Shown here: positions 1 to 64,000 of the stretch, one piece after another
How the letters are laid out: each line of letters opens with the position of its first letter
Position numbering within the stretch: position 1 is the first letter of the stretch
NCBI GenBank assembly: GCA_018303025.1
Contig: JAGVYZ010000014.1
Coordinates: forward strand, 21,145 to 85,144
DNA: 64,000 bases
Direction of reading: 5' to 3'
Origin: Candidatus Woesearchaeota archaeon
Lineage (GTDB): Archaea; Nanobdellota; Nanobdellia; SCGC-AAA011-G17; GW2011-AR20
The notes under the pieces: model-generated
What the model was told of the DNA's origin: nothing
What the model saw: only the letters and a program-made list of their open reading frames with translations
Databases searched by the model: none
Made by a program: the position numbers and the translations under genes

Positions 1-587
1 AAACCAGAAGTGCTTTCTCCTATTTCGTGATAAGCAGGAGTTACGTTTGTTTTTTGCTCCCCTGTTCTTAATTTTTCACTTCCAATTATTAATGAATGAA
101 ATAATTCATGAATTACTCTTAAATCGCTATTTCTTGGACTTGTTGCTAAAACAACAGGAATATCTCTGGAGCCTGTTGCATATAGTGATTTGTTAGTTTC
201 AACTCTTTCAGCAAACTCTGCTAATTGATTTAATGCATCTTGGGTGTTAATAGCATATTGGTCTAAATCAGCACTTATTACAAGACTAGAGTCTCCTGTA
301 ACTGGAGAAAAAGTTGGATTAAATAAAATCTGCCTATAGCTTGTTCCAGGACCTCTGTTTTTTGGGTCATATAAAAACCAAATATCTGGCAACTCGACTA
401 ATTTTACTTCAGCAATTAAATCCTTATCTAAATTTTCATCAACTGCTAATTTTAAGCCAAATTGAAAACCGAGGTTATGAGTATTAGAAATATCTATAGC
501 GCTGTTAATGTTAACAATGCCTTTTTGATATTCATCAAAAGTTTCTTTTCCATTAATATAATGCTTTAATATTAGGTATCTTACCAT
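1..587 (-). CDS. Partial CDS (C-terminal part is cut by the window edge); protein with an HExxH (HELFH) zinc-metallopeptidase-like motif, function unknown
   Basis: Minus-strand ORF from ATG at 587 to the window edge, with an in-frame stop just upstream at 642-644. It is not in the ORF track because it is truncated. My translation: MVRYLILKHYINGKETFDEYQKG...VIHELFHSLIIGSEKL. Confidence 0.35.
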   Translation of the reverse strand, partial: MVRYLILKHYINGKETFDEYQKGIVNINSAIDISNTHNLGFQFGLKLAVDENLDKDLIAEVKLVELPDIWFLYDPKNRGPGTSYRQILFNPTFSPVTGDSSLVISADLDQYAINTQDALNQLAEFAERVETNKSLYATGSRDIPVVLATSPRNSDLRVIHELFHSLIIGSEKLRTGEQKTNVTPAYHEIGESTSG

Positions 588-726
588 GTTTTTTAATGGA
601 AATAAAGTTTTATAAACCTTTTCTTTATTACTACTTACTAGTTATGATATTTTAGATATAAGAAAGATATATAAAATTGAGTAATGGATAATTATTAGGG
701 ATTATTGATTCAATAAATGTGGAAAA

Positions 727-2025
727 ATGAAAAAAATTTATGTTGGAATGAGTGCGGATTTGATTCATCCAGGGCATTTGAATATTATTAATGTTGCAAA
801 AAGTCTTGGAGAAGTAACTGTTGGGTTATTGACTGATAGGGCAATAGCAAGCTACAAAAGACTTCCTTTTTTATCTTATGAGCAAAGAAAAATCATTGTT
901 GAAAACCTAAAAGGGGTTGATAATGTTATTGCACAAGAAACATTAGATTATGTTCCTAATTTAAAAAAATTAAAACCAGATTATGTTGTTCATGGAGATG
1001 ATTGGAAAACAGGTGTACAAAAAGAAGTCAGGCAAAGAGTAATTGATGCTTTAAATGAGTGGGGTGGCAAATTAATTGAACCAGAATATACTCCTGGAAT
1101 ATCTTCTACACAATTAAATCAAGGATTAAAAGAAATTGGTACAACTCCTGAAATTAGAATGAAGAGATTAAGGAGATTGCTTGAAGCAAAAGATATTGTG
1201 AGAATAATGGAAGCTCATAGTGGTTTGACAGGATTAATTGTTGAACATACTAAAGTAAAACAAGAAGGCAAAAATAAAGAATTTGATGGAATCTGGATAA
1301 GCAGTTTAACTGATTCAACTGTAAAAGGAAAGCCTGATATTGAATTCGTTGATTTGACTTCAAGATTGAATACAATACACCAAATATTAGAAGTAACAAC
1401 AAAACCATTAATTGTTGATGGAGATACAGGAGGTATTGTAGAACATTTTCCTTATATTGTTAAAACATTAGAAAGATTAGGGGTATCGGCTATAATAATT
1501 GAAGATAAGATTGGATTGAAAAAAAATTCATTATTTGGAACAGATGTAGAGCAAAATCAAGATTCAATTGAAAATTTCTGCAAAAAAATTTCTGCTGGAA
1601 AGAAAAGTCAGGTTACAAATGATTTTATGATTATTGCGAGAATTGAAAGCTTAATTTTAGGAAAAGGCATGGAAGATGCAATTAATAGAGCTAAAGAATA
1701 CATAAAAGCAGGAGCAGATGCTATTATGATTCATAGCAAAGAAAAAGAACCTGATGAAATATTAGAATTCTGCAAGAGATATAAAACATTTGAACAAAAA
1801 GTTCCTTTAGTTGCTGTTCCAACAACTTACCATAAAATTACTGAAAAAGAATTAAGCGATAATGGGGTAAATATTGTTATTTATGCTAATCATTTATTGA
1901 GAAGTGCATATCCTGCAATGGTTAAAACAGCTGAATCTATATTATTAAATGAAAGAGCTACTGAAAGTGAAGAGTATTGCATGCCTATAAAAGATATTTT
2001 AAATTTAATTCCAGGAGGAAACTAA
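727..2025 (+). CDS. pepM: Bifunctional cytidylyltransferase / phosphoenolpyruvate phosphomutase (Fom1-like CyTase-PepM fusion)
   Basis: The N-terminal ~130 aa carry the nucleotidyltransferase HxGH motif ([10 protein letters not shown]) typical of the glycerol-3-phosphate / phosphocholine cytidylyltransferase fold. The C-terminal domain carries the PEP mutase signature [13 protein letters not shown] plus the DGDTGG and RIESL motifs of the ICL/PEPM superfamily. Confidence 0.85.
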
Positions 2026-3150
2026 ATGTTAAGTTGCCTGGATTTTTATAATGAACTTACTCATAGGGGGATTAATTTTTTTGCAGGAGTGCCTGATTCA
2101 TTATTAAAAGATTTTTGTGCTTATATTACGGATAATGTTGATTCTAAAAATAACATTATTACTGCTAATGAAGGTGGGGCAATATCTTTATCATCTGGAT
2201 ATCATTTGGCAACTGGAAAAATACCCTTAGTATATATGCAAAATTCAGGACAAGGAAATGCCGTAAATCCTTTAACATCACTAGCAGACCCTGAAGTTTA
2301 TAAAATTCCTATGATTTTGCTTATAGGATGGAGGGGAGAGCCAGGAGTACATGATGAACCTCAACATGTTAAGCAGGGAAAAATAACATTAGATTTACTA
2401 GTTACATTAGGAATTCCTTACAGTATTTTACCACAAAGTTTAGAAGAAGCTAAAGTTTGTCTTAATGAAATGTTTGCTTCTTTAAAAGAAAAAGGTTTAC
2501 CTTATGCTCTAGTTGTAAGAAAGGATACTTTTGAACATTATGAACTAAAAAATAAATTAATAACAAACTATGAACTAGGAAGAGAAGATGCTTTAGATTT
2601 AGTTTTAAGTGAATTAAATGAGAATGATATAATTGTATCAACAACAGGCATGCTTTCAAGAGAACTTTTTGAATATAGAGAAAAAAGAAAAGAAGGACAT
2701 GAACAAGATTTCTTAACAGTTGGTTCAATGGGGCATGCATCACAAATTGCATTAGGAATTGCATTGCAAAAACCTGAAAGACAGGTATATTGTTTTGATG
2801 GTGATGGTGCTTTGATAATGCATATGGGCGCTTTAGCTATAACTGGTTCACAACAGGTTCCTAACTTCAGGCATGTTGTTTTCAATAATGGTAGTCATGA
2901 TTCTGTTGGAGGACAACCCACTGTTGGATTTAATATTGATATTACTTCAATAGCTAAATCATGTGGTTATAAAATTGCAATTAAAGCTGAGAATTCTGAA
3001 GAGTTAGAAAGAGGTTTGAGATTTTTAAGAGAAAATGAAGGACCTTCTTTATTGGAAATAAGAGTAAATAAAGGAGCAAGAAAAGATTTGGGAAGACCGA
3101 GTACAACACCTTTACAAAATAAAGAAGCATTTATGAAACACCTAAGATGA
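2026..3150 (+). CDS. ppd: Phosphonopyruvate decarboxylase (TPP-dependent), Fom2/Ppd-like
   Basis: Starts immediately after the pepM stop. At 374 aa it matches Ppd length. Has a thiamine-diphosphate binding motif (GDGALIMHMGALAI...NNGSHDS). Ppd is the obligate partner of PepM. Confidence 0.8.
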   Translation: MLSCLDFYNELTHRGINFFAGVPDSLLKDFCAYITDNVDSKNNIITANEGGAISLSSGYHLATGKIPLVYMQNSGQGNAVNPLTSLADPEVYKIPMILLIGWRGEPGVHDEPQHVKQGKITLDLLVTLGIPYSILPQSLEEAKVCLNEMFASLKEKGLPYALVVRKDTFEHYELKNKLITNYELGREDALDLVLSELNENDIIVSTTGMLSRELFEYREKRKEGHEQDFLTVGSMGHASQIALGIALQKPERQVYCFDGDGALIMHMGALAITGSQQVPNFRHVVFNNGSHDSVGGQPTVGFNIDITSIAKSCGYKIAIKAENSEELERGLRFLRENEGPSLLEIRVNKGARKDLGRPSTTPLQNKEAFMKHLR

Positions 3151-4271
3151 ACCAGGAAGAACATATTGGCAAAGGAAGTTTAAAAAAATTGCCTGAAATC
3201 ATAAAAAGATTTGGTTCGAAAAAAATATTTCTTGTTACTGGGAAAAAATCTTTTGAATCTTTAAATGGTAAAGAAATTATAGATAGTTTGAAAGAAAATT
3301 ATGAAATTACTCATTTTAATGATTTTTCAGTAAATCCTAATATTTATGATGTAAAGAAAGGTATTGAAGTTTTAAAAGAAAATAAATGTGATTTGGTTGT
3401 TGCAATAGGCGGAGGAAGTGTCATTGATATGGCTAAATCAATAAATATACTTGCTAATCAGGATGATGAAATAGAGAAGTATATAACTGATGAAAAAGAA
3501 ATAACAAAAAAAGGAAACAATTTAATTGCAATACCCACTACTTCTGGTTCTGGAAGTGAAGCAACTCATTTTGCTGTGATTTACATTGATAAAAAAAAGT
3601 TTTCTTTGAGCCATGAATTTATATTACCTATCTGTTCAATTGTAGATTCTGAATTAACAAAAAATCTGCCTAAAGAAATAGCTGCTTCATCTGGAATGGA
3701 TGCACTATGTCAATCTATTGAATCTTATTGGGCTGTTAATTCAAGCGATATTTCAAAAGAATATGCCAGAGATGCAATAAAATTAATTATTGAAAATCTG
3801 GAAAATTATGTTAATGAAAATAATGAAGAAAATCGAGAAATAATGGCAAAAGCTAGTCATCTTGCTGGAAAAGCAATTAATATTTCAAAAACAACTGCTG
3901 CGCATGCAATTTCTTATGGCTTTACTTCTTATTTAGGAATTCAACATGGTCATGCTGTTAGTTTAACATTGCCTTATTTTATAAAATTTAATAATGAAAT
4001 TAGTGAAGAGAGTAATAATGACAAAAGAGGAGTAGAATATGTAAAAAATACAATGAAAGAACTCTTTGATTTATTAAGCGTTAAAACATCAATGGAAGCA
4101 CAAAAGAAGATTATTAATTTAATGCAAAGAATAGGGCTTAAAACTGAATTAAGCGAATCTGCTGATAAAATAAACCTGATTTTAAATTCTGTTAGTTTAG
4201 AAAGACTTGAGAATAATCCCAGAAAAGTGAAAAGGGAAGATTTAATGGAGATATTAAAAAATATTCTCTAA
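3147..4271 (+). CDS. Iron-containing (group III) alcohol dehydrogenase; phosphonoacetaldehyde reductase-like (FomC/PhpC-like, makes 2-hydroxyethylphosphonate)
   Basis: ATGA overlap with the ppd stop indicates translational coupling. Has the Fe-ADH motif GGGSVIDMAKS and conserved His residues (HGHAVS). The position after pepM-ppd mirrors fom1-fom2-fomC. Confidence 0.7.
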   Translation: MNQEEHIGKGSLKKLPEIIKRFGSKKIFLVTGKKSFESLNGKEIIDSLKENYEITHFNDFSVNPNIYDVKKGIEVLKENKCDLVVAIGGGSVIDMAKSINILANQDDEIEKYITDEKEITKKGNNLIAIPTTSGSGSEATHFAVIYIDKKKFSLSHEFILPICSIVDSELTKNLPKEIAASSGMDALCQSIESYWAVNSSDISKEYARDAIKLIIENLENYVNENNEENREIMAKASHLAGKAINISKTTAAHAISYGFTSYLGIQHGHAVSLTLPYFIKFNNEISEESNNDKRGVEYVKNTMKELFDLLSVKTSMEAQKKIINLMQRIGLKTELSESADKINLILNSVSLERLENNPRKVKREDLMEILKNIL

Positions 4272-4308
4272 TAAATAGATTTTTAAGAAGCAATAAATAA
4301 TTTTTAGA

Positions 4309-5814
4309 ATGGAACAGCCAAATGATTCATTGAAGGTTTTAGCCAAGGGTGCAATAATTATTTTAACATTAAGCGTCCTTACTAAAATCCTGAATTATGT
4401 ATACAAAATAATAGTTGCAAGAAGTTTGGGACCTGAAGGTTATGGCGTTATTATCTTAACTTCTGGAATTATAGGCTTTTGCGCTTCATTAGCTGTTTTT
4501 AATTTAAGTAGCGGTGTAGAAAGATATTTAAGTTATTATAGGGAAAAAGAAGGAAGAATAAAGAGTGTTACTATTTTTTCCATAAGATTTGTAATGATAA
4601 CAGGAGTTCTTATGTATATTTTGATTTTACTTTTTTACAAATATGTTAGTTTAGAAATTTTCAAAAATCCATTATTATTGAAAACACTGCCTATATTTGC
4701 CCTAGCTATTCCATTTTATGTTTTACTTGAAATAGTACTAGCTGCTTTCAGGGGTTTTGAAAAACAAGTATTTTATGGAATTTTTGGTGAATTTGGAAAG
4801 AGTTTTATTAAATTAGTAATAACTTCTGTATTTCTTTTATTGGGACTCGGAATTACAGGAATATCATGGGCTTATCCATTGACATTTTTTGTCCTTTTTT
4901 CATTTGGCTTTCTTGTTTTAACCAATAAGGTTTTCAATATTTTCAACAAAAAAATAAAAGAAGAAAATATGACTAAAGAGTTATTGAAATATTCTTACCC
5001 ATTATTTTTTGCAGGCACTCTTTGGATAGTTTCTAGCTGGATAGACAGTTTTATGATTGGCTACTTTAAACCAGAAGCAGACATTGGAATTTATAATGTG
5101 GCATTCTCTACTTCAAGTTTAATGACTATATTTTTCGTTGCATTAGGCAGTTTTTTCATCCCTGTAGTATCAAATCTTTTTTCAAAAGAAAAAATAGACG
5201 AAATTAAAGAGATTTACTCAAGAACTTGCAAATGGAATCTAATAATAGGGAGTATAATAATAGGATTTTTAATTATTTTTTCGCAATATATAATAAATAT
5301 TCTTTTTGGTATAGATTATAGCAATGGAAAAATACCTTTAATTATACTTTGTATTGGATTTTTTGTAATGATTGCTACTGGATATAGCGAGCAGTTGTTG
5401 ATGGCTGTTGGAAAAACAAAGCTTACTTTTTTTGCAAGATTGATTTCATTGATTTCCAATGTAACATTGAACATTATTTTAATACCAAAATATGGAATAA
5501 TAGGAGCTGCAGTTGCAACTTCTGCTTCTTTTATTGTATTACATGCATCTTTGCTGATCATGATAAACAAATTTTTAAGCATTAATCCATTTAATACTGG
5601 CTATTATAAAACACTTGTTTCTTTGGGAACTGCTTCATTAGCATCATTTGGAATATATCACTTCGTTAAACCTGGATTTTATACAATGTTGATATCCTTC
5701 TTTGTTTTTTCTGCTTTAATGATTAGTTTGATAATAATATTAAAAGTGCTTGACAAAGAAGATTTTTACATACTAAAAGCAATCCTAAGAAAAGTTGGAA
5801 TTAAAATTTTGTAA
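4309..5814 (+). CDS. MOP-superfamily polysaccharide/oligosaccharide flippase (Wzx/AglR-like)
   Basis: 501 aa, about 12-14 predicted TM helices, and the polysaccharide-biosynthesis-protein topology. Confidence 0.7.
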   Translation: MEQPNDSLKVLAKGAIIILTLSVLTKILNYVYKIIVARSLGPEGYGVIILTSGIIGFCASLAVFNLSSGVERYLSYYREKEGRIKSVTIFSIRFVMITGVLMYILILLFYKYVSLEIFKNPLLLKTLPIFALAIPFYVLLEIVLAAFRGFEKQVFYGIFGEFGKSFIKLVITSVFLLLGLGITGISWAYPLTFFVLFSFGFLVLTNKVFNIFNKKIKEENMTKELLKYSYPLFFAGTLWIVSSWIDSFMIGYFKPEADIGIYNVAFSTSSLMTIFFVALGSFFIPVVSNLFSKEKIDEIKEIYSRTCKWNLIIGSIIIGFLIIFSQYIINILFGIDYSNGKIPLIILCIGFFVMIATGYSEQLLMAVGKTKLTFFARLISLISNVTLNIILIPKYGIIGAAVATSASFIVLHASLLIMINKFLSINPFNTGYYKTLVSLGTASLASFGIYHFVKPGFYTMLISFFVFSALMISLIIILKVLDKEDFYILKAILRKVGIKIL

Positions 5815-6780
5815 AGAAAGAGAATCAGCTATAATTAAATTGCCCAATTTGTTTGGATGATATGGGTCATATTCATTTATTCTTAAATCTTGATATTTAT
5901 ATTTAGAGAATTCAGGCAATAAATCCAATGTTTTAAATCCAATTTCAGAAGCAATAAAAGTTACATTTTGATGAATGTAATTCCATTGATAATCATCAAG
6001 ATTGTATAACATAGGAACTATAACTAATAATGGCTTTTTACCTGTAATTTCTAAAGAGTTATTGTAAAAAATTTGCAAAGGCAGACTAACATCTTCACCC
6101 CATCTTTTTTTATCTAAAGAAATAGAATCAACTAAATTGTAGAAATCATCATTTTTTGACTGGATAGTGTAAATAGTATTTCTTAAAAGATAAAGAACTT
6201 TTATTTTATACAAGCTATTTTTTAATTTGCAATTTATTGGCAAATTGATAAGATTTATTTTACAATCTTCTTTTTTAACTATTGGTTCAAAATCATTTAA
6301 TGTGTATTCTAAAATTATAAAATCAGGGTTGTATTTTTTAACTTTATAAGTTAAATATTCAGCTTCCTGAAATGTGTTATATCCACCAAAACCAAAATTA
6401 ACAACTTCATAATTTTCCCCTAATTTTTTTTCTAATACTTTTGCAAAAGTATCTGATAGGTTAACACCTACACCATAAGAAACACTATCCCCTAAAACTG
6501 CTATTCTATAAATTTTGGGGGATTTTGTAATATTAATTTCATAATCTCTAAGACCATCACTATTAAGCTGATAAATCTCTTTTGAAAAACTGGGTGTTGG
6601 TTCAAAGGATAAAATTGAGTTATTTGACTCTTTGCCACCGAGGTCTCTTATATTTAATGCCAGTTGTTCATTTTTATCATAACTAATTAATCTTAAAGAA
6701 ATTTCAAACAAAAAAAGAACAATTAGGCAAAGAATTAAGTTAAATATAACAATTTTTATGGCCTTTTTCACTCTTTTCAT
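5785..6780 (-). CDS. SGNH/GDSL-family hydrolase (esterase/acyltransferase-like) with an N-terminal membrane anchor
   Basis: N-terminal TM helix followed by a GDS block (AVLGDSVSYGVG). Converges on the flippase with a 30-nt overlap. Confidence 0.55.
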   Translation of the reverse strand: MKRVKKAIKIVIFNLILCLIVLFLFEISLRLISYDKNEQLALNIRDLGGKESNNSILSFEPTPSFSKEIYQLNSDGLRDYEINITKSPKIYRIAVLGDSVSYGVGVNLSDTFAKVLEKKLGENYEVVNFGFGGYNTFQEAEYLTYKVKKYNPDFIILEYTLNDFEPIVKKEDCKINLINLPINCKLKNSLYKIKVLYLLRNTIYTIQSKNDDFYNLVDSISLDKKRWGEDVSLPLQIFYNNSLEITGKKPLLVIVPMLYNLDDYQWNYIHQNVTFIASEIGFKTLDLLPEFSKYKYQDLRINEYDPYHPNKLGNLIIADSLSLQNFNSNFS

Positions 6781-6831
6781 TTATTACTAAAGGACATAAA
6801 CCTTTAAAAATTTTAGCTATTCCTAATTCTT

Positions 6832-8412
6832 ATGCAAAAAAGAGAAAATAACAATTATGATGGGAAAATTGTACTTGTTTATATTCATGATACTGACTCA
6901 TACAAAGCTTTGCCTGTAGGATTACAATATCTTGGTTCGCATGTAAAAAGAGAAGGTTATGAAGTTAAAATATTAAATCTTTATTTGGACAAAGTTATAG
7001 ATAATTTACCTGAAAATTATAAAGAACTTTTAAAAAAAGAATGTGAGAATTCTATTATCTTAGGAATCTCTGCTATGACTAACCAGGCTTATAGAGGATT
7101 ACAAATTTCAGAATTTGTAAAAAAAATATATCCTAAAATTTGTGTGGTCTGGGGTGGAATTCATGGAACTCTTTTTCCAGAAGATACTTGTGAAAATCCA
7201 AATATTGATTTCATTGTTATGGGAGAAGGAGAAATTACATTTAGCGAGCTTTTGAATAATCTTGGAAAATCAAAAAATTATTCAAAAATTGATGGACTAG
7301 CCTATAAATCTGGAAAAAAAGTATATGTAACTAAGAAAAGAGCATTAATTGATATGTCTAAAATGGCTATTCCTGACTGGGATATTGTTGACGAGTTTGT
7401 AAAAGAAAATATTTATCAATATTTCTGGGGGGACAATTTAAAGTTTACAGAAGTGCATACTGGGAGGGGATGCCCCCACAGATGTAACTTTTGCATTGAT
7501 TCTATTCTTTATGGAAAAACATGGAGACCAAGAAAAGTAGACAGTATTTTAGATGAAATAGAGATGCTGATAAAAAGATATAATATAGACCTGATTGAAT
7601 TAAGAGATGAAAATTTCTTTGTTGATTTAAAAAGAGTAGAAGAGTTTTGCGATAAAAAAATTAAGAGGGGGATAAACATAAAATGGGGAGCTTCAATAAG
7701 GGCTGATTATTTTGAAAGAATAGATGATAATTTTATGAAAAAATTGAAAGACAGTAATTGCTATAGATTTTGGTTTGGGGCTGAATCAGGAAGCCAGAGA
7801 ATTTTAGATTTAATAAAAAAAGATGTTAAACTCTCTAGTTTGTATAAATCAGCACATATGAGCAAAAAATATGGAATAATGCCATTATATTCTTTTATGA
7901 TAGGACAGCCGGGAGAGACAAAAGAAGAGATGAAACAAACAGTTGTTTTAATTAAAAACCTAATAAACATAAACAAAAGAACTGGAATTTTAGGACCTCA
8001 AATATTAAGGCCATATCCTGGATGTGAAATGTTTGATATGTGCGTTAAAGAAGGTTTTGAATCACCTAAGAAGCTTGAAGAGTGGAGAGATTTGGATAGA
8101 ATTTCATTATATTATTTAAGCACTGATTCTTTACCTTGGATAAAAGACAAAGAATTTGTAGAAGTTGTTGCTTATTATACCCCAAAAGCATTTAACATGA
8201 GCTATTTAGTGGGAATAAACTTTTTTTGGAAATTGCTTTTTGGATTAAGGTCTAAATTGTTTCAATTTGGATTATTTGCTTTTATGGGAACTAGTGAAAA
8301 AAGCTTAATGAGAATATTATTAAAGGAATATTTGAAGATAATAGACCAATCAAGTGATATTGGAAAAGGCTTTGTAAAAAGATTTACAAAGATTTTGAAA
8401 TATAGTGCTTAA
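6832..8412 (+). CDS. Cobalamin-binding (class B) radical SAM enzyme, probable methyltransferase; candidate Fom3-like
   Basis: An N-terminal B12-binding-like domain followed by CxxxCxxC (GRGCPHRCNFCID). At 526 aa it is close to Fom3 in length. Confidence 0.8.
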   Translation: MQKRENNNYDGKIVLVYIHDTDSYKALPVGLQYLGSHVKREGYEVKILNLYLDKVIDNLPENYKELLKKECENSIILGISAMTNQAYRGLQISEFVKKIYPKICVVWGGIHGTLFPEDTCENPNIDFIVMGEGEITFSELLNNLGKSKNYSKIDGLAYKSGKKVYVTKKRALIDMSKMAIPDWDIVDEFVKENIYQYFWGDNLKFTEVHTGRGCPHRCNFCIDSILYGKTWRPRKVDSILDEIEMLIKRYNIDLIELRDENFFVDLKRVEEFCDKKIKRGINIKWGASIRADYFERIDDNFMKKLKDSNCYRFWFGAESGSQRILDLIKKDVKLSSLYKSAHMSKKYGIMPLYSFMIGQPGETKEEMKQTVVLIKNLININKRTGILGPQILRPYPGCEMFDMCVKEGFESPKKLEEWRDLDRISLYYLSTDSLPWIKDKEFVEVVAYYTPKAFNMSYLVGINFFWKLLFGLRSKLFQFGLFAFMGTSEKSLMRILLKEYLKIIDQSSDIGKGFVKRFTKILKYSA

Positions 8413-8449
8413 TCATTAAGATTATAAACTTAATTTTTTTTGTCTTTTT

Positions 8450-9634
8450 ATGAGAATTTTAATAATGGCTGCTGCAGCTGCAACTTATGATCATCAAGGA
8501 TATTTTACTGAACTTGCTAAACACAAAGATGTTGAACTAAAAGTATTAATTTCACCTTATTGGTCTAGTTTTGCTGCTGGCGGAATTTCATTAAAAAAAG
8601 AAAATAGGGTTTATGCCAATAGATTTGGATATAATAATGAATCAGGATATAACCTAATTGAAAAAGTACCATTATTTTGTGGAAAGTCATATCATATTTT
8701 TACAGGGCTTTGGAAATTATTAAATGAAATAAATCCGGATGTGATAGAGTATATATTTGAACCATGGAACATATCACTAACCCAGATAATACTTTGGAAA
8801 AAATTATTTAGGAAAAAAACAAAAATAGTATTTTTTTCTCATGAAAATATTTATCAGACATATCAAAATAGATTTTTTTATAATTTAATACAGTATAAGA
8901 TTATAGAAAAATATAATCTTAAAAGAGTTGATGGCTGTAATGGAGCGACTAATGAGATATTAGAAGTTATGAAGAAAAAAGGATTTAGTGGAAAGACTAT
9001 TGTTACAGGAGATGAATTAGATTCTAAAATATTTCATGAAAAAGATGCTTCAGTTTTAAAGAAAAAACTCAAAATAAAAAATTTTGTTATTGGCTATGCT
9101 GGAAGGTTAGAAGAAGCTAAAGGAGTAATGACTTTAATTGATGCTATTGGACAGATAAAAAATGAAAATTTTACATTATTGATTTGTGGCTGGAGTGATA
9201 GCGATTTTACAAAAAAAATACTTGAAAAAATAAAAATATTTGGCATTGAAAACAAAGTTATAATAATAAATGAAAGACTGGGAAGAAAGATTGTTGATTA
9301 TTACAATATCATGGATGTTATTGTTGTTCCATCTTTAACTACAAAATACTGGAAAGAACAGTTTGGAAGAGTTAATATTGAGGCAATGGCTTGTGGTACT
9401 CCTGTAATTGGAAGCAGTTCAGGAGGAATACCTGAAGTAATAGGTAATGCTGGATTAATTTTCAAAGAAGGAGAGGCTAATAGCCTAAAAGACAAAATTT
9501 TAACTATAATGAAAGATAAAAAATTATTAAAAGAATTGTCTATAAAAAGCATAGAGAGAGTAAAAGATAATTTTACAGGCAAAAAGAAAGCTGAAAAAAG
9601 CTACAAATTTTATAAAAAACTGCTAAATCAATAG
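8450..9634 (+). CDS. Glycosyltransferase family 4 (GT-B, retaining)
   Basis: Has the C-terminal EX7E-type motif region EQFGRVNIEAMACGTPVIGSSSGGIPEVI. Confidence 0.75.
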   Translation: MRILIMAAAAATYDHQGYFTELAKHKDVELKVLISPYWSSFAAGGISLKKENRVYANRFGYNNESGYNLIEKVPLFCGKSYHIFTGLWKLLNEINPDVIEYIFEPWNISLTQIILWKKLFRKKTKIVFFSHENIYQTYQNRFFYNLIQYKIIEKYNLKRVDGCNGATNEILEVMKKKGFSGKTIVTGDELDSKIFHEKDASVLKKKLKIKNFVIGYAGRLEEAKGVMTLIDAIGQIKNENFTLLICGWSDSDFTKKILEKIKIFGIENKVIIINERLGRKIVDYYNIMDVIVVPSLTTKYWKEQFGRVNIEAMACGTPVIGSSSGGIPEVIGNAGLIFKEGEANSLKDKILTIMKDKKLLKELSIKSIERVKDNFTGKKKAEKSYKFYKKLLNQ

Positions 9635-9665
9635 GCATCAATAATGTTATAAATTTAACCTGCTG

Positions 9666-10376
9666 ATGAATTTCATGAAAGTTGTAATATTGTGCGGTGG
9701 AAAAGGAACAAGAATGGGTGAATCCAGCCAGGAGACTCCAAAACCTCTTGTAAATATAGGAGATAAGCCAGTATTATGGCATATAATGAAATATTTTTCA
9801 ACTTTTGGTTTTAATGACTTTATTTTATGCTTGGGATACAAGGGGGAGAAAATAGAGGAATATTTTAAGGATAATAAGGAATTTAATATTCAATTTTTTT
9901 ATACTGGGGAAGATTCTACAAAAGCGCAAAGACTTAATCTTGTTAAGAATGCTATAGATAGTGAAAATTTCTTTGTAGCTTATGGTGATGATCTGTCAAA
10001 CGTAGATATAATTAAAATTTTAAAATTACATGAAGAATCAGGTGATGTTGTGACATTGACTGCTGTTCAGTTAGTTTCCCAGTTCGGCATACTTTCTTTG
10101 AATGAAAAAGACAAAGTAATAGAATTTAAGGAAAAGCCAAAGCTTGACCACTGGATTAATGGTGGTTTTTTTGTTTTCAATAAAAAAATATTTGATTATT
10201 TCAAAGATGACAAATGGGAGTTAGAAAATGAAATCTTTGAAAACATAGCAAAGGAAAAAAAGATTAAAGCTTACAAACATTATGGATTTTGGCAGGGAAT
10301 GAATACTTTAAAAGACTGCATAGAGCTTAATAAAAGATGGGAAGAAAATAAAGCTGACTGGAGGATATGGGAATGA
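9666..10376 (+). CDS. rfbF: Glucose-1-phosphate cytidylyltransferase (RfbF/DdhA-like)
   Basis: Has the MKVVILCGGKGTRMGE...KPLVNIGDKPVLWHIM...GYKGE...FFYTGEDS signature of CDP-glucose pyrophosphorylases. The true start is probably MKVV at 9675. Confidence 0.8.
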   Translation: MNFMKVVILCGGKGTRMGESSQETPKPLVNIGDKPVLWHIMKYFSTFGFNDFILCLGYKGEKIEEYFKDNKEFNIQFFYTGEDSTKAQRLNLVKNAIDSENFFVAYGDDLSNVDIIKILKLHEESGDVVTLTAVQLVSQFGILSLNEKDKVIEFKEKPKLDHWINGGFFVFNKKIFDYFKDDKWELENEIFENIAKEKKIKAYKHYGFWQGMNTLKDCIELNKRWEENKADWRIWE

Positions 10377-11350
10377 AATATTGGGAAGGAAAAAATGTTT
10401 TTGTAACAGGCGCAACTGGTTTTGTCGGAGGATGGCTGGTTAAACATCTTGTTGAAAATAAAGCTAGGGTAGTTGTTTTAACTAGAGATGAGGTTCCTAA
10501 TTCAAATTTCATGCTGGAAAATTTAAATAATAAAGTTATAATAGTAAAGGGCGATTTAACAAATCAATTGTTAATTCAGAGATTAGTAAATGAATATGAA
10601 ATTGACACTATTTTTCATCTTGCTGCTCAGGCATTAGTCACTATTGCAAACAGTAATCCTGTAAATACATTTGAGTCTAATATAAAAGGAACATGGAATA
10701 TTCTTGAAGCAGCTCGACTTAATAATCTGGTAAAAAGAGTTGTAATAGCTTCAAGCGACAAGGCTTATGGTAGTCCAAAAATATTACCTTATACAGAAGA
10801 TATGCCTTTGCAAGGAGAGCATCCTTATGATGTATCCAAATCCTGCGCTGATTTGCTTGCAAGAGCATATTATAAAACCTATGGATTGCCTGTTGCAATA
10901 ACAAGATGTTCTAATATTTATGGTGGAGGAGATATAAATTTTAACAGAATAATTCCCGGATTAATAAAAGCTGTTTTGAAAAATGAAGAATTTGTTATAA
11001 GAAGCGATGGGACTTTTGAAAGGGATTACATGTATGTTGAGGATGCTGTAAATGCTTACTTAACTTTAGCTGAAAACCTAGATAGAGACGAAATAAAGGG
11101 AGAATCATTTAATTTTGGAACAGAGACTCCAATAAATGTACTCGAGCTAATTGAAAAGATAAAGAAAATACTTAACATTCATATTGAAAAAAAAGTATTA
11201 GGACAAGCCAAAGGAGAGATAGACAAGCAATATCTTGGATGCGAGAAGGCTAGAAGAATGCTTAACTGGAAACCACATTATAATTTAAATGAGGGAATCT
11301 TGAAAACATTTGAGTGGTACAAAAAGTACGAGAACAAGGTTATCAATTAG
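10367..11350 (+). CDS. rfbG: CDP-glucose 4,6-dehydratase (RfbG/DdhB-like, SDR family)
   Basis: Has the SDR signatures GxTGFVG and YxxxK (YDVSK). Overlaps rfbF by 10 nt. Confidence 0.75.
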   Translation: MGMKYWEGKNVFVTGATGFVGGWLVKHLVENKARVVVLTRDEVPNSNFMLENLNNKVIIVKGDLTNQLLIQRLVNEYEIDTIFHLAAQALVTIANSNPVNTFESNIKGTWNILEAARLNNLVKRVVIASSDKAYGSPKILPYTEDMPLQGEHPYDVSKSCADLLARAYYKTYGLPVAITRCSNIYGGGDINFNRIIPGLIKAVLKNEEFVIRSDGTFERDYMYVEDAVNAYLTLAENLDRDEIKGESFNFGTETPINVLELIEKIKKILNIHIEKKVLGQAKGEIDKQYLGCEKARRMLNWKPHYNLNEGILKTFEWYKKYENKVIN

Positions 11351-12536
11351 AAATGGAATTATAAATTTCCATTAATTTTTTATAATGTTTTTTTGAATCA
11401 GCCTGCTTAACCAAATTCAAGCTGTTTTTTGAAAAATTTAACCATAACTTTTTATTATTTGCTATTTTTTCAATTGATTTATTTAATTCTTCAGGATTTG
11501 CTACTTCTACTAAAAAACCATTTTTATTATTTATGACGAAATCAGTTATTCCACCGCGATTTGTTCCAATAACAGGCAAACCATGACTTAATGCTTCTAT
11601 AATAACAAAAGGTGAATTTTCCATCCAAACACTGGGAACAACAAATATTTTTGCTTTTGAAAATTCTTTTAAAACTTCATTATGAGGAATTCTTCCTGTA
11701 AACTCCACTGAATCTTTTAATAATAAATTTCTTACAATATCTAGGAGATTATTCATTTCAGAACCATCTCCAATTATTTTTAATTTAAATTTCGGATTTT
11801 GTTTATGAAAAATATTAAATGCTTCTATTAAATATTTAACACCTTTATTTTCTGATAAAGAACCAACATAAAGGATGGTATTTTCTCTTTTATTAAAAGA
11901 ATTCGTTTTTGATTTAGAATCTATAAAACTAGGATTCCAAAAAATATTTAAAAATCCATGTTCTTCCAAATCTTTTTTAAGAGAATTACTTGGAGAAATA
12001 TAAGCCTTAAATATTCTTTTGTTAAAATAACTTCTTAGTTTATTTCTAAAAAAAGAAATTAACCAATGATTAAAACTAATACAACCATTGTACAAACAAA
12101 CAATCCCAATACCATTAACACAAGTACATTTTTTATAATAATTCTTTTTTAGAACTCCCCAGCCATTTGCACAAATAACACCCCAATCATGGACAGTAAA
12201 TATTGCCGGAATTTTTGAATTTTTTATGGCTAATAAAACCGATAATGAATATTGATTATTATTATGTAGATGAATTACATCAGGATTAAACTCTTTTATT
12301 TTTTTCTTAAATTTATTATAAATTTCAAAACTGAAAAAAAATCTTCTAAAATTTAGCATATATTTGTTTTTAGAATGAATTATTAATGTTAAGTCCGTAC
12401 TCTCTAATTGTTTATCAGAAAAGGCAATTATATGTACTTTATGTTTATTTTTTTCTAGAATTTTCTTAATTTCTAAGATATAAGTTTCAGTACCACCCCA
12501 TTCACGATACATATCATTAATTATTAATATTTTCAT
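11343..12536 (-). CDS. Glycosyltransferase family 4
   Basis: GT-B C-terminal motif ENSPFVIIEALSHGLPVIGTNRGGITDFV. Confidence 0.7.
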   Translation of the reverse strand: MKILIINDMYREWGGTETYILEIKKILEKNKHKVHIIAFSDKQLESTDLTLIIHSKNKYMLNFRRFFFSFEIYNKFKKKIKEFNPDVIHLHNNNQYSLSVLLAIKNSKIPAIFTVHDWGVICANGWGVLKKNYYKKCTCVNGIGIVCLYNGCISFNHWLISFFRNKLRSYFNKRIFKAYISPSNSLKKDLEEHGFLNIFWNPSFIDSKSKTNSFNKRENTILYVGSLSENKGVKYLIEAFNIFHKQNPKFKLKIIGDGSEMNNLLDIVRNLLLKDSVEFTGRIPHNEVLKEFSKAKIFVVPSVWMENSPFVIIEALSHGLPVIGTNRGGITDFVINNKNGFLVEVANPEELNKSIEKIANNKKLWLNFSKNSLNLVKQADSKKHYKKLMEIYNSISN

Positions 12537-14170
12537 TTTGTTTTATAAATTTTGATTGAATCTCCTTCTTTTATTTTTGATAAATTTAAGTTTTTAGTAC
12601 TGATAACATAATCATAATTTTGATAATTGCTTATGTTATCTTCTTTTACACTGCCCCTTATCCAATAAGCGATTATAGTAATTGGACGATCTTTTGGTTT
12701 AGAAGGATCTTCTGAGATTGTTGCAGTATAATTTTTTTTATCGTCAATATCAATTAGGTAATTTGCATCTTTTTTTAAGTTTTCATTTATCCAAAAACCT
12801 AATTGAACCTGTTCTAGATTAAGCCATCTGTATTGTGAATCATAAACTATAACTGCAGAACTTAACAAGCTTAATGAAAAAAAATAAATCAGGAAAAATG
12901 AGGTTAAATATTTGAAATTTAATTTTTTGATTAGAATTAAAGACAAACTTAAGATTATAATGACTAAAGTAATAATTATTGTCGAATGAACTGTAAATAT
13001 TTCAAGTATATATTTTAATATCCCTATACTAATCCATGAGCTATTATTAGCTGGGAAAAAGAGATTGTAGATAATAAAAGGTGTTGTTATTGCTAAAAAA
13101 GATGAAACAGCTAAAACCAATTTTTTAGGGAAAGATTGATATTTTTCCAAAGCAATAAATCCTAAAATAATAAAAAGTGGAAATAAAACAGAAATATACC
13201 TTCCTAAGATTCTATAATCATTATAATGTTCAAAAGCTCCACTATGATTTGCAGCAATTAATATTACAAAAATTGTTGATAAAAATGTAAGATCTAAAAA
13301 TAATCTTTCTTTTTGATTTAAATATTTATATTTAAAAAGAAGATAAACAGACAAAATAAAGAAGATTATTCCTAATGAGATTATTAAATAATCAATATAA
13401 AAGAATGTCCAGATGATTTTGTTTAGTAAAAAAAATGGACCTGATATTTTGTTAATTGAATTGGTATAGCCAAAAATTCCTATTAAGGAAAATCCGTTTA
13501 AAATTATTTTCGTGATTATCCAAGGCAATAAAGTGGCTAAAAGAGCTAATAATAAAAGCAATTTATTTCTTAAGAATAACATTTTTTTATTTTCTCTAAA
13601 TAAATAAATCAAAATCAAGAAAAATATTACTGGAAGGAGAAAAATTGAGATTATTCTTGTTAAAATACACAAACCTATGAAAATTCCAGAAAGAATTTCC
13701 CATTTAATCTTTTTTTCAGTAAATGATTTTAGCAAAAAATAAACTGTGAAAAGAAAGAGTGTAAAAATTATATTTTCACTAAAAGCATAAAAACTAAAAA
13801 TAAAAGCATCCGGAATAATAGAAATAATTAGAGAAATCATAATACTCTTTTTTTCATTAAAAAATTCTTTAGAGATTAAATATGCAGGTATGATTACTAA
13901 AGAAGATAAAATAATTCCTATTAATTTAATGAAAAAAAAGACTAGGTTCATATCACTAAAGATAAATGCAGGGGAAATTAACATTGGGTAAAATGGAGGG
14001 TAAGTTCCACTAGTTGCTATTGAAGCCAAACTGGGATTATCAAAAAATGACTTTGCTTCTTCAAAATAATAAAAGGAATCTGCAAAACCTAAAGGAACCT
14101 GTATAAAAAATGATATTCCTAATTTTAGTAAAATAAGAAATACAACTAAAAAAATTAGGTTTTTTTTCAT
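12533..14170 (-). CDS. GT-C fold membrane glycosyltransferase (ArnT/PMT/GT39-like, polyprenyl-phosphate-sugar dependent)
   Basis: 545 aa with more than 10 TM helices, an ArnT-like N-terminal loop and a C-terminal soluble domain. Overlaps the upstream GT4 by 4 nt. Confidence 0.6.
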   Translation of the reverse strand: MKKNLIFLVVFLILLKLGISFFIQVPLGFADSFYYFEEAKSFFDNPSLASIATSGTYPPFYPMLISPAFIFSDMNLVFFFIKLIGIILSSLVIIPAYLISKEFFNEKKSIMISLIISIIPDAFIFSFYAFSENIIFTLFLFTVYFLLKSFTEKKIKWEILSGIFIGLCILTRIISIFLLPVIFFLILIYLFRENKKMLFLRNKLLLLLALLATLLPWIITKIILNGFSLIGIFGYTNSINKISGPFFLLNKIIWTFFYIDYLIISLGIIFFILSVYLLFKYKYLNQKERLFLDLTFLSTIFVILIAANHSGAFEHYNDYRILGRYISVLFPLFIILGFIALEKYQSFPKKLVLAVSSFLAITTPFIIYNLFFPANNSSWISIGILKYILEIFTVHSTIIITLVIIILSLSLILIKKLNFKYLTSFFLIYFFSLSLLSSAVIVYDSQYRWLNLEQVQLGFWINENLKKDANYLIDIDDKKNYTATISEDPSKPKDRPITIIAYWIRGSVKEDNISNYQNYDYVISTKNLNLSKIKEGDSIKIYKTK

Positions 14171-14200
14171 AATAGCATTAATTTCAAAACAGTTTTAACC

Positions 14201-14938
14201 TTAGTATTCTCTTAAGATTCTGATCTTTAACTTTATCAATTTTACCAAATAGTCTATACTAGATTCAAAGACTTTTGCTTTTGATTTTCTTTCTTCAAAC
14301 TCTCTTTTGTAAAATATGCTTGGAATCTCTTTCATCTTTAATCCTTCTTTATATGAAATAATGCATATCTCAGTATCCCAAAACCAATGATTGTCTTTTA
14401 TCTTGTCTAAGATTGGAAGAATTTTGTCTTTTTTAAAAAACTTACAACCAGCAGCTGTATCATAAACAGGATTCCAAAAAAATAGTTTAGTTAAAAACAT
14501 GAAAGATATGCTAGGAATTACCCTGAAACAGTAACCTATACCTTTTTTAAAATAATATCTCCTTATGGTAACAAAATCATATCCTTTAAAAATTTCATCT
14601 ATTAATTTGGGTATATCTTCTGGTGATGTTTGCAAGTCTGCATCGATAAAACCAACAACCTGGCCTTTAGAAGCTTTTATTCCTTTTTCTACACCTTTTC
14701 CTCTTCCTAATCTTTTGTCAGAATGCAAATGAATTACATTTTTGTATTTTTTAGACAGTTTATCTGCTATCTTATCTGTACCATCTGTGCTTCCATCTTC
14801 TGAGATAATTATTTCATAAGAATATTTTGTTTTATCCATAACTTTTTTTATTTGGTTTACACTATCTTCAAGAATTTCAGCTTCATTTAAGCAAGGCAAG
14901 ATTATGCTTACTTCCGGATTATAGACTTCAGATTTCAT
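14201..14938 (-). CDS. GT2 polyprenyl-phosphate sugar synthase (DPM1/AglD-like)
   Basis: Has the DxD region (ISEDGSTDGT ... GFIDADLQ) and overall DPM1-like architecture. Confidence 0.75.
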   Translation of the reverse strand: MKSEVYNPEVSIILPCLNEAEILEDSVNQIKKVMDKTKYSYEIIISEDGSTDGTDKIADKLSKKYKNVIHLHSDKRLGRGKGVEKGIKASKGQVVGFIDADLQTSPEDIPKLIDEIFKGYDFVTIRRYYFKKGIGYCFRVIPSISFMFLTKLFFWNPVYDTAAGCKFFKKDKILPILDKIKDNHWFWDTEICIISYKEGLKMKEIPSIFYKREFEERKSKAKVFESSIDYLVKLIKLKIRILREY

Positions 14939-14941
14939 GAT

Positions 14942-15916
14942 TTAGACAAAACCTTTTTTCAAAAGATATTTAACCCTAATAAATTTTTCATCTCTGGGAT
15001 TAGAAAATTCCTTTGATTCAATTGCTTCTTTTATTTCTTTTACACCATGGATTATATCTTTTTTTTCTTCAATTTTGAAATAATTGCTAAATTTATCAAA
15101 ATTTACTGCATAAGACCTAGAATCTACATTGCCTGGAAATTCTTTGATATTTATAAGAGGAAACAAACTGTTTTTTATTTTTGAAGTTAAATCTCCGATA
15201 GTATGATTGTCTTCATTAAATCCGAGATTGAAAACCTCTCCATTAAAATTTTCTTTATTTTCAACTGCTAAAACCAATGCTTTTGCTGCATCATTTACAT
15301 GCAATAAGGGCCTTAACTGCATCCCTGTTCCAAACAATTTTATTTCTTTGTCAATCACTGCTTCAACTGGAATAACATTTGCCACTAAATCAAATCGCAT
15401 ATTCTTTGAGTAACCATACAATGTTGCTGAACGGAACAAGCAAACATCAAAATTTTCATCTGCTAATTTTTTTAGGAAAATTTCTGCTGCAACTTTGGTA
15501 TGAGCATAGATAGTTAATGGCTCTAGTTTTGCGTTTTCATTTAAACCATTAATTCCCTGCCCGCCATAAACAGAACAAGAAGACATGAAGATTAATCGTT
15601 TTACACCTGCTTCTTTAGATAAATTTGCTACATTTTTAGTTCCATTGTAATTTATTTCAATTGCCAAATCAGAAGTTAGATTGCAAATTGGGTCATTTGA
15701 CAAAGCAGCCAAGTGAATTATTGAATCCATTCCTAAAACTGCTTTTTTTACATCATCTAGGTTTCTTACGTCTCCTTTTATGAAATCTAAATCATCTCTT
15801 ATATGAAAATCATAAAGATTTAAGTCCAAAATTTTAACATTATGACCTTTTGATAAGAGTTCATTGACTACATGCCACCCTAAGTACCCATTTCCACCTG
15901 TTACTAAGACTTTCAT
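14942..15916 (-). CDS. NAD-dependent nucleotide-sugar epimerase/dehydratase (SDR)
   Basis: N-terminal MKVLVTGGNGYLGWHVV Rossmann motif and a YxxxK (YAHTK) catalytic dyad. Confidence 0.75.
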   Translation of the reverse strand: MKVLVTGGNGYLGWHVVNELLSKGHNVKILDLNLYDFHIRDDLDFIKGDVRNLDDVKKAVLGMDSIIHLAALSNDPICNLTSDLAIEINYNGTKNVANLSKEAGVKRLIFMSSCSVYGGQGINGLNENAKLEPLTIYAHTKVAAEIFLKKLADENFDVCLFRSATLYGYSKNMRFDLVANVIPVEAVIDKEIKLFGTGMQLRPLLHVNDAAKALVLAVENKENFNGEVFNLGFNEDNHTIGDLTSKIKNSLFPLINIKEFPGNVDSRSYAVNFDKFSNYFKIEEKKDIIHGVKEIKEAIESKEFSNPRDEKFIRVKYLLKKGFV

Positions 15917-16016
15917 TTGAATAAAAAGTTGAATAATTTTATAAAACTATTCAATTTTTGCTTATTTTAATTTACAAAAACATTTTTTAAAATTTATTCT
16001 TTTATTTTGCCAGTTA

Positions 16017-17051
16017 TTATCTGCTAACTGATAAGCCCAATTCATTCAAGACATAATCTGCCTGTTTAACCATTGCTTTTGCATGTTCTACTGGGCCAAA
16101 ATTTGTTCTTGTTTCAAAAGTTACAACTTTTAGTTCTGGAGTACTGTTAATAACTTTCTTGGCAATATCCAATAATCTTTCAGCTAATATATCTCCCTTA
16201 GCAAATAAGCGATGAGAATCTATATAACCAGATTTATCATCTCCAAAAGGTACAGCAAGATGCATCTGATATGTTCTTCCTTTACTTACATTCATTATAG
16301 CATCAATGTAATTCTCAATTTTATTATATCTTGCTTCAGTTGTTTTAGCATCTGCAGATATAAAAATATGAGCAACATCAAATAAAAATCCGGGGGGAAT
16401 ACTGGATTGCCCGGCGGCCAAATTTAAAACCCCATTAACAAAATCCGGCTCTGAAATAAACATATAACCAATATTTATGCCGTGATTTTTAATAACTTTT
16501 TCGATATATTCTCTTTGTTTAAGTGCTTCTTCTTTTTGAGAAGACCAGTCGATTGAGGTTTGCCTTGAATAATCAACTGATTCAAGAACTAATTGTTTTC
16601 TTTGAAATTCTGGACCTGAATTTATCCTCTGTTCTAAACCAGATAGATTTCCAGCTATTCTTTGTAGTAATAAATTTCTGTCTACAATTAGGGTTCCAGG
16701 AAAAGGAATACATGGGCAACCAGCCATATTTATTACTTTTTCAGCTGAAAAGCCACAATGGAAACCAACTGTTGGAGCGTCCGATTTTCTCGCAACTTCA
16801 ATAATTCTTTCACCCTGTTTTGTTGAAAAAATGTCTAAAAAATTAGGGTCACCTAAATTAAGAGTTGAGTCTAATCCGGGATTATGGGAAGAAACTTTTA
16901 ATCCTGCTTCCTGTATGCCTTCAATGTCCTGATTTATAACTGGAAGCTCTATACCTGAAATTATATTTGAACTTTTTAGGATAGCTAAGGCTTTTTTTAT
17001 TTCAAAATCTTTAGTTATATCATATTTGAATGAAACATATAATTGTACCAT
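16017..17051 (-). CDS. Hypothetical protein of unknown function, with amino-acid and nucleotide composition atypical for this genome
   Basis: 344-aa ORF. Rich in G/A/P/Q/R and locally GC-rich (e.g. cccggcggcc near 16420), unlike the K/N/I-rich neighbours. I do not recognise a confident family. Confidence 0.5.
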   Translation of the reverse strand: MVQLYVSFKYDITKDFEIKKALAILKSSNIISGIELPVINQDIEGIQEAGLKVSSHNPGLDSTLNLGDPNFLDIFSTKQGERIIEVARKSDAPTVGFHCGFSAEKVINMAGCPCIPFPGTLIVDRNLLLQRIAGNLSGLEQRINSGPEFQRKQLVLESVDYSRQTSIDWSSQKEEALKQREYIEKVIKNHGINIGYMFISEPDFVNGVLNLAAGQSSIPPGFLFDVAHIFISADAKTTEARYNKIENYIDAIMNVSKGRTYQMHLAVPFGDDKSGYIDSHRLFAKGDILAERLLDIAKKVINSTPELKVVTFETRTNFGPVEHAKAMVKQADYVLNELGLSVSR

Positions 17052-17165
17052 ATTGCTTAATAATTTTATCGTTTATAAATTTGTCTCTTTTATGTAACAA
17101 CTAATTATCAAACAATGCAGTCAAACATATTTTTATTTAAAATATAATCTAAAAGAAGATTTAAT

Positions 17166-17173
17166 GGGGGGGG
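17166..17173. repeat. G8 homopolymer tract in a divergent promoter region
   Basis: GGGGGGGG sits 45 nt upstream of the class B radical SAM gene at 17218. G runs are rare in this ~28% GC sequence. Confidence 0.6.
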
Positions 17174-17217
17174 AAGTAAAACAAAGAATTTAAAAATCAG
17201 CATTTGAGATTCTTTTT

Positions 17218-18513
17218 ATGAAAGTCTTGTTTGTTTACACTAATGTAGAAAAGTCGATTCAAGAACCTTTAGGCTTGGCTTATTTATCTGGGATGCTAAA
17301 ACATCATGGAATTGAAACTTTTTTATGGGACAATACTTTTGAGACAAAAGAGGACTTAAAGTTAAAATTAGAAGAGATAAATCCTGATTTTGTGGCTTTT
17401 TCATGCTTGTCTTCTGATTATGATTATATGTCTGAACTAGCACAATTTGTCAAAAGCATAAAAAATGTACCTATAATTGTTGGAGGACATCATGTTACAT
17501 TTAAACCAGAAGATGTTATAGCAAATCCATTTATTGATGTTATAATAAGAGGAGAAGGAGAGGAAACTCTTTTAGATTATGTTCAAAACCAAGATGTAAA
17601 AACATTAGGTACTTGGGTTAAAAGAGATAATGTTGTTTATATGAACCCAATGAGACAACTGCCTGATGTAAACAAGCTTCCTTGGCCAGACCATTCTATG
17701 TTTGAAAAACATTTTGAGAAAAAAGTAGTTTGGGTTAAAGATGCGCCTGTTGAAAAGTACGGAATATTCATAACTAGCAGAGGATGTCCTTTCAATTGTT
17801 TTTACTGCAGCAATAAAAGAATGCAGGATTTATATCATGGACAAAAGTTTACCAGATATAGAGATATACAAGATGTTATGAATGAACTTAAGTTTTTTAT
17901 TAAAAAATATAATTTTTCACATGTATATTTCCAAGATGAAACTTTAACAACAAATAAAGAAAGAATTTACGAATTTTGCGAGATTTACAAAAAAGAAATA
18001 GGGTTGCCATGGCATGCAGAAGCTAGAGTAGATACTGTTGATTATGATTTATTAAAAACAATGGCTGATGCTGGATGTGAGGTTTTAATGATGGGTATTG
18101 AAAGCGGAAGCGAAAGAATAAGAAAAGAACTTTTAGGAAGACATATGAGTGATGAAATGATAATAAATGCATTTCAGGATGCAAGAAAAGTAGGCATAAA
18201 AGCTTCTTCATTTAATATTTGCGGGATACCTACTGAAACTAAAGAAGATATTCTTAAGACTATTGAATTAAACAAAAAATGTAATCCGGCTATGGGAAAA
18301 ATGACTATCTTTAATGTTTTACCAGGAACTCCATTAGAAGATTATTGCAATAAAAATGGATATTATATTAGAAGGAAATTTCCAACAAATTATTATGTTG
18401 ATTCAAATATTAAGCATGAGACATTTACATTAAAAGAATTAATGGAATTTAGAAAAATGTTTGTTGAAGCAATGGGTGGTTATTCTGGCGCTACAAAAGA
18501 AGGAGAATTTTAG
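17218..18513 (+). CDS. Cobalamin-binding (class B) radical SAM enzyme
   Basis: An N-terminal B12-binding-like Rossmann domain followed by SRGCPFNCFYCSN. Confidence 0.8.
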   Translation: MKVLFVYTNVEKSIQEPLGLAYLSGMLKHHGIETFLWDNTFETKEDLKLKLEEINPDFVAFSCLSSDYDYMSELAQFVKSIKNVPIIVGGHHVTFKPEDVIANPFIDVIIRGEGEETLLDYVQNQDVKTLGTWVKRDNVVYMNPMRQLPDVNKLPWPDHSMFEKHFEKKVVWVKDAPVEKYGIFITSRGCPFNCFYCSNKRMQDLYHGQKFTRYRDIQDVMNELKFFIKKYNFSHVYFQDETLTTNKERIYEFCEIYKKEIGLPWHAEARVDTVDYDLLKTMADAGCEVLMMGIESGSERIRKELLGRHMSDEMIINAFQDARKVGIKASSFNICGIPTETKEDILKTIELNKKCNPAMGKMTIFNVLPGTPLEDYCNKNGYYIRRKFPTNYYVDSNIKHETFTLKELMEFRKMFVEAMGGYSGATKEGEF

Positions 18514-18514
18514 T

Positions 18515-19237
18515 TTACATAAACAAAACTCTTACTCTTAATCCAATTGTTTTAAAAAAATATTCAATAATTGTTTTTAACAAAATAAATCTTTTTTTCC
18601 TTTTTTGAAATATTTTACGAAAGAATTTTACTGGAATCTCCTTCATTTTTAATCCTTCTTTATTAGCTAAGACCAAAAGTTCAGTGTCCCAAAACCAATG
18701 ATGGTCATTTATTTTATCTAAAATAGGAAGAATTTTGGTTTTATTGAAAAATTTGCAGTTGGAAAGAACATCTGAAACATGCAGATTAAACAGGATTTTA
18801 ATAAAATACCTGTAAGAAATACTCAAAAAATAATTAATGTAATACCTGAAGTCTAAGTCATATTTTGAGGTTGTTCTTGATGCATTTACGATATCATATC
18901 CCTTGTTTATTTCTTCTATTAGTATTAATATTTGATAAAAAGGAATCTGCAAATCAGGGTCAATAAATCCAACAATACAGGCTTTTGCTTTTTTTATTCC
19001 ATTAGATAATGCCTTTCCTCTTCCTAATCTTTTATCAGAATGCAGATGGATTACATTTTCATATTTCTTTGATAACTTATCTGCTATCTTATCTGTACCA
19101 TCTGTGCTTCCATCTTCTGAAATAATTATTTCGTACTTGTAATTTGTTTTATTCATTACTAACTGTATTTGATGTATACCTCCTTCTAATAAATCTGATT
19201 TATTCATGCAGGGAAGAATAATGCTAACATCCATCAT
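18515..19237 (-). CDS. GT2 polyprenyl-phosphate sugar synthase (paralog of 14201..14938)
   Basis: Shares IISEDGSTDGTDKIADKLSKKY.NVIHLHSDKRLGRGK with the 14201 gene, including an identical 44-nt nucleotide core. Confidence 0.7.
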   Translation of the reverse strand: MMDVSIILPCMNKSDLLEGGIHQIQLVMNKTNYKYEIIISEDGSTDGTDKIADKLSKKYENVIHLHSDKRLGRGKALSNGIKKAKACIVGFIDPDLQIPFYQILILIEEINKGYDIVNASRTTSKYDLDFRYYINYFLSISYRYFIKILFNLHVSDVLSNCKFFNKTKILPILDKINDHHWFWDTELLVLANKEGLKMKEIPVKFFRKIFQKRKKRFILLKTIIEYFFKTIGLRVRVLFM

Positions 19238-19983
19238 CCTGATTTATATACCTCTTTTGCCATTCTAAGTGTTTCTGGTGTGCCAATATCAAACCAGATT
19301 CCATGAAAAATGAAACCCTTAACATTTACTTTTTTTTGTTTTAACAGCCATTCAATTAAATAACCGGGTCTGTCTGGATTATTGCCTTTTTCAACATAAT
19401 CTTTTATTAGATTCAAATGTTCTTTAGGAAATAAATAAAGTCCTGTTGATGCTAATGTTGTTTCTGGTTCCTTTGGTTTTTCTGTAAATTTTATAAGATT
19501 GTTATTCTTGTCTAAAGTTAATATACCAAAATTCTTTGCAAGATTTTTATTATTGAGATTAATAACACCTATTTGTATTGCTCTTTCATTTTCCAAGGTA
19601 TTAACATAATTTAACAAACTAAATTCAAAAATATTATCGCCCAATATTAAAAATAAATCATCTTTTATTTCTTTTAGTTTTATTGCATTGTATATTGCAC
19701 CGATACTTCCTAGTTTTTGCTTTTCATTTGAACTTTGTTCTATAATTAAAGTTACTTTTTTATGATAAAATGTCTCTATTTCTTTCAACCATTTTTCAAA
19801 ATGAGTTTTAAATTTAGAATTCGTTGCAACATAGATTTCATCAATGTCTTCTATATTTGAAATTCTGTCCAGAATATGGCCTAATATTGGTTTTCCGCCT
19901 ACTTTTAACAATGGCTTTGGAAAATTCTTTGTTATTGGCCACAATCTTGTTGCAAATCCTCCTGCTAAAATAAGTGCTTTCAT
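19234..19983 (-). CDS. Sugar-1-phosphate nucleotidyltransferase
   Basis: N-terminal MKALILAGGFATRLWPITKNFPKPLL nucleotidyltransferase G-loop. Overlaps 18515..19237 by 4 nt. Confidence 0.75.
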   Translation of the reverse strand: MKALILAGGFATRLWPITKNFPKPLLKVGGKPILGHILDRISNIEDIDEIYVATNSKFKTHFEKWLKEIETFYHKKVTLIIEQSSNEKQKLGSIGAIYNAIKLKEIKDDLFLILGDNIFEFSLLNYVNTLENERAIQIGVINLNNKNLAKNFGILTLDKNNNLIKFTEKPKEPETTLASTGLYLFPKEHLNLIKDYVEKGNNPDRPGYLIEWLLKQKKVNVKGFIFHGIWFDIGTPETLRMAKEVYKSG

Positions 19984-20035
19984 AATTAAAAAGCCAAATA
20001 AAAATCTATATAAAGATTGTTAATTTTCTAAAATT

Positions 20036-21199
20036 ATGGAAAAACTAGCTATAGATGGTGGAGAGCCTATAATTAAACAAAAAATTCCAATGGTTGTACC
20101 TTATTTTGATGAAAAAGAAATAGATTCTGTCGTTGAAACTATAAAGTCTACATGGATTTCTTCTAATGGCAAGAAAGGAAAAGAGCTTGAAGAAAAAATG
20201 TGTAAATATTTAGGAGTAAACCATACTATTTTAGTAAATAACTGCACATCTGCATTACATTTAGCTTTAATGATTTTGGGAATAAAATCAGGAAATGTTT
20301 TAGTACCTGATTACACATTTACCTCTACCGGGCTTGCACCAATACTAGTTAATGCTTCTCCTAAATTAGTTGATGTAGAGTATGACACTGCAAACATTGA
20401 AGTAAATCAAATTGAAAGAAGCATTGATTCTAATACTAAATGCATAATACCTGTGCATTATGCCGGACATCCATGCGAAATGGACTCTATAAACAGAATA
20501 GCTAATGAAAATGAAATTTTTGTTGTAGAAGATGCTGCTCAGGCATTAGGCTCTGAGTATAAAGGAAGGAAAGCTGGAACATTGTCCGATATTGGTTGTT
20601 TTAGTTTTCATGCTGTCAAAAATATAACTTGCGGAGAAGGCGGGGCTATTGTTACAAATGATGACAAATTAGCTGAAAAAGCTGTTATCATGCGAGACAA
20701 AGGAACAAACAAGGCTGCTTTTAATATACATCAGAACACTGGATTTTATGATTATGTTTCAGAAGGGCACAATTTCATGCTATCTGAAATTTTAGCTGCT
20801 GTTGCTTTAGAGCAATTTAAGAAAATAGACAAGATTACTGAATTGAGAAGAAAAAATGCAGATTATATGGTGAAAGAGTTAAAGAAATTAAATAATCCAA
20901 AGATAATATTGCCTACTGTAAAAAATTATGCAAATACAAACTGGCATTTGTTTCCAATAAAGTTCAAAGGAGATGTTAATTGGTTCAGCAAAGCAATGAA
21001 TGCAGAAGGAATAACTGCAAATATACATTATGTTCCATTGCATTTGACTACACTGTATAAAAAATATGGCTACAAGGAAGGGGATTTTCCAAATGCAGAA
21101 AGAGTTTTTAACAGCATGGTCAGACTGCCAATGCATCCTGGATTAACAAAAGAAGACATGGATAATATTGTGAAAGCAGTAGAGAAAGTGGCAAGATGA
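20036..21199 (+). CDS. DegT/DnrJ/EryC1-family PLP-dependent nucleotide-sugar aminotransferase
   Basis: Has the active-site block FSFHAVKNITCGEGGAI with the Schiff-base lysine retained. This argues for a transaminase and against an E1-type 3-dehydrase. Confidence 0.8.
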   Translation: MEKLAIDGGEPIIKQKIPMVVPYFDEKEIDSVVETIKSTWISSNGKKGKELEEKMCKYLGVNHTILVNNCTSALHLALMILGIKSGNVLVPDYTFTSTGLAPILVNASPKLVDVEYDTANIEVNQIERSIDSNTKCIIPVHYAGHPCEMDSINRIANENEIFVVEDAAQALGSEYKGRKAGTLSDIGCFSFHAVKNITCGEGGAIVTNDDKLAEKAVIMRDKGTNKAAFNIHQNTGFYDYVSEGHNFMLSEILAAVALEQFKKIDKITELRRKNADYMVKELKKLNNPKIILPTVKNYANTNWHLFPIKFKGDVNWFSKAMNAEGITANIHYVPLHLTTLYKKYGYKEGDFPNAERVFNSMVRLPMHPGLTKEDMDNIVKAVEKVAR

Positions 21200-22059
21200 A
21201 AGGAACAATAGGGGGGAAAGTCCAGAAATTTTACAATGAAACTCCTTTTCCAGATTATGAACTTGAAAGATTTGAAAATAAAGAACAATTGAGAATTTTA
21301 GCTTATCCTTTTGCAGAAACATTAGATAGAAGTATTCCTAAAGATGCAAGTATTATAGATGTTGGAACAGGAACAGGGCAGTTATCTGCTTTTTTATCTT
21401 TAAAGAGAAAAAATGTATGGGGTATAGACTTTTCAGATAGTTCATTAAAAAAAGCTAATGCATTAAAAGAAAAATTAAAACTAGATACATTAACATTAAA
21501 GAAAGTTAATATTCTTAATGATAATGAAATTGAAAAATTACCCAAGTTTGACTATGTCTTATGTATGGGAGTTTTGCATCATACTGGAAATCCAAAGAAA
21601 GCTTTTAGGAATATATTAAAATTATTGAAACCTAATGGAAAAATAGCAATTGGATTATACAATAAGTATGGAAGAATACCATTAAAAATAAGAATTTTTT
21701 TAGCTAAAACTATTTTTAGAAATAACCAAAAAGTAAAAGATTATTTCATTAGGTTACAGATTGGAGAAATTAAAGACAAAGAAAGAGCAAGAGGATGGTG
21801 GAATGACCAATATGAACATCCTCATGAAAGCACTCATACTATTGGAGAAGTTCTTGATTGGTTTAAGAAATATAATGTTAAATACTTGCAAACAGTCCCT
21901 AATACTAAATTCTCCAATGGTACTGATTTAGAGTGTTATGGGCTGTTTAATAAAGAGAGAAAACCAACTATAGTTCATAGAGCTTATAATCAATTAAAGT
22001 GGATTTATACTACCCATAAAGAAGGTGGATATTGGATAACTATGGGTGAGAGAAAATGA
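21196..22059 (+). CDS. Class I SAM-dependent methyltransferase
   Basis: Motif I IIDVGTGTGQL. ATGA overlap with the upstream gene. Confidence 0.65.
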   Translation: MKGTIGGKVQKFYNETPFPDYELERFENKEQLRILAYPFAETLDRSIPKDASIIDVGTGTGQLSAFLSLKRKNVWGIDFSDSSLKKANALKEKLKLDTLTLKKVNILNDNEIEKLPKFDYVLCMGVLHHTGNPKKAFRNILKLLKPNGKIAIGLYNKYGRIPLKIRIFLAKTIFRNNQKVKDYFIRLQIGEIKDKERARGWWNDQYEHPHESTHTIGEVLDWFKKYNVKYLQTVPNTKFSNGTDLECYGLFNKERKPTIVHRAYNQLKWIYTTHKEGGYWITMGERK

Positions 22060-22640
22060 AAGGAATACCTTACCTTCACCCTTTTTTATATAAACTAACT
22101 ATGAAAATTCTTAATTTGGGGCATTATAAAAAAAAATATAATTTTTTGAAAAAAGAAATAGGAGACTTAACTGTTTTAGATGTTGGTTGTGGTGATTGCG
22201 AACTTGCTAATTATATTAAGAAAGAAAATTATAGTGGATGGGATACTAATGAAATATTTGTAAAAAAGGCTATTAAAAAAGGATTAAAGGTTGAGAATAA
22301 AGATGTTAGAAATTCTAATTTTCCAAAAGTAGACTGCATTGTATTTTCAGAAGTTTTGCATCATCTTCAACCAGATTATAAAAAGATAATAAAAAAAGCT
22401 ATTGATAATTCAAAAAAAGTTATTATTATTGAACCAGTAAGTCATGTAGCATCTTCTAAAAATATAATACTTTCTTTTATGGGAAAAGCATTTAATTATA
22501 ATGGACAAAAAGATTCAGTAGTTATACCTATAGAAAAAGAAGAGCTTATTAAACTTGGGAAAGAATTTAATAGTAAGATTATAAAAACAGAGGGAAGATT
22601 ATTATTAATGGTTTTTGAAAATGGAAGAAAAAGAATTTAA
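22056..22640 (+). CDS. Small class I SAM-dependent methyltransferase
   Basis: Motif I VLDVGCGDCELA. 4-nt overlap with the upstream gene. Confidence 0.5.
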   Translation: MKGIPYLHPFLYKLTMKILNLGHYKKKYNFLKKEIGDLTVLDVGCGDCELANYIKKENYSGWDTNEIFVKKAIKKGLKVENKDVRNSNFPKVDCIVFSEVLHHLQPDYKKIIKKAIDNSKKVIIIEPVSHVASSKNIILSFMGKAFNYNGQKDSVVIPIEKEELIKLGKEFNSKIIKTEGRLLLMVFENGRKRI

Positions 22641-23292
22641 AATATATGGGCAGGAAAAAGAAGTACAGTATCTTTCACAGATTTACAGAAATATGGGAAT
22701 ATTTTTAGCTGAAAGACTTGTAAAGACTGAAATAACACCTAATTTTATTACATTTCTTGCAATATTTTTTGGTTTTGTTTCTATAGGAACATTATTATTT
22801 TTTAAAAATAATTTAGGAATAATTATTGGGGTTGCTATTTTCCAGCTGTCTTTGATTTTAGATGTTACTGATGGTTCTTTAGCAAGAAGGAAAAATATAA
22901 TTAATAAGTTTATAACATGGATGGATTATAATGCTGATGTTTTTTTAGACACTTGTGTTCTTTTTGCAGTAACTTTATCTCTTTATTTACAAACAAAAGA
23001 ACCATTAATCTTAATTTTTGGATTTTCAACAATAATTATGAAAGATTTAATTTATAATATTAGCATAGCTTTGGCAGCTACTGTAAAAGAACCTTCAAAA
23101 ATATTAGAAAAAGGACAAAAGAACTTTTTATCAAATTTTATTCCTACCAGACCTTTTATTTTTTTATCTTTGATGATATTTGCTATTTTTAATAAAGTTT
23201 ATCTTTATTTTGTCTTAATGACAATTTATCAAGTCTTTTTTTACTTTGGAACATTAGCTTACTTAAGCATAAAATTGAAGAAAAATGAATGA
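22615..23292 (+). CDS. CDP-alcohol phosphotransferase family membrane protein
   Basis: Has DVTDGSLARR...(multi-TM) consistent with the D-G-x2-A-R...D-x3-D signature. About 6 TM helices. Confidence 0.65.
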   Translation: MKMEEKEFKIYGQEKEVQYLSQIYRNMGIFLAERLVKTEITPNFITFLAIFFGFVSIGTLLFFKNNLGIIIGVAIFQLSLILDVTDGSLARRKNIINKFITWMDYNADVFLDTCVLFAVTLSLYLQTKEPLILIFGFSTIIMKDLIYNISIALAATVKEPSKILEKGQKNFLSNFIPTRPFIFLSLMIFAIFNKVYLYFVLMTIYQVFFYFGTLAYLSIKLKKNE

Positions 23293-23950
23293 AATAAGCA
23301 AAGTAGATTATTATGGAAAAAGGGAAGTTGTAGAAAATTATTTTGAAAGAAGATATGGCAATAATAGCGGGAAGCTTATCAATAAAAGAGAATTATATGC
23401 TGTTAAATCTTTACTTCCGGGAAAAGGAAAAATTTTGGATGTTGCCTGCGGAACAGGCAGATTGGGCATGATTCTAAATAGAAATTTTGAAGTTACTGGT
23501 GTAGACACTTCAAAAGAGATGCTAAAAATATGCCCTTATAAAAATAAAATAATTGGAAGCGCTGAAAAATTACCTGTAAAAGATAAATATGATATTGTTG
23601 TTGCCTTAAGGTTCTTTTTTCATTATGAAGATATTGAACCTTTTTTAAAAGAATTCAAGAGGGTTTCTAAAAAGAATGGGTTTATCATCTTTGAAACATA
23701 TTCCTGGAGTCCAAGAAGCATAATTAATATAAAAAGCCTCGGAGGAAAAATATATTCTCATAACCATAAGAAAATTTTAGAAATATTAAACAAACTTGAT
23801 TTAAAACTTATTGAGAAAAGAAGAATATTCCTTTTTTCACCTTTTGTGCAAAAAAAACTGCCATTTTTTATTCTTAAATTTATTACTAAAATAGAAGAAA
23901 AACTTCCTGATAAATTTAAAATGGACTGCTATTGGAAAGTTCAAGTTTGA
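23285..23950 (+). CDS. Class I SAM-dependent methyltransferase
   Basis: Motif I ILDVACGTGRLG. Overlaps the upstream gene. Confidence 0.65.
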   Translation: MNEISKVDYYGKREVVENYFERRYGNNSGKLINKRELYAVKSLLPGKGKILDVACGTGRLGMILNRNFEVTGVDTSKEMLKICPYKNKIIGSAEKLPVKDKYDIVVALRFFFHYEDIEPFLKEFKRVSKKNGFIIFETYSWSPRSIINIKSLGGKIYSHNHKKILEILNKLDLKLIEKRRIFLFSPFVQKKLPFFILKFITKIEEKLPDKFKMDCYWKVQV

Positions 23951-25431
23951 AACAAGCAAACATCATTTATTTGTTTTAGTTTCTTTAAATTGCAAAATTC
24001 TAATGTATTGCAATTGTCATTTTGAGTAATAATATGTGTTGTATTAACATAATTAAGATTTTCAGTTATTGCCTCACAATTTTTTTCATTTAATAACTGA
24101 TTTATTGCTTTAAATTTTTTAACATACTCTGCATCTTTTTCAGAATAAGACCAGCCACCAGAAGTTGAAAGATTTAAAAAAATTGGGGCATAAGAATAAT
24201 AAGCATTTGAATAAGAAGTTGTGCTGTTAATTCCAAAAATAACAAACTTGCTGTCTTTTGGAAGCTCTTCTAGTAAACTTAAAATATTATTTTCTAAAGG
24301 CGTATGGTCTACAAAATAAGGTGTATGAACTGCATTTGCTATGATGCTTAAGACAGCAAAGAAGATTATACCTAAAATAATTATTTTTTTAATCCAAGAT
24401 TTATACAAATTAAAATCTATTTTTAACAAATAGTAAACTATAAAGAAAATAAGCAGGGTTATAACTGAATCAGGATAAACTTTATCTAAGATAGGCAAGA
24501 AGGCAGTTATTCTGAATAAAAATAAAATAGTTAAAATTAATATTGGTAAAAAAAAGATGAATTCTTTCTTAATTCTATTTTTATAAAAATACAGGAAAGA
24601 AATGACTAGTAAGACAATAGGTATAATAATTCCTACAATGTTCGTTAAGAGCCATTGACCAGAAAATTCTAATGATCTTGTTCCCATTGAATAGTTTAAT
24701 ATTGAATTATTTTTTAATTGAAGTAAATAATTAAACCACCAGAATGAAGACAATATTAAGCCGAGAATCATTAAAAAAATCATTTTTATCTTATCTGCTT
24801 TGTTAATGACTAGAAATAATCCAAAAAGCATGATATGCGCCAGGATTATTGTCACTGGATGTGAAATCATTAAAATAGTGTAAAAAATTATAAAGATTAT
24901 ATAAAAAAACTTGTCTAGTTTTTTGTTTACATATTCTATGCTTAAGAAAAATAAGGGGATAAAGATTACCCAGCTAAACAGTTCTGACATTCTTCCAAGC
25001 CTTATGAAATCACCTATTGACATGGGGTTTGCGAAAACAAACAGGAAAAAGACAACAGAATAAAGAAAAGAAAATCCCTGCATTTTTCCAAATTTGTAAA
25101 TCATGTAAAAACCAATCACTAAAAGAATGATAAGAGAAAGATATGTTGCTAAAAGAATATTGTTTAGTAATAAATAAATTGGATATGTGAAAAAAGCCCA
25201 GCCAGGCGTATAAGAACTAAAAGTAGTATAGCCATGATACCAATAAGGGCAGATTTGATGAAAACCACAGTCTTTTAAGAAAAATAGCATAGCCATATGT
25301 CCACTATAATCATTGACTGTATCTAATGGAAAAACGGTTATTAATTTTGATTGATTAATTAACCGAAATAAAAGATTAATGAATAGAATTAAAGCTGACA
25401 ACCACAAATACTTTTTAGGAATAGTCTTCAT
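23941..25431 (-). CDS. Polytopic membrane protein, possibly a GT-C-like or glycan polymerase/ligase-like enzyme
   Basis: 496 aa with more than 10 TM helices plus a C-terminal extracytoplasmic domain. No confident family. Confidence 0.45.
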   Translation of the reverse strand: MKTIPKKYLWLSALILFINLLFRLINQSKLITVFPLDTVNDYSGHMAMLFFLKDCGFHQICPYWYHGYTTFSSYTPGWAFFTYPIYLLLNNILLATYLSLIILLVIGFYMIYKFGKMQGFSFLYSVVFFLFVFANPMSIGDFIRLGRMSELFSWVIFIPLFFLSIEYVNKKLDKFFYIIFIIFYTILMISHPVTIILAHIMLFGLFLVINKADKIKMIFLMILGLILSSFWWFNYLLQLKNNSILNYSMGTRSLEFSGQWLLTNIVGIIIPIVLLVISFLYFYKNRIKKEFIFFLPILILTILFLFRITAFLPILDKVYPDSVITLLIFFIVYYLLKIDFNLYKSWIKKIIILGIIFFAVLSIIANAVHTPYFVDHTPLENNILSLLEELPKDSKFVIFGINSTTSYSNAYYSYAPIFLNLSTSGGWSYSEKDAEYVKKFKAINQLLNEKNCEAITENLNYVNTTHIITQNDNCNTLEFCNLKKLKQINDVCLFQT

Positions 25432-25482
25432 AAAAAGGTTAAATAGGTTTATTTTAAATAACTTTAGTTTTTTATTATAAAT

Positions 25483-26583
25483 ATGAAAATAGCCTACTTA
25501 ATTGAATATTTTGAACCGTTCAGCAGAGGAGCTGAGAACAATTGCTATTATTTAGCTAAAGAACTTGCTAAAAAACATGATGTTCAGGTTTATACTTCTG
25601 ACAGGAAAGATGGGAAGATTGCTTCTTCTTATGAAGTTATTGATAATATTAAAGTACATAGATTCAAACCTTTTTTAAGATTTAGATATTATTTGAGTAT
25701 AACTCCAGGATTAATTAAAATTTTAAAAGAAGATTATGATATTGTGCATGTTCATTCATTTGGATTTATTTGGCATGATTTTATTGTTTTTTTATTAAAA
25801 TTAAGAGGAACTAAAGTTGTAAATACACCTCATGGACCATTCATGGCTTTACCTAGTTATAATATTTTTCAGAGAGTCTTTAGAGGGATTATTAGGTTTT
25901 TTGAGTTTTTTATAAATAAACTTTATGATATTGTTATTCAGGTTAATCCAGAACAGTATAAGTGGATGACTAAAGAAGGTGTAAATTTAGAGAAAATTAA
26001 ATTTATTCCCAATGGGATAAGTGAAGAGAATTTTAAAGAGATAAAACAAAATAAATACAAGTCAAATAAAAAAATAATTTCTTATGTTGGTGGTTTGCAA
26101 AAGTATAAAGGTATTGAGCAGATAATTAAAATATTGCCTGATTTTAAAGATGTTAAATTTATCTGCGTTGGGGAAGGAGAAGATAGAAAAAGACTTGAGA
26201 AAATTGCTAAAGACTTGAAGGTTGATGTTGTTTTTACAGGAAGGATTTCTGATAATGAAAAACTACAGGTTTTAGATGCTTCTGATGTTTTTATTTTACC
26301 TTCTGAATGGGAAGCTTTTGGAATTGTAATCTTAGAAGCAATGGTCAGAGGAAATGCAATTATTAGCACTAAAACAGAAGGCGGTTTATTTTTAATTTCA
26401 AAAGAAAATGGATTTTTATATGACTTTGGAAATTTAAAACAATTAAAAGAAAAATTGGAAGTTTTATTAAAAGACAAGAAATTACTAGAAAAAATAAAGA
26501 AAAATAATTTAAAGAAAGCAAAAGAATTTTTATGGAAAGATATTGCTAAAGATTTAGAAAAGGTGTATAAGGAACTAAGATGA
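25483..26583 (+). CDS. Glycosyltransferase family 4
   Basis: GT-B fold with C-terminal EWEAFGIVILEAM motif. Confidence 0.7.
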   Translation: MKIAYLIEYFEPFSRGAENNCYYLAKELAKKHDVQVYTSDRKDGKIASSYEVIDNIKVHRFKPFLRFRYYLSITPGLIKILKEDYDIVHVHSFGFIWHDFIVFLLKLRGTKVVNTPHGPFMALPSYNIFQRVFRGIIRFFEFFINKLYDIVIQVNPEQYKWMTKEGVNLEKIKFIPNGISEENFKEIKQNKYKSNKKIISYVGGLQKYKGIEQIIKILPDFKDVKFICVGEGEDRKRLEKIAKDLKVDVVFTGRISDNEKLQVLDASDVFILPSEWEAFGIVILEAMVRGNAIISTKTEGGLFLISKENGFLYDFGNLKQLKEKLEVLLKDKKLLEKIKKNNLKKAKEFLWKDIAKDLEKVYKELR

Positions 26584-26623
26584 AAGAAGCCTTTTTAAAA
26601 AAGCCTTCGGGGAAAATAAAAAA

Positions 26624-27760
26624 ATGAAGATAGCGTTTGTTTGCCCGTATTATGAACCTGTTGTAGACGGACCTAAACAGGTAATTATTGAAATTGCTAA
26701 GTATTTAATTAAAGAAGGAAATGAAGTTCATGTTTACACTTCTGACTGGGATAAATATAAGAGGATAAAAGTAAAAGAAGAGGTTATTGATGGTGTTTAT
26801 GTTCATAGATGTTTTCATATTTTAAGGGTAGCTAATTTTGCAACTGTCTGGCCTTCTGTTTTTTTTAGATTGCTTAAAAATGATTTTGATATTATCCATA
26901 CTCATGTTTCTGGGCATGCTCATGTATTCTTTGCTTCTCTTGCTGCTAAATTGAAAAATGTAAAATTAGTTCATACAACTCATTGTCCATGGACAAATGC
27001 TAATAGAGGATTTATTGGAAGTTTATTGGTAAAAATAAGCTATAACACTATTAACAAATTAAGCTTTAAGTGGAGTGATAAAATAATTGCTATAACTCCT
27101 TGGGAAATTCAGTTTATTGAAAAATATGGTGGCAAAGGAAAAATAGAAGTTATACCAAATGGTGTTTCTGAGCTTTTCTTTGAAAAAGTCAAAACAAATA
27201 ATTTCAAGAAAAATTTGGGATTAAAAGGGAAATTTGTTTTATTCTTTGGAAGATTGAATGTAACTAAAGGTGTTGATAATTTAATGAAAGTTGCTAATGA
27301 GATTGTGAAAGAAAGAAAAGAGGTTAATTTTCTTTTTATTGGACCTGATGAAGGAATGAAAGATACTTTGATTAAAATGAACCAAAATAAAGAAAGAATA
27401 AAAGTTTTAGATGCTATTAAAGATAGAAAAAAGGTTAGAGAAATGTATCAAAGTTCTGAGGTATATGTTTTACCTAGCTTTAGGGAAGGAAACCCTCTTA
27501 CTTTATTTGAGGCATTTGCATCTGGTTTGCCTGTTGTTGCTTCTCCTGTAAATGGGATTCCTTTTGAAATGAATAGTGAAAATGGATTTTTAGTCGAATA
27601 TGGTGATTTAAAGAATTTGAAATTGAAAATATTGAAGATACTGGATGATGAAAAGTTAGCTTTGAATTTTTCTAAAAATAACAGAAAAAAAGCTGAAAAG
27701 TACAAATGGAATGATATTGCTAAAAAGACTGAAAAGTTGTATAAATATTTGTTAAAATGA
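26624..27760 (+). CDS. Glycosyltransferase family 4
   Basis: C-terminal motif FREGNPLTLFEAFASGLPVVASPVNGIP. Confidence 0.75.
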   Translation: MKIAFVCPYYEPVVDGPKQVIIEIAKYLIKEGNEVHVYTSDWDKYKRIKVKEEVIDGVYVHRCFHILRVANFATVWPSVFFRLLKNDFDIIHTHVSGHAHVFFASLAAKLKNVKLVHTTHCPWTNANRGFIGSLLVKISYNTINKLSFKWSDKIIAITPWEIQFIEKYGGKGKIEVIPNGVSELFFEKVKTNNFKKNLGLKGKFVLFFGRLNVTKGVDNLMKVANEIVKERKEVNFLFIGPDEGMKDTLIKMNQNKERIKVLDAIKDRKKVREMYQSSEVYVLPSFREGNPLTLFEAFASGLPVVASPVNGIPFEMNSENGFLVEYGDLKNLKLKILKILDDEKLALNFSKNNRKKAEKYKWNDIAKKTEKLYKYLLK

Positions 27761-28510
27761 TTCTGGTAAATGAAGATATTCTCCAAATGTGAAAAATCCA
27801 ATTATTTCATGATTCTTTGCAAGAATTGGAAATAAATCTTTTTCTAGGCTTTTTATGTCTTGATTCAAATAACTGAAGATTTCTTCTCTAAATAAATATA
27901 CACCTGCGTTTATTATATATGAGTTAGTTTTCTTTTTTTCCTTGAAGTTTATCACTAAATTTCCATCCAAAACAACTGAACCATATTTACTTGGAGAAGA
28001 ACTATTAATTAATCCCATATACATAATTTTGTTATTTTTCAAAAATTCATTCAACATATTTTTAAGATTAAAATTATTTAATGTGTCTCCATTAAAAACA
28101 AGAAAATTTCCCTTAATTTTTTCCTTTAATTTTGATAAGGCTAATGCATTGCCTTTATGCTCTTTTTCATAAACAAGTTCTATTAAAATTTTGTGATTAA
28201 TTTTTGAGATAATTTCCTTAATTTTTGGATTTTCTTTAGTTATTAGGTATAGCTTTTTTACACCATTTTTTTCTAAAAAATTTAAATGATGCTGCATTAA
28301 AATTAAACCATTTAAGTTTTTATTTAACAAGTCTAATGAATTTTCATGAATAAGCATCACTGCATCCAACAAAGGCCTGTTTTTGATTGATTCGTTTAAT
28401 AAGGATTCAATTGCCTGTGATCTTGAACGTATGAAATCATTATCAACATAAGAATCTATAACCTGCAATAGATTAGAATCCAGGGAGATTGCTATTTTCT
28501 CTTTTTTCAT
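27752..28510 (-). CDS. Ribbon-helix-helix (CopG-like) domain fused to a sugar-nucleotidyltransferase-like domain that lacks the N-terminal G-loop; candidate ligand-sensing regulator
   Basis: The N-terminus IAISLDSNLLQVIDSYV...RSRSQAIESLL has an RHH pattern. The remainder resembles the NTP_transferase core (VFNGDTL...AGVYLF) but has no GGxGTRL loop. Confidence 0.45.
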   Translation of the reverse strand: MKKEKIAISLDSNLLQVIDSYVDNDFIRSRSQAIESLLNESIKNRPLLDAVMLIHENSLDLLNKNLNGLILMQHHLNFLEKNGVKKLYLITKENPKIKEIISKINHKILIELVYEKEHKGNALALSKLKEKIKGNFLVFNGDTLNNFNLKNMLNEFLKNNKIMYMGLINSSSPSKYGSVVLDGNLVINFKEKKKTNSYIINAGVYLFREEIFSYLNQDIKSLEKDLFPILAKNHEIIGFFTFGEYLHLPESF

Positions 28511-28545
28511 ATATTTTACAAGATAATAAGGTTTAAATAGCTAAT

Positions 28546-28564
28546 GGTATGAACAGTTCATACC
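28546..28564. promoter_or_regulatory. Perfect 19-bp palindrome GGTATGAAC-A-GTTCATACC, a candidate operator for the adjacent RHH-domain protein
   Basis: Read directly in the divergent intergenic region. It abuts the ATG of the GHMP kinase gene and lies 36 nt from the start of the RHH-fusion gene. Confidence 0.5.
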
Positions 28565-29569
28565 ATGATAATTAAGAGCAGGGCACCAGTAAGGATATAT
28601 TTTGGAGGAGGAGGAACAGACATTTCCCCTTATACTGAAGAATATGGCGGTGCTGTGTTAAATACAGCTATTTCAAAATATGCATATACTACCTTAAGAA
28701 CAAATGAAGAGAACAAAATAGAGATTACTTCTGCTGATTATAACAAGACTATTACTGTAGACCATATAAGCCATCTTGATGCTGGAAACAATTTGGACAA
28801 TCTTGACTTAATCAAGGCAATCATTAAAAAATTTTATCCAGAATATGGATTTGAAATTTTCTTAAGAGGAGATATAATGCCTAATTCAGGATTAGGAAAC
28901 TCAGCTTCTACTGCTGTTTCAATTATTAGTCTTTTTAATTATTTAAACAAAAATAAGCTAAACAATAAACAAATTGCTGAACTTGCTTTTCAAATTGAAA
29001 CTAATGATTTGAAAAATGTAGGTGGCAGGCAAGACCAATATGCTGCAAGCTTTGGCGGCTTTAATTTAATGGAGTTTAAAGGAAATGACAATGTAATAGT
29101 AAAACAAGTAAATATCAAAAAAGAAACAGTTATGGAACTTCAAAAAAGACTTGTTCTTGCTTTTATTGGAAAAAGAGAACCATCAGGAAATATTTTAAAA
29201 TCACAGCAGGATAGTTATTCAAAAAGAGATAAAATAGAGCTTCTTGATTATTTAAAGAAGAACACTTATTTAATGCATGATTATTTGAAAGAAGAAAAAT
29301 TTGAAGAATTTGGAAAATTACTTTCAAACTCATGGGAGAAAAAAGTTGAGCTTAATCCCAACATAACTACTCAGAAAATTGAGGCACTTAGAGATATTGC
29401 AAGCAAACATGGTGCAATAGGTTCAAGAAACATGGGTGCTGGAAGAGGAGGCCATATGATTTTCTTTTGCAGAGAAGGAAGAGAACACAATGTTAGAAAT
29501 GCAATAGAACAATCTGGTGCTAAGATAGTTGATTTTAACATGGACAATGAAGGAGTGCAAGTATGGTAA
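28565..29569 (+). CDS. hddA: GHMP-family sugar kinase (HddA-like D-glycero-D-manno-heptose-7-phosphate kinase type)
   Basis: N-terminal SRAPVRIYFGGGGTD and the GHMP motif PNSGLGNSASTAV. Confidence 0.7.
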   Translation: MIIKSRAPVRIYFGGGGTDISPYTEEYGGAVLNTAISKYAYTTLRTNEENKIEITSADYNKTITVDHISHLDAGNNLDNLDLIKAIIKKFYPEYGFEIFLRGDIMPNSGLGNSASTAVSIISLFNYLNKNKLNNKQIAELAFQIETNDLKNVGGRQDQYAASFGGFNLMEFKGNDNVIVKQVNIKKETVMELQKRLVLAFIGKREPSGNILKSQQDSYSKRDKIELLDYLKKNTYLMHDYLKEEKFEEFGKLLSNSWEKKVELNPNITTQKIEALRDIASKHGAIGSRNMGAGRGGHMIFFCREGREHNVRNAIEQSGAKIVDFNMDNEGVQVW

Positions 29570-30312
29570 AGGCTGTTATTTTAGCTGGAGGAAAAGGAGA
29601 AAGATTTGGAAATATTAGTGGAGAAATTCCAAAAGTTATGGCTTCTTTGAATGAAAAACCATTACTAGAACATACTATCAATTGGCTTAAACAAAATGGA
29701 GTTAATGAAGTTGTTTTATGCACTGGATATAAAAAAGAATTTATTGAAGATTATTTTGGAAATGGAGAAAAGTTTAATGTTTCCATTAAATATTCTCATG
29801 AAGATGAACCTAAAGGAACTGGGGGAGCATTAAAATTAGCTGAAAAATATTTAGATGAAACTTTTGTTTTAATTAATGGTGATTGTTTAATCGATTGTGA
29901 TTTGAAAAAAGCAATTGAAAAACATGAGAATGAGAAAAGCATTGCTACTATTAATTTAACTGAAGCTAAAAACCCAGAACATCAGGAATTGATTAAATTT
30001 GATGATAAATTTAATGTTTTAGAAATTTTACAAAGAAATAGTGAAAAACATAAGGAGCATATGAAAAATTCTAATGAGTTATATTGTAATTCTGGATTAT
30101 TTATATTTGAACCTGAAGTTTTAAAGGAATTACCTGAAGAAGGAAAATATGCTTTAGAACCAACTTTATTTCCAAAATTATTTGAAAATAATAAAAAAAT
30201 TAAAGCGTTTTATGAAAATGGAGTCTATATTGAAATAGGAAATCCTGAATTATATAAAAAAGCAAGTGAAAATATTAATGTTAAAAAATTCTTAGAGGCG
30301 ATAGGAGAATAA
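29563..30312 (+). CDS. hddC: Sugar-1-phosphate nucleotidyltransferase (HddC-like)
   Basis: MVKAVILAGGKGERFG G-loop. 7-nt overlap with the upstream kinase. Confidence 0.7.
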   Translation: MVKAVILAGGKGERFGNISGEIPKVMASLNEKPLLEHTINWLKQNGVNEVVLCTGYKKEFIEDYFGNGEKFNVSIKYSHEDEPKGTGGALKLAEKYLDETFVLINGDCLIDCDLKKAIEKHENEKSIATINLTEAKNPEHQELIKFDDKFNVLEILQRNSEKHKEHMKNSNELYCNSGLFIFEPEVLKELPEEGKYALEPTLFPKLFENNKKIKAFYENGVYIEIGNPELYKKASENINVKKFLEAIGE

Positions 30313-30313
30313 A

Positions 30314-31360
30314 ATGTCAGAGATATATTTAGGTTTTGGAGAGAAATTAACAATTGAACAAGGAAAAGAAGGAAGAACTTTTTCATTATATTTGCCTGGC
30401 AAACCAGAAGTTAGTACAAAAGAAATAAAACCAAATCCTCATGTTTGGCTTAAAAAAATAGAGGAATTGAGAAGAACAGGAAGTGTAGAAATCTCTGGAA
30501 ATGAAACACCTGTTGTAACACATTCTGCTGGTTCAATTTCTGTTTTTTATGAAAATGGAGAAAGAAAATATGTATCTTTTTCTCAAAAAGATGAAAGTGC
30601 ACCAAGAGATCCTGGATTTAGGGTTCCGAGAAATGGATTTCCCAGTAATTCTGGAGAGTGGTTTACAAATAGACATTTATATAGAGAAAGTTGGGAAGAA
30701 GGAATCTTTTTAACAGAAGATGGAAGATTAGTCTTGCCAAAGAGTCCTATATACGATTATATAATAAAAAATGTTGCAAAAAGAATAGTAGAACAAACTG
30801 GTTTAAAGATTCGAGGAAGTAAAAGAACAAAGATAAATTTTGAAAATGGAAAAGATACGCTCGAAATTTTTTATGGACCTGAAAAAAAATGCATGTTATT
30901 TGATTATGGGGCAATTAGTTGGACACCTGAAACTGGTTTTAATTTTATAAAAGAAATGGCCGTTTATGCTCCCATCTCTGATTTAAGATTAATTGATGGA
31001 GAAACATTTCCAGATGGAAAGGTAATTGGAAGAGACATATGTATTATTGATTTAGAACAGTTGCAGGGAAAAACATTTGGAGATGAAATAGAAGAAGAAG
31101 TTCATTCTTTTAGGGATGGAAAATTTGTAAGAACAAAACGAAATTCTAGATTTTTAACCGACAGAGTACCAAGATCATTCTTAAGCTCATTAATATATAA
31201 AGGAAAACCAGTTTATCCTGCTGATGCTATTGATGAAGCTTATGCATTTGTTTCAGATGAACAGGTATTAAGAACATTTGATGAACATGAAGCCAAAGGA
31301 GAAGATCCAAATAAGTTTAAATGGTCCACTTTAGAAAGAAAATTAAGATTAGGGGAATAA
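30314..31360 (+). CDS. Hypothetical soluble protein, unknown function, inside the sugar-activation operon
   Basis: 348 aa with no TM helices. R/G/E-rich composition unlike its neighbours. Separated by only 1 nt from the upstream gene and abuts the downstream GT2. Confidence 0.5.
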   Translation: MSEIYLGFGEKLTIEQGKEGRTFSLYLPGKPEVSTKEIKPNPHVWLKKIEELRRTGSVEISGNETPVVTHSAGSISVFYENGERKYVSFSQKDESAPRDPGFRVPRNGFPSNSGEWFTNRHLYRESWEEGIFLTEDGRLVLPKSPIYDYIIKNVAKRIVEQTGLKIRGSKRTKINFENGKDTLEIFYGPEKKCMLFDYGAISWTPETGFNFIKEMAVYAPISDLRLIDGETFPDGKVIGRDICIIDLEQLQGKTFGDEIEEEVHSFRDGKFVRTKRNSRFLTDRVPRSFLSSLIYKGKPVYPADAIDEAYAFVSDEQVLRTFDEHEAKGEDPNKFKWSTLERKLRLGE

Positions 31361-32236
31361 ATGATATCAATTGTAATAACCTCATTTAAAGAACCTAAAA
31401 CAATAGGAAAAGCAATAGAAGCAATTCTAAATCAGAAGATAAATGATGATTATGAATTAATTGTTGCTGCTCCTGATGATGAAACATTAGATGTTGCTAA
31501 AAAATATAAAAAAGTTACTATTTTTAAAGATCCTGGGAAAGGAAAAAGTTTTGCCTTGAACTTATTATTTAAAAAATTAAAAAGTGATATCTTAGTTTTT
31601 ACTGATGGAGATGTTTTCTTAGGTGAAAATTCAATTAATGGAATATTAAAAATATTTGAAGATGAAAAAATAGGAGTTGTTTCAGGAAGACCGGTTTCTG
31701 ATGATAATAAAAAAAATATGTTTGGATATTGGTCTCATTTATTGTTAGATGCTGGTGCACATAATATAAGAAAGAAACTATTTACAAAAGGAAAATTTTT
31801 AGAATGCACTGGTTATTTGTTTGCTTTTAGAAACAAAATTGTTGATAAAATTCCATTAGATGTTGCTGAAGATTCTTATATTCCTTATGTTTTCTGGAAA
31901 AAGGGATATAATATAGGTTATTGTGAGGATGCTAAAGTTTACATAAAAAATCCAACTAATTTAAAAGATTGGTTAAAACAAAAGGCAAGGACTTCTAAAG
32001 CTCATGAAACATTACAACATTATGCTCCTGATTTTCCAAGAGTTAAATCTTTTACAAATGAAGTGTTATATGGCGTATTTTGGGCTTTGAGTTATCCTAG
32101 AACTATAAAAGAGTTCTTTTGGACCTTAAATTTATTTTTTATTAGATTTTATATGTGGATGTTAGTTTTTGTTGATACTAAGTTTAAGAAGAAAACTTAT
32201 AGTGATGGCTGGGAAAGAGTTGAAAGTACTAAATAA
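31361..32236 (+). CDS. Glycosyltransferase family 2
   Basis: Starts MISIVITSFKEPKTIGKAIEAIL. Has a DxD at FTDGDVF. Confidence 0.65.
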   Translation: MISIVITSFKEPKTIGKAIEAILNQKINDDYELIVAAPDDETLDVAKKYKKVTIFKDPGKGKSFALNLLFKKLKSDILVFTDGDVFLGENSINGILKIFEDEKIGVVSGRPVSDDNKKNMFGYWSHLLLDAGAHNIRKKLFTKGKFLECTGYLFAFRNKIVDKIPLDVAEDSYIPYVFWKKGYNIGYCEDAKVYIKNPTNLKDWLKQKARTSKAHETLQHYAPDFPRVKSFTNEVLYGVFWALSYPRTIKEFFWTLNLFFIRFYMWMLVFVDTKFKKKTYSDGWERVESTK

Positions 32237-32270
32237 AAAGCATTTTAAATTAGAATATTTTTAGTTATTT

Positions 32271-33803
32271 ATGACATTTGAAGAAAAAACAAGAGAATTT
32301 TTCAAAGATAAAGAAAATAGATACTTGGCTTTAATTTTGATTTTTGCTTTTTTAATAAGATTATTTTATTTCATGAAAACTTTTCAACAGCCATTATGGT
32401 GGGATGAAGCAGAATATATGTCCATGGCTAAAAGCTTGTTCTTTAATATTCCTTATGAATTTAATAGCCAAAGACCAATATTATTCCCATTATTAGAAGG
32501 AATTGTAATGTGGATATTTGCTAAAAGTGAATTTATGGTAAGATTGTTGCTTGTATTTTTGCCATCACTTGCTTTGGTTTATGTTTCATATTTATTAGGA
32601 AAAGAAATGTTTGACAAGAAAATAGGATTATTTATTGCATTTTTAACTTCTTGTTCATGGATTATCTTGTTTAATACGACAAGGATACATACTGATATTT
32701 TAGCTATGCTACTTATTTATACTGCTATTTTAATTTTATGGAAATATGTTAAAAATGAAGAGAAAAAGTATTTATGGTTGATTGGAATTTTGATTGTATC
32801 TTCTTTTATGATAAGACTGGTTTCTGCTTTAATGGGATTTGTAATTTTAATATTCTTGCTATTGATTTACAAACTTGATTTTTTAAAAGAAAAAAAATTA
32901 TGGATAGCGGTTATTCTAGGAATTTTATTATTAATGCCTTACTTAGTTTGGAGCCATTATACTTTCAATAATGCAACTGCTTTTTTATCAGGTTCTCATA
33001 TAACCAGCGGAACAGAAGGCAAATATAGTGAAATTGGATGGCATGTACTAACAGATATTTTTCCATGGTTATTTGGAATATCTCCTGGAAATTGGAATAT
33101 TACAAGTCTTAACGGATTTTTTTCAGTTATGGCATTTTTGCTATTTTTTATAGGTTTTATTTTTACATTAAGCCTGATTTTTATTAAAATTGATACTTTG
33201 ATAAAGAAAGGCAAAGAGTTTAAAGATAAAGAAAACTTGTTTTTACTATTGTGGATTATATCCTATATGGCTTTTTTTGTATTTTTAATCAAAGATGTAG
33301 AAGACAGATGGCTAATGCCTCTTGCTTTTGCTTTGTTTGCTTTAATAGCGCAAGTTGTTTTTTATATTAGGGAAGAGATTAAAAATGTTAACTTGAAAAA
33401 AGCCCTTGTTATAATTGTTTTGTTTGGATTTTTCTTTGTAAACTTTGTTACTGCTGATAATGTAATTCAAAGTAAGGTAACGAGCTATGGGCCTGTAAAA
33501 GATTCTGCATTATGGGTTAAAGAAAGAACAAATCCAGGTGATATCGTGATTACACAATCATCTACACAGTATACTTATTATGCTGAAAGGCAAATTATAA
33601 AATTTAATTCCAATGCTTCTGCATTTGAAGAAGATTTAGTTAAATATAAGCCAAAATATGTTGTTGCATCTGCATTTGAAGGTCATCCTGCCTGGGTGTT
33701 TAATTATTTGCAAGAAAATCAAAATAGATTCATAACTGTGCAGGGTTACATGATGAATGAGAACCAGCCTGCTTTAATTGTTTATGAAGTTAAATATTCT
33801 TAA
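32271..33803 (+). CDS. GT-C fold membrane glycosyltransferase (ArnT/PMT-like)
   Basis: 510 aa with more than 10 TM helices and a C-terminal soluble domain. Confidence 0.55.
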   Translation: MTFEEKTREFFKDKENRYLALILIFAFLIRLFYFMKTFQQPLWWDEAEYMSMAKSLFFNIPYEFNSQRPILFPLLEGIVMWIFAKSEFMVRLLLVFLPSLALVYVSYLLGKEMFDKKIGLFIAFLTSCSWIILFNTTRIHTDILAMLLIYTAILILWKYVKNEEKKYLWLIGILIVSSFMIRLVSALMGFVILIFLLLIYKLDFLKEKKLWIAVILGILLLMPYLVWSHYTFNNATAFLSGSHITSGTEGKYSEIGWHVLTDIFPWLFGISPGNWNITSLNGFFSVMAFLLFFIGFIFTLSLIFIKIDTLIKKGKEFKDKENLFLLLWIISYMAFFVFLIKDVEDRWLMPLAFALFALIAQVVFYIREEIKNVNLKKALVIIVLFGFFFVNFVTADNVIQSKVTSYGPVKDSALWVKERTNPGDIVITQSSTQYTYYAERQIIKFNSNASAFEEDLVKYKPKYVVASAFEGHPAWVFNYLQENQNRFITVQGYMMNENQPALIVYEVKYS

Positions 33804-33871
33804 TTAAATTTCCAGAATATATAACTAAACAGACTAAAAGTTTATAAATACTATAAGGAATATTTTAAAAA

Positions 33872-34864
33872 ATGAAATTTTCTGTTATAATCCCTGTAAG
33901 AAAGATATGTGAATATACCTATGAGGCTATTCCTTATTTTAAAGAGCAATCATACAAAGATTTTGAAATAATTATTGTATCAGAAGCAGATGAAGAAAAG
34001 AAATTCTACAAAACCAAAATAATTAAAGTTGGAAGAATTCCGCCTGCTGAAAAAAGAAATTTGGGAGCAAAATATGCAAAAGGCGAAATTCTTGCTTTTA
34101 TTGATGATGATGCTTATCCTGAAAAAGATTGGCTGCAAATTGCTTTCAAAAATTTTCAGGATAAAGAAATTATTGCAATTGGTGGACCTGGACTTGTGCC
34201 AAAAAATGCAACTTTTTTTCAAAAAATCTCAAGCAAGGTATATGACTTAAGCTCTGAAAAAACAGGCATTAGGTACAAAAAAGGCAAGAAGCAAGAAATT
34301 GATGATTGGCCTACCTGTAATTTTTTTGTAAGAAAGAATGAATTTATGAAAATTGGGGGTTTTGATTCAAAATACTGGGGTGTAGAAGACACACTCTTAT
34401 GCCATTCCCTTTCAAAGATAGGGAAAAAAATGATATATAATCCTGAATTAATTGTTTATCATCATCCAAGAAAAACTTTAAAGCAACACCTTAAACAAAC
34501 TTTCTTTTGGGGGATGTGGAGGGGTTTTTTTATAAAAAAACATTTAAATCAGGCATTTAATCCATTATTTTTTATACCTTCTGCATTTGTAATCTGGCTT
34601 ACAGCCGGAGGATTAATTTCTTTGACAAATAGATATTTTGCTGGTGTTTATTGCATATCTATTTTATTATATTTTATTTATCTCATAATAGCTGGAATAA
34701 GAACAAAAAAAATAAGTTTTTTTATACCCGTAGTGTTCTTGATGCTTTTAACTCATCTCTCTTATGGAATCGGATTTTTAAGAGGCCTATTTTCTTTTAG
34801 AAATGGTCCGACAAAACAAACTTTAAATCCTTCTGAAAAGTTAAAAATAGGGGCAAAAATATGA
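33872..34864 (+). CDS. Glycosyltransferase family 2 with C-terminal TM helices
   Basis: Starts MKFSVIIPV and has a FIDDDAYP DxD. The C-terminal ~90 aa are hydrophobic. Confidence 0.7.
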   Translation: MKFSVIIPVRKICEYTYEAIPYFKEQSYKDFEIIIVSEADEEKKFYKTKIIKVGRIPPAEKRNLGAKYAKGEILAFIDDDAYPEKDWLQIAFKNFQDKEIIAIGGPGLVPKNATFFQKISSKVYDLSSEKTGIRYKKGKKQEIDDWPTCNFFVRKNEFMKIGGFDSKYWGVEDTLLCHSLSKIGKKMIYNPELIVYHHPRKTLKQHLKQTFFWGMWRGFFIKKHLNQAFNPLFFIPSAFVIWLTAGGLISLTNRYFAGVYCISILLYFIYLIIAGIRTKKISFFIPVVFLMLLTHLSYGIGFLRGLFSFRNGPTKQTLNPSEKLKIGAKI

Positions 34865-35838
34865 AAATTAGCATAATTCTTCCCACTTATAATAATGAAA
34901 AAACAATTGAAGAATGCCTTAAAAGTATATTTATGCAGGATTTTGAAGAGAAAGAATTTGAAGTGCTTTTCATTGACGGAGGCAGTTCTGATAAAACCAT
35001 AGAAATTTCTAAAAAATTTCCAGTAGTATTTTTAAAAAATCCAAAAAGAAACGAAGAAGCAGCAAGAATTCTTGGAATAAAAAAAGCAAAAGGAGAGATA
35101 ATTACCTTCATTGATGCAGATAATGTTCTTAAAGAAAAAGACTGGCTAACTAGAATGATAGAGCCTTTTGAAGATAAAGAAATCGCTTTTGCGGATACAT
35201 TATACTTTTTTTACAGAAAAAATGACAAGATTAGAGTCAAATATCAGGCATTAATAGGAGGAGATGACCCGCTAGTTATGTATCTTGGATTTTATTCTAG
35301 ATGGTGTTATCTGAAATCAGACTGGACAGATTATCCTTATTCTTTTGAAGATAAGGGTAATTTTTTAAAAATAAGATTAAAAAACAAAAACAAAGTTCCT
35401 GCAATGGGTTCAAATGGTTTTTTAGTGAGAAAATATTTAGCAAAAATGTTGATAAGAGAAAGCTTTATTCATCCTGACTTTGTTTTTGATCTTGTCAATA
35501 ATGGGCATAATTGCTTTGCAAAAGTCAGAATAGGCATTGTTCACAATCAACCAAAATTTTTCCCAAATAAAATAAGAAGAATTAAACGAAGATTAGACAA
35601 AGAAGTAACTATGAAGTACAATTATGGTCTGACAAAAAAGAATATTATTAAAAAAATGATTTATATTGGACTGATTTTACCTGTTTTTTATGATACGATT
35701 AAAGGTTTTATCAAAAAACCTTGCTTAGCGTGGTCTTTTCATCCTGTTGCTTGTTTTGGAGAGATTTTTTTGCATGTATTTTATAATTTAAAATATATTG
35801 TAATGCCTAAATTTAAAAGAAAGGAGAACATTAAATAG
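34861..35838 (+). CDS. Glycosyltransferase family 2
   Basis: Starts MKISIILPTYNNEKTI and has a FIDADNV DxD. ATGA overlap with the upstream gene. Confidence 0.65.
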   Translation: MKISIILPTYNNEKTIEECLKSIFMQDFEEKEFEVLFIDGGSSDKTIEISKKFPVVFLKNPKRNEEAARILGIKKAKGEIITFIDADNVLKEKDWLTRMIEPFEDKEIAFADTLYFFYRKNDKIRVKYQALIGGDDPLVMYLGFYSRWCYLKSDWTDYPYSFEDKGNFLKIRLKNKNKVPAMGSNGFLVRKYLAKMLIRESFIHPDFVFDLVNNGHNCFAKVRIGIVHNQPKFFPNKIRRIKRRLDKEVTMKYNYGLTKKNIIKKMIYIGLILPVFYDTIKGFIKKPCLAWSFHPVACFGEIFLHVFYNLKYIVMPKFKRKENIK

Positions 35839-35859
35839 AGATTTATACTAAGAATATTT

Positions 35860-36978
35860 TTATTTTTCAAACAATCGTTTTATACTTTCTTTATCATATC
35901 TTAATGAATTTAATAAATTACATTGATGAGTACAAACACATGATTTTGTTTTATTTCTTATTTCATTTGCTTTGTCGCTTGTCCATAATTTATGAAAATC
36001 CCATCCAAAATCATTTAAATTAGCAAAAGGTTTTGTAAACTCGCAAATGCTGACATCACCACTAGGGTAAACTATTGCATCAACATAACCTGCTGTGCAG
36101 TTCATGAATCTTTTTTTCTCATCTAAAACCCTGATAAAATAATCATTGACTAATTCTATTGATTTTGATAATAAATGAGAATCTCCTTTATCCATCTTCT
36201 TGACTAATTCTTGTAGTTTAAGCATTTCTTCTTTTGATAAAACATTATCAGAGCTATCAAAATCACTTAGAATATTCTTATCGATATTGAAAACATGCTG
36301 GCTTGCGCTTCGGACAAACTGGATTCCATGAAAAACGTTTAGTTTTTTTGTTTCTTCTATAAAAGATTCAATATATGGATAATTTTTCTTAGAAACAGTT
36401 GTGGAAATGCTTAAACTTAATTTTGGATTTTTTATTTGCTTCAATTTATTCAGTGTTTCTATAGCCTTTTTATACGTACCTTTTACACCTCTTATTTTAT
36501 CATGAACTTCTTCTGGGCCGTCCAAAGATATTTGAACAGCTACATCTAAATTTGTTTTATTTAGAATTTCCTTTACTTTTTGGAAAATTATATCGGGCAA
36601 TGTCCCATTTGTAGCTAAAATTATTTTTTTTGTTCTTGCCTTATCTAATAAAATGCAGATTTCAACTATGTCTTTTCTGAGAAATGTTTCTCCGCCTGTC
36701 AAAACAACTGAAATTAATGGATTTTTTAAACTTTGGACTAATTTTTTTATGTCTTCTAAAGAGGTTTTTTCTTCTTTGTTTAAATGACCTGCATAAAAGC
36801 AATGACTGCATTTTAAATTACAATTGTCTGTTAAAAACAAGTTAATAATAATGGGTGTTTTTGCGCTATTTTTTTCTTTTAGAACTGAATAATAAACTAA
36901 TTCTAAAGAAAGATTCTTCAGAGGACTAGGCAGATTCTTTATTATTTTATACGCCTTTTCTCTTAAGTTAGATTTCAT
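35860..36978 (-). CDS. Radical SAM enzyme with a C-terminal SPASM/twitch auxiliary-cluster domain (BtrN/anSME-like)
   Basis: CxxxCxxC at TDNCNLKCSHCFY. C-terminal Cys-rich CTAGY...CEF...CVCTHQC. Confidence 0.75.
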   Translation of the reverse strand: MKSNLREKAYKIIKNLPSPLKNLSLELVYYSVLKEKNSAKTPIIINLFLTDNCNLKCSHCFYAGHLNKEEKTSLEDIKKLVQSLKNPLISVVLTGGETFLRKDIVEICILLDKARTKKIILATNGTLPDIIFQKVKEILNKTNLDVAVQISLDGPEEVHDKIRGVKGTYKKAIETLNKLKQIKNPKLSLSISTTVSKKNYPYIESFIEETKKLNVFHGIQFVRSASQHVFNIDKNILSDFDSSDNVLSKEEMLKLQELVKKMDKGDSHLLSKSIELVNDYFIRVLDEKKRFMNCTAGYVDAIVYPSGDVSICEFTKPFANLNDFGWDFHKLWTSDKANEIRNKTKSCVCTHQCNLLNSLRYDKESIKRLFEK

Positions 36979-37948
36979 TTTTTATAAAATCTGGATTTTC
37001 TCTTCTTATTCTTAATGTTTCAGCCAGATGCATTAAATTCCACCAATAGGCTTTAAGTAAGTTTCTATAAGAATAAATTACCAAAATCAATATTTTTTTT
37101 ATTTTTCCACAATCTTTCTTTTTTTGACTTTTATCAAGCCAAGCGACTTTTTCCAATGGTTTTTGTGAAAATTCCTTTATTCTTGCTGGAAGCAATTTAA
37201 ATGCATAATAAATATCAATTAAGGGAAGGAAAATCAGGAAATAGAATTTTTCTTTTTTTATTAGAAATCTGATACGATTTTTGTGAAAGAGGAAAAAATT
37301 AGAAGTTCTGCCTGTGTTTGAAACATGATGATAAGCTGCAATTTTATCATCCATAATGCATTTTAAACCCTTTTTTCTTACTCTCCATCCAAGATCATTG
37401 TCTTCATATCCATAAATGTAATATGGGTCAAAACCACCCAGTTCTTTTAACAAAGATAAAGGCATAATACAATTAGAAGTAGGAACATAATCTGTTTCTT
37501 TCATTTTTAAACTGTCAAACCAGGAGAATAAACCATCTCCATTTCTTTCACTATTGCCCAGCCTGATTTTTCCATTAATTATTTCTCCACCTAGCTGTCC
37601 AATTTTTTTTCTTTCATTTGATTCCATTAGATTTAACATTAATTGCAATGTATTTTCTGATTTAAGTTCTGCATCTGAATCTAGAAATAAAACATATTTT
37701 GACGTTATAATCCTTAATGCTTGGTTTCTTGCTTCACTTGCACCAATATTGGAACTATTTAAAATAAGTTTTAGCCTTGAATTTAATTTTTGTTTTAAAT
37801 TTTTTAAAAATTCTCTTGTACCATCTTTGCTTCCATTATCTACTATGATTATTTCATAATCTTCATAATTTTGAGATAAAATGCTATTAATGCACCTCTC
37901 TAAATCATCTTTTCTGTTAAAAGAAGGTATTACTATGCTTAAATTCAT
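36968..37948 (-). CDS. Glycosyltransferase family 2
   Basis: Starts MNLSIVIPSFNR and has a DxD at FLDSDAE. Confidence 0.7.
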   Translation of the reverse strand: MNLSIVIPSFNRKDDLERCINSILSQNYEDYEIIIVDNGSKDGTREFLKNLKQKLNSRLKLILNSSNIGASEARNQALRIITSKYVLFLDSDAELKSENTLQLMLNLMESNERKKIGQLGGEIINGKIRLGNSERNGDGLFSWFDSLKMKETDYVPTSNCIMPLSLLKELGGFDPYYIYGYEDNDLGWRVRKKGLKCIMDDKIAAYHHVSNTGRTSNFFLFHKNRIRFLIKKEKFYFLIFLPLIDIYYAFKLLPARIKEFSQKPLEKVAWLDKSQKKKDCGKIKKILILVIYSYRNLLKAYWWNLMHLAETLRIRRENPDFIKNEI

Positions 37949-37949
37949 T

Positions 37950-38657
37950 TTAGTCTAAAAAACGATACTTTAACAAGTAATATAAAGCTTTCATTCCGTC
38001 TTTCCAAGTAATCTTTTTGCCTTCATCAAATTTTCTAGGGCTATAAGTTATTGGGACTTCTTTTATTTTCATGCCTTTTTTTAGAAATTTAGCAGTTATT
38101 TCCGGCTCAAAATCAAATCTTGTTGCTTTTAATTTAATATTGTTTAATGCTTCTTTCTTAAAAACTTTATAGCCTGTTTCCATATCTGTTATTTTTGAAA
38201 AAAACAGCAACTGAGTAATAAAACTTAAGAATTTATTTCCAATAAAGTGCAAAGGAAGGATTGTTGACTTTGTTTTAAATTTGCTAGTTAGATTAAAACC
38301 CATAAACCTAGAACCATAAACAACAGATGTTTCATTAGACAATATTGGTTTTAATAGAGAAGGATAATCTTCTGGTGAATATTCCAAATCTGCATCTTGT
38401 ATTAAAATAATATCTCCTGTTGCTTCTTTAAGACCTGTTTTAATTGCTGAACCCTTACCTTTATTTTTTGGATGAAATAGAACAATATATTTCTTAGTAT
38501 ACTTTTTTAATAATTCTCTTGTACCATCCTTAGAAAAATCATCTATGAGGATTATCTCTTTTTTTATATTCTTTAATTCAATTTTTTCTATTCTTGAGAT
38601 TATCTCTTCAATTGTTTCTTTCTCATTATAAATGGGTATTATGATTGATAGTTTCAT
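37950..38657 (-). CDS. GT2 polyprenyl-phosphate sugar synthase (DPM1-like)
   Basis: Starts MKLSIIIPIYNEKETIEEII and has the DxD LIQDADLEYSPED. Separated by 1 nt from the upstream gene. Confidence 0.75.
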   Translation of the reverse strand: MKLSIIIPIYNEKETIEEIISRIEKIELKNIKKEIILIDDFSKDGTRELLKKYTKKYIVLFHPKNKGKGSAIKTGLKEATGDIILIQDADLEYSPEDYPSLLKPILSNETSVVYGSRFMGFNLTSKFKTKSTILPLHFIGNKFLSFITQLLFFSKITDMETGYKVFKKEALNNIKLKATRFDFEPEITAKFLKKGMKIKEVPITYSPRKFDEGKKITWKDGMKALYYLLKYRFLD

Positions 38658-38667
38658 TTTAACATAA

Positions 38668-40056
38668 TTAGTTTAGTAACCACCTAAAAACTCTTTTAAA
38701 AACATATTTTGCATGATTAAATGAATTTATAGAACTTATAAAATCAATAACAATTTTAGGCCTAAAGTAAAATTTTATTAGTGCCTTTCTTCTGAGAAAT
38801 TTTAATTGCTTAAGTGTAATTCCTCTTGGAGAATAAGCAACGGTATTTAGGGCAAAATTTTCCCATTTTAGGTCTTTATTTTTTAATTCTTCCATGATTC
38901 TTGAACTAGCTTCTGTTCCTGGAAACGGCTTGAAGGTCATGAAGCTTGCCCTTTTTAGAGGAAGTGAGCAAGCAAAGCCTATTGTTTCATCAATATCTTT
39001 TATTGTTTCATCTGGATAACCTAAAATAAAAAAACCTACTGTATCCAAGCCTGCCTTATCCAGCATATTTAATTTTTCTCGGATAATTTCTTTGGACAGA
39101 CTCTTTTTCATGATTTTAAGGATTCTATCAGAACCAGACTCGATGCCTACGCTAACTGTATACAATCCTGTCTTTTTCATTAATTTTACAAGTTCTAAGT
39201 CTAACGAGTCTAAACGAATGCCATTTGGGCAAGCCCAGGTAATGTCTAATCTTCTTTTTATTAATTCATTACAAAAATCAATAACAAATTCTCTTTTTAA
39301 TGAAAAGTTATCATCTTCAATATGAATTTCATTTATACCATATTGCTTGTGCAATAATTCTATTTCATCTACAAAATTTTTAACAGACCTGTATCTTATT
39401 CTCCTTCCTGATATTAAAAATCCAGCACAGAAAGTACAGTGATAAGGACAACCGCGAGTTGCAAAAACAGGTGCTGTAGGCATTCTTTTAAAGAATGCGC
39501 CGTGCGGTGCTTGGGGATATGTATCTGGTTTAAGAAGATCCCAACTTGGATTCTTTAATTCATCTAAATTTTCTATGAACCTTTGTTGATTAACCTTTAT
39601 TTTGGATTTATCTTTCCAAATTAAAGAGGGAATTTGCTCTAATTTTATTTTCTTACCTGAAATATTGTCCATTAAGGCAGGAAATCCAATTTCTGCTTCT
39701 CCTTTGAATCCAAAATCTGCATGCAAATAATTAAAAATGTCTTTTATATTAGAAGAGGGTTCTGGACCTCCAACAATAATAATTATATCCTTATTAATAA
39801 TTCTTGAAAGATTTATCATCTCTTTTACAGTATGCTTATCAAAAGTATAGCATTGAATGCCTATAACATCATAATTTTCTTTTTCAAGCTCATCTTTAAA
39901 TTTCTGCAATGTTAATTTTTCTTTTATACCATCAATTATGGTTACATCGTGCTTATCTCTGACTGCTGTTGCCAAGTAACCCAAACCTAAAGGTGGCTGA
40001 ATTTCATCAGTAACTGAAAATGGCTTGATTAATAATATTTTTAATTTTTTATTCAT
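38668..40056 (-). CDS. Cobalamin-binding (class B) radical SAM enzyme
   Basis: A B12-binding-like N-terminal domain followed by TRGCPYHCTFCAG. Confidence 0.8.
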   Translation of the reverse strand: MNKKLKILLIKPFSVTDEIQPPLGLGYLATAVRDKHDVTIIDGIKEKLTLQKFKDELEKENYDVIGIQCYTFDKHTVKEMINLSRIINKDIIIIVGGPEPSSNIKDIFNYLHADFGFKGEAEIGFPALMDNISGKKIKLEQIPSLIWKDKSKIKVNQQRFIENLDELKNPSWDLLKPDTYPQAPHGAFFKRMPTAPVFATRGCPYHCTFCAGFLISGRRIRYRSVKNFVDEIELLHKQYGINEIHIEDDNFSLKREFVIDFCNELIKRRLDITWACPNGIRLDSLDLELVKLMKKTGLYTVSVGIESGSDRILKIMKKSLSKEIIREKLNMLDKAGLDTVGFFILGYPDETIKDIDETIGFACSLPLKRASFMTFKPFPGTEASSRIMEELKNKDLKWENFALNTVAYSPRGITLKQLKFLRRKALIKFYFRPKIVIDFISSINSFNHAKYVFKRVFRWLLN

Positions 40057-40074
40057 AATTTCTCCGTAGTAAAT

Positions 40075-40905
40075 TTATAGTTTTAGAATATTATTTAAAT
40101 CTTTCTTCAGATCAGAAGAGATTTTACAAGGATTATTTTTTAAAATGCTTATCCTATCAATATCTAAACCATCTACATCAAAGGGCAAGATTATCTTAAA
40201 GAATTTCAACAAAAACATAGGAATGTGTACTTTAATGCACCAAGAATTGCTTTTTTCAGCCAAATAATTGCTTATTTCATTTAATGAAATTGTTGTTTTA
40301 CCAGATAAATCAAATGTTGATTTTGCTTTGAAATGTTCAACAAGAAAAACAACTGTTTTAGCAATATCCTGTTTATTAACTGGTTGAATATTTGTATTTC
40401 CCCTGCCATATATTGGGCAAATATGCATATTTTTTATTATTATGCTTAATTTGTAAAAGTCATTTTCCTTATCAATACCATATACATAGTTAGGTCTTAA
40501 AATAATGTAATTTAAATTACTATTAACCAAAAGTTTTTCACATAATTTTTTTGAGTTACCATAAGGCCCTGTTTTTTTAAGATAAACATTCTGAGTTGAA
40601 AAATAAATTATATTTGTTATTTTATTTAATTTCATGGATTCTAAGGTATTACTTAGACCTATAATATTTTGATTATATTTTGATTTTTTTATTGTTCTTA
40701 TTACTGCAGCTAGATAGATAATTAAATCAAAGCCTTTGATTTTTTTTATTAACTCTTCTTTGTTTAAAATATTGCAAGAAATAACATCTTTTTTAACTGA
40801 TCTTGATAATATTGTTACATTATAGTTTTTACTAATTAATTCTTTAACAATTTCCTTTCCGATATAACCGGAACCACCTATAACCAAAATTCTCTTATTT
40901 GCCAT
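40075..40905 (-). CDS. NAD(P)-dependent epimerase/dehydratase (SDR)
   Basis: N-terminal ILVIGGSGYIGKEIV Rossmann motif and YGNSK catalytic dyad. Confidence 0.65.
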   Translation of the reverse strand: MANKRILVIGGSGYIGKEIVKELISKNYNVTILSRSVKKDVISCNILNKEELIKKIKGFDLIIYLAAVIRTIKKSKYNQNIIGLSNTLESMKLNKITNIIYFSTQNVYLKKTGPYGNSKKLCEKLLVNSNLNYIILRPNYVYGIDKENDFYKLSIIIKNMHICPIYGRGNTNIQPVNKQDIAKTVVFLVEHFKAKSTFDLSGKTTISLNEISNYLAEKSNSWCIKVHIPMFLLKFFKIILPFDVDGLDIDRISILKNNPCKISSDLKKDLNNILKL

Positions 40906-42215
40906 TTTAAAAATTTGAATAAGTATGAGATTCTAAAATAATAATTTCTATATGCTTTATCCAGTAATTTTTGCACTTGTTTTGGAGAGAAATTGTTATG
41001 TCTGTAAACTAAATTAAACTGTGTATATTTCTCAAAATCATAAGTTAATATTCTGTTTTCTTTTTCCAATTGATTAAAAAAACCAGTTCCAGGATATGGT
41101 GTTGAAACTGAAAATCTAGCTATTAAGGTGTTTAATTTTTTTGCATAATTTATAGTATTTTTTACTGTTTCCTCAGTATCGCCTTCATATCCTAAAATAT
41201 AAAATGCTGAAATTTTTACACCAATTTTTTCACAAAATTTTATGATATTCTCCTGATGATTTTTTTGTATTAAAAGTCGTTTATTTTTTTTTGCTATATT
41301 AATATCGTTGGTTTCAATGCCTACATTGATATTTCTTAAGCCAACTTCAAACATTTTTTTAATTTTTTCTTCGTTTAGCAAGTCTAATCTTGTTTCCATG
41401 CCCCATTTAATGTTTACATATGTTTCTTTTAATTCTTTACAAAAATCTTCAATAAAATTAGGAATTAATCCAAATGTTGGATCTCTAAATTGGATTCCTT
41501 TTATATTATACTTTTTTTGCAAATAAACTATGTCCTTTACAATCTTTTTAACAGATCTTAATCTTACTTTAGAACCTTGATATTCGCCATAAGTACAATA
41601 AAATCTACAACTATAAGGGCAGCCTCGACTTGCTTGTAAAACTAAGAATGGTTTTTGTTTTATTGCTGGAAAATAACTATAACTGTTTATTGGAAAATTA
41701 TCAAAAGAAGGTAAAGGAAGATCATCTAAATCTATTTTTTCAGAAACAGTTATATGACCCTGCAATTGATTTTCACTTTTAAATTTGTATATAAAAAAAT
41801 ACTCTGATTCCCCACAAATGTTGAAATCTCCTGATTTGAACAAATCAGGCTTTATTTTTACAAATGGGCCAAAAAATCCAATTTTTGATTTAGGAAATGT
41901 TTTTTTTAAGACCTGACAGACTTTATTTTCGTTTTTGTAATCAACAATAGTACCATAGATTAAAATCAAATCAAAATATGTTTCAGGCAATTTACCTTCA
42001 AAATAACTTACTTCATAGCCTTTTTCTTTAAAAATCTCCTGTAAATAAGCTATTTCTATAACTGGTAATTTAATTGAATTTTTTTTGATAAATCTTAAAA
42101 TTTTGGATGTAAATGAATAACCATAATCATCTGCAGTCCCAAAACCACCATTTAGGTCTTTATTCATTGCAAAATTTTTACTTTTATTCATTACATTAAT
42201 CAATGCTATTTTCAT
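40878..42215 (-). CDS. Cobalamin-binding (class B) radical SAM enzyme
   Basis: Radical SAM cysteine motif SRGCPYSCRFYC. The N-terminal half is consistent with a B12-binding domain. Confidence 0.75.
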   Translation of the reverse strand: MKIALINVMNKSKNFAMNKDLNGGFGTADDYGYSFTSKILRFIKKNSIKLPVIEIAYLQEIFKEKGYEVSYFEGKLPETYFDLILIYGTIVDYKNENKVCQVLKKTFPKSKIGFFGPFVKIKPDLFKSGDFNICGESEYFFIYKFKSENQLQGHITVSEKIDLDDLPLPSFDNFPINSYSYFPAIKQKPFLVLQASRGCPYSCRFYCTYGEYQGSKVRLRSVKKIVKDIVYLQKKYNIKGIQFRDPTFGLIPNFIEDFCKELKETYVNIKWGMETRLDLLNEEKIKKMFEVGLRNINVGIETNDINIAKKNKRLLIQKNHQENIIKFCEKIGVKISAFYILGYEGDTEETVKNTINYAKKLNTLIARFSVSTPYPGTGFFNQLEKENRILTYDFEKYTQFNLVYRHNNFSPKQVQKLLDKAYRNYYFRISYLFKFLKWQIREFWL

Positions 42216-42243
42216 TTTTTTATCCTTTTATTAATTAAATAGT

Positions 42244-44022
42244 CTAATTTAGCCTCTTTAAAAGAATTATGCTATAAATAATAAATAAAAATTCTAAAAT
42301 TAATGAAAATAATAGAATAAGTTTAGCAAGACTATATAAAAAAGTATCAAAATCACTTTTTAATGCAAATTTATCAAATCTTTCATAGTATGGATTTTCA
42401 TAACCTATGGGATATAGCCAATAAGCTTTGTTTGCTGTAATATAATTAAAAATACTTTTGGGTAAAACCAAGTTACCTTCATAAAGTTTAAAATATTCTT
42501 CTTTGTTGCCATAATAGTATCTTGAAGAATTTATTGTTTCTTTTAACTTGAAATCTGAGCTAATATCTGAGAAAAAACTTTGCATAGAAAGGTTTAATTG
42601 CTGATTATCTTTGATAGTACCCCAGCCACAATCAGTAGCAGCGCATTCTACAAAATAAATTTTTATTTTGATTACATCTTGTTCTGTCAGATTTTGCTGT
42701 TTATTAACAAGTTCCATGAAATCCAAGACAGATATGTAATTTTGATTATAAAAAATCCAATGCATTTGTCCAGTATATAATCTTGGATCAACTATTATAA
42801 CTGAATCTTTTTCAAATTGATTAGTATCTTCCATTATTTGATTTATTGGTGCTTTTGAAAGATAAAATGGATGTTGAATCAAAAGAAGAGCATGTAAAAC
42901 AATAATTAATATAATTAAACTGAAAATTATCTTTTTTTCTATTTGATTAAATTTAATAATTATTTTTTCAATCAAATAAGAAGCTGGAATAATCATAATT
43001 GTATTAAAAAACAAGAAATGTTTTGGTAGGAAAATAACAGAAGCGATATAGATCAAAGGAATAAATAAAAGAACAATTGGGTAAAATATTGTTTTTTTAT
43101 TATCTATATATAAAAAGATCATACCAATTAAGCCTAAAATAAAAATAAGAGGAGATATTTTTAATATTGCAATAACAGCATTAAAAAATGATTCTTGTCC
43201 AAAAAAAGAGCCTATTAATGAAAATTGCTTATCAAACTGAGTTGTCCATTCATAATAAGGTTTAGAAATATCACTTCCAATGCCAAAAACTCTTGTGAAT
43301 TGCAGGTCAACTATGCCTTTATCCTGGTATAATAAATAATTGTGAACAATCATAGGAAATAAAAAAACAAGCAGTGTTAAACCGAGAATAAAGAATAATT
43401 TTGTATTTTTCTTAGAAAATACTTCTTTTTCATAAATCCAATAATAGCTTAAAAGAATTATTGCATAAGGAATAATAAATAAAACAGTATAGATTTTTGA
43501 CATCATTGACATTCCAAGTAATGCAAAACTTAATATTAAATAATAAGATTTTTTTTCATGAAAAAACTCTATTAAAAAATAAAGACTAAATAATAAAAAA
43601 AATGTAATAAAAGCATCCATTTCAGCTACTGTTTCAGTTATGTGGAAAGGATCTGTTGCTAAAAGCAATGCTGCAAAAAGGGCTGCTTTATTTGAATTAA
43701 AAAGACGTTTAACAATAAGGAAAATTATGATTATTGAAAAAGAACCAAACAATAAAGCAGGCATTCTTGAACCTAACTGCCCAACACCAAATATTTTATA
43801 AAAAAAGTCAGTAGTATAATACCATAATCCTGTTGACTGGTGAAAAACTTCTAATAAACCAGAGGAAATAAAATTTATTGCTGGTAAGACCATAAGAAGA
43901 TTATCAGGAAGAACATCCAGATTAACTGCATTTATTATTCTTAATGTTAAACCAATAATAAATATTATAGTTAAGAGTACTAAATTCTTTCTTTTAGACA
44001 ATAATTCTTTTAATTTTTCCAT
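42244..44022 (-). CDS. GT-C fold membrane glycosyltransferase (ArnT/PMT-like)
   Basis: 592 aa. A 12-13 TM N-terminal region (ArnT-like) plus a C-terminal soluble domain. Confidence 0.55.
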   Translation of the reverse strand: MEKLKELLSKRKNLVLLTIIFIIGLTLRIINAVNLDVLPDNLLMVLPAINFISSGLLEVFHQSTGLWYYTTDFFYKIFGVGQLGSRMPALLFGSFSIIIIFLIVKRLFNSNKAALFAALLLATDPFHITETVAEMDAFITFFLLFSLYFLIEFFHEKKSYYLILSFALLGMSMMSKIYTVLFIIPYAIILLSYYWIYEKEVFSKKNTKLFFILGLTLLVFLFPMIVHNYLLYQDKGIVDLQFTRVFGIGSDISKPYYEWTTQFDKQFSLIGSFFGQESFFNAVIAILKISPLIFILGLIGMIFLYIDNKKTIFYPIVLLFIPLIYIASVIFLPKHFLFFNTIMIIPASYLIEKIIIKFNQIEKKIIFSLIILIIVLHALLLIQHPFYLSKAPINQIMEDTNQFEKDSVIIVDPRLYTGQMHWIFYNQNYISVLDFMELVNKQQNLTEQDVIKIKIYFVECAATDCGWGTIKDNQQLNLSMQSFFSDISSDFKLKETINSSRYYYGNKEEYFKLYEGNLVLPKSIFNYITANKAYWLYPIGYENPYYERFDKFALKSDFDTFLYSLAKLILLFSLILEFLFIIYSIILLKRLN

Positions 44023-44023
44023 T

Positions 44024-44764
44024 TTACTTTTTCATTATAAACTTAAGTGGTGAATATAAGATTCTCAATTTTATTAAAGCTATAAACATTTGCATTGGAG
44101 CTTTTGCTATATTTAAATGAGTTCTTGAATCATCTGCCCATTTTATAGGAATTTCTTTAATTTTAGCATTAATTCGCTTCATTTGGTATAACAACTCTAT
44201 ATCAAAGGACCATTTGGTATACTCTAAATTTGGCAAAATTGATTTTATTGCTTCTTTTTTGAATAATTTACAGCCACATTGAGTATCATGATAATGAAGA
44301 CCCATAATTATTCTAACCAGTAAATTAAATATTCTACTTAAAATTCTCCTTGCTAATGGCTGCTCTAATTCAATCTCAGCGCCTTTAATCCAACGTGAAC
44401 CTATTACGCCATCATTATTATTGATATTATTAAGTAACCTAAAAAAAGATTCTGGAGGAGCACTATTATCTGCATCTACAAATCCAATTAAATTGCCTTC
44501 TGCTAGTTTAAAACCTTCTATTAATGCTCCTGCTTTTCCTATTTTTTTCTTGAATTCTTTAAAGACTAAATTTTCATGTTTCTTTCCTAATTTTTTTAGA
44601 ATATTGACTGTAGAATCAGAGCAATTATTTGGAATTACTATAATTTCATATTCTTTTATAGAGAACTTTTTATTAAAAAAAGAGAAATAAGAATTTAATG
44701 TTTTTTCTATTCTTTCTTCTTCATTGTATGCTGGAATTATTATTGAGAGTTTCATTTTTTTCAA
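44024..44764 (-). CDS. GT2 polyprenyl-phosphate sugar synthase (DPM1/AglD/AglJ-like)
   Basis: Starts MKLSIIIPAYNEEERIEKTL and has the DxD GFVDADNS. Separated by 1 nt from the upstream gene. Confidence 0.7.
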   Translation of the reverse strand: MKKMKLSIIIPAYNEEERIEKTLNSYFSFFNKKFSIKEYEIIVIPNNCSDSTVNILKKLGKKHENLVFKEFKKKIGKAGALIEGFKLAEGNLIGFVDADNSAPPESFFRLLNNINNNDGVIGSRWIKGAEIELEQPLARRILSRIFNLLVRIIMGLHYHDTQCGCKLFKKEAIKSILPNLEYTKWSFDIELLYQMKRINAKIKEIPIKWADDSRTHLNIAKAPMQMFIALIKLRILYSPLKFIMKK

Positions 44765-46001
44765 AAATTGCCATTAGCAATAAAATTACAAAAACAATAA
44801 ATGTTATAATGCTTATTGTTAGGACTATTTGCAATAGGGAAGTATGAATAAAATAAATTAAAACTGATTCTATGAATAAAGCTGAGAATAAAACATAAAT
44901 AAAACCATGATTGTTAACTGATAAATGATATAGTGAAGTTAAGTAAATCAATGAAATTAATGCCATAAATAATCCAAAAGGAGCAATTAAATTAGAAGCC
45001 GGTAAGAATAGATTTCCAAACAGAACTTTTATGATTAATTTTGGAAGTAAGAAGTAAATAATTAAAGCAAAAAATAATATAGAACTAATTAAGGCTAAAG
45101 ATTTGTAGAATAATTGCTTTGGAACCTGATTTCTTGATTTTAATTCAACTAATTTTGGAAACATCACCTGGCTTATGGATAATGAACCAAAGAAAAGTAT
45201 TTTTCCTATTAATGAGACTGATGAATAATAACCTGCTTCCAGGTCTGAAAAGAAATGTTTTACTAATAAAGTATCGATTGAATATATTAAAGTTATTAAT
45301 AATAAAGTTATAAATACTGGAAGTGTTCCCTTGTAAATTTCCCGACTGTTTACTTTTTCTTTCTCTTTTTTGAAAAATGATCTTGATTGAAATAAACCAA
45401 AAGCATAAGGGATAATAAAAGAAAGAACAATTGCCAAAACAGCTCCACTAACCTGCCAACCAATTGCAACAAATAAAACACCTAATGAAAATTTTGAAAT
45501 TCCTTCTAAAATCAAGTTCATGCTTAAACCTTTAAACTTCTGCAATCCCTGCAGAAATGCTCTTATTATTGGCAATGTTAATGAAAAAGGAATAAGCAAT
45601 GCTAGTACAAAAACAGGTTTTGTACTAATTTTTAAGAAAGATGCTATTAATGGAGAGAGAGCAAGAAAGATTAATGTTATTAAAATTCCATAAATAAACA
45701 ATTTTTTGTTTGATTTTACAAGAAGATAATTTATTTTTTTAGGCTGATTTGTTGCATTCAAATGAGAGAAAAATTTTGTCAATGAAGTTTGAATTGTATT
45801 AAGAATTATTGAAATAACGTATAATAAAGACAAGATTGCGCCTAAAATACCATATGCTTCTGGACCTAATGTTCTACCTACATAAAAATGATACAAAAAT
45901 CCTAGAATATTAACTATTGCTGTTCCAATCAACAAAATAAAGTTGTCTTTTATGAACTTGCTTGAAAGTACCTTATTTTTTAATTTTTTTAAATTAGCCA
46001 T
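44721..46001 (-). CDS. MOP-superfamily oligosaccharide flippase (Wzx/AglR-like)
   Basis: 426 aa with about 12 TM helices. This is the second such transporter in the island. Confidence 0.65.
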   Translation of the reverse strand: MANLKKLKNKVLSSKFIKDNFILLIGTAIVNILGFLYHFYVGRTLGPEAYGILGAILSLLYVISIILNTIQTSLTKFFSHLNATNQPKKINYLLVKSNKKLFIYGILITLIFLALSPLIASFLKISTKPVFVLALLIPFSLTLPIIRAFLQGLQKFKGLSMNLILEGISKFSLGVLFVAIGWQVSGAVLAIVLSFIIPYAFGLFQSRSFFKKEKEKVNSREIYKGTLPVFITLLLITLIYSIDTLLVKHFFSDLEAGYYSSVSLIGKILFFGSLSISQVMFPKLVELKSRNQVPKQLFYKSLALISSILFFALIIYFLLPKLIIKVLFGNLFLPASNLIAPFGLFMALISLIYLTSLYHLSVNNHGFIYVLFSALFIESVLIYFIHTSLLQIVLTISIITFIVFVILLLMAIFEKNETLNNNSSIQ

Positions 46002-46981
46002 ATTAATAATGCGAAGAATATTTGTATTAAATAGGTGAAGTAGACGACTTGTCTCTCTGTAAATTTACCTGTTCTTGTAAAAAAATGAGTGATAGAATAA
46101 ATTTTATTTTCATGATAAGAACAAATTTTTCCATTTTTTTCATAACCATAGCTTTTTGCTCTGAATTTACTTCTTGCTTTTAATATAAATTCAATAAAGA
46201 AAGGTATTGAGATTATTATTGCTGCTTTTTCAATATTACCAAGAATAGCTATTATTGCTATTGAACCACCAATCAGGTAAGTTAAAGAATCTCCTGGAAA
46301 TATTTTTGCTGGATATTTATTATAAATATAAAATGCCAATAATGAAGAGAAAACAACTAATGCAAATAATGAACCCATTGTATTTGAATAAAAATAGGAG
46401 TATAATCCTAATGTTCCTGTGATTATTATTCCCAAACCAGTTTCTAAGCCATTTAAACCAGCTAACATATTAACCATGTTAGCTGCACCAACTATGCCTA
46501 TAGGAATTAGTAAAAGAGGATATAATAATCCAAAGTTTATTTCTCCAAAAAAAGGAAGAGCCATTATTGTGTCTCCTGCATTTATTACCATTAGAGGCAA
46601 AGCAGCTGCTAATGTCAATAAAGGTTTTTGCCACTGCTTTAAACCAGCTGTTTGTTCTTTTGATTTTTGAACCAATAAATCATCTATGAAACCAACTAAA
46701 GTTATCATAATCAAAGATGACATGCCTGCAAATAAATAAAGCAAATAGGATGTATCATTGTAAACAAAAGTTCTTATGAAGATATATAGATTTAAACCTA
46801 CAAAAACACCTGCCAGAACTGTTAAACCTCCTGATTGAGAAATAAGAGGTTTATCTTTTTTATTCTGGTCTTTTACAACTAAGTCTATTCTTCTTAAATA
46901 TCGAATAGTCCAGGGAGTTAGATATAGAACTACTAAAAAGCTTAGAATTGCACAGATTACAGGAATAAGGTATTGAACCAT
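45989..46981 (-). CDS. aglH: Polyprenyl-phosphate N-acetylhexosamine-1-phosphate transferase (MraY/WecA/AglH family), the initiating glycosyltransferase
   Basis: About 10 TM helices. Has the conserved cytoplasmic loop motif GAANMVNMLAGLNGLE, analogous to the NxxNxxDGxDGL of WecA/MraY. Confidence 0.7.
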   Translation of the reverse strand: MVQYLIPVICAILSFLVVLYLTPWTIRYLRRIDLVVKDQNKKDKPLISQSGGLTVLAGVFVGLNLYIFIRTFVYNDTSYLLYLFAGMSSLIMITLVGFIDDLLVQKSKEQTAGLKQWQKPLLTLAAALPLMVINAGDTIMALPFFGEINFGLLYPLLLIPIGIVGAANMVNMLAGLNGLETGLGIIITGTLGLYSYFYSNTMGSLFALVVFSSLLAFYIYNKYPAKIFPGDSLTYLIGGSIAIIAILGNIEKAAIIISIPFFIEFILKARSKFRAKSYGYEKNGKICSYHENKIYSITHFFTRTGKFTERQVVYFTYLIQIFFALLIWLI

Positions 46982-47000
46982 GTTTTAAAAATAAGAGATA

Positions 47001-47010
47001 TTTATAAAAA
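47001..47010 (+). promoter_or_regulatory. TATA-box-like element (TTTATAAAAA) about 22-31 nt upstream of the 47032 start codon, consistent with a leaderless archaeal transcript
   Basis: Read directly. The genome is AT-rich, so specificity is low. Confidence 0.3.
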
Positions 47011-47031
47011 GGTTTCTGAATAAGGAAATTT

Positions 47032-47268
47032 ATGAGAATTTTAAAGGCTTTAAAAAAATTGCACAAAGTTGTAACTGGGACAATAATTAATATAGTTAAT
47101 TTTATTTTATTACTTCCTGTTTATTTTATAGGGGTGGGAATAACTTCCATTATTGCTAAATTGTTTAAGAAAGGATTTTTGAATTTAAAAAAAGAAAACA
47201 AGAAAAGTTATTGGACAAATAATGAAGTAAAGAAAGGAGAGATAGAAGATTATTATAGGCAGTTTTAG
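47032..47268 (+). CDS. Small membrane protein, unknown function
   Basis: 78-aa ORF with one TM helix, directly upstream of the carbamoyltransferase. Confidence 0.35.
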   Translation: MRILKALKKLHKVVTGTIINIVNFILLLPVYFIGVGITSIIAKLFKKGFLNLKKENKKSYWTNNEVKKGEIEDYYRQF

Positions 47269-47276
47269 GAGAAAAA

Positions 47277-49007
47277 ATGTATATACTAGGGGTAAGTTGC
47301 TTTTACCATGATTCAAGTGCTGTATTATTAAAAGATGGAAAAATAATAGCTGGTGCTGAAGAAGAAAGATTTACTAGAAAGAAGCATGATGCTGGTTTTC
47401 CCATAAATGCAATAAAATACTGCTTGAAAGAAGCTGGAATTACTGTAAAAGAACTTGATTATGTTGGATTTTATGAAAAGCCATTTTTGAAATTTGAAAG
47501 ATTATTGAGCCAGCATCTGGAAATGTTTCCTTTCTCATACTGGTCTTTTTACAAATCAATTCCATCATGGATAAATGAAAAATTGAGAATACCTCATTTA
47601 ATGAAGAAGAAATTAGGATATAAAGGAGATATATTATTTATTCCTCATCATCTTGCTCATGCTGCTAGCTCTTATTTGGTATCTAATTTTAATGAAGCAA
47701 CTATAATGACAATTGATGGTGTAGGTGAGTGGGCAACTACTACTTATGGATATGGAAAAGGAAATGAGATTAAATTAGAAAAAGAAATTATTTTTCCTGA
47801 TTCTGTTGGTTTATTGTATAGTACTGTAACTGCATGGATTGGGATGAGTGTTAATAATTCAGAATATAAAGTAATGGGATTAGCACCATATGGAAAACCA
47901 ACTTATTATGATAAATTAAAGAAAGTTATTGATATAAAAGAGGATGGAAGTTATAAGATGGACATGAGTTATTTTGATTATCATTACAAATTAAAAATGC
48001 CTAGCAAGAAGTTCATTGAAGAATTTGGGTCTATTAGAACTCAAAAAGAAGAAGTAAATCAAAAGCACAAAGACATGGCTGCTTCTGTTCAGAAAATAAC
48101 AGAAGAGATTTATTTTAAAATTTTAAATAATGCTTATAAAAAATACAAATGCAAGAATTTATGCGTAGCTGGTGGTGTTGGTCTTAATAGTGTTGCAAAT
48201 GGAAAGATAACAAAAAATACACCTTTCAAAAATATTTACATTCAGCCTGCTTCAAGCGACTCAGGAACAAGCATTGGAGTAGCCTGCTACATTTATAATG
48301 TAATTTTAGGCAACAAAGAAAGATTTTACATGGATAATGCTTATTTAGGGCCTTCTTATTCTTATGAGGAAATAAAGAAATTTTTGGATGATAATGAAAT
48401 TAAGTATAAGATTTTGAAAGAAGAAGAAATTGCTAAAAAAACAGCTAAACTAATTAGAGATGAAAATGTTATTGGATGGTTCCAAGGAAGAATGGAGTGG
48501 GGACCCAGAGCTCTTGGAAACAGAAGCATATTATCTGATGCTACTAATCCTAAAATGAAAGATATTTTGAATTTGAAAGTAAAGCACAGGGAAAATTTTC
48601 GGCCCTTTGCTCCGGTTATTTCTAAAGAGGATGTTCATGAATGGTTTGACATTGATCAAGATGAAGAATTGTTCATGTTATTTGTTTATCCTGTAAAAAA
48701 AGATAAAAGAAAAATAATACCTTCTGTAACTCATGTTGATGGTTCTGGAAGATTGCAGACTATCTCTAAAGAGCAGAATGAAAGATATTATAGCGTTATA
48801 AAAGAATTTGAAAAGCTTTCTGGAGTACCAATACTTATTAATACTTCTTTTAATATTAGGGGAGAACCTATTGTATGCAATCCTTATAATGCTTATAAGT
48901 GCATGATGGGAACTGGAATTGATTATTTAGTTATGGACAGATTTTTGATTAAAAGAGAAGATAATTTGAAAGATGCCTGGGATAGTGAAAAAATAGCTAA
49001 AGATTAA
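47277..49007 (+). CDS. Carbamoyltransferase (NodU/CmcH/NovN family)
   Basis: Has the N-terminal YILGVSCFYHDSSAVLL...GAEEERFTRKKHDAGFP signature and a C-terminal carbamoyltransferase domain. 576 aa. Confidence 0.8.
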   Translation: MYILGVSCFYHDSSAVLLKDGKIIAGAEEERFTRKKHDAGFPINAIKYCLKEAGITVKELDYVGFYEKPFLKFERLLSQHLEMFPFSYWSFYKSIPSWINEKLRIPHLMKKKLGYKGDILFIPHHLAHAASSYLVSNFNEATIMTIDGVGEWATTTYGYGKGNEIKLEKEIIFPDSVGLLYSTVTAWIGMSVNNSEYKVMGLAPYGKPTYYDKLKKVIDIKEDGSYKMDMSYFDYHYKLKMPSKKFIEEFGSIRTQKEEVNQKHKDMAASVQKITEEIYFKILNNAYKKYKCKNLCVAGGVGLNSVANGKITKNTPFKNIYIQPASSDSGTSIGVACYIYNVILGNKERFYMDNAYLGPSYSYEEIKKFLDDNEIKYKILKEEEIAKKTAKLIRDENVIGWFQGRMEWGPRALGNRSILSDATNPKMKDILNLKVKHRENFRPFAPVISKEDVHEWFDIDQDEELFMLFVYPVKKDKRKIIPSVTHVDGSGRLQTISKEQNERYYSVIKEFEKLSGVPILINTSFNIRGEPIVCNPYNAYKCMMGTGIDYLVMDRFLIKREDNLKDAWDSEKIAKD

Positions 49008-49049
49008 ATTTATAAAAGAAGCTTTTCTTCTAGTAAAAGAAAAAATAAA

Positions 49050-49211
49050 ATGTCACACAATAAATCAATAATATTAGAATTTTGGGATTTTTTAAAAATA
49101 AGAAAAAAATGGTGGCTATTGCCAATAATTATAATGCTAATATTGGTAGGCGTATTAATAGTATTTGGGCAAAGTTCAGCTATTAGTCCATTTATTTATG
49201 CTTTAATTTAA
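49050..49211 (+). CDS. Small single-TM protein of the type commonly found next to NodU-family carbamoyltransferases (DUF5989-like)
   Basis: 53-aa ORF I translated by hand: MSHNKSIILEFWDFLKIRKKWWLLPIIIMLILVGVLIVFGQSSAISPFIYALI. It is below the ORF-track size cutoff. Confidence 0.4.
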   Translation: MSHNKSIILEFWDFLKIRKKWWLLPIIIMLILVGVLIVFGQSSAISPFIYALI

Positions 49212-51949
49212 ATGTCATATACTCTTTTGTCTAAAACTTCTCTACCATAGAAATATTCTGGAACTTCTAGATTATTAGGATATGAAATTGACCAAATTTT
49301 TAATGGACCCCTTAACCCTGCTCCTGGATAAATTGCTAGAGGCATTTGAGTTTCATCAGAATATGCTACTTTGAAATTTTCTGTTTCTTGCCCAAATAAA
49401 TATAATCTTGTGAATTGGGTATTGTAAACTACAGGCGATAGATAGATTAAAGAACCTAACATATTAACCTGGCCATTATTGCTTATTTGTGGAATAATTT
49501 GAATACATGCATCTATACCACCTGTAAACTTATATTCTTTAGGTTGTACACCTAATGCTTTGGAACCATAAAATATACAGTTTATTGGGATATTTGATTG
49601 CTGACCATTGTAAACAATAACCATTGTTGGCTGTTCGAATTCTACTTGCGAGTTATTAGCGTTATTTACTATTGGAACAAAGAAACCTGCTACACCTGCT
49701 GCATTTTTAGGATATAGCTTATCTTGATAAATTATATCGTGGTCTATTGCTGTTCCACCAGTGTACAAATAGACTGTTGAATTTCTTGTTTCTTTAACTT
49801 GAGAAGGATCTAAATTATAATTTGTAATCCAGGAATACCTGTCATAATTAACATCAGAACCTATTGACGAGAAAGCTGGATATTTACCTATTTCATCTGA
49901 AATTATTAATAAATGAGTTGCATTATGTGCTTTTAAAAATTCTAATGCTTCTGTATCATTGCTTCCCATTAAAACATGACGTCCTGTCCAATGATTCCAG
50001 GCACCAATTGTATTACCACCATCTGTTATTGTTGCTCTTTTGCCACCTGTTTGGACTAAGTAACCATAGTCCCACCAATGTGAAAAAACAGCATTTTCAT
50101 TTGTATTATCCCGAACCCATTTCATTGCTAATTGCCATTGTTGATTGTAAGTTGTTCCTGAACCTGCATTTTGAGCTTTGGAGGATTCATAATAATTCAA
50201 TAAATAACCATTTGAGTTTACTATAGGTATTTCTTTTATTACTGGAATCTGTGCCATTGCATTTCCGAAAGGCCAGAAAAAAATCATTAAAAATAAAGCT
50301 AAGACTGTTATGTAAAATATTTTATATGTTAATTCTTTTTCATTCTCTTTTACTTTTTGATATAAGTATATTGAACCAGTATAAATAAAATAAGCGGCTA
50401 AGACCATTGCTACTGAAGTGAAAATATAAACCAGCCTTATTGCACTTCTTGCAGCTATTGCCATTATAATAAACCAAGCGATTATAAAAATTTCTGATTT
50501 ATTTAAGGAAATTATTTTTTCATATTCCTCTTGATCATTTAAATAAGATTTAATGTAAATATAAATAAAATAACATGCAAAGAAAAGGAAAGAGCCTATA
50601 TATAAGAAATTAGAGATAAAATTATCTCCGTTGAAGGTTGAATCTGCCTTATATCTGCTGAATAAAAACAGGAAAATAAATATTGTGTAAGATACTGTAA
50701 GTTTTAATCTGTTTGATTTTGACAAATGCTTGACTAAATGATAAAATAGAATAACAGAGCCAATTATGATTGATAATAAGAAAAACATTCCACCGAAATG
50801 ACCAACCCAGTCAGATACATAAGGCTGATGATTTTCAGCTACTGTTAAAACCCATCTTCCTGTTGCAAAAGGTTTTGTAACATCTGTAAAAATATCTTTT
50901 AATTTGTCTATTAAATATAGAGGACCATTGAAAAGAATTAAAAATATTAGGCCTAAAAATCCAAAAATTATGAAGCTATTTACACTTTTTGGAAGTTTTG
51001 AATACTTTTCTACAAATTGATTAACTGTTCTATGTTCAATTATGAAGTGTCTGAAGAAACCTGCTAAAATGCTTAGTAAGCATAAGCTAGTTGTTACTGA
51101 ATTTAATAATGTTCCAAAGTTTATTCTTCCTGGGAAAAAAAGATTCATTGTTATTATTGAAAGAATAAACCATAATGTATAAGAATAAAGGTTTTCTTTT
51201 GAGAACTTATCCAGAATGAGTTCTATTAATGCAAACAATCCAAAAATTAAGAAGATAAAATTAACTCCACCCCAAACAGCTCCTGTTGCTCCTGTTAAGA
51301 TTCCTGCTAAAACTGCATTAATTAAGGAGAATAATAAATTCTTTGATTTCCATGATGAAACAAAAAAATAAAAAGAAGCGAAGAATAACAAGGTAGCTAA
51401 TGACTCTTTATCTGTAATACCAGACATTGTCCTAAATAAAAAAGCAGGCGAAAATGATAAAAAAGCTGTTGCTATCAATGCTATTTTTTTGTTATTGAAC
51501 AATTTGTCAACTAAGAGATAAAAAAACAATGCTGCAAATAAGAACATTATTGCCGGGAAAATCATGAAAGCATAATCGAAGGTTATTGAAGAATCAAATA
51601 AATGCATAAATTGGTAAGTAAATACAATTACATGTGTGAAAAAATTAAATTCGCCTACACCTGTAAAACCTAGAGGATATGAACGTAATTTATCTATTGC
51701 TGGTAAAGCATCATTTTCCAAAAGGTCCTGGGAATATCTAAATACAAGCATTGCATCTGGGTCAGCAGGCATATAAGTATTAGATGTTGTATCCATTAAT
51801 TGTGGAATATTCTGGATTCTTATGAAAAAACCCATTAAAATTATTATTAATAAAATCCCATAAAAAATCCAAGATTTCTTATTAATTAAAAAGTTTTTCA
51901 CGTCTTCTTTTCTTTGTTCTAATTCATCTGGCATTTTATTTTTAGACAA
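49208..51949 (-). CDS. aglB: Archaeal oligosaccharyltransferase AglB (STT3 family)
   Basis: 913 aa. A 13-TM N-terminal domain is followed by the hallmark WWDYGY motif (SHWWDYGYLVQTG) and a large C-terminal periplasmic domain. Confidence 0.85.
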   Translation of the reverse strand: MSKNKMPDELEQRKEDVKNFLINKKSWIFYGILLIIILMGFFIRIQNIPQLMDTTSNTYMPADPDAMLVFRYSQDLLENDALPAIDKLRSYPLGFTGVGEFNFFTHVIVFTYQFMHLFDSSITFDYAFMIFPAIMFLFAALFFYLLVDKLFNNKKIALIATAFLSFSPAFLFRTMSGITDKESLATLLFFASFYFFVSSWKSKNLLFSLINAVLAGILTGATGAVWGGVNFIFLIFGLFALIELILDKFSKENLYSYTLWFILSIITMNLFFPGRINFGTLLNSVTTSLCLLSILAGFFRHFIIEHRTVNQFVEKYSKLPKSVNSFIIFGFLGLIFLILFNGPLYLIDKLKDIFTDVTKPFATGRWVLTVAENHQPYVSDWVGHFGGMFFLLSIIIGSVILFYHLVKHLSKSNRLKLTVSYTIFIFLFLFSRYKADSTFNGDNFISNFLYIGSFLFFACYFIYIYIKSYLNDQEEYEKIISLNKSEIFIIAWFIIMAIAARSAIRLVYIFTSVAMVLAAYFIYTGSIYLYQKVKENEKELTYKIFYITVLALFLMIFFWPFGNAMAQIPVIKEIPIVNSNGYLLNYYESSKAQNAGSGTTYNQQWQLAMKWVRDNTNENAVFSHWWDYGYLVQTGGKRATITDGGNTIGAWNHWTGRHVLMGSNDTEALEFLKAHNATHLLIISDEIGKYPAFSSIGSDVNYDRYSWITNYNLDPSQVKETRNSTVYLYTGGTAIDHDIIYQDKLYPKNAAGVAGFFVPIVNNANNSQVEFEQPTMVIVYNGQQSNIPINCIFYGSKALGVQPKEYKFTGGIDACIQIIPQISNNGQVNMLGSLIYLSPVVYNTQFTRLYLFGQETENFKVAYSDETQMPLAIYPGAGLRGPLKIWSISYPNNLEVPEYFYGREVLDKRVYDI

Positions 51950-52041
51950 GATTTATTTATATTAATATCGGTTGTACTTTTTTTCTTTAAAAAAGAAAAA
52001 ACCTACACTAAAAGTAAGGGTTGCACCCTTCACGAACCTGC

Positions 52042-52878
52042 CTAAAGAAAAAAGCTCATTATTATTGGGGTGAAGTAAACTTCAACTAGAGCCCCTATTA
52101 ATAAAATAACTAAGGCAATTAATGTTAAATCTAATGTGTCTATTAAAACGTGCTTTATTTGTTTTGAATTCAAATGGGAGTTTATTACTGCAAATGAGAT
52201 TAAAGCACCAGCCATACCACCTATGAAATATGCTAATATTTCAAAAACACCATGAGTCATATAACGCATTAATGCCAAGGGAAATATATGGAAGTAAGAA
52301 AAAATAGTAGATAGCTTTTCTCTTACAAAAATTCCCATTGCAGCTGAAATTACAGAAGCATTCCAGACTAAAATGAATAATGCACCTGCACCGTAGAAGA
52401 ATGAAAAGAAAATGCAGAATAATAATACTTTGAAATTATTTATTAAAATTTTGAAGAAAACATCTTCTCCTATGAAATTTCCGAAAACTACTTTTCCGTT
52501 TATGCTTTGAATTGTTTCAATTTGTGAACTAAATAAGGTTGTTGAGATTGATTCTGGAAGAACTATAAACCAGAATGCATATGCTACTAAAATTCCAAAA
52601 AACAAGAAAAGTAAAAATTTTAATGCTCTCCAATGTTCCTTCATTATTAATTTTTCAGAATCTATTTTTAAATCATATTTTTCCTCTCTTTTGAATGTTC
52701 TATGCAATAAAGGAATACAAGCTAAGACTGTTAAAAAAACCATGATTATACTGGCCTGGCTTTTGAATATCCACAATGATAATAATAATGCTATTGAAGC
52801 ATAAAAGAAACCATATAGAAACATTAGTTTAGGATGTGCTTCTGCTCTTTTTGGTCCGATGAGTATTTCTAATACCAT
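52042..52878 (-). CDS. SpoIIM/DUF95-like polytopic membrane protein
   Basis: 278 aa with about 6 TM helices. Confidence 0.45.
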   Translation of the reverse strand: MVLEILIGPKRAEAHPKLMFLYGFFYASIALLLSLWIFKSQASIIMVFLTVLACIPLLHRTFKREEKYDLKIDSEKLIMKEHWRALKFLLFLFFGILVAYAFWFIVLPESISTTLFSSQIETIQSINGKVVFGNFIGEDVFFKILINNFKVLLFCIFFSFFYGAGALFILVWNASVISAAMGIFVREKLSTIFSYFHIFPLALMRYMTHGVFEILAYFIGGMAGALISFAVINSHLNSKQIKHVLIDTLDLTLIALVILLIGALVEVYFTPIIMSFFL

Positions 52879-52899
52879 TATGTTATTTTTTATATTATC

Positions 52900-53775
52900 T
52901 TGATTTATATAAGTTTTGTTGCTTTTTTTAGGGGAAATTTTTATATAGGTTCTAAATTATATAGATTCATGGATAGATTTTCTAAGATATGCAAGGATAT
53001 TAAAGAGATAAAAATCCAAGGTGCTGAAAATGTTGCTAAAGCTGCTTTAGTTGCTTATTCTTTGAAGCCTAATGCTTCTTCTATTAAAAAATTAATTTCT
53101 TTAAGGAAAACAGAACCAATGGTTGTAAATGCCTTGAATTATGCCAAAAAGCATTCTGTTGATGAAACTTTAAAGTTAATTAAAGAGAATGAAAGAAAGA
53201 TTATAGAGAATGGAGTTAAATTAATTAAAAATGGATTTGTTGTTTATACTCACTGTCATTCTTCTACTGTTACTTCAATTTTGATTAAAGCGCATAAATT
53301 TGGTAAAAAGTTTAGTGTTTTTAATACTGAAACAAGGCCTTTGTTTCAAGGAAGGAAAACAGCTATTGAGTTAGCTAAAGCTGGAATTAAAACAACTATG
53401 ATTGTTGATGATGCTGTTTATATTGCTTTGAAAAAAGCTGATATTATGTTGATAGGTGCTGACGCATTGATGCAAAAAACTGCCTTAAATAAAATTGGTT
53501 CTGGTTTATTTGCTGAAGAAGCTTTTAGGCATAAAGTTCCTGTTTATATTGCATCTAATTCATGGAAATTTTCTAAAAAATCAGTTAAAATTGAAGAGAG
53601 AAATGAGAAAGAAGTATTTGATGAAAGACTGAAAATATTAAAAGTAAGAAATCCTGCTTTTGAAGCAGTTCCCTATAAATTTGTTAAAGGAATTATATGT
53701 GAATTGGGGATTATTAAACCTAAAGATTTAGCTAAAAAGATAAAGAAAAATTATCTATGGTTGCTTAAGAGTTAA
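52900..53775 (+). CDS. Ribose-1,5-bisphosphate isomerase (eIF-2B alpha/beta/delta-like, e2b2) of the archaeal AMP/nucleoside salvage pathway
   Basis: IF-2B family fold. The true start is probably MDRF at 52969. Lies adjacent to form III RuBisCO. Confidence 0.65.
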   Translation: MIYISFVAFFRGNFYIGSKLYRFMDRFSKICKDIKEIKIQGAENVAKAALVAYSLKPNASSIKKLISLRKTEPMVVNALNYAKKHSVDETLKLIKENERKIIENGVKLIKNGFVVYTHCHSSTVTSILIKAHKFGKKFSVFNTETRPLFQGRKTAIELAKAGIKTTMIVDDAVYIALKKADIMLIGADALMQKTALNKIGSGLFAEEAFRHKVPVYIASNSWKFSKKSVKIEERNEKEVFDERLKILKVRNPAFEAVPYKFVKGIICELGIIKPKDLAKKIKKNYLWLLKS

Positions 53776-53780
53776 TTTAG

Positions 53781-55169
53781 CTAATCTAAATATTTCTTTA
53801 TTTCATTTAGGTCTATAAGTAGTGCTTCCTGGGTTTTTTCTGAAAATGATTTTGCAAATATTATTATTTTTTCTTTCCTGTTTTTGTTATTCCAATCTAT
53901 ATATTTTGTTTTTTCCTTTAGTTTAAATAATATTTCATTTGGATTTACTTCACTTTTCCATTTGCATTCTATTAAATAAATTTCTTTGTCTTTTTCATTT
54001 AAAGCAATTAAATCAATCTCTATATCTTTATGCCAAAATCTGCCAATTTTTGATAAGTTTTTTATTTTATCAAATACTATTTCTTTGCAGACTTGCTCAA
54101 AAACCTTGCCATAATAGGAATTTATTTCCTGCTTTAATGAATCAAGCAGATCTTTTTTTAATCCTTGCTCTATCTGGGCGCGATTTTTCATGACAAAATT
54201 CAACCAGAAATTGTAAAAATTATCCTTTATGTAATATCTTGTTATTTTTGATTTTAATTTATTTTCTGTTACTGGAACTTCTTTTTTTATTATATCTACT
54301 CTTTCCAAGATTGTTAGATATTTTGGAAGCTTATTTGAAGATATATGGGAATATTCTGAGATTTCGTTAAATTTTGTTTTTCCTTCTGAGATTGCCTGAA
54401 GTATTGAAAGATAAGAAGAGAAATCCCTAAACTCTTCTGTAAGCAAATTTAATGGCTCATTATAAAGGAAGCTTGTCTTTTCAAATAATTTTAGTTCTAA
54501 ATTTTTTTCTATGGTTTCTTTTGAATCAAATTCTTCCAGATATCTTGGAACTCCGCCTAAAATACAATATGCTTTTATTAATTCTTCAGTATTATAATCT
54601 GGAAAGAACTTCTGAAGATTCTTAAATTTTAAAGGAAGAACATCTATCTCAGCTGTTTTTCTGCCGTATAACGCAGAATTATAACCATGGGTTATTTTGT
54701 ATATTGTTGAAATTATTGAACCACAAAGAATTATTTTTTTATTTGTCTCTTTTATTTTCTCCCACCATCTTTGGAGAATTGAAGGCCATGCTTTGTTAAT
54801 CAAATAAAGATACTGGAATTCGTCTATAATAAAAATTTCATATTTGCTTTTTAAAATAAAATTAAAGAAATCCTCCCAATCTGAAAACTTTACAAATTCA
54901 TCTTTTACCTGGTTTGAGAAGATGTTTAAGATATTATCAGAGCTATCTGCCAGAAAATATATAGCATTTTTATTTTTTATTGATTCTATTAAAAGCCTGC
55001 TTTTTCCTATTCTTCTTCTACCATAAACTAAGACAAGTTCTGCTTTTTTTGATTTGTAAACTTTTTCCAAAGTTTCAAGTTCTTCTATTCTGTTGATAAA
55101 CATACTCATAATAATGATTATTACAATAATGTTTATAAAGGTTTCTATACTAAGATTTTTTGAATACAA
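53781..55169 (-). CDS. Archaeal ATPase (AAA+ P-loop with C-terminal DUF234 domain)
   Basis: Has MFINRIEELETLE...LVYGRRRIGKSRLL Walker A. The more likely start is the M of MFIN at 55103. Confidence 0.7.
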   Translation of the reverse strand: MYSKNLSIETFINIIVIIIIMSMFINRIEELETLEKVYKSKKAELVLVYGRRRIGKSRLLIESIKNKNAIYFLADSSDNILNIFSNQVKDEFVKFSDWEDFFNFILKSKYEIFIIDEFQYLYLINKAWPSILQRWWEKIKETNKKIILCGSIISTIYKITHGYNSALYGRKTAEIDVLPLKFKNLQKFFPDYNTEELIKAYCILGGVPRYLEEFDSKETIEKNLELKLFEKTSFLYNEPLNLLTEEFRDFSSYLSILQAISEGKTKFNEISEYSHISSNKLPKYLTILERVDIIKKEVPVTENKLKSKITRYYIKDNFYNFWLNFVMKNRAQIEQGLKKDLLDSLKQEINSYYGKVFEQVCKEIVFDKIKNLSKIGRFWHKDIEIDLIALNEKDKEIYLIECKWKSEVNPNEILFKLKEKTKYIDWNNKNRKEKIIIFAKSFSEKTQEALLIDLNEIKKYLD

Positions 55170-55284
55170 GGCAGAAGGTTAAAGGTAACTATTCCAGATT
55201 AAAATGGGAAAAGTTTAATTAGCTTTTTTTCTTTTTTATGTGTAACCTATTCATGATATGGGGACATATTTTTCTCTTTTTTTA

Positions 55285-55329
55285 CAATAATTATATAAAT
55301 AACAATTTATTTTAATTTAAAGAGGTGAA
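55285..55329 (+). promoter_or_regulatory. rbcL upstream region with an AT-rich TATA-like box (TTATATAAAT) and a strong Shine-Dalgarno-like GAGGTGA 6 nt before the ATG
   Basis: Read directly in the 160-bp divergent intergenic region. Confidence 0.35.
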
Positions 55330-56808
55330 ATGATGAAAAGTAAAAATAAATCTGTTAATAATAAAATTCCTAAATCACTTATTAAAAGTTTAAATCCTCA
55401 TCAAGAAGCCTATGTCAATCTTGGATTAAAAAATCCTAAGAATGGCGAGTATATGTTAGCTGTTTACCATTTGAAACCTGGTAAGGGATTAAATATATTA
55501 CAAGCTTCTTGTGAAGTTGCTGCTGAATCTTCTACTGGAACTAATTTTAAGGTTAATACTGAAACACCTTTTTCTCGCGAGATGAATGCACTTGTTTATC
55601 AATTAGATATTAAGAAAAATTTAGTCTGGATTGCTTTTCCATGGAGATTATTTGATAGAAAAGGAAATGTACAAAATATATTAACATATATTGTTGGAAA
55701 TGTTTTAGGCATGAAAGAAGTTAAAGCTTTGAAATTGCTTGATATTTGGTTTCCTTCTACAATGTTAGAACAATACGATGGACCTAGTTATACTTTAGAT
55801 GACATGAGAAAGTATTTGAATGTTTATGACAGGCCAATTCTTGGAACTATTATAAAACCCAAAATGGGATTGACTTCTTCTGAATATGCTGAAGTCTGCT
55901 ATGATTTCTGGACTGGCGGTGGAGATTTTGTAAAAAATGACGAGCCACAAGCTAACCAGGATTTTTGTCCATATGACAAAATGGTTGTTTATGTAAAAAA
56001 AGCAATGGATAAAGCTGTTAAAGAAACAGGCAAGAAAAAAATTCATTCATTTAATGTTTCTGCTGCTGATTATGACACTATGATTTCTAGATGTGAAATG
56101 ATTAGAAATGCTGGATTTGAATCTGGTAGTTATGCATTTTTAATTGATGGAATTACTGCTGGATGGATGGCTGTGCAAACATTAAGAAGAAAATATCCTG
56201 GGGTGTTTATTCATTATCATAGAGCAAGCCATGGCGCTTACACCAGGGAAGAAAATCCAATTGGTTTTTCTGTTTTAGTTTTGTCTAAATTTGCTAGATT
56301 AGCTGGTGCTTCTGGAATTCATACAGGAACTGCTGGTGTTGGTAAAATGGCTGGTAGTCCTAAGGAAGATGTTACTGCTGCACATAATATTTTGGGATTT
56401 GTTGCTAAAGGACATTTCTTTGAACAAGCTTGGGGAAGAATTCCTGAAAAAGATGATGATGCCATAAAACTAGTTCATGAAGATTTAGCTCATCATGTAA
56501 TATTAGATGATGATTCATGGAGAGGAATGAAAAAGTGCTGTCCAATAATTTCTGGAGGGTTAAATCCAACTTTATTGAAAAAATTCATTGATGTTATGCA
56601 GGGTATTGATTTTATTACTACAATGGGTGCTGGATGTCATGCTCATCCTAAAGGAACTAGGGCTGGTGCTACTGCATTAATTCAATCTTGTGAAGCATAT
56701 ATTAAAAAAATTGACATTCATGAATATGCCAAGACACATGTTGAATTAAAAGAAGCAATTGATTTTTTTGAGAAAAAGAAATTAAAACAGCCTAGTGAGA
56801 AAAGTTGA
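55330..56808 (+). CDS. rbcL: Ribulose-1,5-bisphosphate carboxylase/oxygenase large subunit, form III (archaeal-type)
   Basis: Has the RuBisCO active-site block GGGDFVKNDEPQ (the GGLDFTKDDE equivalent) and the downstream Gly-rich loops. A GAGGTGA RBS precedes the start. Confidence 0.85.
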   Translation: MMKSKNKSVNNKIPKSLIKSLNPHQEAYVNLGLKNPKNGEYMLAVYHLKPGKGLNILQASCEVAAESSTGTNFKVNTETPFSREMNALVYQLDIKKNLVWIAFPWRLFDRKGNVQNILTYIVGNVLGMKEVKALKLLDIWFPSTMLEQYDGPSYTLDDMRKYLNVYDRPILGTIIKPKMGLTSSEYAEVCYDFWTGGGDFVKNDEPQANQDFCPYDKMVVYVKKAMDKAVKETGKKKIHSFNVSAADYDTMISRCEMIRNAGFESGSYAFLIDGITAGWMAVQTLRRKYPGVFIHYHRASHGAYTREENPIGFSVLVLSKFARLAGASGIHTGTAGVGKMAGSPKEDVTAAHNILGFVAKGHFFEQAWGRIPEKDDDAIKLVHEDLAHHVILDDDSWRGMKKCCPIISGGLNPTLLKKFIDVMQGIDFITTMGAGCHAHPKGTRAGATALIQSCEAYIKKIDIHEYAKTHVELKEAIDFFEKKKLKQPSEKS

Positions 56809-56864
56809 TTTTGGGATAAACTTTCTAAATAAGGTTTTTAAAATAAAACATTTTAAGATAATTT

Positions 56865-57794
56865 ATGAGACTAACAAATTTTATTATTTTTTGTTTTTTA
56901 TTCTGCTTTATTGTTTTTGCTTTTTCTGTTAATGGGCAAGTAATTATTAATGAGATAATGTACAATCCTTTGGGAAATGATACTAATAGTGAATGGATTG
57001 AGATTTACAATAATGGAACAGAGATTGTAAACTTAACTGGCTGGAAGTTTTTTGAAGCTAACACTAATCATGGATTAAGTTTAGGACAAGGAGAAATGAC
57101 TATCTTGCCTAACGAATATGTGATAATAGTTCAGAATGTTCAAATATTTTTATCAGATTATTCTCAATATTCTGGAAAAATTATTGATAGCTCGTGGAGT
57201 GATATAACTAATAGTTTAGAAAAATATTTTGCAATTAAAAATAGTTCAGGTGAAATCGTTGATGAAATTGTTTATTATCCATTAGCAAAAGAAGGTAAAA
57301 GCATTGAATTAATTAATTTTAATCTTGATAATAATGTTTCTTTTAACTGGAATGCAAGTTTAGTTGTAAATGGAACTCCTGGAAAACAAAATAGTATTTT
57401 TAAAACGATTTTAATAAAAGAATGTCTGAAATTAAATTATAATGAATGCTCTTTAAGAAAAGATTGCGTGCTATGGAGAGATGGAGACTTATGCGTAAAT
57501 CTTTCTGTAATTGATAATAAAAACTGGAGATGCTCTGACTTGCTAGATACTAATGAATGCAGCAAGATTTCTTCTTGTGAATGGGTTCAATCATTGAATA
57601 GATGCATTGTAGAATCAGAAGGATATTGCGGAAACAATCGCATAGACAAATATGAAATTTGCGATGGAAATAATTTGAATGGGAAAAGCTGTACTGCTCT
57701 TGGTTTTAATTATGGAATATTAAGATGTGTTCCTCAATGCTCTTCTTATGATGCTTCTTCATGTGTTAAAAATCCTAAAATTTCAAGAAGATAA
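56865..57794 (+). CDS. Secreted protein with an N-terminal signal/TM, a lamin-tail domain (LTD) and a Cys-rich C-terminal region
   Basis: Has the LTD signature INEIMYNPLGNDTNSEWIEIYN...LTGWKF. The C-terminal half has more than 20 Cys in repeated CxxxC spacing. Confidence 0.55.
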   Translation: MRLTNFIIFCFLFCFIVFAFSVNGQVIINEIMYNPLGNDTNSEWIEIYNNGTEIVNLTGWKFFEANTNHGLSLGQGEMTILPNEYVIIVQNVQIFLSDYSQYSGKIIDSSWSDITNSLEKYFAIKNSSGEIVDEIVYYPLAKEGKSIELINFNLDNNVSFNWNASLVVNGTPGKQNSIFKTILIKECLKLNYNECSLRKDCVLWRDGDLCVNLSVIDNKNWRCSDLLDTNECSKISSCEWVQSLNRCIVESEGYCGNNRIDKYEICDGNNLNGKSCTALGFNYGILRCVPQCSSYDASSCVKNPKISRR

Positions 57795-58159
57795 TTTTGG
57801 TTGATAGTTGTAAACTAAAAGTTGATAAGTAATTATTTTGGAAGAATTAATTAGTTAAACTGATTGCTACCAAAACTGTTTCTAAAATTGCCAAAGCCAA
57901 TGCCCATTTACTTTGCCTAAAATAAATTAAAATTGTTATTGCTATTAAATTTAATAATGCTACTATGAAAATAATATTTGAAATGCATTTATTTCATTCA
58001 TCTTAGTGATAAAATATTATTTTATTTAAGATTTTTGGTTCTTATTCTTTAAAAAAGCACAAAATTAACCTTATTTTTAAAATACGAAATATATATATAT
58101 AGGTTTCTTTTATAAAAAGAAAGGCCTGAAAGAAAAAGACCTTAAAAAATAAAAGGAAG

Positions 58160-59086
58160 GTGGTATATACGAATAAAAAAATATTATTTTTTGGAATTTT
58201 ATTAGTTTCTGTTTTGTTTTTGAGTTCTTGTACACAAGAACCAAAAGCAGCAAATATAGTACAAAATGAATGTATAAGTTGTGTTTCTGACGGAAGAGAT
58301 TATTGTACAAAAGATGTAGACCTAGAAGGATATTCAATGGGGCAATGTGGTGTTGCTAAAGAAGATTCTTTTGGAATAGGAATTACATTTGGAGAAGGAT
58401 GTAGTCAAGCTGGTGGAAAATTAGCTTTAGTTAAAGAACAATGTCCTGGATATGTTGTTGAGGAACCAACACCTATAGATACACCACTTTCTGAAAATGA
58501 ACGTAATGGTCCATTTGACGTTGATAAAGCTAACATTATAGCTGGATTTGTAGATGTGGGAAAATCATTAGATGAAGTGTCTGTGGTATCAGTAAGTTCT
58601 GATGGGACAAAATGTACACTATCTTATAAAGGAAAAACATTTACTATTGATAAAGGAGCTGACAAAAGTCTTTTAGAAGTTGATGAACGTCACTTTTTAG
58701 CTGTATGGGTTAAAGATATAGTTGTATCCGGAATTGCAGGACAAGAAAGTGGATGTGATCTTGAAATAGCTGTTCCAAAAACAACAAGTAAATATGATTG
58801 TTCAATACAACAATTTTCTTCAACTAGTATGAGGGATGGTAATGCTGTATGCGCAAATTTTGGCGGTACTAAAACTTGTTTATTTGGAATGGTTTCAACA
58901 ATAGCTTACTTTAATCAGACTATAGATAACTTTGGCAGTGCACAATGGTTAACTATGACACCTGAAATGTTTGCTTGTGATGAAAATATTCAAACATTAA
59001 AAGCTGTAGAACTTCGTGGTAGAGATAACGCAGATCTTGGAATAAAAAGTATTGATACCCAGATACAAATTATGTGTTGTAATTAA
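58160..59086 (+). CDS. Secreted Cys-rich putative lipoprotein, unknown function
   Basis: Signal peptide with LFLSSC lipobox-like cysteine. Apparent GTG start, so the start is uncertain. Confidence 0.45.
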   Translation: MVYTNKKILFFGILLVSVLFLSSCTQEPKAANIVQNECISCVSDGRDYCTKDVDLEGYSMGQCGVAKEDSFGIGITFGEGCSQAGGKLALVKEQCPGYVVEEPTPIDTPLSENERNGPFDVDKANIIAGFVDVGKSLDEVSVVSVSSDGTKCTLSYKGKTFTIDKGADKSLLEVDERHFLAVWVKDIVVSGIAGQESGCDLEIAVPKTTSKYDCSIQQFSSTSMRDGNAVCANFGGTKTCLFGMVSTIAYFNQTIDNFGSAQWLTMTPEMFACDENIQTLKAVELRGRDNADLGIKSIDTQIQIMCCN

Positions 59087-59120
59087 TTTTTTCTTTTTTT
59101 TCTTTTAATTTTTTTATTTT

Positions 59121-59200
59121 CTTTCCGAAAGGTTTTCTAAATGTTCTTTTTTGCTGAAGGTTTTTCCTAATGTCTTTCTTTCCTGAAGGTTTTCTTTCCA
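59121..59200. repeat. Tandem ~30-bp direct repeat (2.7 copies) with core CTGAAGGTTTT, in a convergent intergenic region
   Basis: The copies are ctttccgaaaggttttctaaatgttctttt / ttgctgaaggtttttcctaatgtctttctt / tcctgaaggttttctttcca. An oligo-T tract precedes them. Confidence 0.55.
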
Positions 59201-59334
59201 AAAAGAAAAGCTACTTTATTAAAAAATAATATAGAATAACTAATAATATTCCTAAAATAACTGCTTTGAAAACAAACTTTGTTAATTTTAAGAATAAATA
59301 AATTAAAACAATTGCTGATAGAATTAAAAGAATA

Positions 59335-60405
59335 CTAATTGTCTCCATGCTTTTTAATGATTATGTTGCCTCTTTCAACTTTTATTGTTACTTCATCTTC
59401 TGAAGTGAATCCTGATAATTTTGTTATTAATGAGTCTAATCTTATTCTTCCTAATTTTACATCTAGATTAGCTATAACTTCTTTTGGACCTGGCTGATTT
59501 ATGTCGTGAATAATTCTTGAATAGTTATTTTCTTTTTTAGATGCTGCAAACTTAGAAGATTGTTCAAACAGGTATTTACAGATTTCACCTGCAACATCTT
59601 TTTTTGTTGCTTCTGTTATTCCTTTTAATCCAGGACTAGCGTTTACTTCTATTACTAATGGTTTTAATCCCTGCAAAATATCAACTGCGCAAACATCTGC
59701 ATGAATTGCTCTAGCACTTTTAATTGCAAGTTCTTTTGCTTCTTCTGTTAAGGTAATTGCTTTTCCTTTTCCACCTGCATGAATATTTGCTCTTAATTCT
59801 CCTCTAGCTGAACTTCTTTCCATTGAAGCTATTACTTCATCGCCTGTTACAATTGCTCTTATGTCTTTACCATCTGTATCTATGAAATCCTGAATAATAT
59901 AGGCTTGCCTGAATATTTCTAATGTATCTAAGATTGAAGATGCTGAACTTCTTGAATCAGCAAACATAACTCCTTTTCCATGAGTTCCTGAGGGCAATTT
60001 TATTATAGCTGGATAATGAATTCTTTTAATTAATTCTTTTGCTCTTTTTGTTGTTGCTGCCAAATATGTTCTTGGCATGTCTACTTTTAATTTTTGCAAA
60101 TATAATTGTGTTAAGAATTTATCATGAGCAATTGTAAAAGATTCAGGAGCTAAAGGCATATATGCTTTTTTGTTTAATATTTCAGTTATACTCCTTAAGA
60201 TTAAAGCATATTTGGATGAACCTCTGCAATAAATACAATCATAATCCTTTAATGGCTCGTCTTCATAAAAAATTTCAGCTTTTTCCCTGACAACTATTTC
60301 AATATGCCTTAAATCTAATGCATCAACTTCTGAGAAATATTTTTTAGAAGCTTCTATCAACATATTGCTACTATTACTCTTTAAACTGATTATTGCTAGT
60401 TTCAT
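59335..60405 (-). CDS. rimK: RimK-family ATP-grasp ligase (alpha-L-glutamate ligase-like)
   Basis: ATP-grasp fold of about 356 aa, including a C-terminal extension. Confidence 0.65.
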   Translation of the reverse strand: MKLAIISLKSNSSNMLIEASKKYFSEVDALDLRHIEIVVREKAEIFYEDEPLKDYDCIYCRGSSKYALILRSITEILNKKAYMPLAPESFTIAHDKFLTQLYLQKLKVDMPRTYLAATTKRAKELIKRIHYPAIIKLPSGTHGKGVMFADSRSSASSILDTLEIFRQAYIIQDFIDTDGKDIRAIVTGDEVIASMERSSARGELRANIHAGGKGKAITLTEEAKELAIKSARAIHADVCAVDILQGLKPLVIEVNASPGLKGITEATKKDVAGEICKYLFEQSSKFAASKKENNYSRIIHDINQPGPKEVIANLDVKLGRIRLDSLITKLSGFTSEDEVTIKVERGNIIIKKHGDN

Positions 60406-60722
60406 TTTCTAGGATCTATAAGAAAGCCAAGTTTTTTAAGTGTTCTTTTTCCTAACAAAACCTTGTATTTTAATTTTGATCTAGAAACTACAGATAATTC
60501 AGCCCTTATAGCTCTTCCTTTTAGTCTTATTAATGCTTTTACTGTTGGTCTGATTGATTTGCCATGAGCACTTTTTATTCTTCTAAAACCAATTATTGGG
60601 CCTAAGTTTAATCTAGAAGCTGATTTTAAATCAATACAGCTTGAATCTGCACCTGTATCAATCTTAGCTAAAAATTCCTTTCCACCTATGTTTATTTTTT
60701 CAATTAATCCGAGGGTTACCAT
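60402..60722 (-). CDS. DUF785-type putative ATP-dependent zinc protease / retropepsin-like domain, frequently paired with RimK
   Basis: Has KIDTGADSSCI aspartic-protease-like motif. 4-nt overlap with rimK. Confidence 0.5.
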   Translation of the reverse strand: MVTLGLIEKINIGGKEFLAKIDTGADSSCIDLKSASRLNLGPIIGFRRIKSAHGKSIRPTVKALIRLKGRAIRAELSVVSRSKLKYKVLLGKRTLKKLGFLIDPRK

Positions 60723-60802
60723 GATATTTAAAATATATGTTCTTAAGGTTATAAACGTTTCCTATAACATAGTTTTATTAATTTTTTTATTATTGTTTTT
60801 TA

Positions 60803-61321
60803 ATGGGATTTAGTTTTAATTTTAGAGAGGTTGGAAGTGAACGAGATGTTAGAGAAGTAATAGACTTTTTAGCTTCGCAACCTTTAGGATATCCAAATTA
60901 TCCTGATTGGGTACAAAGAACAGAAGCTGAGTTATTCTCTGGATATAAACAAGCTGTTCTTGCTTATAATGAAGGAACATTAGTTGGTGATATTGTTCAT
61001 CAGCCTCATAAATATATTCCAAGAGTTAGAGAAATAAAAAATATTAGGGTTCATCCTGATTTACGAGAAAGAGGTTTTGCAAGGTTTATGCTAAGACAAG
61101 TAGAGGTTGATGCTAGAGATGGAAATGAAGCTGTTGTTGTTGACACAAGAAAATCTAATGATGAAATGATTGAATTTTTAAAAAGATGTGGATATTTTCA
61201 TTTGATTACTGTTTCTTTATATGATTCAACTGAAGAAGATATTACATTCATAAGACCTTTAACCAGAAGAGAAGGATTAATTGAAAGAGTAAGTGCTGAT
61301 TTTGTTAATAATTTAAGATAA
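60803..61321 (+). CDS. GNAT-like acetyltransferase (tentative)
   Basis: Block VHPDLRERGFARFML fits the GNAT motif A pattern. 172 aa. Confidence 0.4.
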   Translation: MGFSFNFREVGSERDVREVIDFLASQPLGYPNYPDWVQRTEAELFSGYKQAVLAYNEGTLVGDIVHQPHKYIPRVREIKNIRVHPDLRERGFARFMLRQVEVDARDGNEAVVVDTRKSNDEMIEFLKRCGYFHLITVSLYDSTEEDITFIRPLTRREGLIERVSADFVNNLR

Positions 61322-61361
61322 AAAAAGCTAGGTTTAAAAATTTATTTAATTTATTCTTTAA

Positions 61362-61631
61362 ATGAGAAATATGCCTAAAGATGAATTTTTAAGGAAATTG
61401 GGAGAACAAGATTTTGAATTTGTAGTTAATGATATTAGATATCAGTTATATCAGTATAAATCAGGGGAAATAAATCATAAGAGAAATAATGTACTAAGTG
61501 TATTAAATCTTATAAGTGATAGAAGATATGCAAAATTTGGAGATTATATGAAGGAAGATGTAAGGGAAGATTCTAAATTTCAAAATGATTTATATGCTTT
61601 ATTCATAAATGGAGCTTTTTTAATGACTTAA
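61362..61631 (+). CDS. Hypothetical small protein
   Basis: 89-aa ORF. Its placement is conserved-looking but I recognise no family. Confidence 0.35.
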   Translation: MRNMPKDEFLRKLGEQDFEFVVNDIRYQLYQYKSGEINHKRNNVLSVLNLISDRRYAKFGDYMKEDVREDSKFQNDLYALFINGAFLMT

Positions 61632-61673
61632 TCAAATCAAAAAAAATATAAACAATATTTCAAAGTAAATAAT

Positions 61674-62075
61674 GTGAAAACAATAATATTAGATACTAAT
61701 TTCCTGTTAATGTATGAAAAGTATAAGATAGATATCTTTTCTGAAATAGATAGAATATGTGATTTTCCTTATGAACTGGCTATTATTGATAAAACAATAG
61801 ATGAACTAAAGGGCAAGAAAGGAGAGAGAATTGCTTTAAAATTACTTGAAATCAAGAAGGTAAAGGTTATAAAGACAAATAAAGAGGGTTCTGTAGATAA
61901 GATTTTAAAAGAGCTTTTCTTTACGAAAGAAAACTTCGGAAAAGAAACACCAAAAGAGTTAAATTTAAAAAACATTATAATTGCAACTAATGATAGGTTA
62001 TTAATGAAAGAGTTGAAAATGCCTGTAATTAGATTAAAACAAAAAAAATATTTAATGATAGAAAATGTTTTATGA
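61674..62075 (+). CDS. PIN-domain protein of the type conserved upstream of archaeal rpoE'
   Basis: Has the N-terminal IILDTNFLL PIN signature. Overlaps the rpoE' start. Confidence 0.55.
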   Translation: MKTIILDTNFLLMYEKYKIDIFSEIDRICDFPYELAIIDKTIDELKGKKGERIALKLLEIKKVKVIKTNKEGSVDKILKELFFTKENFGKETPKELNLKNIIIATNDRLLMKELKMPVIRLKQKKYLMIENVL

Positions 62076-62673
62076 AACCACTGTAAAAGCACATATTAGA
62101 GTACCTCCAACTGACTTTGATAAAGACAAAGAAGAGGCTGTTCTTAATCAGATAAATGAAAATTATCATGATTTTGTTTCTAAAGACATAGGAATAGTTA
62201 TTGGTGTTAAAGATATTGTAAAAATAGGAGAGGGTGTTATTATTCATGGAGATGGCGCTGCTTATTATGATACTGTATTTACCTTAATCATATTCAAACC
62301 AGAATTACAAGAGATTGTTTTAGGAAACATAACTGAAATTACTGATTTTGGTGCTTTTGTCAATATTGGACCAATTGATGGTATGGTTCATATAAGCCAG
62401 ACAATGGATGATTTTGTTAGTTTTTCAAAAAGCAATGTTTTAAGTGGAAAAGAAAGCAAAAGAGTCTTAAAACAAGGCGATATATGTAGAGCTAGGATAA
62501 TTGCTGTTAGCTTTAAAGAAGCTGAACCTAAAATAGGTTTAACAATGAGACAGACTACTTTAGGCAATATTAAATGGCTGGAAGAAGACATTAAAAAACA
62601 GCAAAAATCAGCTGAGAAAGAAGAGAAACCTGTTCAGAAAAAAGAGAAGAAAAAGGAAAAGAAGCTTTCTTAG
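62065..62673 (+). CDS. rpoE: DNA-directed RNA polymerase subunit E' (Rpo7/RpoE)
   Basis: N-terminal Rpb7-like domain (MFYETTVKAHIRVPP) plus a C-terminal S1 domain, with a Lys/Glu-rich tail. Confidence 0.8.
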   Translation: MFYETTVKAHIRVPPTDFDKDKEEAVLNQINENYHDFVSKDIGIVIGVKDIVKIGEGVIIHGDGAAYYDTVFTLIIFKPELQEIVLGNITEITDFGAFVNIGPIDGMVHISQTMDDFVSFSKSNVLSGKESKRVLKQGDICRARIIAVSFKEAEPKIGLTMRQTTLGNIKWLEEDIKKQQKSAEKEEKPVQKKEKKKEKKLS

Positions 62674-62702
62674 AAAGAAACCTTCAGGAAAGAAAAAAGA
62701 AA

Positions 62703-62888
62703 ATGGCAAAGAAAGCATGTAGGAAGTGTAAGATGATAACTGACCAACCAAAATGCCCTAATTGTCAATCAGAATTATTTAATGATAGTTTCAAGGGAAA
62801 GATATTTATTGTAAACCCTGAGAAATCAATAATAGCTGCTAAGATTAAAGCAAAAGTTGAAGGAGAGTATGCTATAAAATCACGATGA
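62703..62888 (+). CDS. spt4: Transcription elongation factor Spt4 / RNAP subunit E''
   Basis: 61 aa with a zinc ribbon (CRKCKMITDQPKCPNC). Its position after rpoE' follows the conserved archaeal synteny. Confidence 0.7.
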   Translation: MAKKACRKCKMITDQPKCPNCQSELFNDSFKGKIFIVNPEKSIIAAKIKAKVEGEYAIKSR

Positions 62889-62949
62889 AGCTTTTTTCTT
62901 GCAAAGAAAAAATCTTCGATAAAAAAGAAGCATAATCCAAAGGAAGAAA

Positions 62950-63243
62950 ATGAAAGCAATAGAAAAGAAAGAAAACAGTTTATTGGGAAGAAGTGAATAT
63001 ACTTTAGAGTTTGAGAGCAAGGGAAAGACAATGAGCAAGGAAGAAGCTTTGAAGAAATTAGTTGAGAATTTTAAAGCTAATCCTGAAACAAGCATTATTA
63101 AGTTCATAAGAAATGATTATGGAAAAGAGTCAGGTATAATAAAAGCTTATGTTTATCATGATAAAGAGAGATTTGATGCAATTGAAAAATTCAGAAAAAA
63201 AGCAAAGAAGGTAAAAGATGCCAAAAAAGAAAGTAAAGAATAA
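62950..63243 (+). CDS. rps24e: 30S ribosomal protein S24e
   Basis: Recognised from the S24e fold sequence (SLLGRSEYTLEFESKG...) and from synteny. Confidence 0.75.
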   Translation: MKAIEKKENSLLGRSEYTLEFESKGKTMSKEEALKKLVENFKANPETSIIKFIRNDYGKESGIIKAYVYHDKERFDAIEKFRKKAKKVKDAKKESKE

Positions 63244-63403
63244 GAAGCCATCTCAAAGATGGAAGAAGTACAAAATAGAAGGAAGTTCTGTAAAGAGAGC
63301 TAAAACATGCCCTAAATGCGGTGCTGGTTATTTCTTAGCAGAGCATAAAGACAGACTCTATTGTGGAAACTGCCATTATTTAGAAACCAAAACCAAGCAG
63401 TGA
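63218..63403 (+). CDS. rps27ae: 30S ribosomal protein S27ae
   Basis: Zinc ribbon CPKCGAGYFLAEHKDRLYCGNCHY. Confidence 0.75.
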   Translation: MPKKKVKNKKPSQRWKKYKIEGSSVKRAKTCPKCGAGYFLAEHKDRLYCGNCHYLETKTKQ

Positions 63404-63433
63404 GATTTTCTAAAGAAAATTAAGCAAAGAAGA

Positions 63434-63463
63434 AGAAATACATTATTTCTACTTTTTTATTTT
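63434..63463 (+). terminator. Hairpin (AGAAATA-CAT-TATTTCT) followed by an 11-nt T-tract downstream of rps27ae
   Basis: Read directly. The stem, loop and oligo-T follow the stop of the last + strand gene. Confidence 0.45.
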
Positions 63464-63510
63464 AATTACCTAAAAGGATTTTTAATTTTCCTGCTTAATT
63501 CTTGAGAATA

Positions 63511-63876
63511 TTATCTATATGCTAAATAAGCTGCATCTAATGCTTCTAAAGAAGATTTATCATTTTTTTCTAATTCTTCTCTTGTATAAGCTCTTTCACC
63601 AGTTTTATCACTAATTATCACTTTATCAAAAACACTATCATACATACTTTTTCCTGTAAATACATCTATTCCACCAGGGTTATTCATTATTGTATAATTA
63701 TTGCCTGTTTTAGAATCTATTAAATGTACACTTCTGTATGAACTTGGAAGTTGATTACTTTGTACAAGATTTTCTCTTTCTATGCTTAATTTTAATCCAT
63801 TAGAACAACCAGTTAAACTGCCTAAGACTAATGCTGTTATTGTTACTATTGACTTTAATGTTGTTTTTGCTCTCAT
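63511..63876 (-). CDS. Small secreted putative lipoprotein
   Basis: Signal peptide with LTGCSNG lipobox-like motif. Confidence 0.4.
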   Translation of the reverse strand: MRAKTTLKSIVTITALVLGSLTGCSNGLKLSIERENLVQSNQLPSSYRSVHLIDSKTGNNYTIMNNPGGIDVFTGKSMYDSVFDKVIISDKTGERAYTREELEKNDKSSLEALDAAYLAYR

Positions 63877-64000
63877 TTTTTAGCTTCTTTTTGAATATAA
63901 ACCCAAAAAGATAAGCCACAAGGACTTATCCTTCTGGGAAAAAGAGGTGATATAATAGGTACAAACTTAGAGTATTTAAATCTTTCGGTTGTATTAATTT

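What the first reader, a model, noticed from the sequence alone, without database searches (positions are those of the whole stretch)
21196..23950. Overlapping operon of three SAM methyltransferases around a CDP-alcohol phosphotransferase: candidate transferase for the CMP-activated phosphonate head group
Four genes overlap start-to-stop (21196/21199, 22056/22059, 22615/22640, 23285/23292). The third is a membrane CDP-alcohol phosphotransferase family protein (DVTDGSLARR...). Enzymes of this family transfer phospho-X from CDP-X to an acceptor alcohol. The same family uses CMP-aminoethylphosphonate to make phosphonolipids in eukaryotes. In an island that appears to make CMP-HEP, this is the most plausible enzyme to move the phosphonate onto a polyprenol-linked glycan or a lipid. 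The flanking methyltransferases could O- or N-methylate the head group or the sugars.
Basis: inference. Interest (0 to 1): 0.7.

Follow-up and report, generated by a model that had tools for sequence, protein, structure and literature searches.

The report
Archaeal candidate phosphonate transferase operon
A small membrane enzyme of the CDP-alcohol phosphotransferase family, sitting between methyltransferase genes in the surface-sugar island of a Woesearchaeote, is probably the enzyme that attaches a carbon-phosphorus (phosphonate) group to a membrane-anchored sugar or lipid; this is a step nobody has characterised in prokaryotes, though the gene association was already predicted in bacteria.

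Summary
Overlapping + strand genes encode SAM methyltransferase (MT), MT, CDP-alcohol phosphotransferase (CDPOH, PF01066) and MT. The operon really starts one gene earlier, with a DegT aminotransferase.

CDPOH has a confident six-helix CDP-AP fold, closest to AF2299. All four motif aspartates are present.

The island encodes a Fom1-like cytidylyltransferase-PEP mutase, phosphonopyruvate decarboxylase, an Fe-ADH and a B12 radical-SAM enzyme. That makes CMP-hydroxyethylphosphonate a credible donor.

The new evidence is comparative. Relatives of this CDPOH clade lie 63 bp to 3.4 kb from PepM cassettes. One lies beside a phosphonate ABC importer plus a stand-alone Fom1-like cytidylyltransferase. 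Sixteen loci of the ~300-aa clade and seven of the AIPS-like clade show none of these. No other phosphotransferase type was found among the island's ORFs of 120 aa or more.

MT adjacency is conserved (9 of 14 close loci). Flanking genes (NDP-sugar synthesis, a small GT2, a GT-C fold protein) suggest a lipid-linked sugar acceptor, but a phosphonolipid is not excluded.

CDP-OH genes next to Ppm are already known in Burkholderia, Nostoc and Borgs. I rate this a new archaeal variant. Function is inferred, not shown.

The parts
20036..21199 (+). DegT/WecE-type PLP aminotransferase. It is the true first gene of the operon, and its stop overlaps the MT1 start (ATGA).
   Evidence: PF01041, E=2.5e-109. 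NCBIfam dTDP-4-amino-4,6-dideoxygalactose transaminase, 331 bits against a cut-off of 375. Junction read. A DegT gene is also directly upstream of the CDPOH relative in L069 and close to it in L009, L013 and L096.
21196..22059 (+). MT1, a class I SAM-dependent methyltransferase (287 aa). Substrate unknown.
   Evidence: Methyltransf_31/12/23/11/25, E=4e-21 to 1e-14. Only generic PDB and NCBIfam matches: UbiG, lysine MTs, phosphoethanolamine MTs. Absent from the closest syntenic lineage L013/L096.
22056..22640 (+). MT2, a small MetW-like class I SAM methyltransferase (194 aa). It overlaps both neighbours and is the most tightly coupled partner of CDPOH.
   Evidence: Methyltransf_23, E=4e-8; MetW, E=3e-6. 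No PDB sequence match. An overlapping MT2-CDPOH pair is conserved in L013/L096 (58-62% identity) and L009 (30-32%).
22621..23292 (+). CDPOH, a stand-alone six-helix CDP-alcohol phosphotransferase. The ORF opens at TTG 22615; public calls use ATG 22621 (223 aa). Proposed CMP-phosphonate:acceptor phosphonotransferase.
   Evidence: PF01066, E=8.6e-12. Motif D83xxD86GxxA90R91x8(I100)xxxD104xxxD108. AF2 pLDDT 91; best fold match AF2299 (4o6m), TM 0.73. Below the AIPS, PIPS and DIPPS cut-offs. Clade-specific linkage to PepM or PhnD.
23285..23950 (+). MT3, a class I SAM methyltransferase (221 aa), overlapping the CDPOH stop by 8 nt.
   Evidence: Methyltransf_11, E=2.6e-17. MT3-like genes lie next to CDPOH relatives in L013/L096 (61% identity), L011 and L022 (27-30%), and L015 (35%).
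19984..20035 (.). 52-bp A+T-rich divergent intergenic region between NTP_b and DegT, with TATATAAA about 25 nt upstream of the DegT start. Likely an archaeal promoter region (inference).
   Evidence: Sequence read. No archaeal promoter tool was available.
19234..19983 (-). NTP_b, a sugar-1-phosphate nucleotidylyltransferase, divergently transcribed from the operon.
   Evidence: PF00483, E=2e-41. Best NCBIfam matches rmlA_long at 110 bits and Arch_glmU at 101 bits. 66% identical and syntenic in L013. No specific similarity to the NTP domains fused to CDPOH relatives.
18515..19237 (-). GT2_b, a small (240 aa) family-2 glycosyltransferase of the polyprenyl-phosphate sugar synthase type (DPM1/ArnC-like, by inference).
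   Evidence: PF00535, E=2e-26. Weak ArnC and PgfS NCBIfam matches. A homologue lies next to CDPOH in L009 (40-42% identity) and is syntenic in L013/L096.
23941..25431 (-). GT-C fold membrane glycosyltransferase (496 aa), convergent with MT3 and overlapping it by 10 nt.
   Evidence: No Pfam hit. Homologues are widespread in DPANN, and some hit PF10131. AF2 pLDDT 92.9. Foldseek best matches STT3/AglB, AftD, AftA, PglB and ArnT, E=5e-6 to 6e-3. 55% identical and syntenic in L013/L096.
727..2025 (+). Fom1-like bifunctional cytidylyltransferase-PEP mutase. Proposed source of the C-P bond and of the CMP-activated donor.
   Evidence: PF01467 + PF13714. TIGR02320 PEP_mutase, 416 bits against a cut-off of 320. 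Residues 4-137 match the Fom1 CyTase domain (PDB 5x3d) at E=2.8e-59. 72% identical homologue 3.4 kb from the CDPOH relative in L015.
2026..3150 (+). Phosphonopyruvate decarboxylase.
   Evidence: TIGR03297, 503 bits against a cut-off of 312.5.
3147..4271 (+). Group III Fe-alcohol dehydrogenase. By context it is a phosphonoacetaldehyde reductase making 2-hydroxyethylphosphonate.
   Evidence: PF00465/PF25137. Phn_Fe-ADH TIGR03405, 198 bits, below its cut-off of 424. The PepM-Ppd-FeADH order is conserved in L015 and L069. No AEP transaminase was found in the window.
6832..8412 (+). Class B (B12-binding) radical-SAM enzyme. By context it is an analogue of Fom3, which C-methylates CMP-HEP.
   Evidence: PF02310 + PF04055. 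NCBIfam matches are only sub-threshold: BchE, BzaD, and the PhpK and Sden_1168 P-methyltransferases. Its closest homologues lie immediately beside CDPOH relatives in L011, L015/L017 and L019. Direct similarity to Fom3 was not tested.

Best explanation
The operon DegT-MT1-MT2-CDPOH-MT3 is part of a surface-decoration pathway of a Woesearchaeote (DPANN archaeon).

**Proposed mechanism**
1. The island's Fom1-like cytidylyltransferase-PepM fusion, phosphonopyruvate decarboxylase and Fe-ADH convert PEP to 2-hydroxyethylphosphonate and activate it as CMP-HEP.
2. A B12 radical-SAM enzyme may C-methylate CMP-HEP, as Fom3 does.
3. CDPOH, a small six-helix membrane CDP-alcohol phosphotransferase, binds this CMP-phosphonate in place of a CDP-alcohol. 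It lets an acceptor hydroxyl attack the phosphonate phosphorus and releases CMP. In effect it does productively what FomD does hydrolytically in fosfomycin biosynthesis.
4. I favour, roughly 60:40 over a core diether lipid, a polyprenyl-phosphate-linked (amino)sugar or glycan as acceptor. That sugar would be made by the adjacent NTP transferase, DegT and small GT2. The modified sugar would then be used outside the cell by the adjacent GT-C enzymes.
5. The SAM methyltransferases methylate either the amino sugar or the transferred head group (its hydroxyl or the remaining P-OH).

**Shown versus inferred**
- Shown: gene content, family and fold membership, an intact catalytic motif, and clade-specific genomic linkage to phosphonate synthesis or import genes.
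- Inferred: donor identity, acceptor identity and every catalytic step.
For: 1. CDP-AP membership and an intact active site: PF01066; all four motif Asp present; model pLDDT 91; AF2299 TM 0.73.
2. The donor is plausible. The Fom1 CyTase homologue matches at E=2.8e-59. PepM and Ppd are above equivalog cut-offs. Fom1 makes CMP-HEP and Fom3 methylates CMP-HEP (PMC6697681, PMC8158854).
3. Linkage in the close clade:
   - L015/L017: MT and B12-rSAM, then CDPOH, then MT, NTP_transf_3, rSAM-SPASM, CyTase-PepM (72% identity), Ppd and FeADH, all within 7 kb.
   - L026: CDPOH 63 bp upstream of a PepM-NTP fusion.
   - L014: CDPOH, NTP_transf_3, PhnE/PhnC/PhnD importer and a stand-alone Fom1-like CyTase.
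   - L069, a more distant relative (outside the close clade): DegT-CDPOH-MT-PepM/NTP-Ppd-FeADH as one gene string.
4. Specificity. In the close clade, 3 of 14 loci over 115 kb (plus the window) carry PepM or PhnD, and 9 of 14 have an adjacent MT. The counts are 0 of 16 loci over 112 kb in the ~300-aa clade and 0 of 7 over 94 kb in the AIPS-like clade. Ppm occurs in only about 5% of bacterial genomes (PMC8942020).
5. By elimination: Pfam scans of ORFs of 120 aa or more across the island found no LicD, TagF, Stealth or sulfatase-type transferase.
6. Family precedent: EPT1 uses CMP-AEP + DAG (KEGG pathway as cited in PMC9765203). CDP-OH genes are core to 318 Ppm neighbourhoods in Burkholderiales (PMC8942020).
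7. Acceptor hint: the flanking NTP transferase, DegT, small GT2 and GT-C fold protein are syntenic in L013/L096.
Against: - PepM lies about 20 kb from CDPOH in the window, with many glycan genes between them.
- The closest lineage (L096/L013) and loci L009 and L016 show no PepM or PhnD in the 5-10 kb visible. Linkage is therefore frequent but not universal.
- The motif Gly is Ile in the window protein and Met in L013/P0005. The effect is unknown.
- No CDP-AP enzyme is known to transfer onto a glycan or a polyprenyl-linked sugar.
- LPG_synthase_TM (HpnL-like) genes lie beside several relatives (L011, L016, L022, L033), as in the predicted bacterial phosphonolipid clusters. That fits a lipid product at least as well.
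- The island also encodes a CDP-glucose-type pathway and other nucleotidyltransferases that could supply a non-phosphonate donor.
- The neighbour-joining tree is rough, with no support values.
- MT substrates cannot be read from sequence.
Confidence: 0.55

Rival explanations
1. Same donor chemistry, different acceptor. CDPOH is a phosphonolipid synthase that transfers HEP (or a derivative) from CMP-HEP onto a core lipid alcohol (archaeol or diacylglycerol, possibly scavenged from a host). This gives a phosphono-analogue of a phospholipid. That lipid either stays in the membrane or serves as head-group donor for an extracytoplasmic transferase. This rival is nested within the donor claim of the best explanation.
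For: - All characterised CDP-APs with soluble donors and membrane acceptors use diradylglycerol-type lipids; EPT1 with CMP-AEP is the example cited in PMC9765203.
- Bacterial Ppm-linked CDP-OH genes are predicted phosphonolipid synthases (PMC8942020, PMC5987646).
- LPG_synthase_TM/HpnL-like flippase-type genes lie beside CDPOH relatives in L011, L016, L022 and L033, the same pairing as in the Nostoc and Burkholderia clusters.
Against: - No LPG_synthase_TM gene was found in the window.
- The immediate conserved neighbours are sugar-activating and sugar-modifying genes, a small GT2 and GT-C enzymes.
- The whole 50-kb island up to AglB is glycan-related.
- DPANN archaea generally lack lipid synthesis (own knowledge), though that does not exclude head-group exchange.
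Confidence: 0.2
2. CDPOH uses an ordinary CDP-alcohol that is not a phosphonate. Candidates are CDP-glycerol, CDP-inositol, CDP-ethanolamine, or a CDP-linked (amino, methylated) 6-deoxyhexose made by the island's glucose-1-phosphate cytidylyltransferase-like, CDP-glucose 4,6-dehydratase-like and DegT enzymes. It would install a phosphodiester-linked substituent on a glycan or lipid, and the PepM cassette would be served by another, unrecognised transferase.
For: - NTP_a scores 238 bits on the glucose-1-P cytidylyltransferase model (cut-off 300). The next gene scores 226 on CDP-glucose 4,6-dehydratase (cut-off 278).
- DegT and 4,6-dehydratase-type genes recur near CDPOH relatives (L009, L016, L069, L096).
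- The nearest solved relatives (AF2299, DIPPS, PIPS) work with CDP-inositol, CDP-DAG or inositol phosphate.
- L009, L016 and L096 show no phosphonate genes in the DNA available.
Against: - It does not explain why PepM cassettes, PntC-type NTP transferases, or a phosphonate importer plus Fom1-like CyTase sit next to relatives in at least nine independent loci and never in the control clades.
- No glucose-1-P cytidylyltransferase is consistently linked to the clade.
- NTP_b has no specific similarity to the NTP domains fused to CDPOH relatives.
- No CDP-AP is known to use a CDP-sugar.
- No alternative phosphonate transferase was found in the island.
Confidence: 0.2
3. CDPOH is a housekeeping archaeal phospholipid head-group synthase (archaetidylinositol-phosphate, archaetidylserine or archaetidylglycerol-phosphate synthase using CDP-archaeol) that merely happens to lie in a glycan island.
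For: The best NCBIfam match is archaetidylinositol phosphate synthase (E=2.3e-13). The fold is shared with PIPS.
Against: - The score is 50.5 bits against a cut-off of 180; L014 and L015 relatives score 55-62.
- AIPS-like DPANN proteins (P0165 Diapherotrites, P0166, L001 Micrarchaeota) form a separate branch without MT, B12-rSAM or PepM neighbours.
- The gene is translationally coupled to methyltransferases and a sugar aminotransferase.
- Synteny with glycan genes is conserved.
Confidence: 0.05

Closest known systems
AF2299 of Archaeoglobus fulgidus (PDB 4o6m/4o6n/4q7c), with the related IPCT-DIPPS (4mnd) and PIP synthases (6h53, 5d92)
   Same: Closest solved relative by sequence (E=8e-11) and by fold (TM 0.73). 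It shares the six-helix membrane core, the D-x2-DG-x2-AR...D-x3-D metal and nucleotide site at the cytoplasmic ends of TM2-TM3, and the juxtamembrane N-terminal helix.
   Different: The window protein has no N-terminal cytosolic domain, which AF2299 and DIPPS carry. Identity is 22-23%. It scores far below the AIPS, PIPS and DIPPS family cut-offs. The motif Gly is replaced by Ile. The gene context (MTs, DegT, B12-rSAM, PepM) differs.
Ppm-linked CDP-OH_P_transf genes of bacteria ('Burkholderiales CDP-OH family' of 318 neighbourhoods, PMC8942020; Nostoc lichen cyanobionts, PMC5987646) and of Borg elements (Cobalt 308/319/320, bioRxiv 10.1101/2024.11.05.622173)
   Same: A CDP-alcohol phosphotransferase is encoded with PepM, Ppd and phosphonate cytidylyltransferases, and is predicted to move a CMP-activated phosphonate onto a membrane acceptor. 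None has been characterised biochemically. Metagenomic relatives of this type were recovered here (L005, L039, L045, L063).
   Different: - Those clusters make AEP or hydroxy-AEP (AEPT, 2OG oxygenase). They use PntC (PF12804) cytidylyltransferases and carry an HpnL-like gene.
- The window uses the HEP branch (Fe-ADH, Fom1-type PF01467 CyTase) and has B12 radical-SAM and SAM methyltransferase partners.
- It lies in an archaeal N-glycosylation island and belongs to a separate short (220-250 aa) clade.
- PepM is 20 kb away rather than adjacent.
Eukaryotic ethanolamine/choline phosphotransferases (EPT1, CEPT1, CPT1), which use CMP-2-aminoethylphosphonate
   Same: Same Pfam superfamily and the same chemistry: an alcohol attacks the beta-phosphorus of a cytidine-linked donor. 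CMP-AEP + DAG gives DAG-AEP (pathway as cited in PMC9765203).
   Different: Only distant structural similarity (8ero, 8gyw, 9uet: Foldseek E 0.16-2.5, TM 0.41-0.49). The eukaryotic enzymes have ten helices. This is an analogy, not membership.
Early fosfomycin pathway of Streptomyces (Fom1, Fom2, FomC, Fom3, FomD)
   Same: CyTase-PepM fusion (5x3d match E=2.8e-59), Ppd, Fe-ADH and a class B radical-SAM enzyme in one cassette. CMP-HEP is the central intermediate (PMC6697681, PMC8158854).
   Different: No Fom4 epoxidase or FomD hydrolase was recognised in the window. The cassette is embedded in glycan genes. The cytidylyl group is proposed to be used for transfer rather than removed. Similarity of the radical-SAM enzyme to Fom3 itself was not tested.
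LicC/LicD and PntC/LicD-type phosphocholine or AEP decoration of bacterial glycans
   Same: The same logic: cytidylyl activation followed by transfer of the P-group to a surface glycan (PMC6697681).
   Different: The transferase family differs: LicD (PF04991) there, CDP-AP here. No LicD homologue was detected in the island.
ArnB/ArnC/ArnT-type lipid-linked amino-sugar decoration (own knowledge)
   Same: The flanking genes have the same parts list: DegT-type aminotransferase, small GT2, and GT-C enzymes.
   Different: The Arn pathway has no CDP-AP or methyltransferases, and no formyltransferase or deformylase is present here. This is a resemblance of context only.

Membership tests
CDP-alcohol phosphotransferase superfamily (Pfam PF01066) | Match to the family HMM above the gathering score | tested here: met
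   46.1 bits against a cut-off of 22, E=8.6e-12, residues 41-203.
CDP-alcohol phosphotransferase superfamily (Pfam PF01066) | Signature D-x2-D-G-x2-A-R-x8-G-x3-D-x3-D | tested here: met
   D83, D86, G87, A90, R91, D104 and D108 are present. The single Gly after x8 is Ile100; it is Gly in 90% or more of 30 relatives and Met in L013/P0005.
CDP-alcohol phosphotransferase superfamily (Pfam PF01066) | Six-transmembrane-helix core fold with an N-terminal interfacial helix | tested here: met
   AF2 model pLDDT 91.1, pTM 0.86. Foldseek against AF2299 gives TM 0.73 and probability 1.00; PIPS and IPCT-DIPPS come next.
CDP-alcohol phosphotransferase superfamily (Pfam PF01066) | Metal-dependent transfer of a substituted phosphate from a cytidine-linked donor with release of CMP | not testable with these tools
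   Needs an enzyme assay.
Archaetidylinositol phosphate synthase (NCBIfam NF040950) | Score at or above the equivalog cut-off | tested here: not met
   50.5 bits against 180. Relatives L015 and L014 score 55.4 and 62.0. The protein falls on a separate branch from AIPS-like proteins in the NJ tree.
IPCT/DIPPS (NF041135) and PIP synthase (NF045883) | Score at or above the cut-off; for IPCT/DIPPS, a fused cytidylyltransferase domain | tested here: not met
   30.4 bits against 580, and 35.0 against 170. The protein is 223-225 aa with no cytosolic domain.
Ppm-associated CDP-OH gene clusters (predicted phosphonolipid or phosphonoglycan type) | CDP-OH gene in the same neighbourhood as PepM, Ppd and a phosphonate cytidylyltransferase | tested here: met
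   In the window all lie in the same glycan island, but 20 kb apart. Clade relatives are directly adjacent to these genes in L015/L017 and L026, and the more distant relative L069 is too. L014 has a PhnCDE importer plus CyTase in place of PepM.
Ppm-associated CDP-OH gene clusters (predicted phosphonolipid or phosphonoglycan type) | Seven-gene Burkholderiales core: AEPT, 2OG/Fe(II) oxygenase, two PntC genes and an HpnL-like membrane protein | tested here: not met
   No Aminotran_5 AEPT, 2OG oxygenase or LPG_synthase_TM was found among the window's ORFs of 120 aa or more. An Fe-ADH and a PF01467 CyTase are present instead.
Eukaryotic EPT/CEPT/CPT subfamily | Close structural or sequence similarity to CPT1/CEPT1 | tested here: not met
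   Foldseek E=0.16-2.5, TM 0.41-0.49. No phmmer hit at E<=1.
Fom1-type bifunctional CyTase-PepM (donor supply, 727-2025) | PF01467 + PF13714 fusion, PepM equivalog score, and close match to the Fom1 CyTase domain | tested here: met
   TIGR02320, 416 bits against 320. 5x3d at E=2.8e-59 over residues 4-137. HEP specificity itself cannot be tested here.
Class I SAM-dependent methyltransferases (MT1, MT2, MT3) | Pfam match above the gathering score, and a glycine-rich SAM-binding motif I | tested here: met
   Motif I is read as DVGTGTG (MT1), DVGCGDC (MT2) and DVACGTG (MT3). Substrate class could not be determined.
GT-C glycosyltransferases (neighbour 23941-25431) | GT-C membrane fold with a conserved acidic residue in the first external loop | tested here: met
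   pLDDT 92.9. Foldseek against STT3/AglB, AftD, AftA, PglB and ArnT, E=5e-6 to 6e-3. D41 is invariant in 28 homologues. No Pfam hit for this protein itself.

The most novel reading that the evidence does not exclude
A previously unrecognised clade of small (220-250 aa) stand-alone CDP-alcohol phosphotransferases, mostly from DPANN-type archaea, are the missing 'phosphonyl transferases' of HEP-type surface phosphonates.

They would take CMP-hydroxyalkylphosphonates that have been tailored while still cytidylylated, by Fom3-like B12 radical-SAM C-methylases and by SAM methyltransferases. They would attach these to polyprenyl-phosphate-linked amino sugars at the inner membrane face. GT-C enzymes would then deliver the sugars to the cell surface.

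Some lineages (L014) would feed the same transferase by importing environmental phosphonate through PhnCDE and cytidylylating it. That would be a salvage-to-surface route with no C-P bond synthesis.
Probability: 0.25. Interest if true: 0.75.

Novelty: new variant of a known kind. Interest (0 to 1): 0.55.

Why it matters
How prokaryotes attach phosphonates to their surfaces after cytidylyl activation is an acknowledged gap: the steps after AEP were described as unknown in PMC6697681. About half of all PepM clusters are thought to make such surface molecules (PMC8942020).

This locus and its relatives name one compact, expressible candidate enzyme for that step in the HEP branch. That branch is also relevant to marine HEP- and methylphosphonate-bearing polysaccharides. 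They also supply a defined donor, CMP-HEP, which can be made with the Fom1 CyTase domain. The question therefore becomes directly testable.

The work also suggests three further points:
- The 'transient' cytidylylation of fosfomycin biosynthesis derives from an activation-for-transfer logic.
- Radical-SAM and SAM methylations may act on the nucleotide-linked phosphonate.
- Some archaea may decorate themselves with imported phosphonate.

The impact is limited because the gene association is already predicted in bacteria, and because nothing here is experimental.

Tried and rejected
- **Word-indexed homologue search with CDPOH alone.** It gave one hit. With a 30-sequence profile it gave only 19. 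The exhaustive HMMER search was needed to see the family: 780 representatives at E<1e-10.
- **The search for related loci.** It failed on the 30- and 8-sequence alignments. The genome-contig scan with a 4-sequence alignment returned only 8 mostly distant loci. Viral contigs returned nothing.
- **Exact look-up of the 225-aa TTG-start protein.** It found nothing because public calls start at ATG 22621. DegT was used instead.
- **NTP_b as the dedicated donor-making partner (as in IPCT-DIPPS).** Rejected. It shares only glycine-loop similarity with the NTP domains fused to CDPOH relatives, and its best family matches are sugar-1-phosphate nucleotidyltransferases.
- **Assigning MT substrates from PDB or NCBIfam.** Only generic class I matches turned up; MT2 had none.
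- **Testing whether the closest lineage (L096) carries PepM.** The contig ends 6.5 kb beyond the operon, so the test is undecided.
- **Looking for another phosphotransferase type** (LicD, TagF, Stealth, sulfatase/EptA) among the island's ORFs, including the two unannotated ORFs at relaxed thresholds. None was found.
- **Fom3 similarity of the B12 radical-SAM enzyme.** This could not be tested. No Fom3 structure or NCBIfam model turned up.
- **Housekeeping lipid synthase reading.** Rejected on the score cut-offs, the tree and the gene context.

Full report
**Observation**

Pfam confirms three class I SAM methyltransferases around a CDP-OH_P_transf protein: PF01066, 46 bits against a gathering score of 22. 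The junctions are ATGA overlaps at 21196 and 22056, a 20-26 nt overlap at 22615/22621-22640, and ATGAATGA at 23285.

The first of these overlaps is with the upstream DegT-family aminotransferase (20036-21199). The unit is therefore a five-gene operon, DegT-MT1-MT2-CDPOH-MT3. It lies behind a 52-bp divergent intergenic region that carries a TATA-like TATATAAA.

Public gene calls start CDPOH at ATG 22621, giving 223 aa. NCBI names it 'CDP-alcohol phosphatidyltransferase family protein [Candidatus Woesearchaeota archaeon]' (MBS3140764.1). PepM is MBS3140744.1, twenty accession numbers lower. The contig recurs in about 45 data blocks.

**Setting**

The window is archaeal and has about 28% G+C. From 727 to about 51.9 kb it is one long glycan island. 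It holds GT1, GT2 and GT4 enzymes, three PMT_2-type GT-C enzymes, two Wzx-like flippases, four nucleotidyltransferases, a GHMP kinase, epimerases and dehydratases, a carbamoyltransferase, five radical-SAM enzymes (three of them B12-binding) and AglB/STT3.

At its left end sit four relevant genes:
- A cytidylyltransferase-PEP mutase fusion: PEP_mutase equivalog, 416 bits against a cut-off of 320. Its N-terminal 134 residues match the Fom1 HEP cytidylyltransferase domain, PDB 5x3d, at E=2.8e-59.
- A phosphonopyruvate decarboxylase: 503 bits against 312.5.
- An Fe-alcohol dehydrogenase.
- After a flippase gene and a GDSL hydrolase gene, a class B radical-SAM enzyme.

This is the gene set that makes CMP-HEP in Streptomyces and C-methylates it: Fom1, Fom2, FomC and Fom3 (PMC6697681, PMC8158854). 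The Fe-ADH is below the cut-off of the phosphonate-specific model (198 against 424 bits).

**The protein**

CDPOH has all four aspartates and the DG..AR of the CDP-AP signature. The only deviation is Ile100 where 90% or more of relatives have Gly.

An AlphaFold model built on 30 relatives is confident: pLDDT 91, pTM 0.86. It superposes best on AF2299 (TM 0.73), then on mycobacterial PIP synthases and IPCT-DIPPS. Eukaryotic CPT1 and CEPT1 are only remotely similar (sequence level).

It is not a core-lipid head-group synthase by the available tests. It scores 50.5 bits against 180 for archaetidylinositol-phosphate synthase, 35 against 170 for PIP synthase and 30 against 580 for IPCT/DIPPS. Whether the genome has another CDP-AP could not be checked.

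**The family**

An exhaustive HMMER search found 780 cluster representatives at E<1e-10. Most are stand-alone proteins of 215-250 aa, and a few are fused to NTP-transferase domains.

A metagenome scan with the pattern LDx[VTA]DGSLAR returned 80 loci. Eight more came from genomes and several from exact look-ups.

In a rough neighbour-joining tree the window protein groups with L013/P0005, P0006-7 and P0001-3. Beside them are two groups containing L009, L020, L026 and L033, and L011, L014, L015/L019, L016, L021 and L022. AIPS-like DPANN sequences (P0165, P0166, L001), IPCT/DIPPS-like sequences and a large clade of about 300 aa all lie elsewhere.

**Comparative evidence for the phosphonate link**

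tblastn and phmmer searches of window proteins against all loci, plus Pfam scans of neighbours, show the following:
- **L015/L017:** MT and B12-rSAM on one side of CDPOH. On the other side are MT, NTP_transf_3 (PntC-like), rSAM-SPASM, CyTase-PepM (72% identical to the window's), Ppd and Fe-ADH.
- **L026:** a TylF-like MT, then CDPOH, then a PepM-NTP fusion 63 bp downstream, then a 2-hydroxyacid dehydrogenase. A second CDPOH copy lies nearby.
- **L069:** DegT-CDPOH-MT-PepM/NTP-Ppd-FeADH as one gene string.
- **L005, L039, L042, L045, L063:** more distant, bacterial-type CDPOH genes 0.7-0.9 kb from PepM-NTP fusions.
- **L014:** an AglB-bearing archaeal locus without PepM in 17 kb. It has three B12-rSAM genes, CDPOH, NTP_transf_3, a PhnE/PhnC/PhnD phosphonate ABC importer (PhnD at E=2e-74) and a stand-alone cytidylyltransferase 35% identical to the window's Fom1-like domain. 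This is an independent route to the same inference: import, cytidylylate, transfer.
- **L034:** a further PhnD lies 3.8 kb from a more distant CDPOH.

Counts by clade:

| Clade | Loci | DNA surveyed | PepM or PhnD | Adjacent MT (≤100 bp) | B12-rSAM within 1.5 kb |
|---|---|---|---|---|---|
| Close clade | 14 | 115 kb | 3 (plus the window) | 9 | 6 |
| ~300-aa clade | 16 | 112 kb | 0 | 0 | 0 |
| AIPS-like clade | 7 | 94 kb | 0 | 0 | 0 |

Among close-clade contexts of 10 kb or more, four of six carry phosphonate genes: the window, L014, L015 and L026 do, and L009 and L016 do not. Ppm occurs in only about 5% of bacterial genomes (PMC8942020), so this is far beyond chance.

Pfam scans of the island's ORFs of 120 aa or more, including the two unannotated ORFs at relaxed thresholds, found no LicD, TagF, Stealth or sulfatase-type transferase. 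CDPOH is therefore the only recognisable candidate.

**What weakens it**

- PepM is 20 kb from CDPOH in the window.
- The closest lineage (L013/L096) keeps GT2, NTP, DegT, MT2, CDPOH, MT3, the GT-C protein and PMT in the same order at 48-66% identity. It shows no PepM in the 10 kb on one side, and the contig ends after 6.5 kb on the other.
- L009 (MT-MT2-CDPOH-GT2, DegT, acetyltransferase, carbamoyltransferase) and L016 also lack visible phosphonate genes.
- The island encodes enzymes like glucose-1-phosphate cytidylyltransferase and CDP-glucose 4,6-dehydratase, so a non-phosphonate CDP donor cannot be excluded.
- The tree has no support values.

**Acceptor and methyltransferases**

The genes conserved around the operon in two Woesearchaeote lineages are a sugar-1-phosphate nucleotidyltransferase, DegT, a small GT2 and a 496-aa membrane protein. 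DegT scores 331 bits on the dTDP-4-amino-4,6-dideoxygalactose transaminase model, just under its cut-off of 375. The membrane protein has no Pfam hit, but its model (pLDDT 93) has a GT-C fold resembling STT3/AglB, AftD, AftA, PglB and ArnT. A PMT_2 enzyme follows in the relatives.

This parts list resembles the lipid-linked amino-sugar decoration systems (own knowledge of ArnB/ArnC/ArnT). It leads me to favour a polyprenyl-phosphate-linked sugar or glycan as acceptor.

Against that, all characterised CDP-APs with membrane acceptors use diradylglycerol lipids. HpnL-like LPG_synthase_TM genes also flank four relatives, as in the predicted bacterial phosphonolipid clusters (PMC5987646). A phosphonolipid therefore remains a serious alternative, possibly as a head-group donor for an external transferase.

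The methyltransferases are generic by sequence. An MT2-like gene overlaps CDPOH in three contexts. MT3-like genes neighbour it in at least four lineages. MT1 is absent from the closest lineage. Methylation is thus a conserved part of the pathway, but the target cannot be decided. Candidates are the amino sugar's nitrogen, the HEP hydroxyl and the residual P-OH. The last would parallel O-methyl phosphoramidate or DhpI-type chemistry (own knowledge).

**Comparison with what is known**

- CDP-OH_P_transf genes form the core of the 318-member 'Burkholderiales CDP-OH' family of Ppm neighbourhoods (PMC8942020).
- They are drawn in the Nostoc phosphonate cluster together with NTP transferase, pepM, ppd, AEPT and hpnL (PMC5987646).
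- A Borg element encodes a PepM-cytidylyltransferase fusion, a PntC-AEPT fusion and an AF2299-like CDP-AP lacking the cytosolic domain in one region. Its authors filed the CDP-AP under phospholipid synthesis (bioRxiv 10.1101/2024.11.05.622173).
- EPT1 with CMP-AEP is the eukaryotic precedent (as cited in PMC9765203).
- None of the prokaryotic enzymes has been characterised. The steps after cytidylylation were explicitly called unknown (PMC6697681).

The present case differs in five ways:
- It is a separate, short clade, seen here mainly in archaeal (AglB-bearing) glycan loci.
- It uses the HEP/Fom1-type branch.
- It has conserved SAM-MT and B12-rSAM partners.
- It is embedded in an N-glycosylation island.
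- It has an import-fed sister locus.

**Verdict**

- I rate it a new variant of a known, predicted kind.
- Confidence that the donor is a CMP-phosphonate is about 0.55.
- Confidence in a lipid-linked sugar acceptor specifically is about 0.3.
- Interest is 0.55.

Noticed in passing
L014 (metagenome contig Ga0180007_10001728), about 15-16990; CDPOH 6252-7001, NTP_transf_3 7805-8497, PhnE 8546-9346, PhnC 9349-10134, PhnD 10149-11063, CyTase 11080-11499: An AglB-bearing archaeal glycan locus combines a CDPOH relative and three B12 radical-SAM genes with a complete PhnCDE phosphonate ABC importer and a stand-alone Fom1-like cytidylyltransferase. It has no PepM in 17 kb. This may be a route that imports environmental phosphonate and uses it for surface decoration rather than catabolism. 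L034 also has a PhnD 3.8 kb from a more distant CDPOH.
   Followed up: partly
window 727-8412: A fosfomycin-like early cassette lies at the edge of a Woesearchaeote glycan island: Fom1-type CyTase-PepM, Ppd, Fe-ADH and a class B radical-SAM enzyme, interrupted by a Wzx-like flippase gene and a GDSL hydrolase gene. No Fom4 or FomD equivalents were recognised.
   Followed up: partly
window 6832-8412, 17218-18513, 38668-40056 (B12-binding radical SAM); 35860-36978, 40878-42215 (other radical SAM): Five radical-SAM genes, three of them B12-binding, sit in one glycan island, which is unusually many. B12-rSAM genes also cluster around CDPOH relatives (L011, L014, L015, L016, L019, L033). This hints at C-methylation, possibly iterative, of a nucleotide-linked or lipid-linked intermediate.
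   Followed up: partly
L093, L094, L095 (strain variants of the window, region equivalent to 17218-25431): In two samples the homologue of the B12 radical-SAM gene 17218-18513 is split into two ORFs. In one variant (L093) the gene downstream of MT3 is a 388-aa LuxE-domain protein instead of the 496-aa GT-C protein. The flanks of the operon therefore vary at population level.
   Followed up: no
window 9666-11350: Adjacent genes score close to the cut-offs for glucose-1-phosphate cytidylyltransferase (238 against 300 bits) and CDP-glucose 4,6-dehydratase (226 against 278). The island therefore probably also makes CDP-linked 6-deoxyhexoses. These are possible substrates for DegT and a conceivable alternative CDP donor.
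   Followed up: partly
proteins P0001-P0003, P0010, P0011 (relatives of CDPOH; alignment A2): A subclade has Gly in place of the fourth (proposed catalytic) Asp of the CDP-AP motif, while the other motif residues are kept. These proteins may be inactive or mechanistically altered. The window protein and its closest relatives instead replace the motif Gly by Ile or Met.
   Followed up: no
window 23941-25431 (- strand): This 496-aa protein has no Pfam hit, yet its model has a confident GT-C fold with an invariant Asp41 and four invariant C-terminal cysteines. The family is widespread in Woesearchaeota and Nanoarchaeota. Some members are annotated '6-pyruvoyl-tetrahydropterin synthase-related' (PF10131), which looks like a misleading name.
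   Followed up: partly
L026 3804-6488: A PepM-NTP transferase fusion is followed by a D-2-hydroxyacid dehydrogenase rather than Ppd, directly downstream of a CDPOH relative. This may be a phosphonolactate-type (VlpB-like) branch feeding the same kind of transferase.
   Followed up: no
window 52900-56808: A ribose-1,5-bisphosphate isomerase-like IF-2B family gene (52900-53775) and a RuBisCO large-subunit gene (55330-56808) lie just outside the glycan island, separated by an ATPase_2/DUF234 gene. The RuBisCO is probably form III. This is the nucleotide-salvage pair typical of DPANN archaea.
   Followed up: no
window 28565-30312, and L043/L058: A GHMP kinase (HddA-like, 231 bits) sits next to an NTP transferase. 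The same pair lies 1-2 kb from a distant CDPOH relative in L043 and L058. Its significance is unknown.
   Followed up: no

Follow-up and report, generated by a model that had tools for sequence, protein, structure and literature searches.

The 64-kb stretch of DNA analyzed here (64,000 nucleotides, hereafter the window) comes from a Woesearchaeota (DPANN) archaeon present in groundwater and sediment samples and carries on its minus strand a gene of 252 amino acids plus stop codon (27752..28510), which putatively encodes a regulator composed of a ribbon-helix-helix (RHH) domain and a pseudo-nucleotidyltransferase. The product is 100% identical to [quoted passage not shown]; members of the family currently go by the names "sugar phosphate nucleotidyltransferase," "mannose-1-phosphate guanylyltransferase," or "hypothetical protein." As an earlier reading of the sequence alone (the sequence-only reading) had described, a 54-bp divergent promoter region (28511..28564) is common to this gene and to an operon on the plus strand. 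The first operon gene (28565..29569) encodes a GHMP-family sugar(-phosphate) kinase with Pfam matches to GHMP_kinases_N and GHMP_kinases_C. The kinase had been called HddA-like, and its best match is indeed HddA (NCBIfam NF049969, full length, E = 3e-68), but its 231 bits lie below the equivalog cut-off of 600. The second gene (29563..30312, plus strand) encodes a complete sugar-1-phosphate nucleotidyltransferase (HddC/ManC-like) with an intact G-loop, which aligns to PF00483 over profile positions 1 to 242 (E = 2.1e-33) and matches man1P_GTase, Arch_glmU, and HddC in NCBIfam, all under cut-off. Downstream lies a tightly spaced, co-directional string (30314..35838, plus strand) of ORF4, a GT2, a PMT_2-like protein of 510 amino acids, and two more GT2 genes, annotated by mapping the gene calls and Pfam matches of an identical contig (L081) back to the window. 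From this tight spacing, we infer that the string is part of the operon. ORF4 (30314..31360, 348 amino acids) matched nothing in Pfam, in NCBIfam, or among PDB sequences, and showed no homology to the uncharacterized gene that opens the operons at loci L092 and L093.

The N-terminus of the putative regulator (MKKEKIAISLDSNLLQVIDSYVDNDFIRSRSQAIESLL) had been described as CopG/RHH-like, and comparison across the family bears this out. Within the RHH domain (28376..28510, minus strand; residues 1 to 45), a β-strand (KIAISLD) is followed by helix A (residues 12 to 21) and helix B (residues 30 to 43), and an AF2 monomer model places both helices after an extended N-terminus. Taken singly, the N-terminus of the window protein falls below the Pfam RHH threshold, and the assignment therefore rests on the family: 24 of 27 family N-termini match PF01402 (best E = 3.5e-6), and the best PDB match of the family N-terminal profile is E. 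coli NikR (1q5v, E = 0.0068), with an RHH antitoxin also matched (E = 0.018). In the alignment to NikR, K5, A7, and S9 of the regulator correspond to R3, T5, and T7. A mis-called start can be ruled out, as 115 homologues share MKKxKIAISLD as their N-terminal consensus. The family comprises approximately 45 clusters at 50% identity, with full-length homologues in 232 species genomes; the RHH head is its best-conserved region, and the strand KIAIS is almost invariant within the subfamily that lacks the catalytic loop.

The remainder of the protein (27755..28375, minus strand; residues 46 to 252) has a nucleotidyltransferase (NT) fold according to its PF00483 match, the AF2 model, and Foldseek, and forms the putative sensor domain. 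The PF00483 (NTP_transferase) match covers only residues 71 to 224, equivalent to profile positions 33 to 197 of 245 (E = 7.8e-18). The AF2 model (pLDDT 89, pTM 0.80) has GDP-mannose pyrophosphorylases and HddC as its structural neighbors in Foldseek (7x8k, E = 5.3e-18, TM 0.71; HddC 5xhw, E = 1.2e-13). Structure prediction thus returned an NT fold lacking the catalytic loop rather than an ordinary complete enzyme, upholding the sequence-only reading on this point. The segment that stands in place of the G-loop and PK motif (28313..28351, minus strand; residues 54 to 66) lacks GGxGxR and is nine residues shorter than in the paralogue at 29563..30312, whose LAGGKGERFGNISGEIPK aligns to LIHEN, a nine-residue gap, and SLDLLNK in the regulator. 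It is modeled as a short helix (residues 56 to 63) and ranks lowest in conservation within the family, with a mean top-residue frequency of 0.53; across the subfamily it varies between IHENSL, LKGEHQ, ISENDQ, and others, with no catalytic Arg or Lys. Every profile-to-PDB alignment starts at around query position 65, or enzyme residue 27, so that the G-loop cannot be aligned. The HddC equivalog NF049965 likewise covers the regulator at profile positions 33 to 180 only, with 49.3 bits against a cut-off of 300. In contrast to the loop, residues of the pocket motifs G120-x-A122, G141-D142-T143, E191-K192, N201-A202-G203-x-Y205, and E223-x-D225 show 90% conservation or more, up to invariance, among 115 sequences. 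Of these, the GxA, GD, EK, and NAG residues, which in the enzymes serve base, ribose, phosphate, and sugar, align to the equivalent motifs in VTC1 and GMPPB. Because the loop is deleted, unalignable, and poorly conserved, and the PF00483 match begins at profile position 33, we file the regulator as a predicted pseudo-enzyme rather than an enzyme, having lost both the N-terminal signature and the lysine of the PK motif.

Within the divergent promoter region, a TATA-box-like TTTAAATA with AAGG just before it (28532..28539, identified by sequence match) lies 25 nt ahead of the kinase ATG and, on the other strand, 21 nt ahead of the regulator ATG. The operators at related loci are preceded by (C)GAAAG(G/A)TTTAAATAG, which this box matches. 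The box is probably used in both directions, in which case both mRNAs would be near-leaderless. Abutting the kinase ATG at 28565 is the palindrome GGTATGAAC-A-GTTCATACC (28546..28564), which had been reported as 19 bp long. While it sits where it was said to, its true extent is that of a perfect 23-bp dyad with 11-bp arms, ATGGTATGAAC-A-GTTCATACCAT (28544..28566), which takes in the first two letters (A and T) of the kinase start codon. The 9-bp half-site noted before reduces to a heptamer, GTATGAA/TTCATAC, as the unit conserved between genomes, found here as a GTATGAA-CAG-TTCATAC core at 28547..28563. The window contains two perfect palindromes whose arms each span 9 bp or more and include four or more G/C, compared to 0.17 expected from Markov shuffles at 28% GC; the second (41830..41849) lies inside a 445-amino-acid ORF and was dismissed. 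A search for further copies, run within the 64-kb window with the 9-mer half-site and with the 17-bp dyad (≤3 mismatches), gave chance-level matches only and no second site.

Conservation in other genomes is a stronger argument than the rarity of the palindrome. Presence at orthologous loci had been set beforehand as a test of the operator, and the site is kept in the closest orthologue (L091, 83% identical), where the spacer is 56 bp, the operator arms and TATA box are identical, and the central triplet alone differs. Across the approximately 80 loci compared, 65 copies of the core (≤2 mismatches) fall within 19.4 kb of DNA upstream of the regulator, against only 12 in 800 kb elsewhere, an enrichment of approximately 220-fold. 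The GTATGAA-N3-TTCATAC core is conserved in at least 48 loci, and in 48 the dyad sits between the TATA box and the operon start, with BRE/TATA 2 to 14 nt upstream of the dyad; an operator between TATA box and start is thus present, with transcription starts predicted rather than mapped. Where the regulator gene is displaced (e.g., L024, L029, L047, L063, and L067), the site remains at the start of the operon. No dyad at ≤1 mismatch is present in approximately 22 of the 80 loci; some of these are truncated contigs, and others carry a variant (GTATTC-N4-TTCATAC) or GGTATG direct repeats. The regulators' own promoters show a related pattern: TCATAC lies within 45 nt of the regulator ATG in 42 of 77 loci (1.2% of background windows), and in 36 of 77 it is directly repeated every 10 bp (0.19% of background). 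A blind scan of metagenomes for the 17-mer pattern offers supportive but weak evidence, as 110 of 120 occurrences were unrelated chance matches, while the remaining 10 adjoin heptose genes, five of them together with the regulator. That dozens of genomes retain the palindrome where the putatively regulated operon begins supports the earlier proposal that it behaves as an operator.

What this operator putatively controls is best seen in the related genomes. In approximately 50 of 80 loci, the regulator is divergent from a complete ADP-heptose operon in the order gmhA, an HldD epimerase or GSU2086-family (DHS-like) gene, an rfaE_dom_I kinase (hldA), gmhB, and rfaE_dom_II (hldC), and a GT9 heptosyltransferase is present in 52 of 80, mostly downstream of the regulator. 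In the clade of the window protein, the partner is instead a GHMP (HddA)/gmhA/gmhB/HddC operon of the GDP-heptose type, and kinase orthologues with 41 to 46% identity accompany gmhA and gmhB at L005, L011, L013, and L054. Regulators beside HddA-type operons form a separate clade and differ from those beside ADP-type operons at positions 121, 140, and 170, which adjoin the pocket motifs, although this co-segregation of clade and pathway could simply reflect organismal phylogeny. A regulated "glycan island" had been envisaged in the sequence-only reading; what is conserved as the putative regulon is more specific, namely the operon for NDP-heptose biosynthesis rather than generic glycan genes. 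tblastn of the 64-kb window for gmhA, gmhB, GT9, a pfkB-type kinase, and HldC found none of them, so the heptose assignment of the window operon rests on its orthologues. The sugar in the window may therefore be something other than heptose, or gmhA and gmhB may lie elsewhere in the genome.

We consider it likely that the window protein is a one-component DPANN transcription factor whose RHH domain recognizes GTATGAA-N3-TTCATAC and whose NT pocket senses an NDP-heptose or heptose phosphate, making it an autoregulated repressor of NDP-heptose synthesis. The link between regulator and site is drawn because the half-site is that of NikR, because NikR is the best structural match of the RHH domain, and because sister RHH-NT proteins with a NikR-like R-x-T-x-T strand likewise carry TCATAC repeats in the promoters of their own genes. 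In this model, the NikR-like RHH domain would dimerize, and two such dimers would occupy both heptamers of the dyad; as the hexamer centers are 11 bp apart, the dimers would lie on one face of the helix. Bound between the TATA box and the start of the operon for the HddA-like kinase, HddC-like nucleotidyltransferase, and glycosyltransferases, the regulator would block recruitment of RNA polymerase and so repress transcription. Since the site abuts the TATA/BRE used in the opposite direction by the regulator gene, the protein would also regulate itself. Its C-terminal domain, putatively a former sugar-1-phosphate nucleotidyltransferase that lost the triphosphate-binding loop and kept the nucleotide-sugar pocket, could then bind the product of the pathway (NDP-heptose) or a heptose phosphate, with occupancy altering the affinity for DNA. 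We infer that the window protein binds DNA, in which direction it shifts transcription, and what its ligand is and does; most likely the product would act as corepressor in end-product feedback. HldC, the last enzyme of the ADP-β-heptose route, has another fold, and it is therefore not self-evident that ADP-β-heptose would fit an HddC-like pocket; as most family members serve that route, the ligand could be a common intermediate instead. CMP-phosphonate, mentioned in the sequence-only reading, found no support.

An alternative hypothesis is that the same protein and operator work by the opposite logic, with a precursor or intermediate (sedoheptulose-7-phosphate, heptose-7-phosphate, or heptose-1-phosphate) inducing the operon by releasing the repressor, or with the protein activating its own divergent gene. 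One family serves both ADP- and GDP-type routes, which have only early intermediates in common, and relative to the regulator gene the window site is upstream of the TATA box, a position that fits activation. We nevertheless regard this as unlikely: the retained GxA and GDT motifs hold the nucleotide in enzymes and thereby speak for an NDP-sugar as the ligand rather than a sugar phosphate alone, the clade-specific changes beside the pocket motifs follow the type of nucleotide route, and anabolic pathways are usually under the control of their end product. It is quite improbable that the regulator is independent of any ligand and that its NT-like domain serves only for oligomerization, as a scaffold holding two RHH dimers in place on the dyad. 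NT-fold enzymes are often dimers or tetramers, and the dyad would call for two RHH dimers, but a scaffold does not need E191-K192, N201-A202-G203-x-Y205, G141-D142, and E223-x-D225 conserved to at least 90%, and in enzymes these residues line the substrate pocket. A bifunctional protein comparable to BirA, NadR, or PutA, at once enzyme and repressor and coupling NDP-sugar synthesis to DNA binding, is plausible for the sister RHH-NT fusions with an intact loop beside phosphomannomutase genes; for the window subfamily, in which the loop is shortened by nine residues, variable, and devoid of the catalytic Arg and Lys, and for a genome that encodes a complete paralogue two genes away, we think it very unlikely. 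Finally, we give hardly any credence to the palindrome being the site of another factor, an RNA hairpin that masks the kinase start codon, or a chance occurrence, for although the transcript could form a 10-bp hairpin (−11.4 kcal/mol) and the pattern does arise by chance in unrelated metagenome contigs, the hairpin reading is rejected by a stability no better than that of shuffled sequence (z = −1.27), the arms are conserved without compensatory changes while the loop triplet varies, the heptamer also appears in regulator promoters as direct repeats that are unable to fold, and the site co-occurs with the regulator gene at the loci examined and matches the half-site of NikR, the closest characterized RHH protein.

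The preferred reading, a heptose-responsive repressor, has partial precedents in several known systems. The closest is NikR, the nickel-responsive repressor of E. coli and archaea (PDB 1q5v and 2hzv), whose RHH sequence QRVTITLDDDLLETLD...NRSEAIRDIL closely resembles EKIAISLDSNLLQVID...RSRSQAIESLL in the regulator. The half-site GTATGA/TCATAC of NikR is experimentally established (PMC7055735; PMC545781), and its operator has the form GTATGA-N16-TCATAC (PMC7055735). Like NikR, the regulator has an identical half-site within a putative repressor site that overlaps the promoter, and a C-terminal ligand-sensing domain that is proposed to build the oligomer as well, as it does in NikR. In contrast, the sensor is an ACT-like nickel-binding domain in NikR and an NT fold in the regulator, the half-sites are separated by N16 in NikR and N5 here (11 bp, or one helical turn, closer), and the regulator would respond to a sugar nucleotide at an archaeal TATA/BRE promoter of a heptose operon. 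With its NT-fold C-terminal domain, the regulator is not a NikR, with which it has only the RHH type and the half-site in common.

Other precedents concern the sensor. GMPPA (PDB 7d72 to 7d74), an inactive paralogue of GDP-mannose pyrophosphorylase that serves as product sensor in feedback control of a nucleotide-sugar pathway, is a pseudo-enzyme of the same NT fold and was found among both the structural and the sequence-profile matches of the regulator. GMPPA, however, contacts the enzyme GMPPB, has a C-terminal left-handed β-helix, and lacks a DNA-binding domain, whereas the regulator would act on transcription. HddC (D-glycero-α-D-manno-heptose-1-phosphate guanylyltransferase; PDB 5xhw and 6jq8) shares the fold (profile match at E = 5e-17) and belongs to the regulated pathway, but carries the catalytic G-loop and no RHH domain. 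PutA (RHH plus proline dehydrogenase), BirA, and NadR also fuse a DNA-binding domain to an enzyme of the pathway they control and fit the loop-bearing sister proteins; they are active enzymes, unlike the window subfamily with its missing catalytic loop. Small-molecule-controlled repression that keeps RNA polymerase from being recruited, with sensors derived from sugar-metabolizing enzymes, is further represented by the archaeal sugar-responsive repressors TrmB and TrmBL1, which bind downstream of the TATA box, and by the bacterial regulators ROK/NagC, RpiR-SIS, and SorC. These differ in having wHTH or HTH DNA-binding folds and other sensor folds, and we know of none among them that responds to NDP-heptose.

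Comparison of the approximately 80 related genomes indicates that the RHH-pseudo-NT protein and GTATGAA-N3-TTCATAC form a putative, previously undescribed switch for genes of nucleotide-activated heptose. Literature searches on RHH, heptose, and archaea, on heptose and Woesearchaeota, and on RHH and nucleotidyltransferase regulators yielded nothing relevant, and no dedicated regulator of the NDP-heptose pathway was found. NDP-heptoses are precursors of cell-surface glycans and potent agonists of innate immunity. The archaeal enzymes for their biosynthesis were recognized only recently (commentary on Tang et al., PMC11461863). Here, the protein family is delineated, the operator conserved, the regulon defined, and the number of candidate ligands small, which makes the system a directly testable case for DPANN archaea. 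To our knowledge, transcription factors of this group are almost wholly uncharacterized. The enzyme-type names now given to the family over-count enzymes and hide a putative regulator, which might also serve as a biosensor scaffold for nucleotide-sugars.

The subfamily belongs to a wider superfamily of RHH-nucleotidyltransferase fusions in DPANN archaea, with approximately 230 clusters at 50% identity. Sister fusions have the GGxGxRL...PK loop intact, match PF00483 over its full length, and adjoin phosphomannomutase genes. As they keep the catalytic loop, the series from enzyme to sensor survives, and the passage from intact-loop to loop-less fusions would provide a clean natural case of an enzyme becoming a sensor. 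We speculate, with slightly less than even confidence, that the superfamily preserves a stepwise change from a self-regulating sugar-activating enzyme to a pure sensor, and that the loop-less branch, to which the window protein belongs, is the first case known from any domain of life in which NDP-heptose synthesis is under transcriptional feedback control. This branch would read the product of the pathway through an inactivated copy of a pathway-type enzyme, and it would reuse the GTATGA half-site of NikR at half the NikR spacing.

The 252-residue product of ORF 27752..28510 (minus strand) matches "hypothetical protein J4405_01330" of Candidatus Woesearchaeota (DPANN) at 100% identity. The sequence-only reading saw in it a ribbon-helix-helix (RHH) head fused to a sugar-1-phosphate nucleotidyltransferase (NT)-like domain without the catalytic G-loop, and both parts are borne out. 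A family profile of the N-terminal 48 residues, searched against the PDB, matched Escherichia coli NikR best (E = 0.0068) and an RHH antitoxin second, and 24 of 27 family N-termini matched Pfam RHH_1. Pfam NTP_transferase spans residues 71-224 from profile position 33 only (E = 7.8e-18), whereas the match of the neighboring enzyme (29563..30312) begins at position 1; aligned pairwise with that enzyme, the product has AVMLIHEN, a 9-residue gap, and SLDLLNK where the enzyme has AVILAGGKGERFGNISGEIPKVM. Alignments of a 115-homologue profile to solved structures always began near query residue 65 and enzyme residue 27, and the G-loop region therefore lacks detectable homology. The AlphaFold2 model (115-sequence alignment; pLDDT 89.0, pTM 0.80) comprises an extended N-terminal stretch, helices 12-21 and 30-43, a lower-confidence linker, and a complete NT fold, but with a short helix (56-63) in place of the G-loop. 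Foldseek grouped it with GDP-mannose pyrophosphorylases (7x8k, E = 5.3e-18, TM 0.71), GMPPA/GMPPB complex entries, HddC (5xhw), and ST0452. Near-invariant in the family are the β-strand KIAISLD, helix B (RSRSQAIE), and the motifs G120-x-A122, G141-D142-T143, E191-K192, N201-A202-G203-x-Y205, and S221-L222-E223-x-D225, which in enzymes line the nucleotide-sugar pocket. The least conserved part is segment 54-66, the G-loop equivalent (mean top-residue frequency, 0.53). The product is therefore a DNA-binding domain joined to a pseudo-enzyme in which selection maintains the pocket, and not an ordinary transferase with a wrongly called start.

The regulator gene is separated from a divergent GHMP-kinase gene starting at 28565 by a 54-bp spacer (28511..28564), in a window of 25 to 30% G+C. 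Recheck found the reported gene, spacer, and perfect palindrome (GGTATGAAC-A-GTTCATACC, 28546..28564) exact in position and sequence; the full dyad, ATGGTATGAAC-A-GTTCATACCAT (28544..28566), has 11-bp arms and takes in the A and T of the kinase start codon. Perfect palindromes whose arms are 9 bp or longer and each hold four or more G/C number 2 in the window, against 0.17 expected in sequence this rich in A+T. The only one to qualify besides this dyad (perfect, at least 4 G/C per 9-bp arm) is CCTGATTTGAACAAATCAGG (41830..41849), inside a 445-aa ORF (40878..42215, minus strand), and is probably coincidental. Further copies of the half-site or dyad did not exceed chance in the 64-kb window.

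Comparison among relatives points to the palindrome being an operator, as had been suggested. Full-length relatives (~250 aa) are numerous and present in 232 species-level genomes, the best 80 of which are all Woesearchaeota or Nanoarchaeota metagenome-assembled genomes (MAGs). Within 250 bp upstream of regulator genes (19.4 kb in all), the core GTATGAA-N3-TTCATAC occurs 65 times with up to two mismatches, compared to 12 in the other 800 kb of these loci, an enrichment of ~220-fold; it lies upstream of the regulator in 57 of the 80 loci. Of these 12, the majority lie precisely where gmhA begins, in loci in which another gene parts regulator from operon (L024, L029, L047, L063, and L067); the site thus goes with the heptose operon. 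In 48 loci aligned on the dyad and oriented toward the operon, the arms never vary, unlike the central triplet, which is free. At 2 to 14 nt upstream of the dyad there is a canonical archaeal BRE/TATA element (cgaaagATTTATAAATA); downstream, the start codon comes either at once or after a GGTG ribosome-binding site. At the locus of the closest orthologue (P0002 in L091, 83% identity), where loss of the palindrome would have counted against it, the stretch CATGGTATGAA---TTCATACCATTAGCTATTTAAACCTTATTAT is the same as in the window bar the central triplet; the adjoining kinase shares 58 of 64 N-terminal residues with that of the window. When metagenome contigs were scanned blindly for the 17-mer pattern, 120 stretches came up, 10 beside heptose genes and 5 of these with a regulator also in reach, the others being chance matches in unrelated DNA; this is weakly consistent with the operator proposal. 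One 1.3-kb metagenome contig without heptose genes (L192) has a 42-bp unit repeated ~20 times in tandem (122-962), each unit centered on an extended palindrome, GATTTGTATGAACTCTTCATACAAATC, that holds the 17-bp pattern.

In the window, the two divergent genes appear to use one quasi-symmetric TATA box, TTTAAATA (28532..28539), preceded by AAGG and resembling the family's BRE/TATA element, with the kinase ATG 25 nt downstream and, on the other strand, the regulator ATG 21 nt downstream. No Shine-Dalgarno sequence is visible in the spacer (28511..28564). Together with these distances, read against the usual archaeal TATA-to-start distance, this suggests one bidirectional promoter giving two leaderless or near-leaderless transcripts. 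In most relatives, unlike the window, the spacer is ~120 bp long and holds two TATA boxes as well as a GGTG ribosome-binding site. Regulators' own promoters hold a second kind of site directly after the TATA box, namely direct repeats (two or three copies, 10-bp period; e.g., GTAATAC-N3-TACTAC-N4-TCATACC-ATG or TTCATAC-N3-TTCATAC). TCATAC falls within 45 nt of the regulator ATG in 42 of 77 loci, compared to 1.2% of background windows, and a phased repeat in 36 of 77, compared to 0.19%.

Operon typing (Pfam and NCBIfam in loci L036 and L009, tblastn across loci) showed the regulator divergent from a single ADP-heptose operon in ~50 of the 80 loci. Its order is gmhA (TIGR00441, over cut-off), an HldD-type epimerase or GSU2086-family protein, rfaE_dom_I (heptose-7-P kinase), gmhB, and rfaE_dom_II (heptose-1-P adenylyltransferase), by gene content a complete ADP-heptose pathway. 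A GT9 heptosyltransferase lies elsewhere in 52 of the 80 loci, mostly downstream of the regulator. In the slot between gmhA and the kinase (L036:4394-5302 and L009:3406-4308, both minus strand; pattern seen across L009-L079), ~25 loci have the HldD-type NAD epimerase and 25 the GSU2086-family protein, which is deoxyhypusine-synthase-like (NF052581, 421 bits). The two never share an operon, and the latter may be a non-orthologous replacement of the ADP-heptose 6-epimerase. Many contigs with a Woesearchaeota-type regulator and heptose operon (L004, L009, L015, L017, L020, L021, and others) bear the title "uncultured Methanosarcinales archaeon"; they come from binchicken or SRP co-assembly MAGs, and their taxonomic labels appear wrong.

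The regulators of L005, L011, L013, and L054, together with those of L092 and L093, the closest relatives, instead face an alternative-route operon, in which gmhA and gmhB are combined with genes for an HddA-type GHMP kinase and an HddC-type transferase. In a neighbor-joining tree, regulators beside HddA-type operons form one clade apart from the ADP-type regulators, and the residues that consistently tell the two clades apart adjoin pocket motifs, namely T/N121 within G-x-A, N/S140 preceding GD, and S/R170. The L092 operon includes a B12-binding radical-SAM gene (4089-6809, minus strand; 906 aa, Intein_splicing and LAGLIDADG matches), which is an intein-bearing form of the 456-aa gene of L093. 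The window operon runs from an HddA-like kinase (top NCBIfam match HddA, E = 3e-68, under the equivalog cut-off) through an HddC/ManC-like transferase and a 348-aa ORF to four glycosyltransferase genes. The 348-aa product (30314..31360, plus strand) is without known family, has no relative in Pfam, NCBIfam, or PDB sequences, and is missing from the 80 related loci; it is not homologous to the first gene of the L092/L093 operons, likewise of no known family. By tblastn, the 64-kb window holds no homologues of gmhA, gmhB, GT9, pfkB-type heptose kinase, or HldC. Orthologues of the HddA-like kinase are nevertheless accompanied by gmhA and gmhB. Those genes may be located elsewhere in the genome, or else the window operon activates another sugar. 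A glycan-island setting, as in the window, is not the rule: in ~50 of the 80 loci the regulator faces an ADP-heptose operon.

NikR is the closest characterized relative of the regulator's RHH. In the HMM alignment, K5, A7, and S9 stand opposite NikR R3, T5, and T7, presumably the base-contacting strand residues. The family's dyad has the same half-site as NikR, established experimentally in E. coli as GTATGA-N16-TCATAC (PMC7055735), with an enterobacterial consensus of GTATGAT-N13/14-ATCATAC (PMC545781). NikR hexamers are 16 bp apart and those here 5 bp, one helical turn less, a separation at which two RHH dimers would occupy adjacent major grooves on one DNA face. The dyad fills the gap between TATA box and kinase start, and regulator bound there should stop RNA polymerase recruitment, which is how archaeal repressors classically act. 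Toward the regulator gene, the dyad borders on the BRE position, which would let this complex autoregulate as well. We propose that the effector is the pathway product or a heptose phosphate, as suggested by a pocket that is kept although the triphosphate loop is gone, by linkage to NDP-heptose operons, and by GMPPA as a precedent. End-product co-repression would be the most economical logic; that the same parts follow inducer or activator logic is unlikely. That the NT domain serves as a scaffold and binds no ligand seems distinctly improbable, being hard to square with conserved pocket residues. Residual enzyme activity, plausible for the sister clade, is very doubtful in a protein whose loop is deleted and variable. 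Least probable of all is an unrelated factor or RNA hairpin at the palindrome, as the arm sequence is conserved and the loop free, the heptamer also occurs as direct repeats, site and regulator co-occur, and the hairpin has no significant folding energy (z = -1.27).

We propose, from comparative sequence evidence, that the regulator is a ligand-responsive RHH repressor in which the sensor module and regulon are new. Comparison itself shows the domains, the missing loop, the regulon, and an operator conserved in sequence and placement; DNA binding by the window's protein, its oligomeric state, the direction of control, and the ligand are inferred. Like NikR it joins an RHH head to a putative C-terminal sensor/oligomerizer, but the sensor fold differs, so it is not a NikR. 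HddC and ManC have its sensor's fold in common, yet it fails their catalytic signature and so is not a transferase; GMPPA is alike in principle but acts on an enzyme, whereas the regulator would act on DNA. Databases name family members as enzymes or hypothetical proteins, and literature searches found no published work on RHH-NT regulators or transcriptional control of NDP-heptose synthesis in archaea. The proposal would surprise specialists in archaeal transcription and glycobiology, is testable at once, and keeps conceptual continuity with known one-component regulators.

A search of 1.84 billion representative proteins gave 230 clusters at E ≤ 1e-30, nearly all full-length RHH-NT fusions. 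The top ~45 are the loop-less "KIAIS" subfamily; the others mostly have a NikR-like R-[IVL]-T-[IVL]-T strand and a G-loop ranging from fully intact through partly eroded, in many intermediates, to absent. It is intact in P0194 (ILAGGKGTRLRPFTYEMPKPM), P0180, P0197, P0207, P0216, P0239, and P0249, and intact-loop members have a full-length PF00483 match and adjoin phosphoglucomutase/phosphomannomutase genes. Sister fusions with the intact GGxGxRL...PK loop (~270 to 285 aa; P0180 in L084-L086, P0249 in L088 and L089, P0194, P0216, and others) are candidate bifunctional enzyme-repressors, for which the PutA, BirA, and NadR fusions serve as a model. Among four sister promoters, two (L088 and L090) have a TATA box and then TCATAC-N4-TCATAC directly before the ATG, L087 has TATTAC repeats, and L084 has no TCATAC repeats. 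Together with the graded loops, these promoters suggest that TCATAC-repeat recognition reaches beyond the window's subfamily and that loop loss in the heptose branch is derived.
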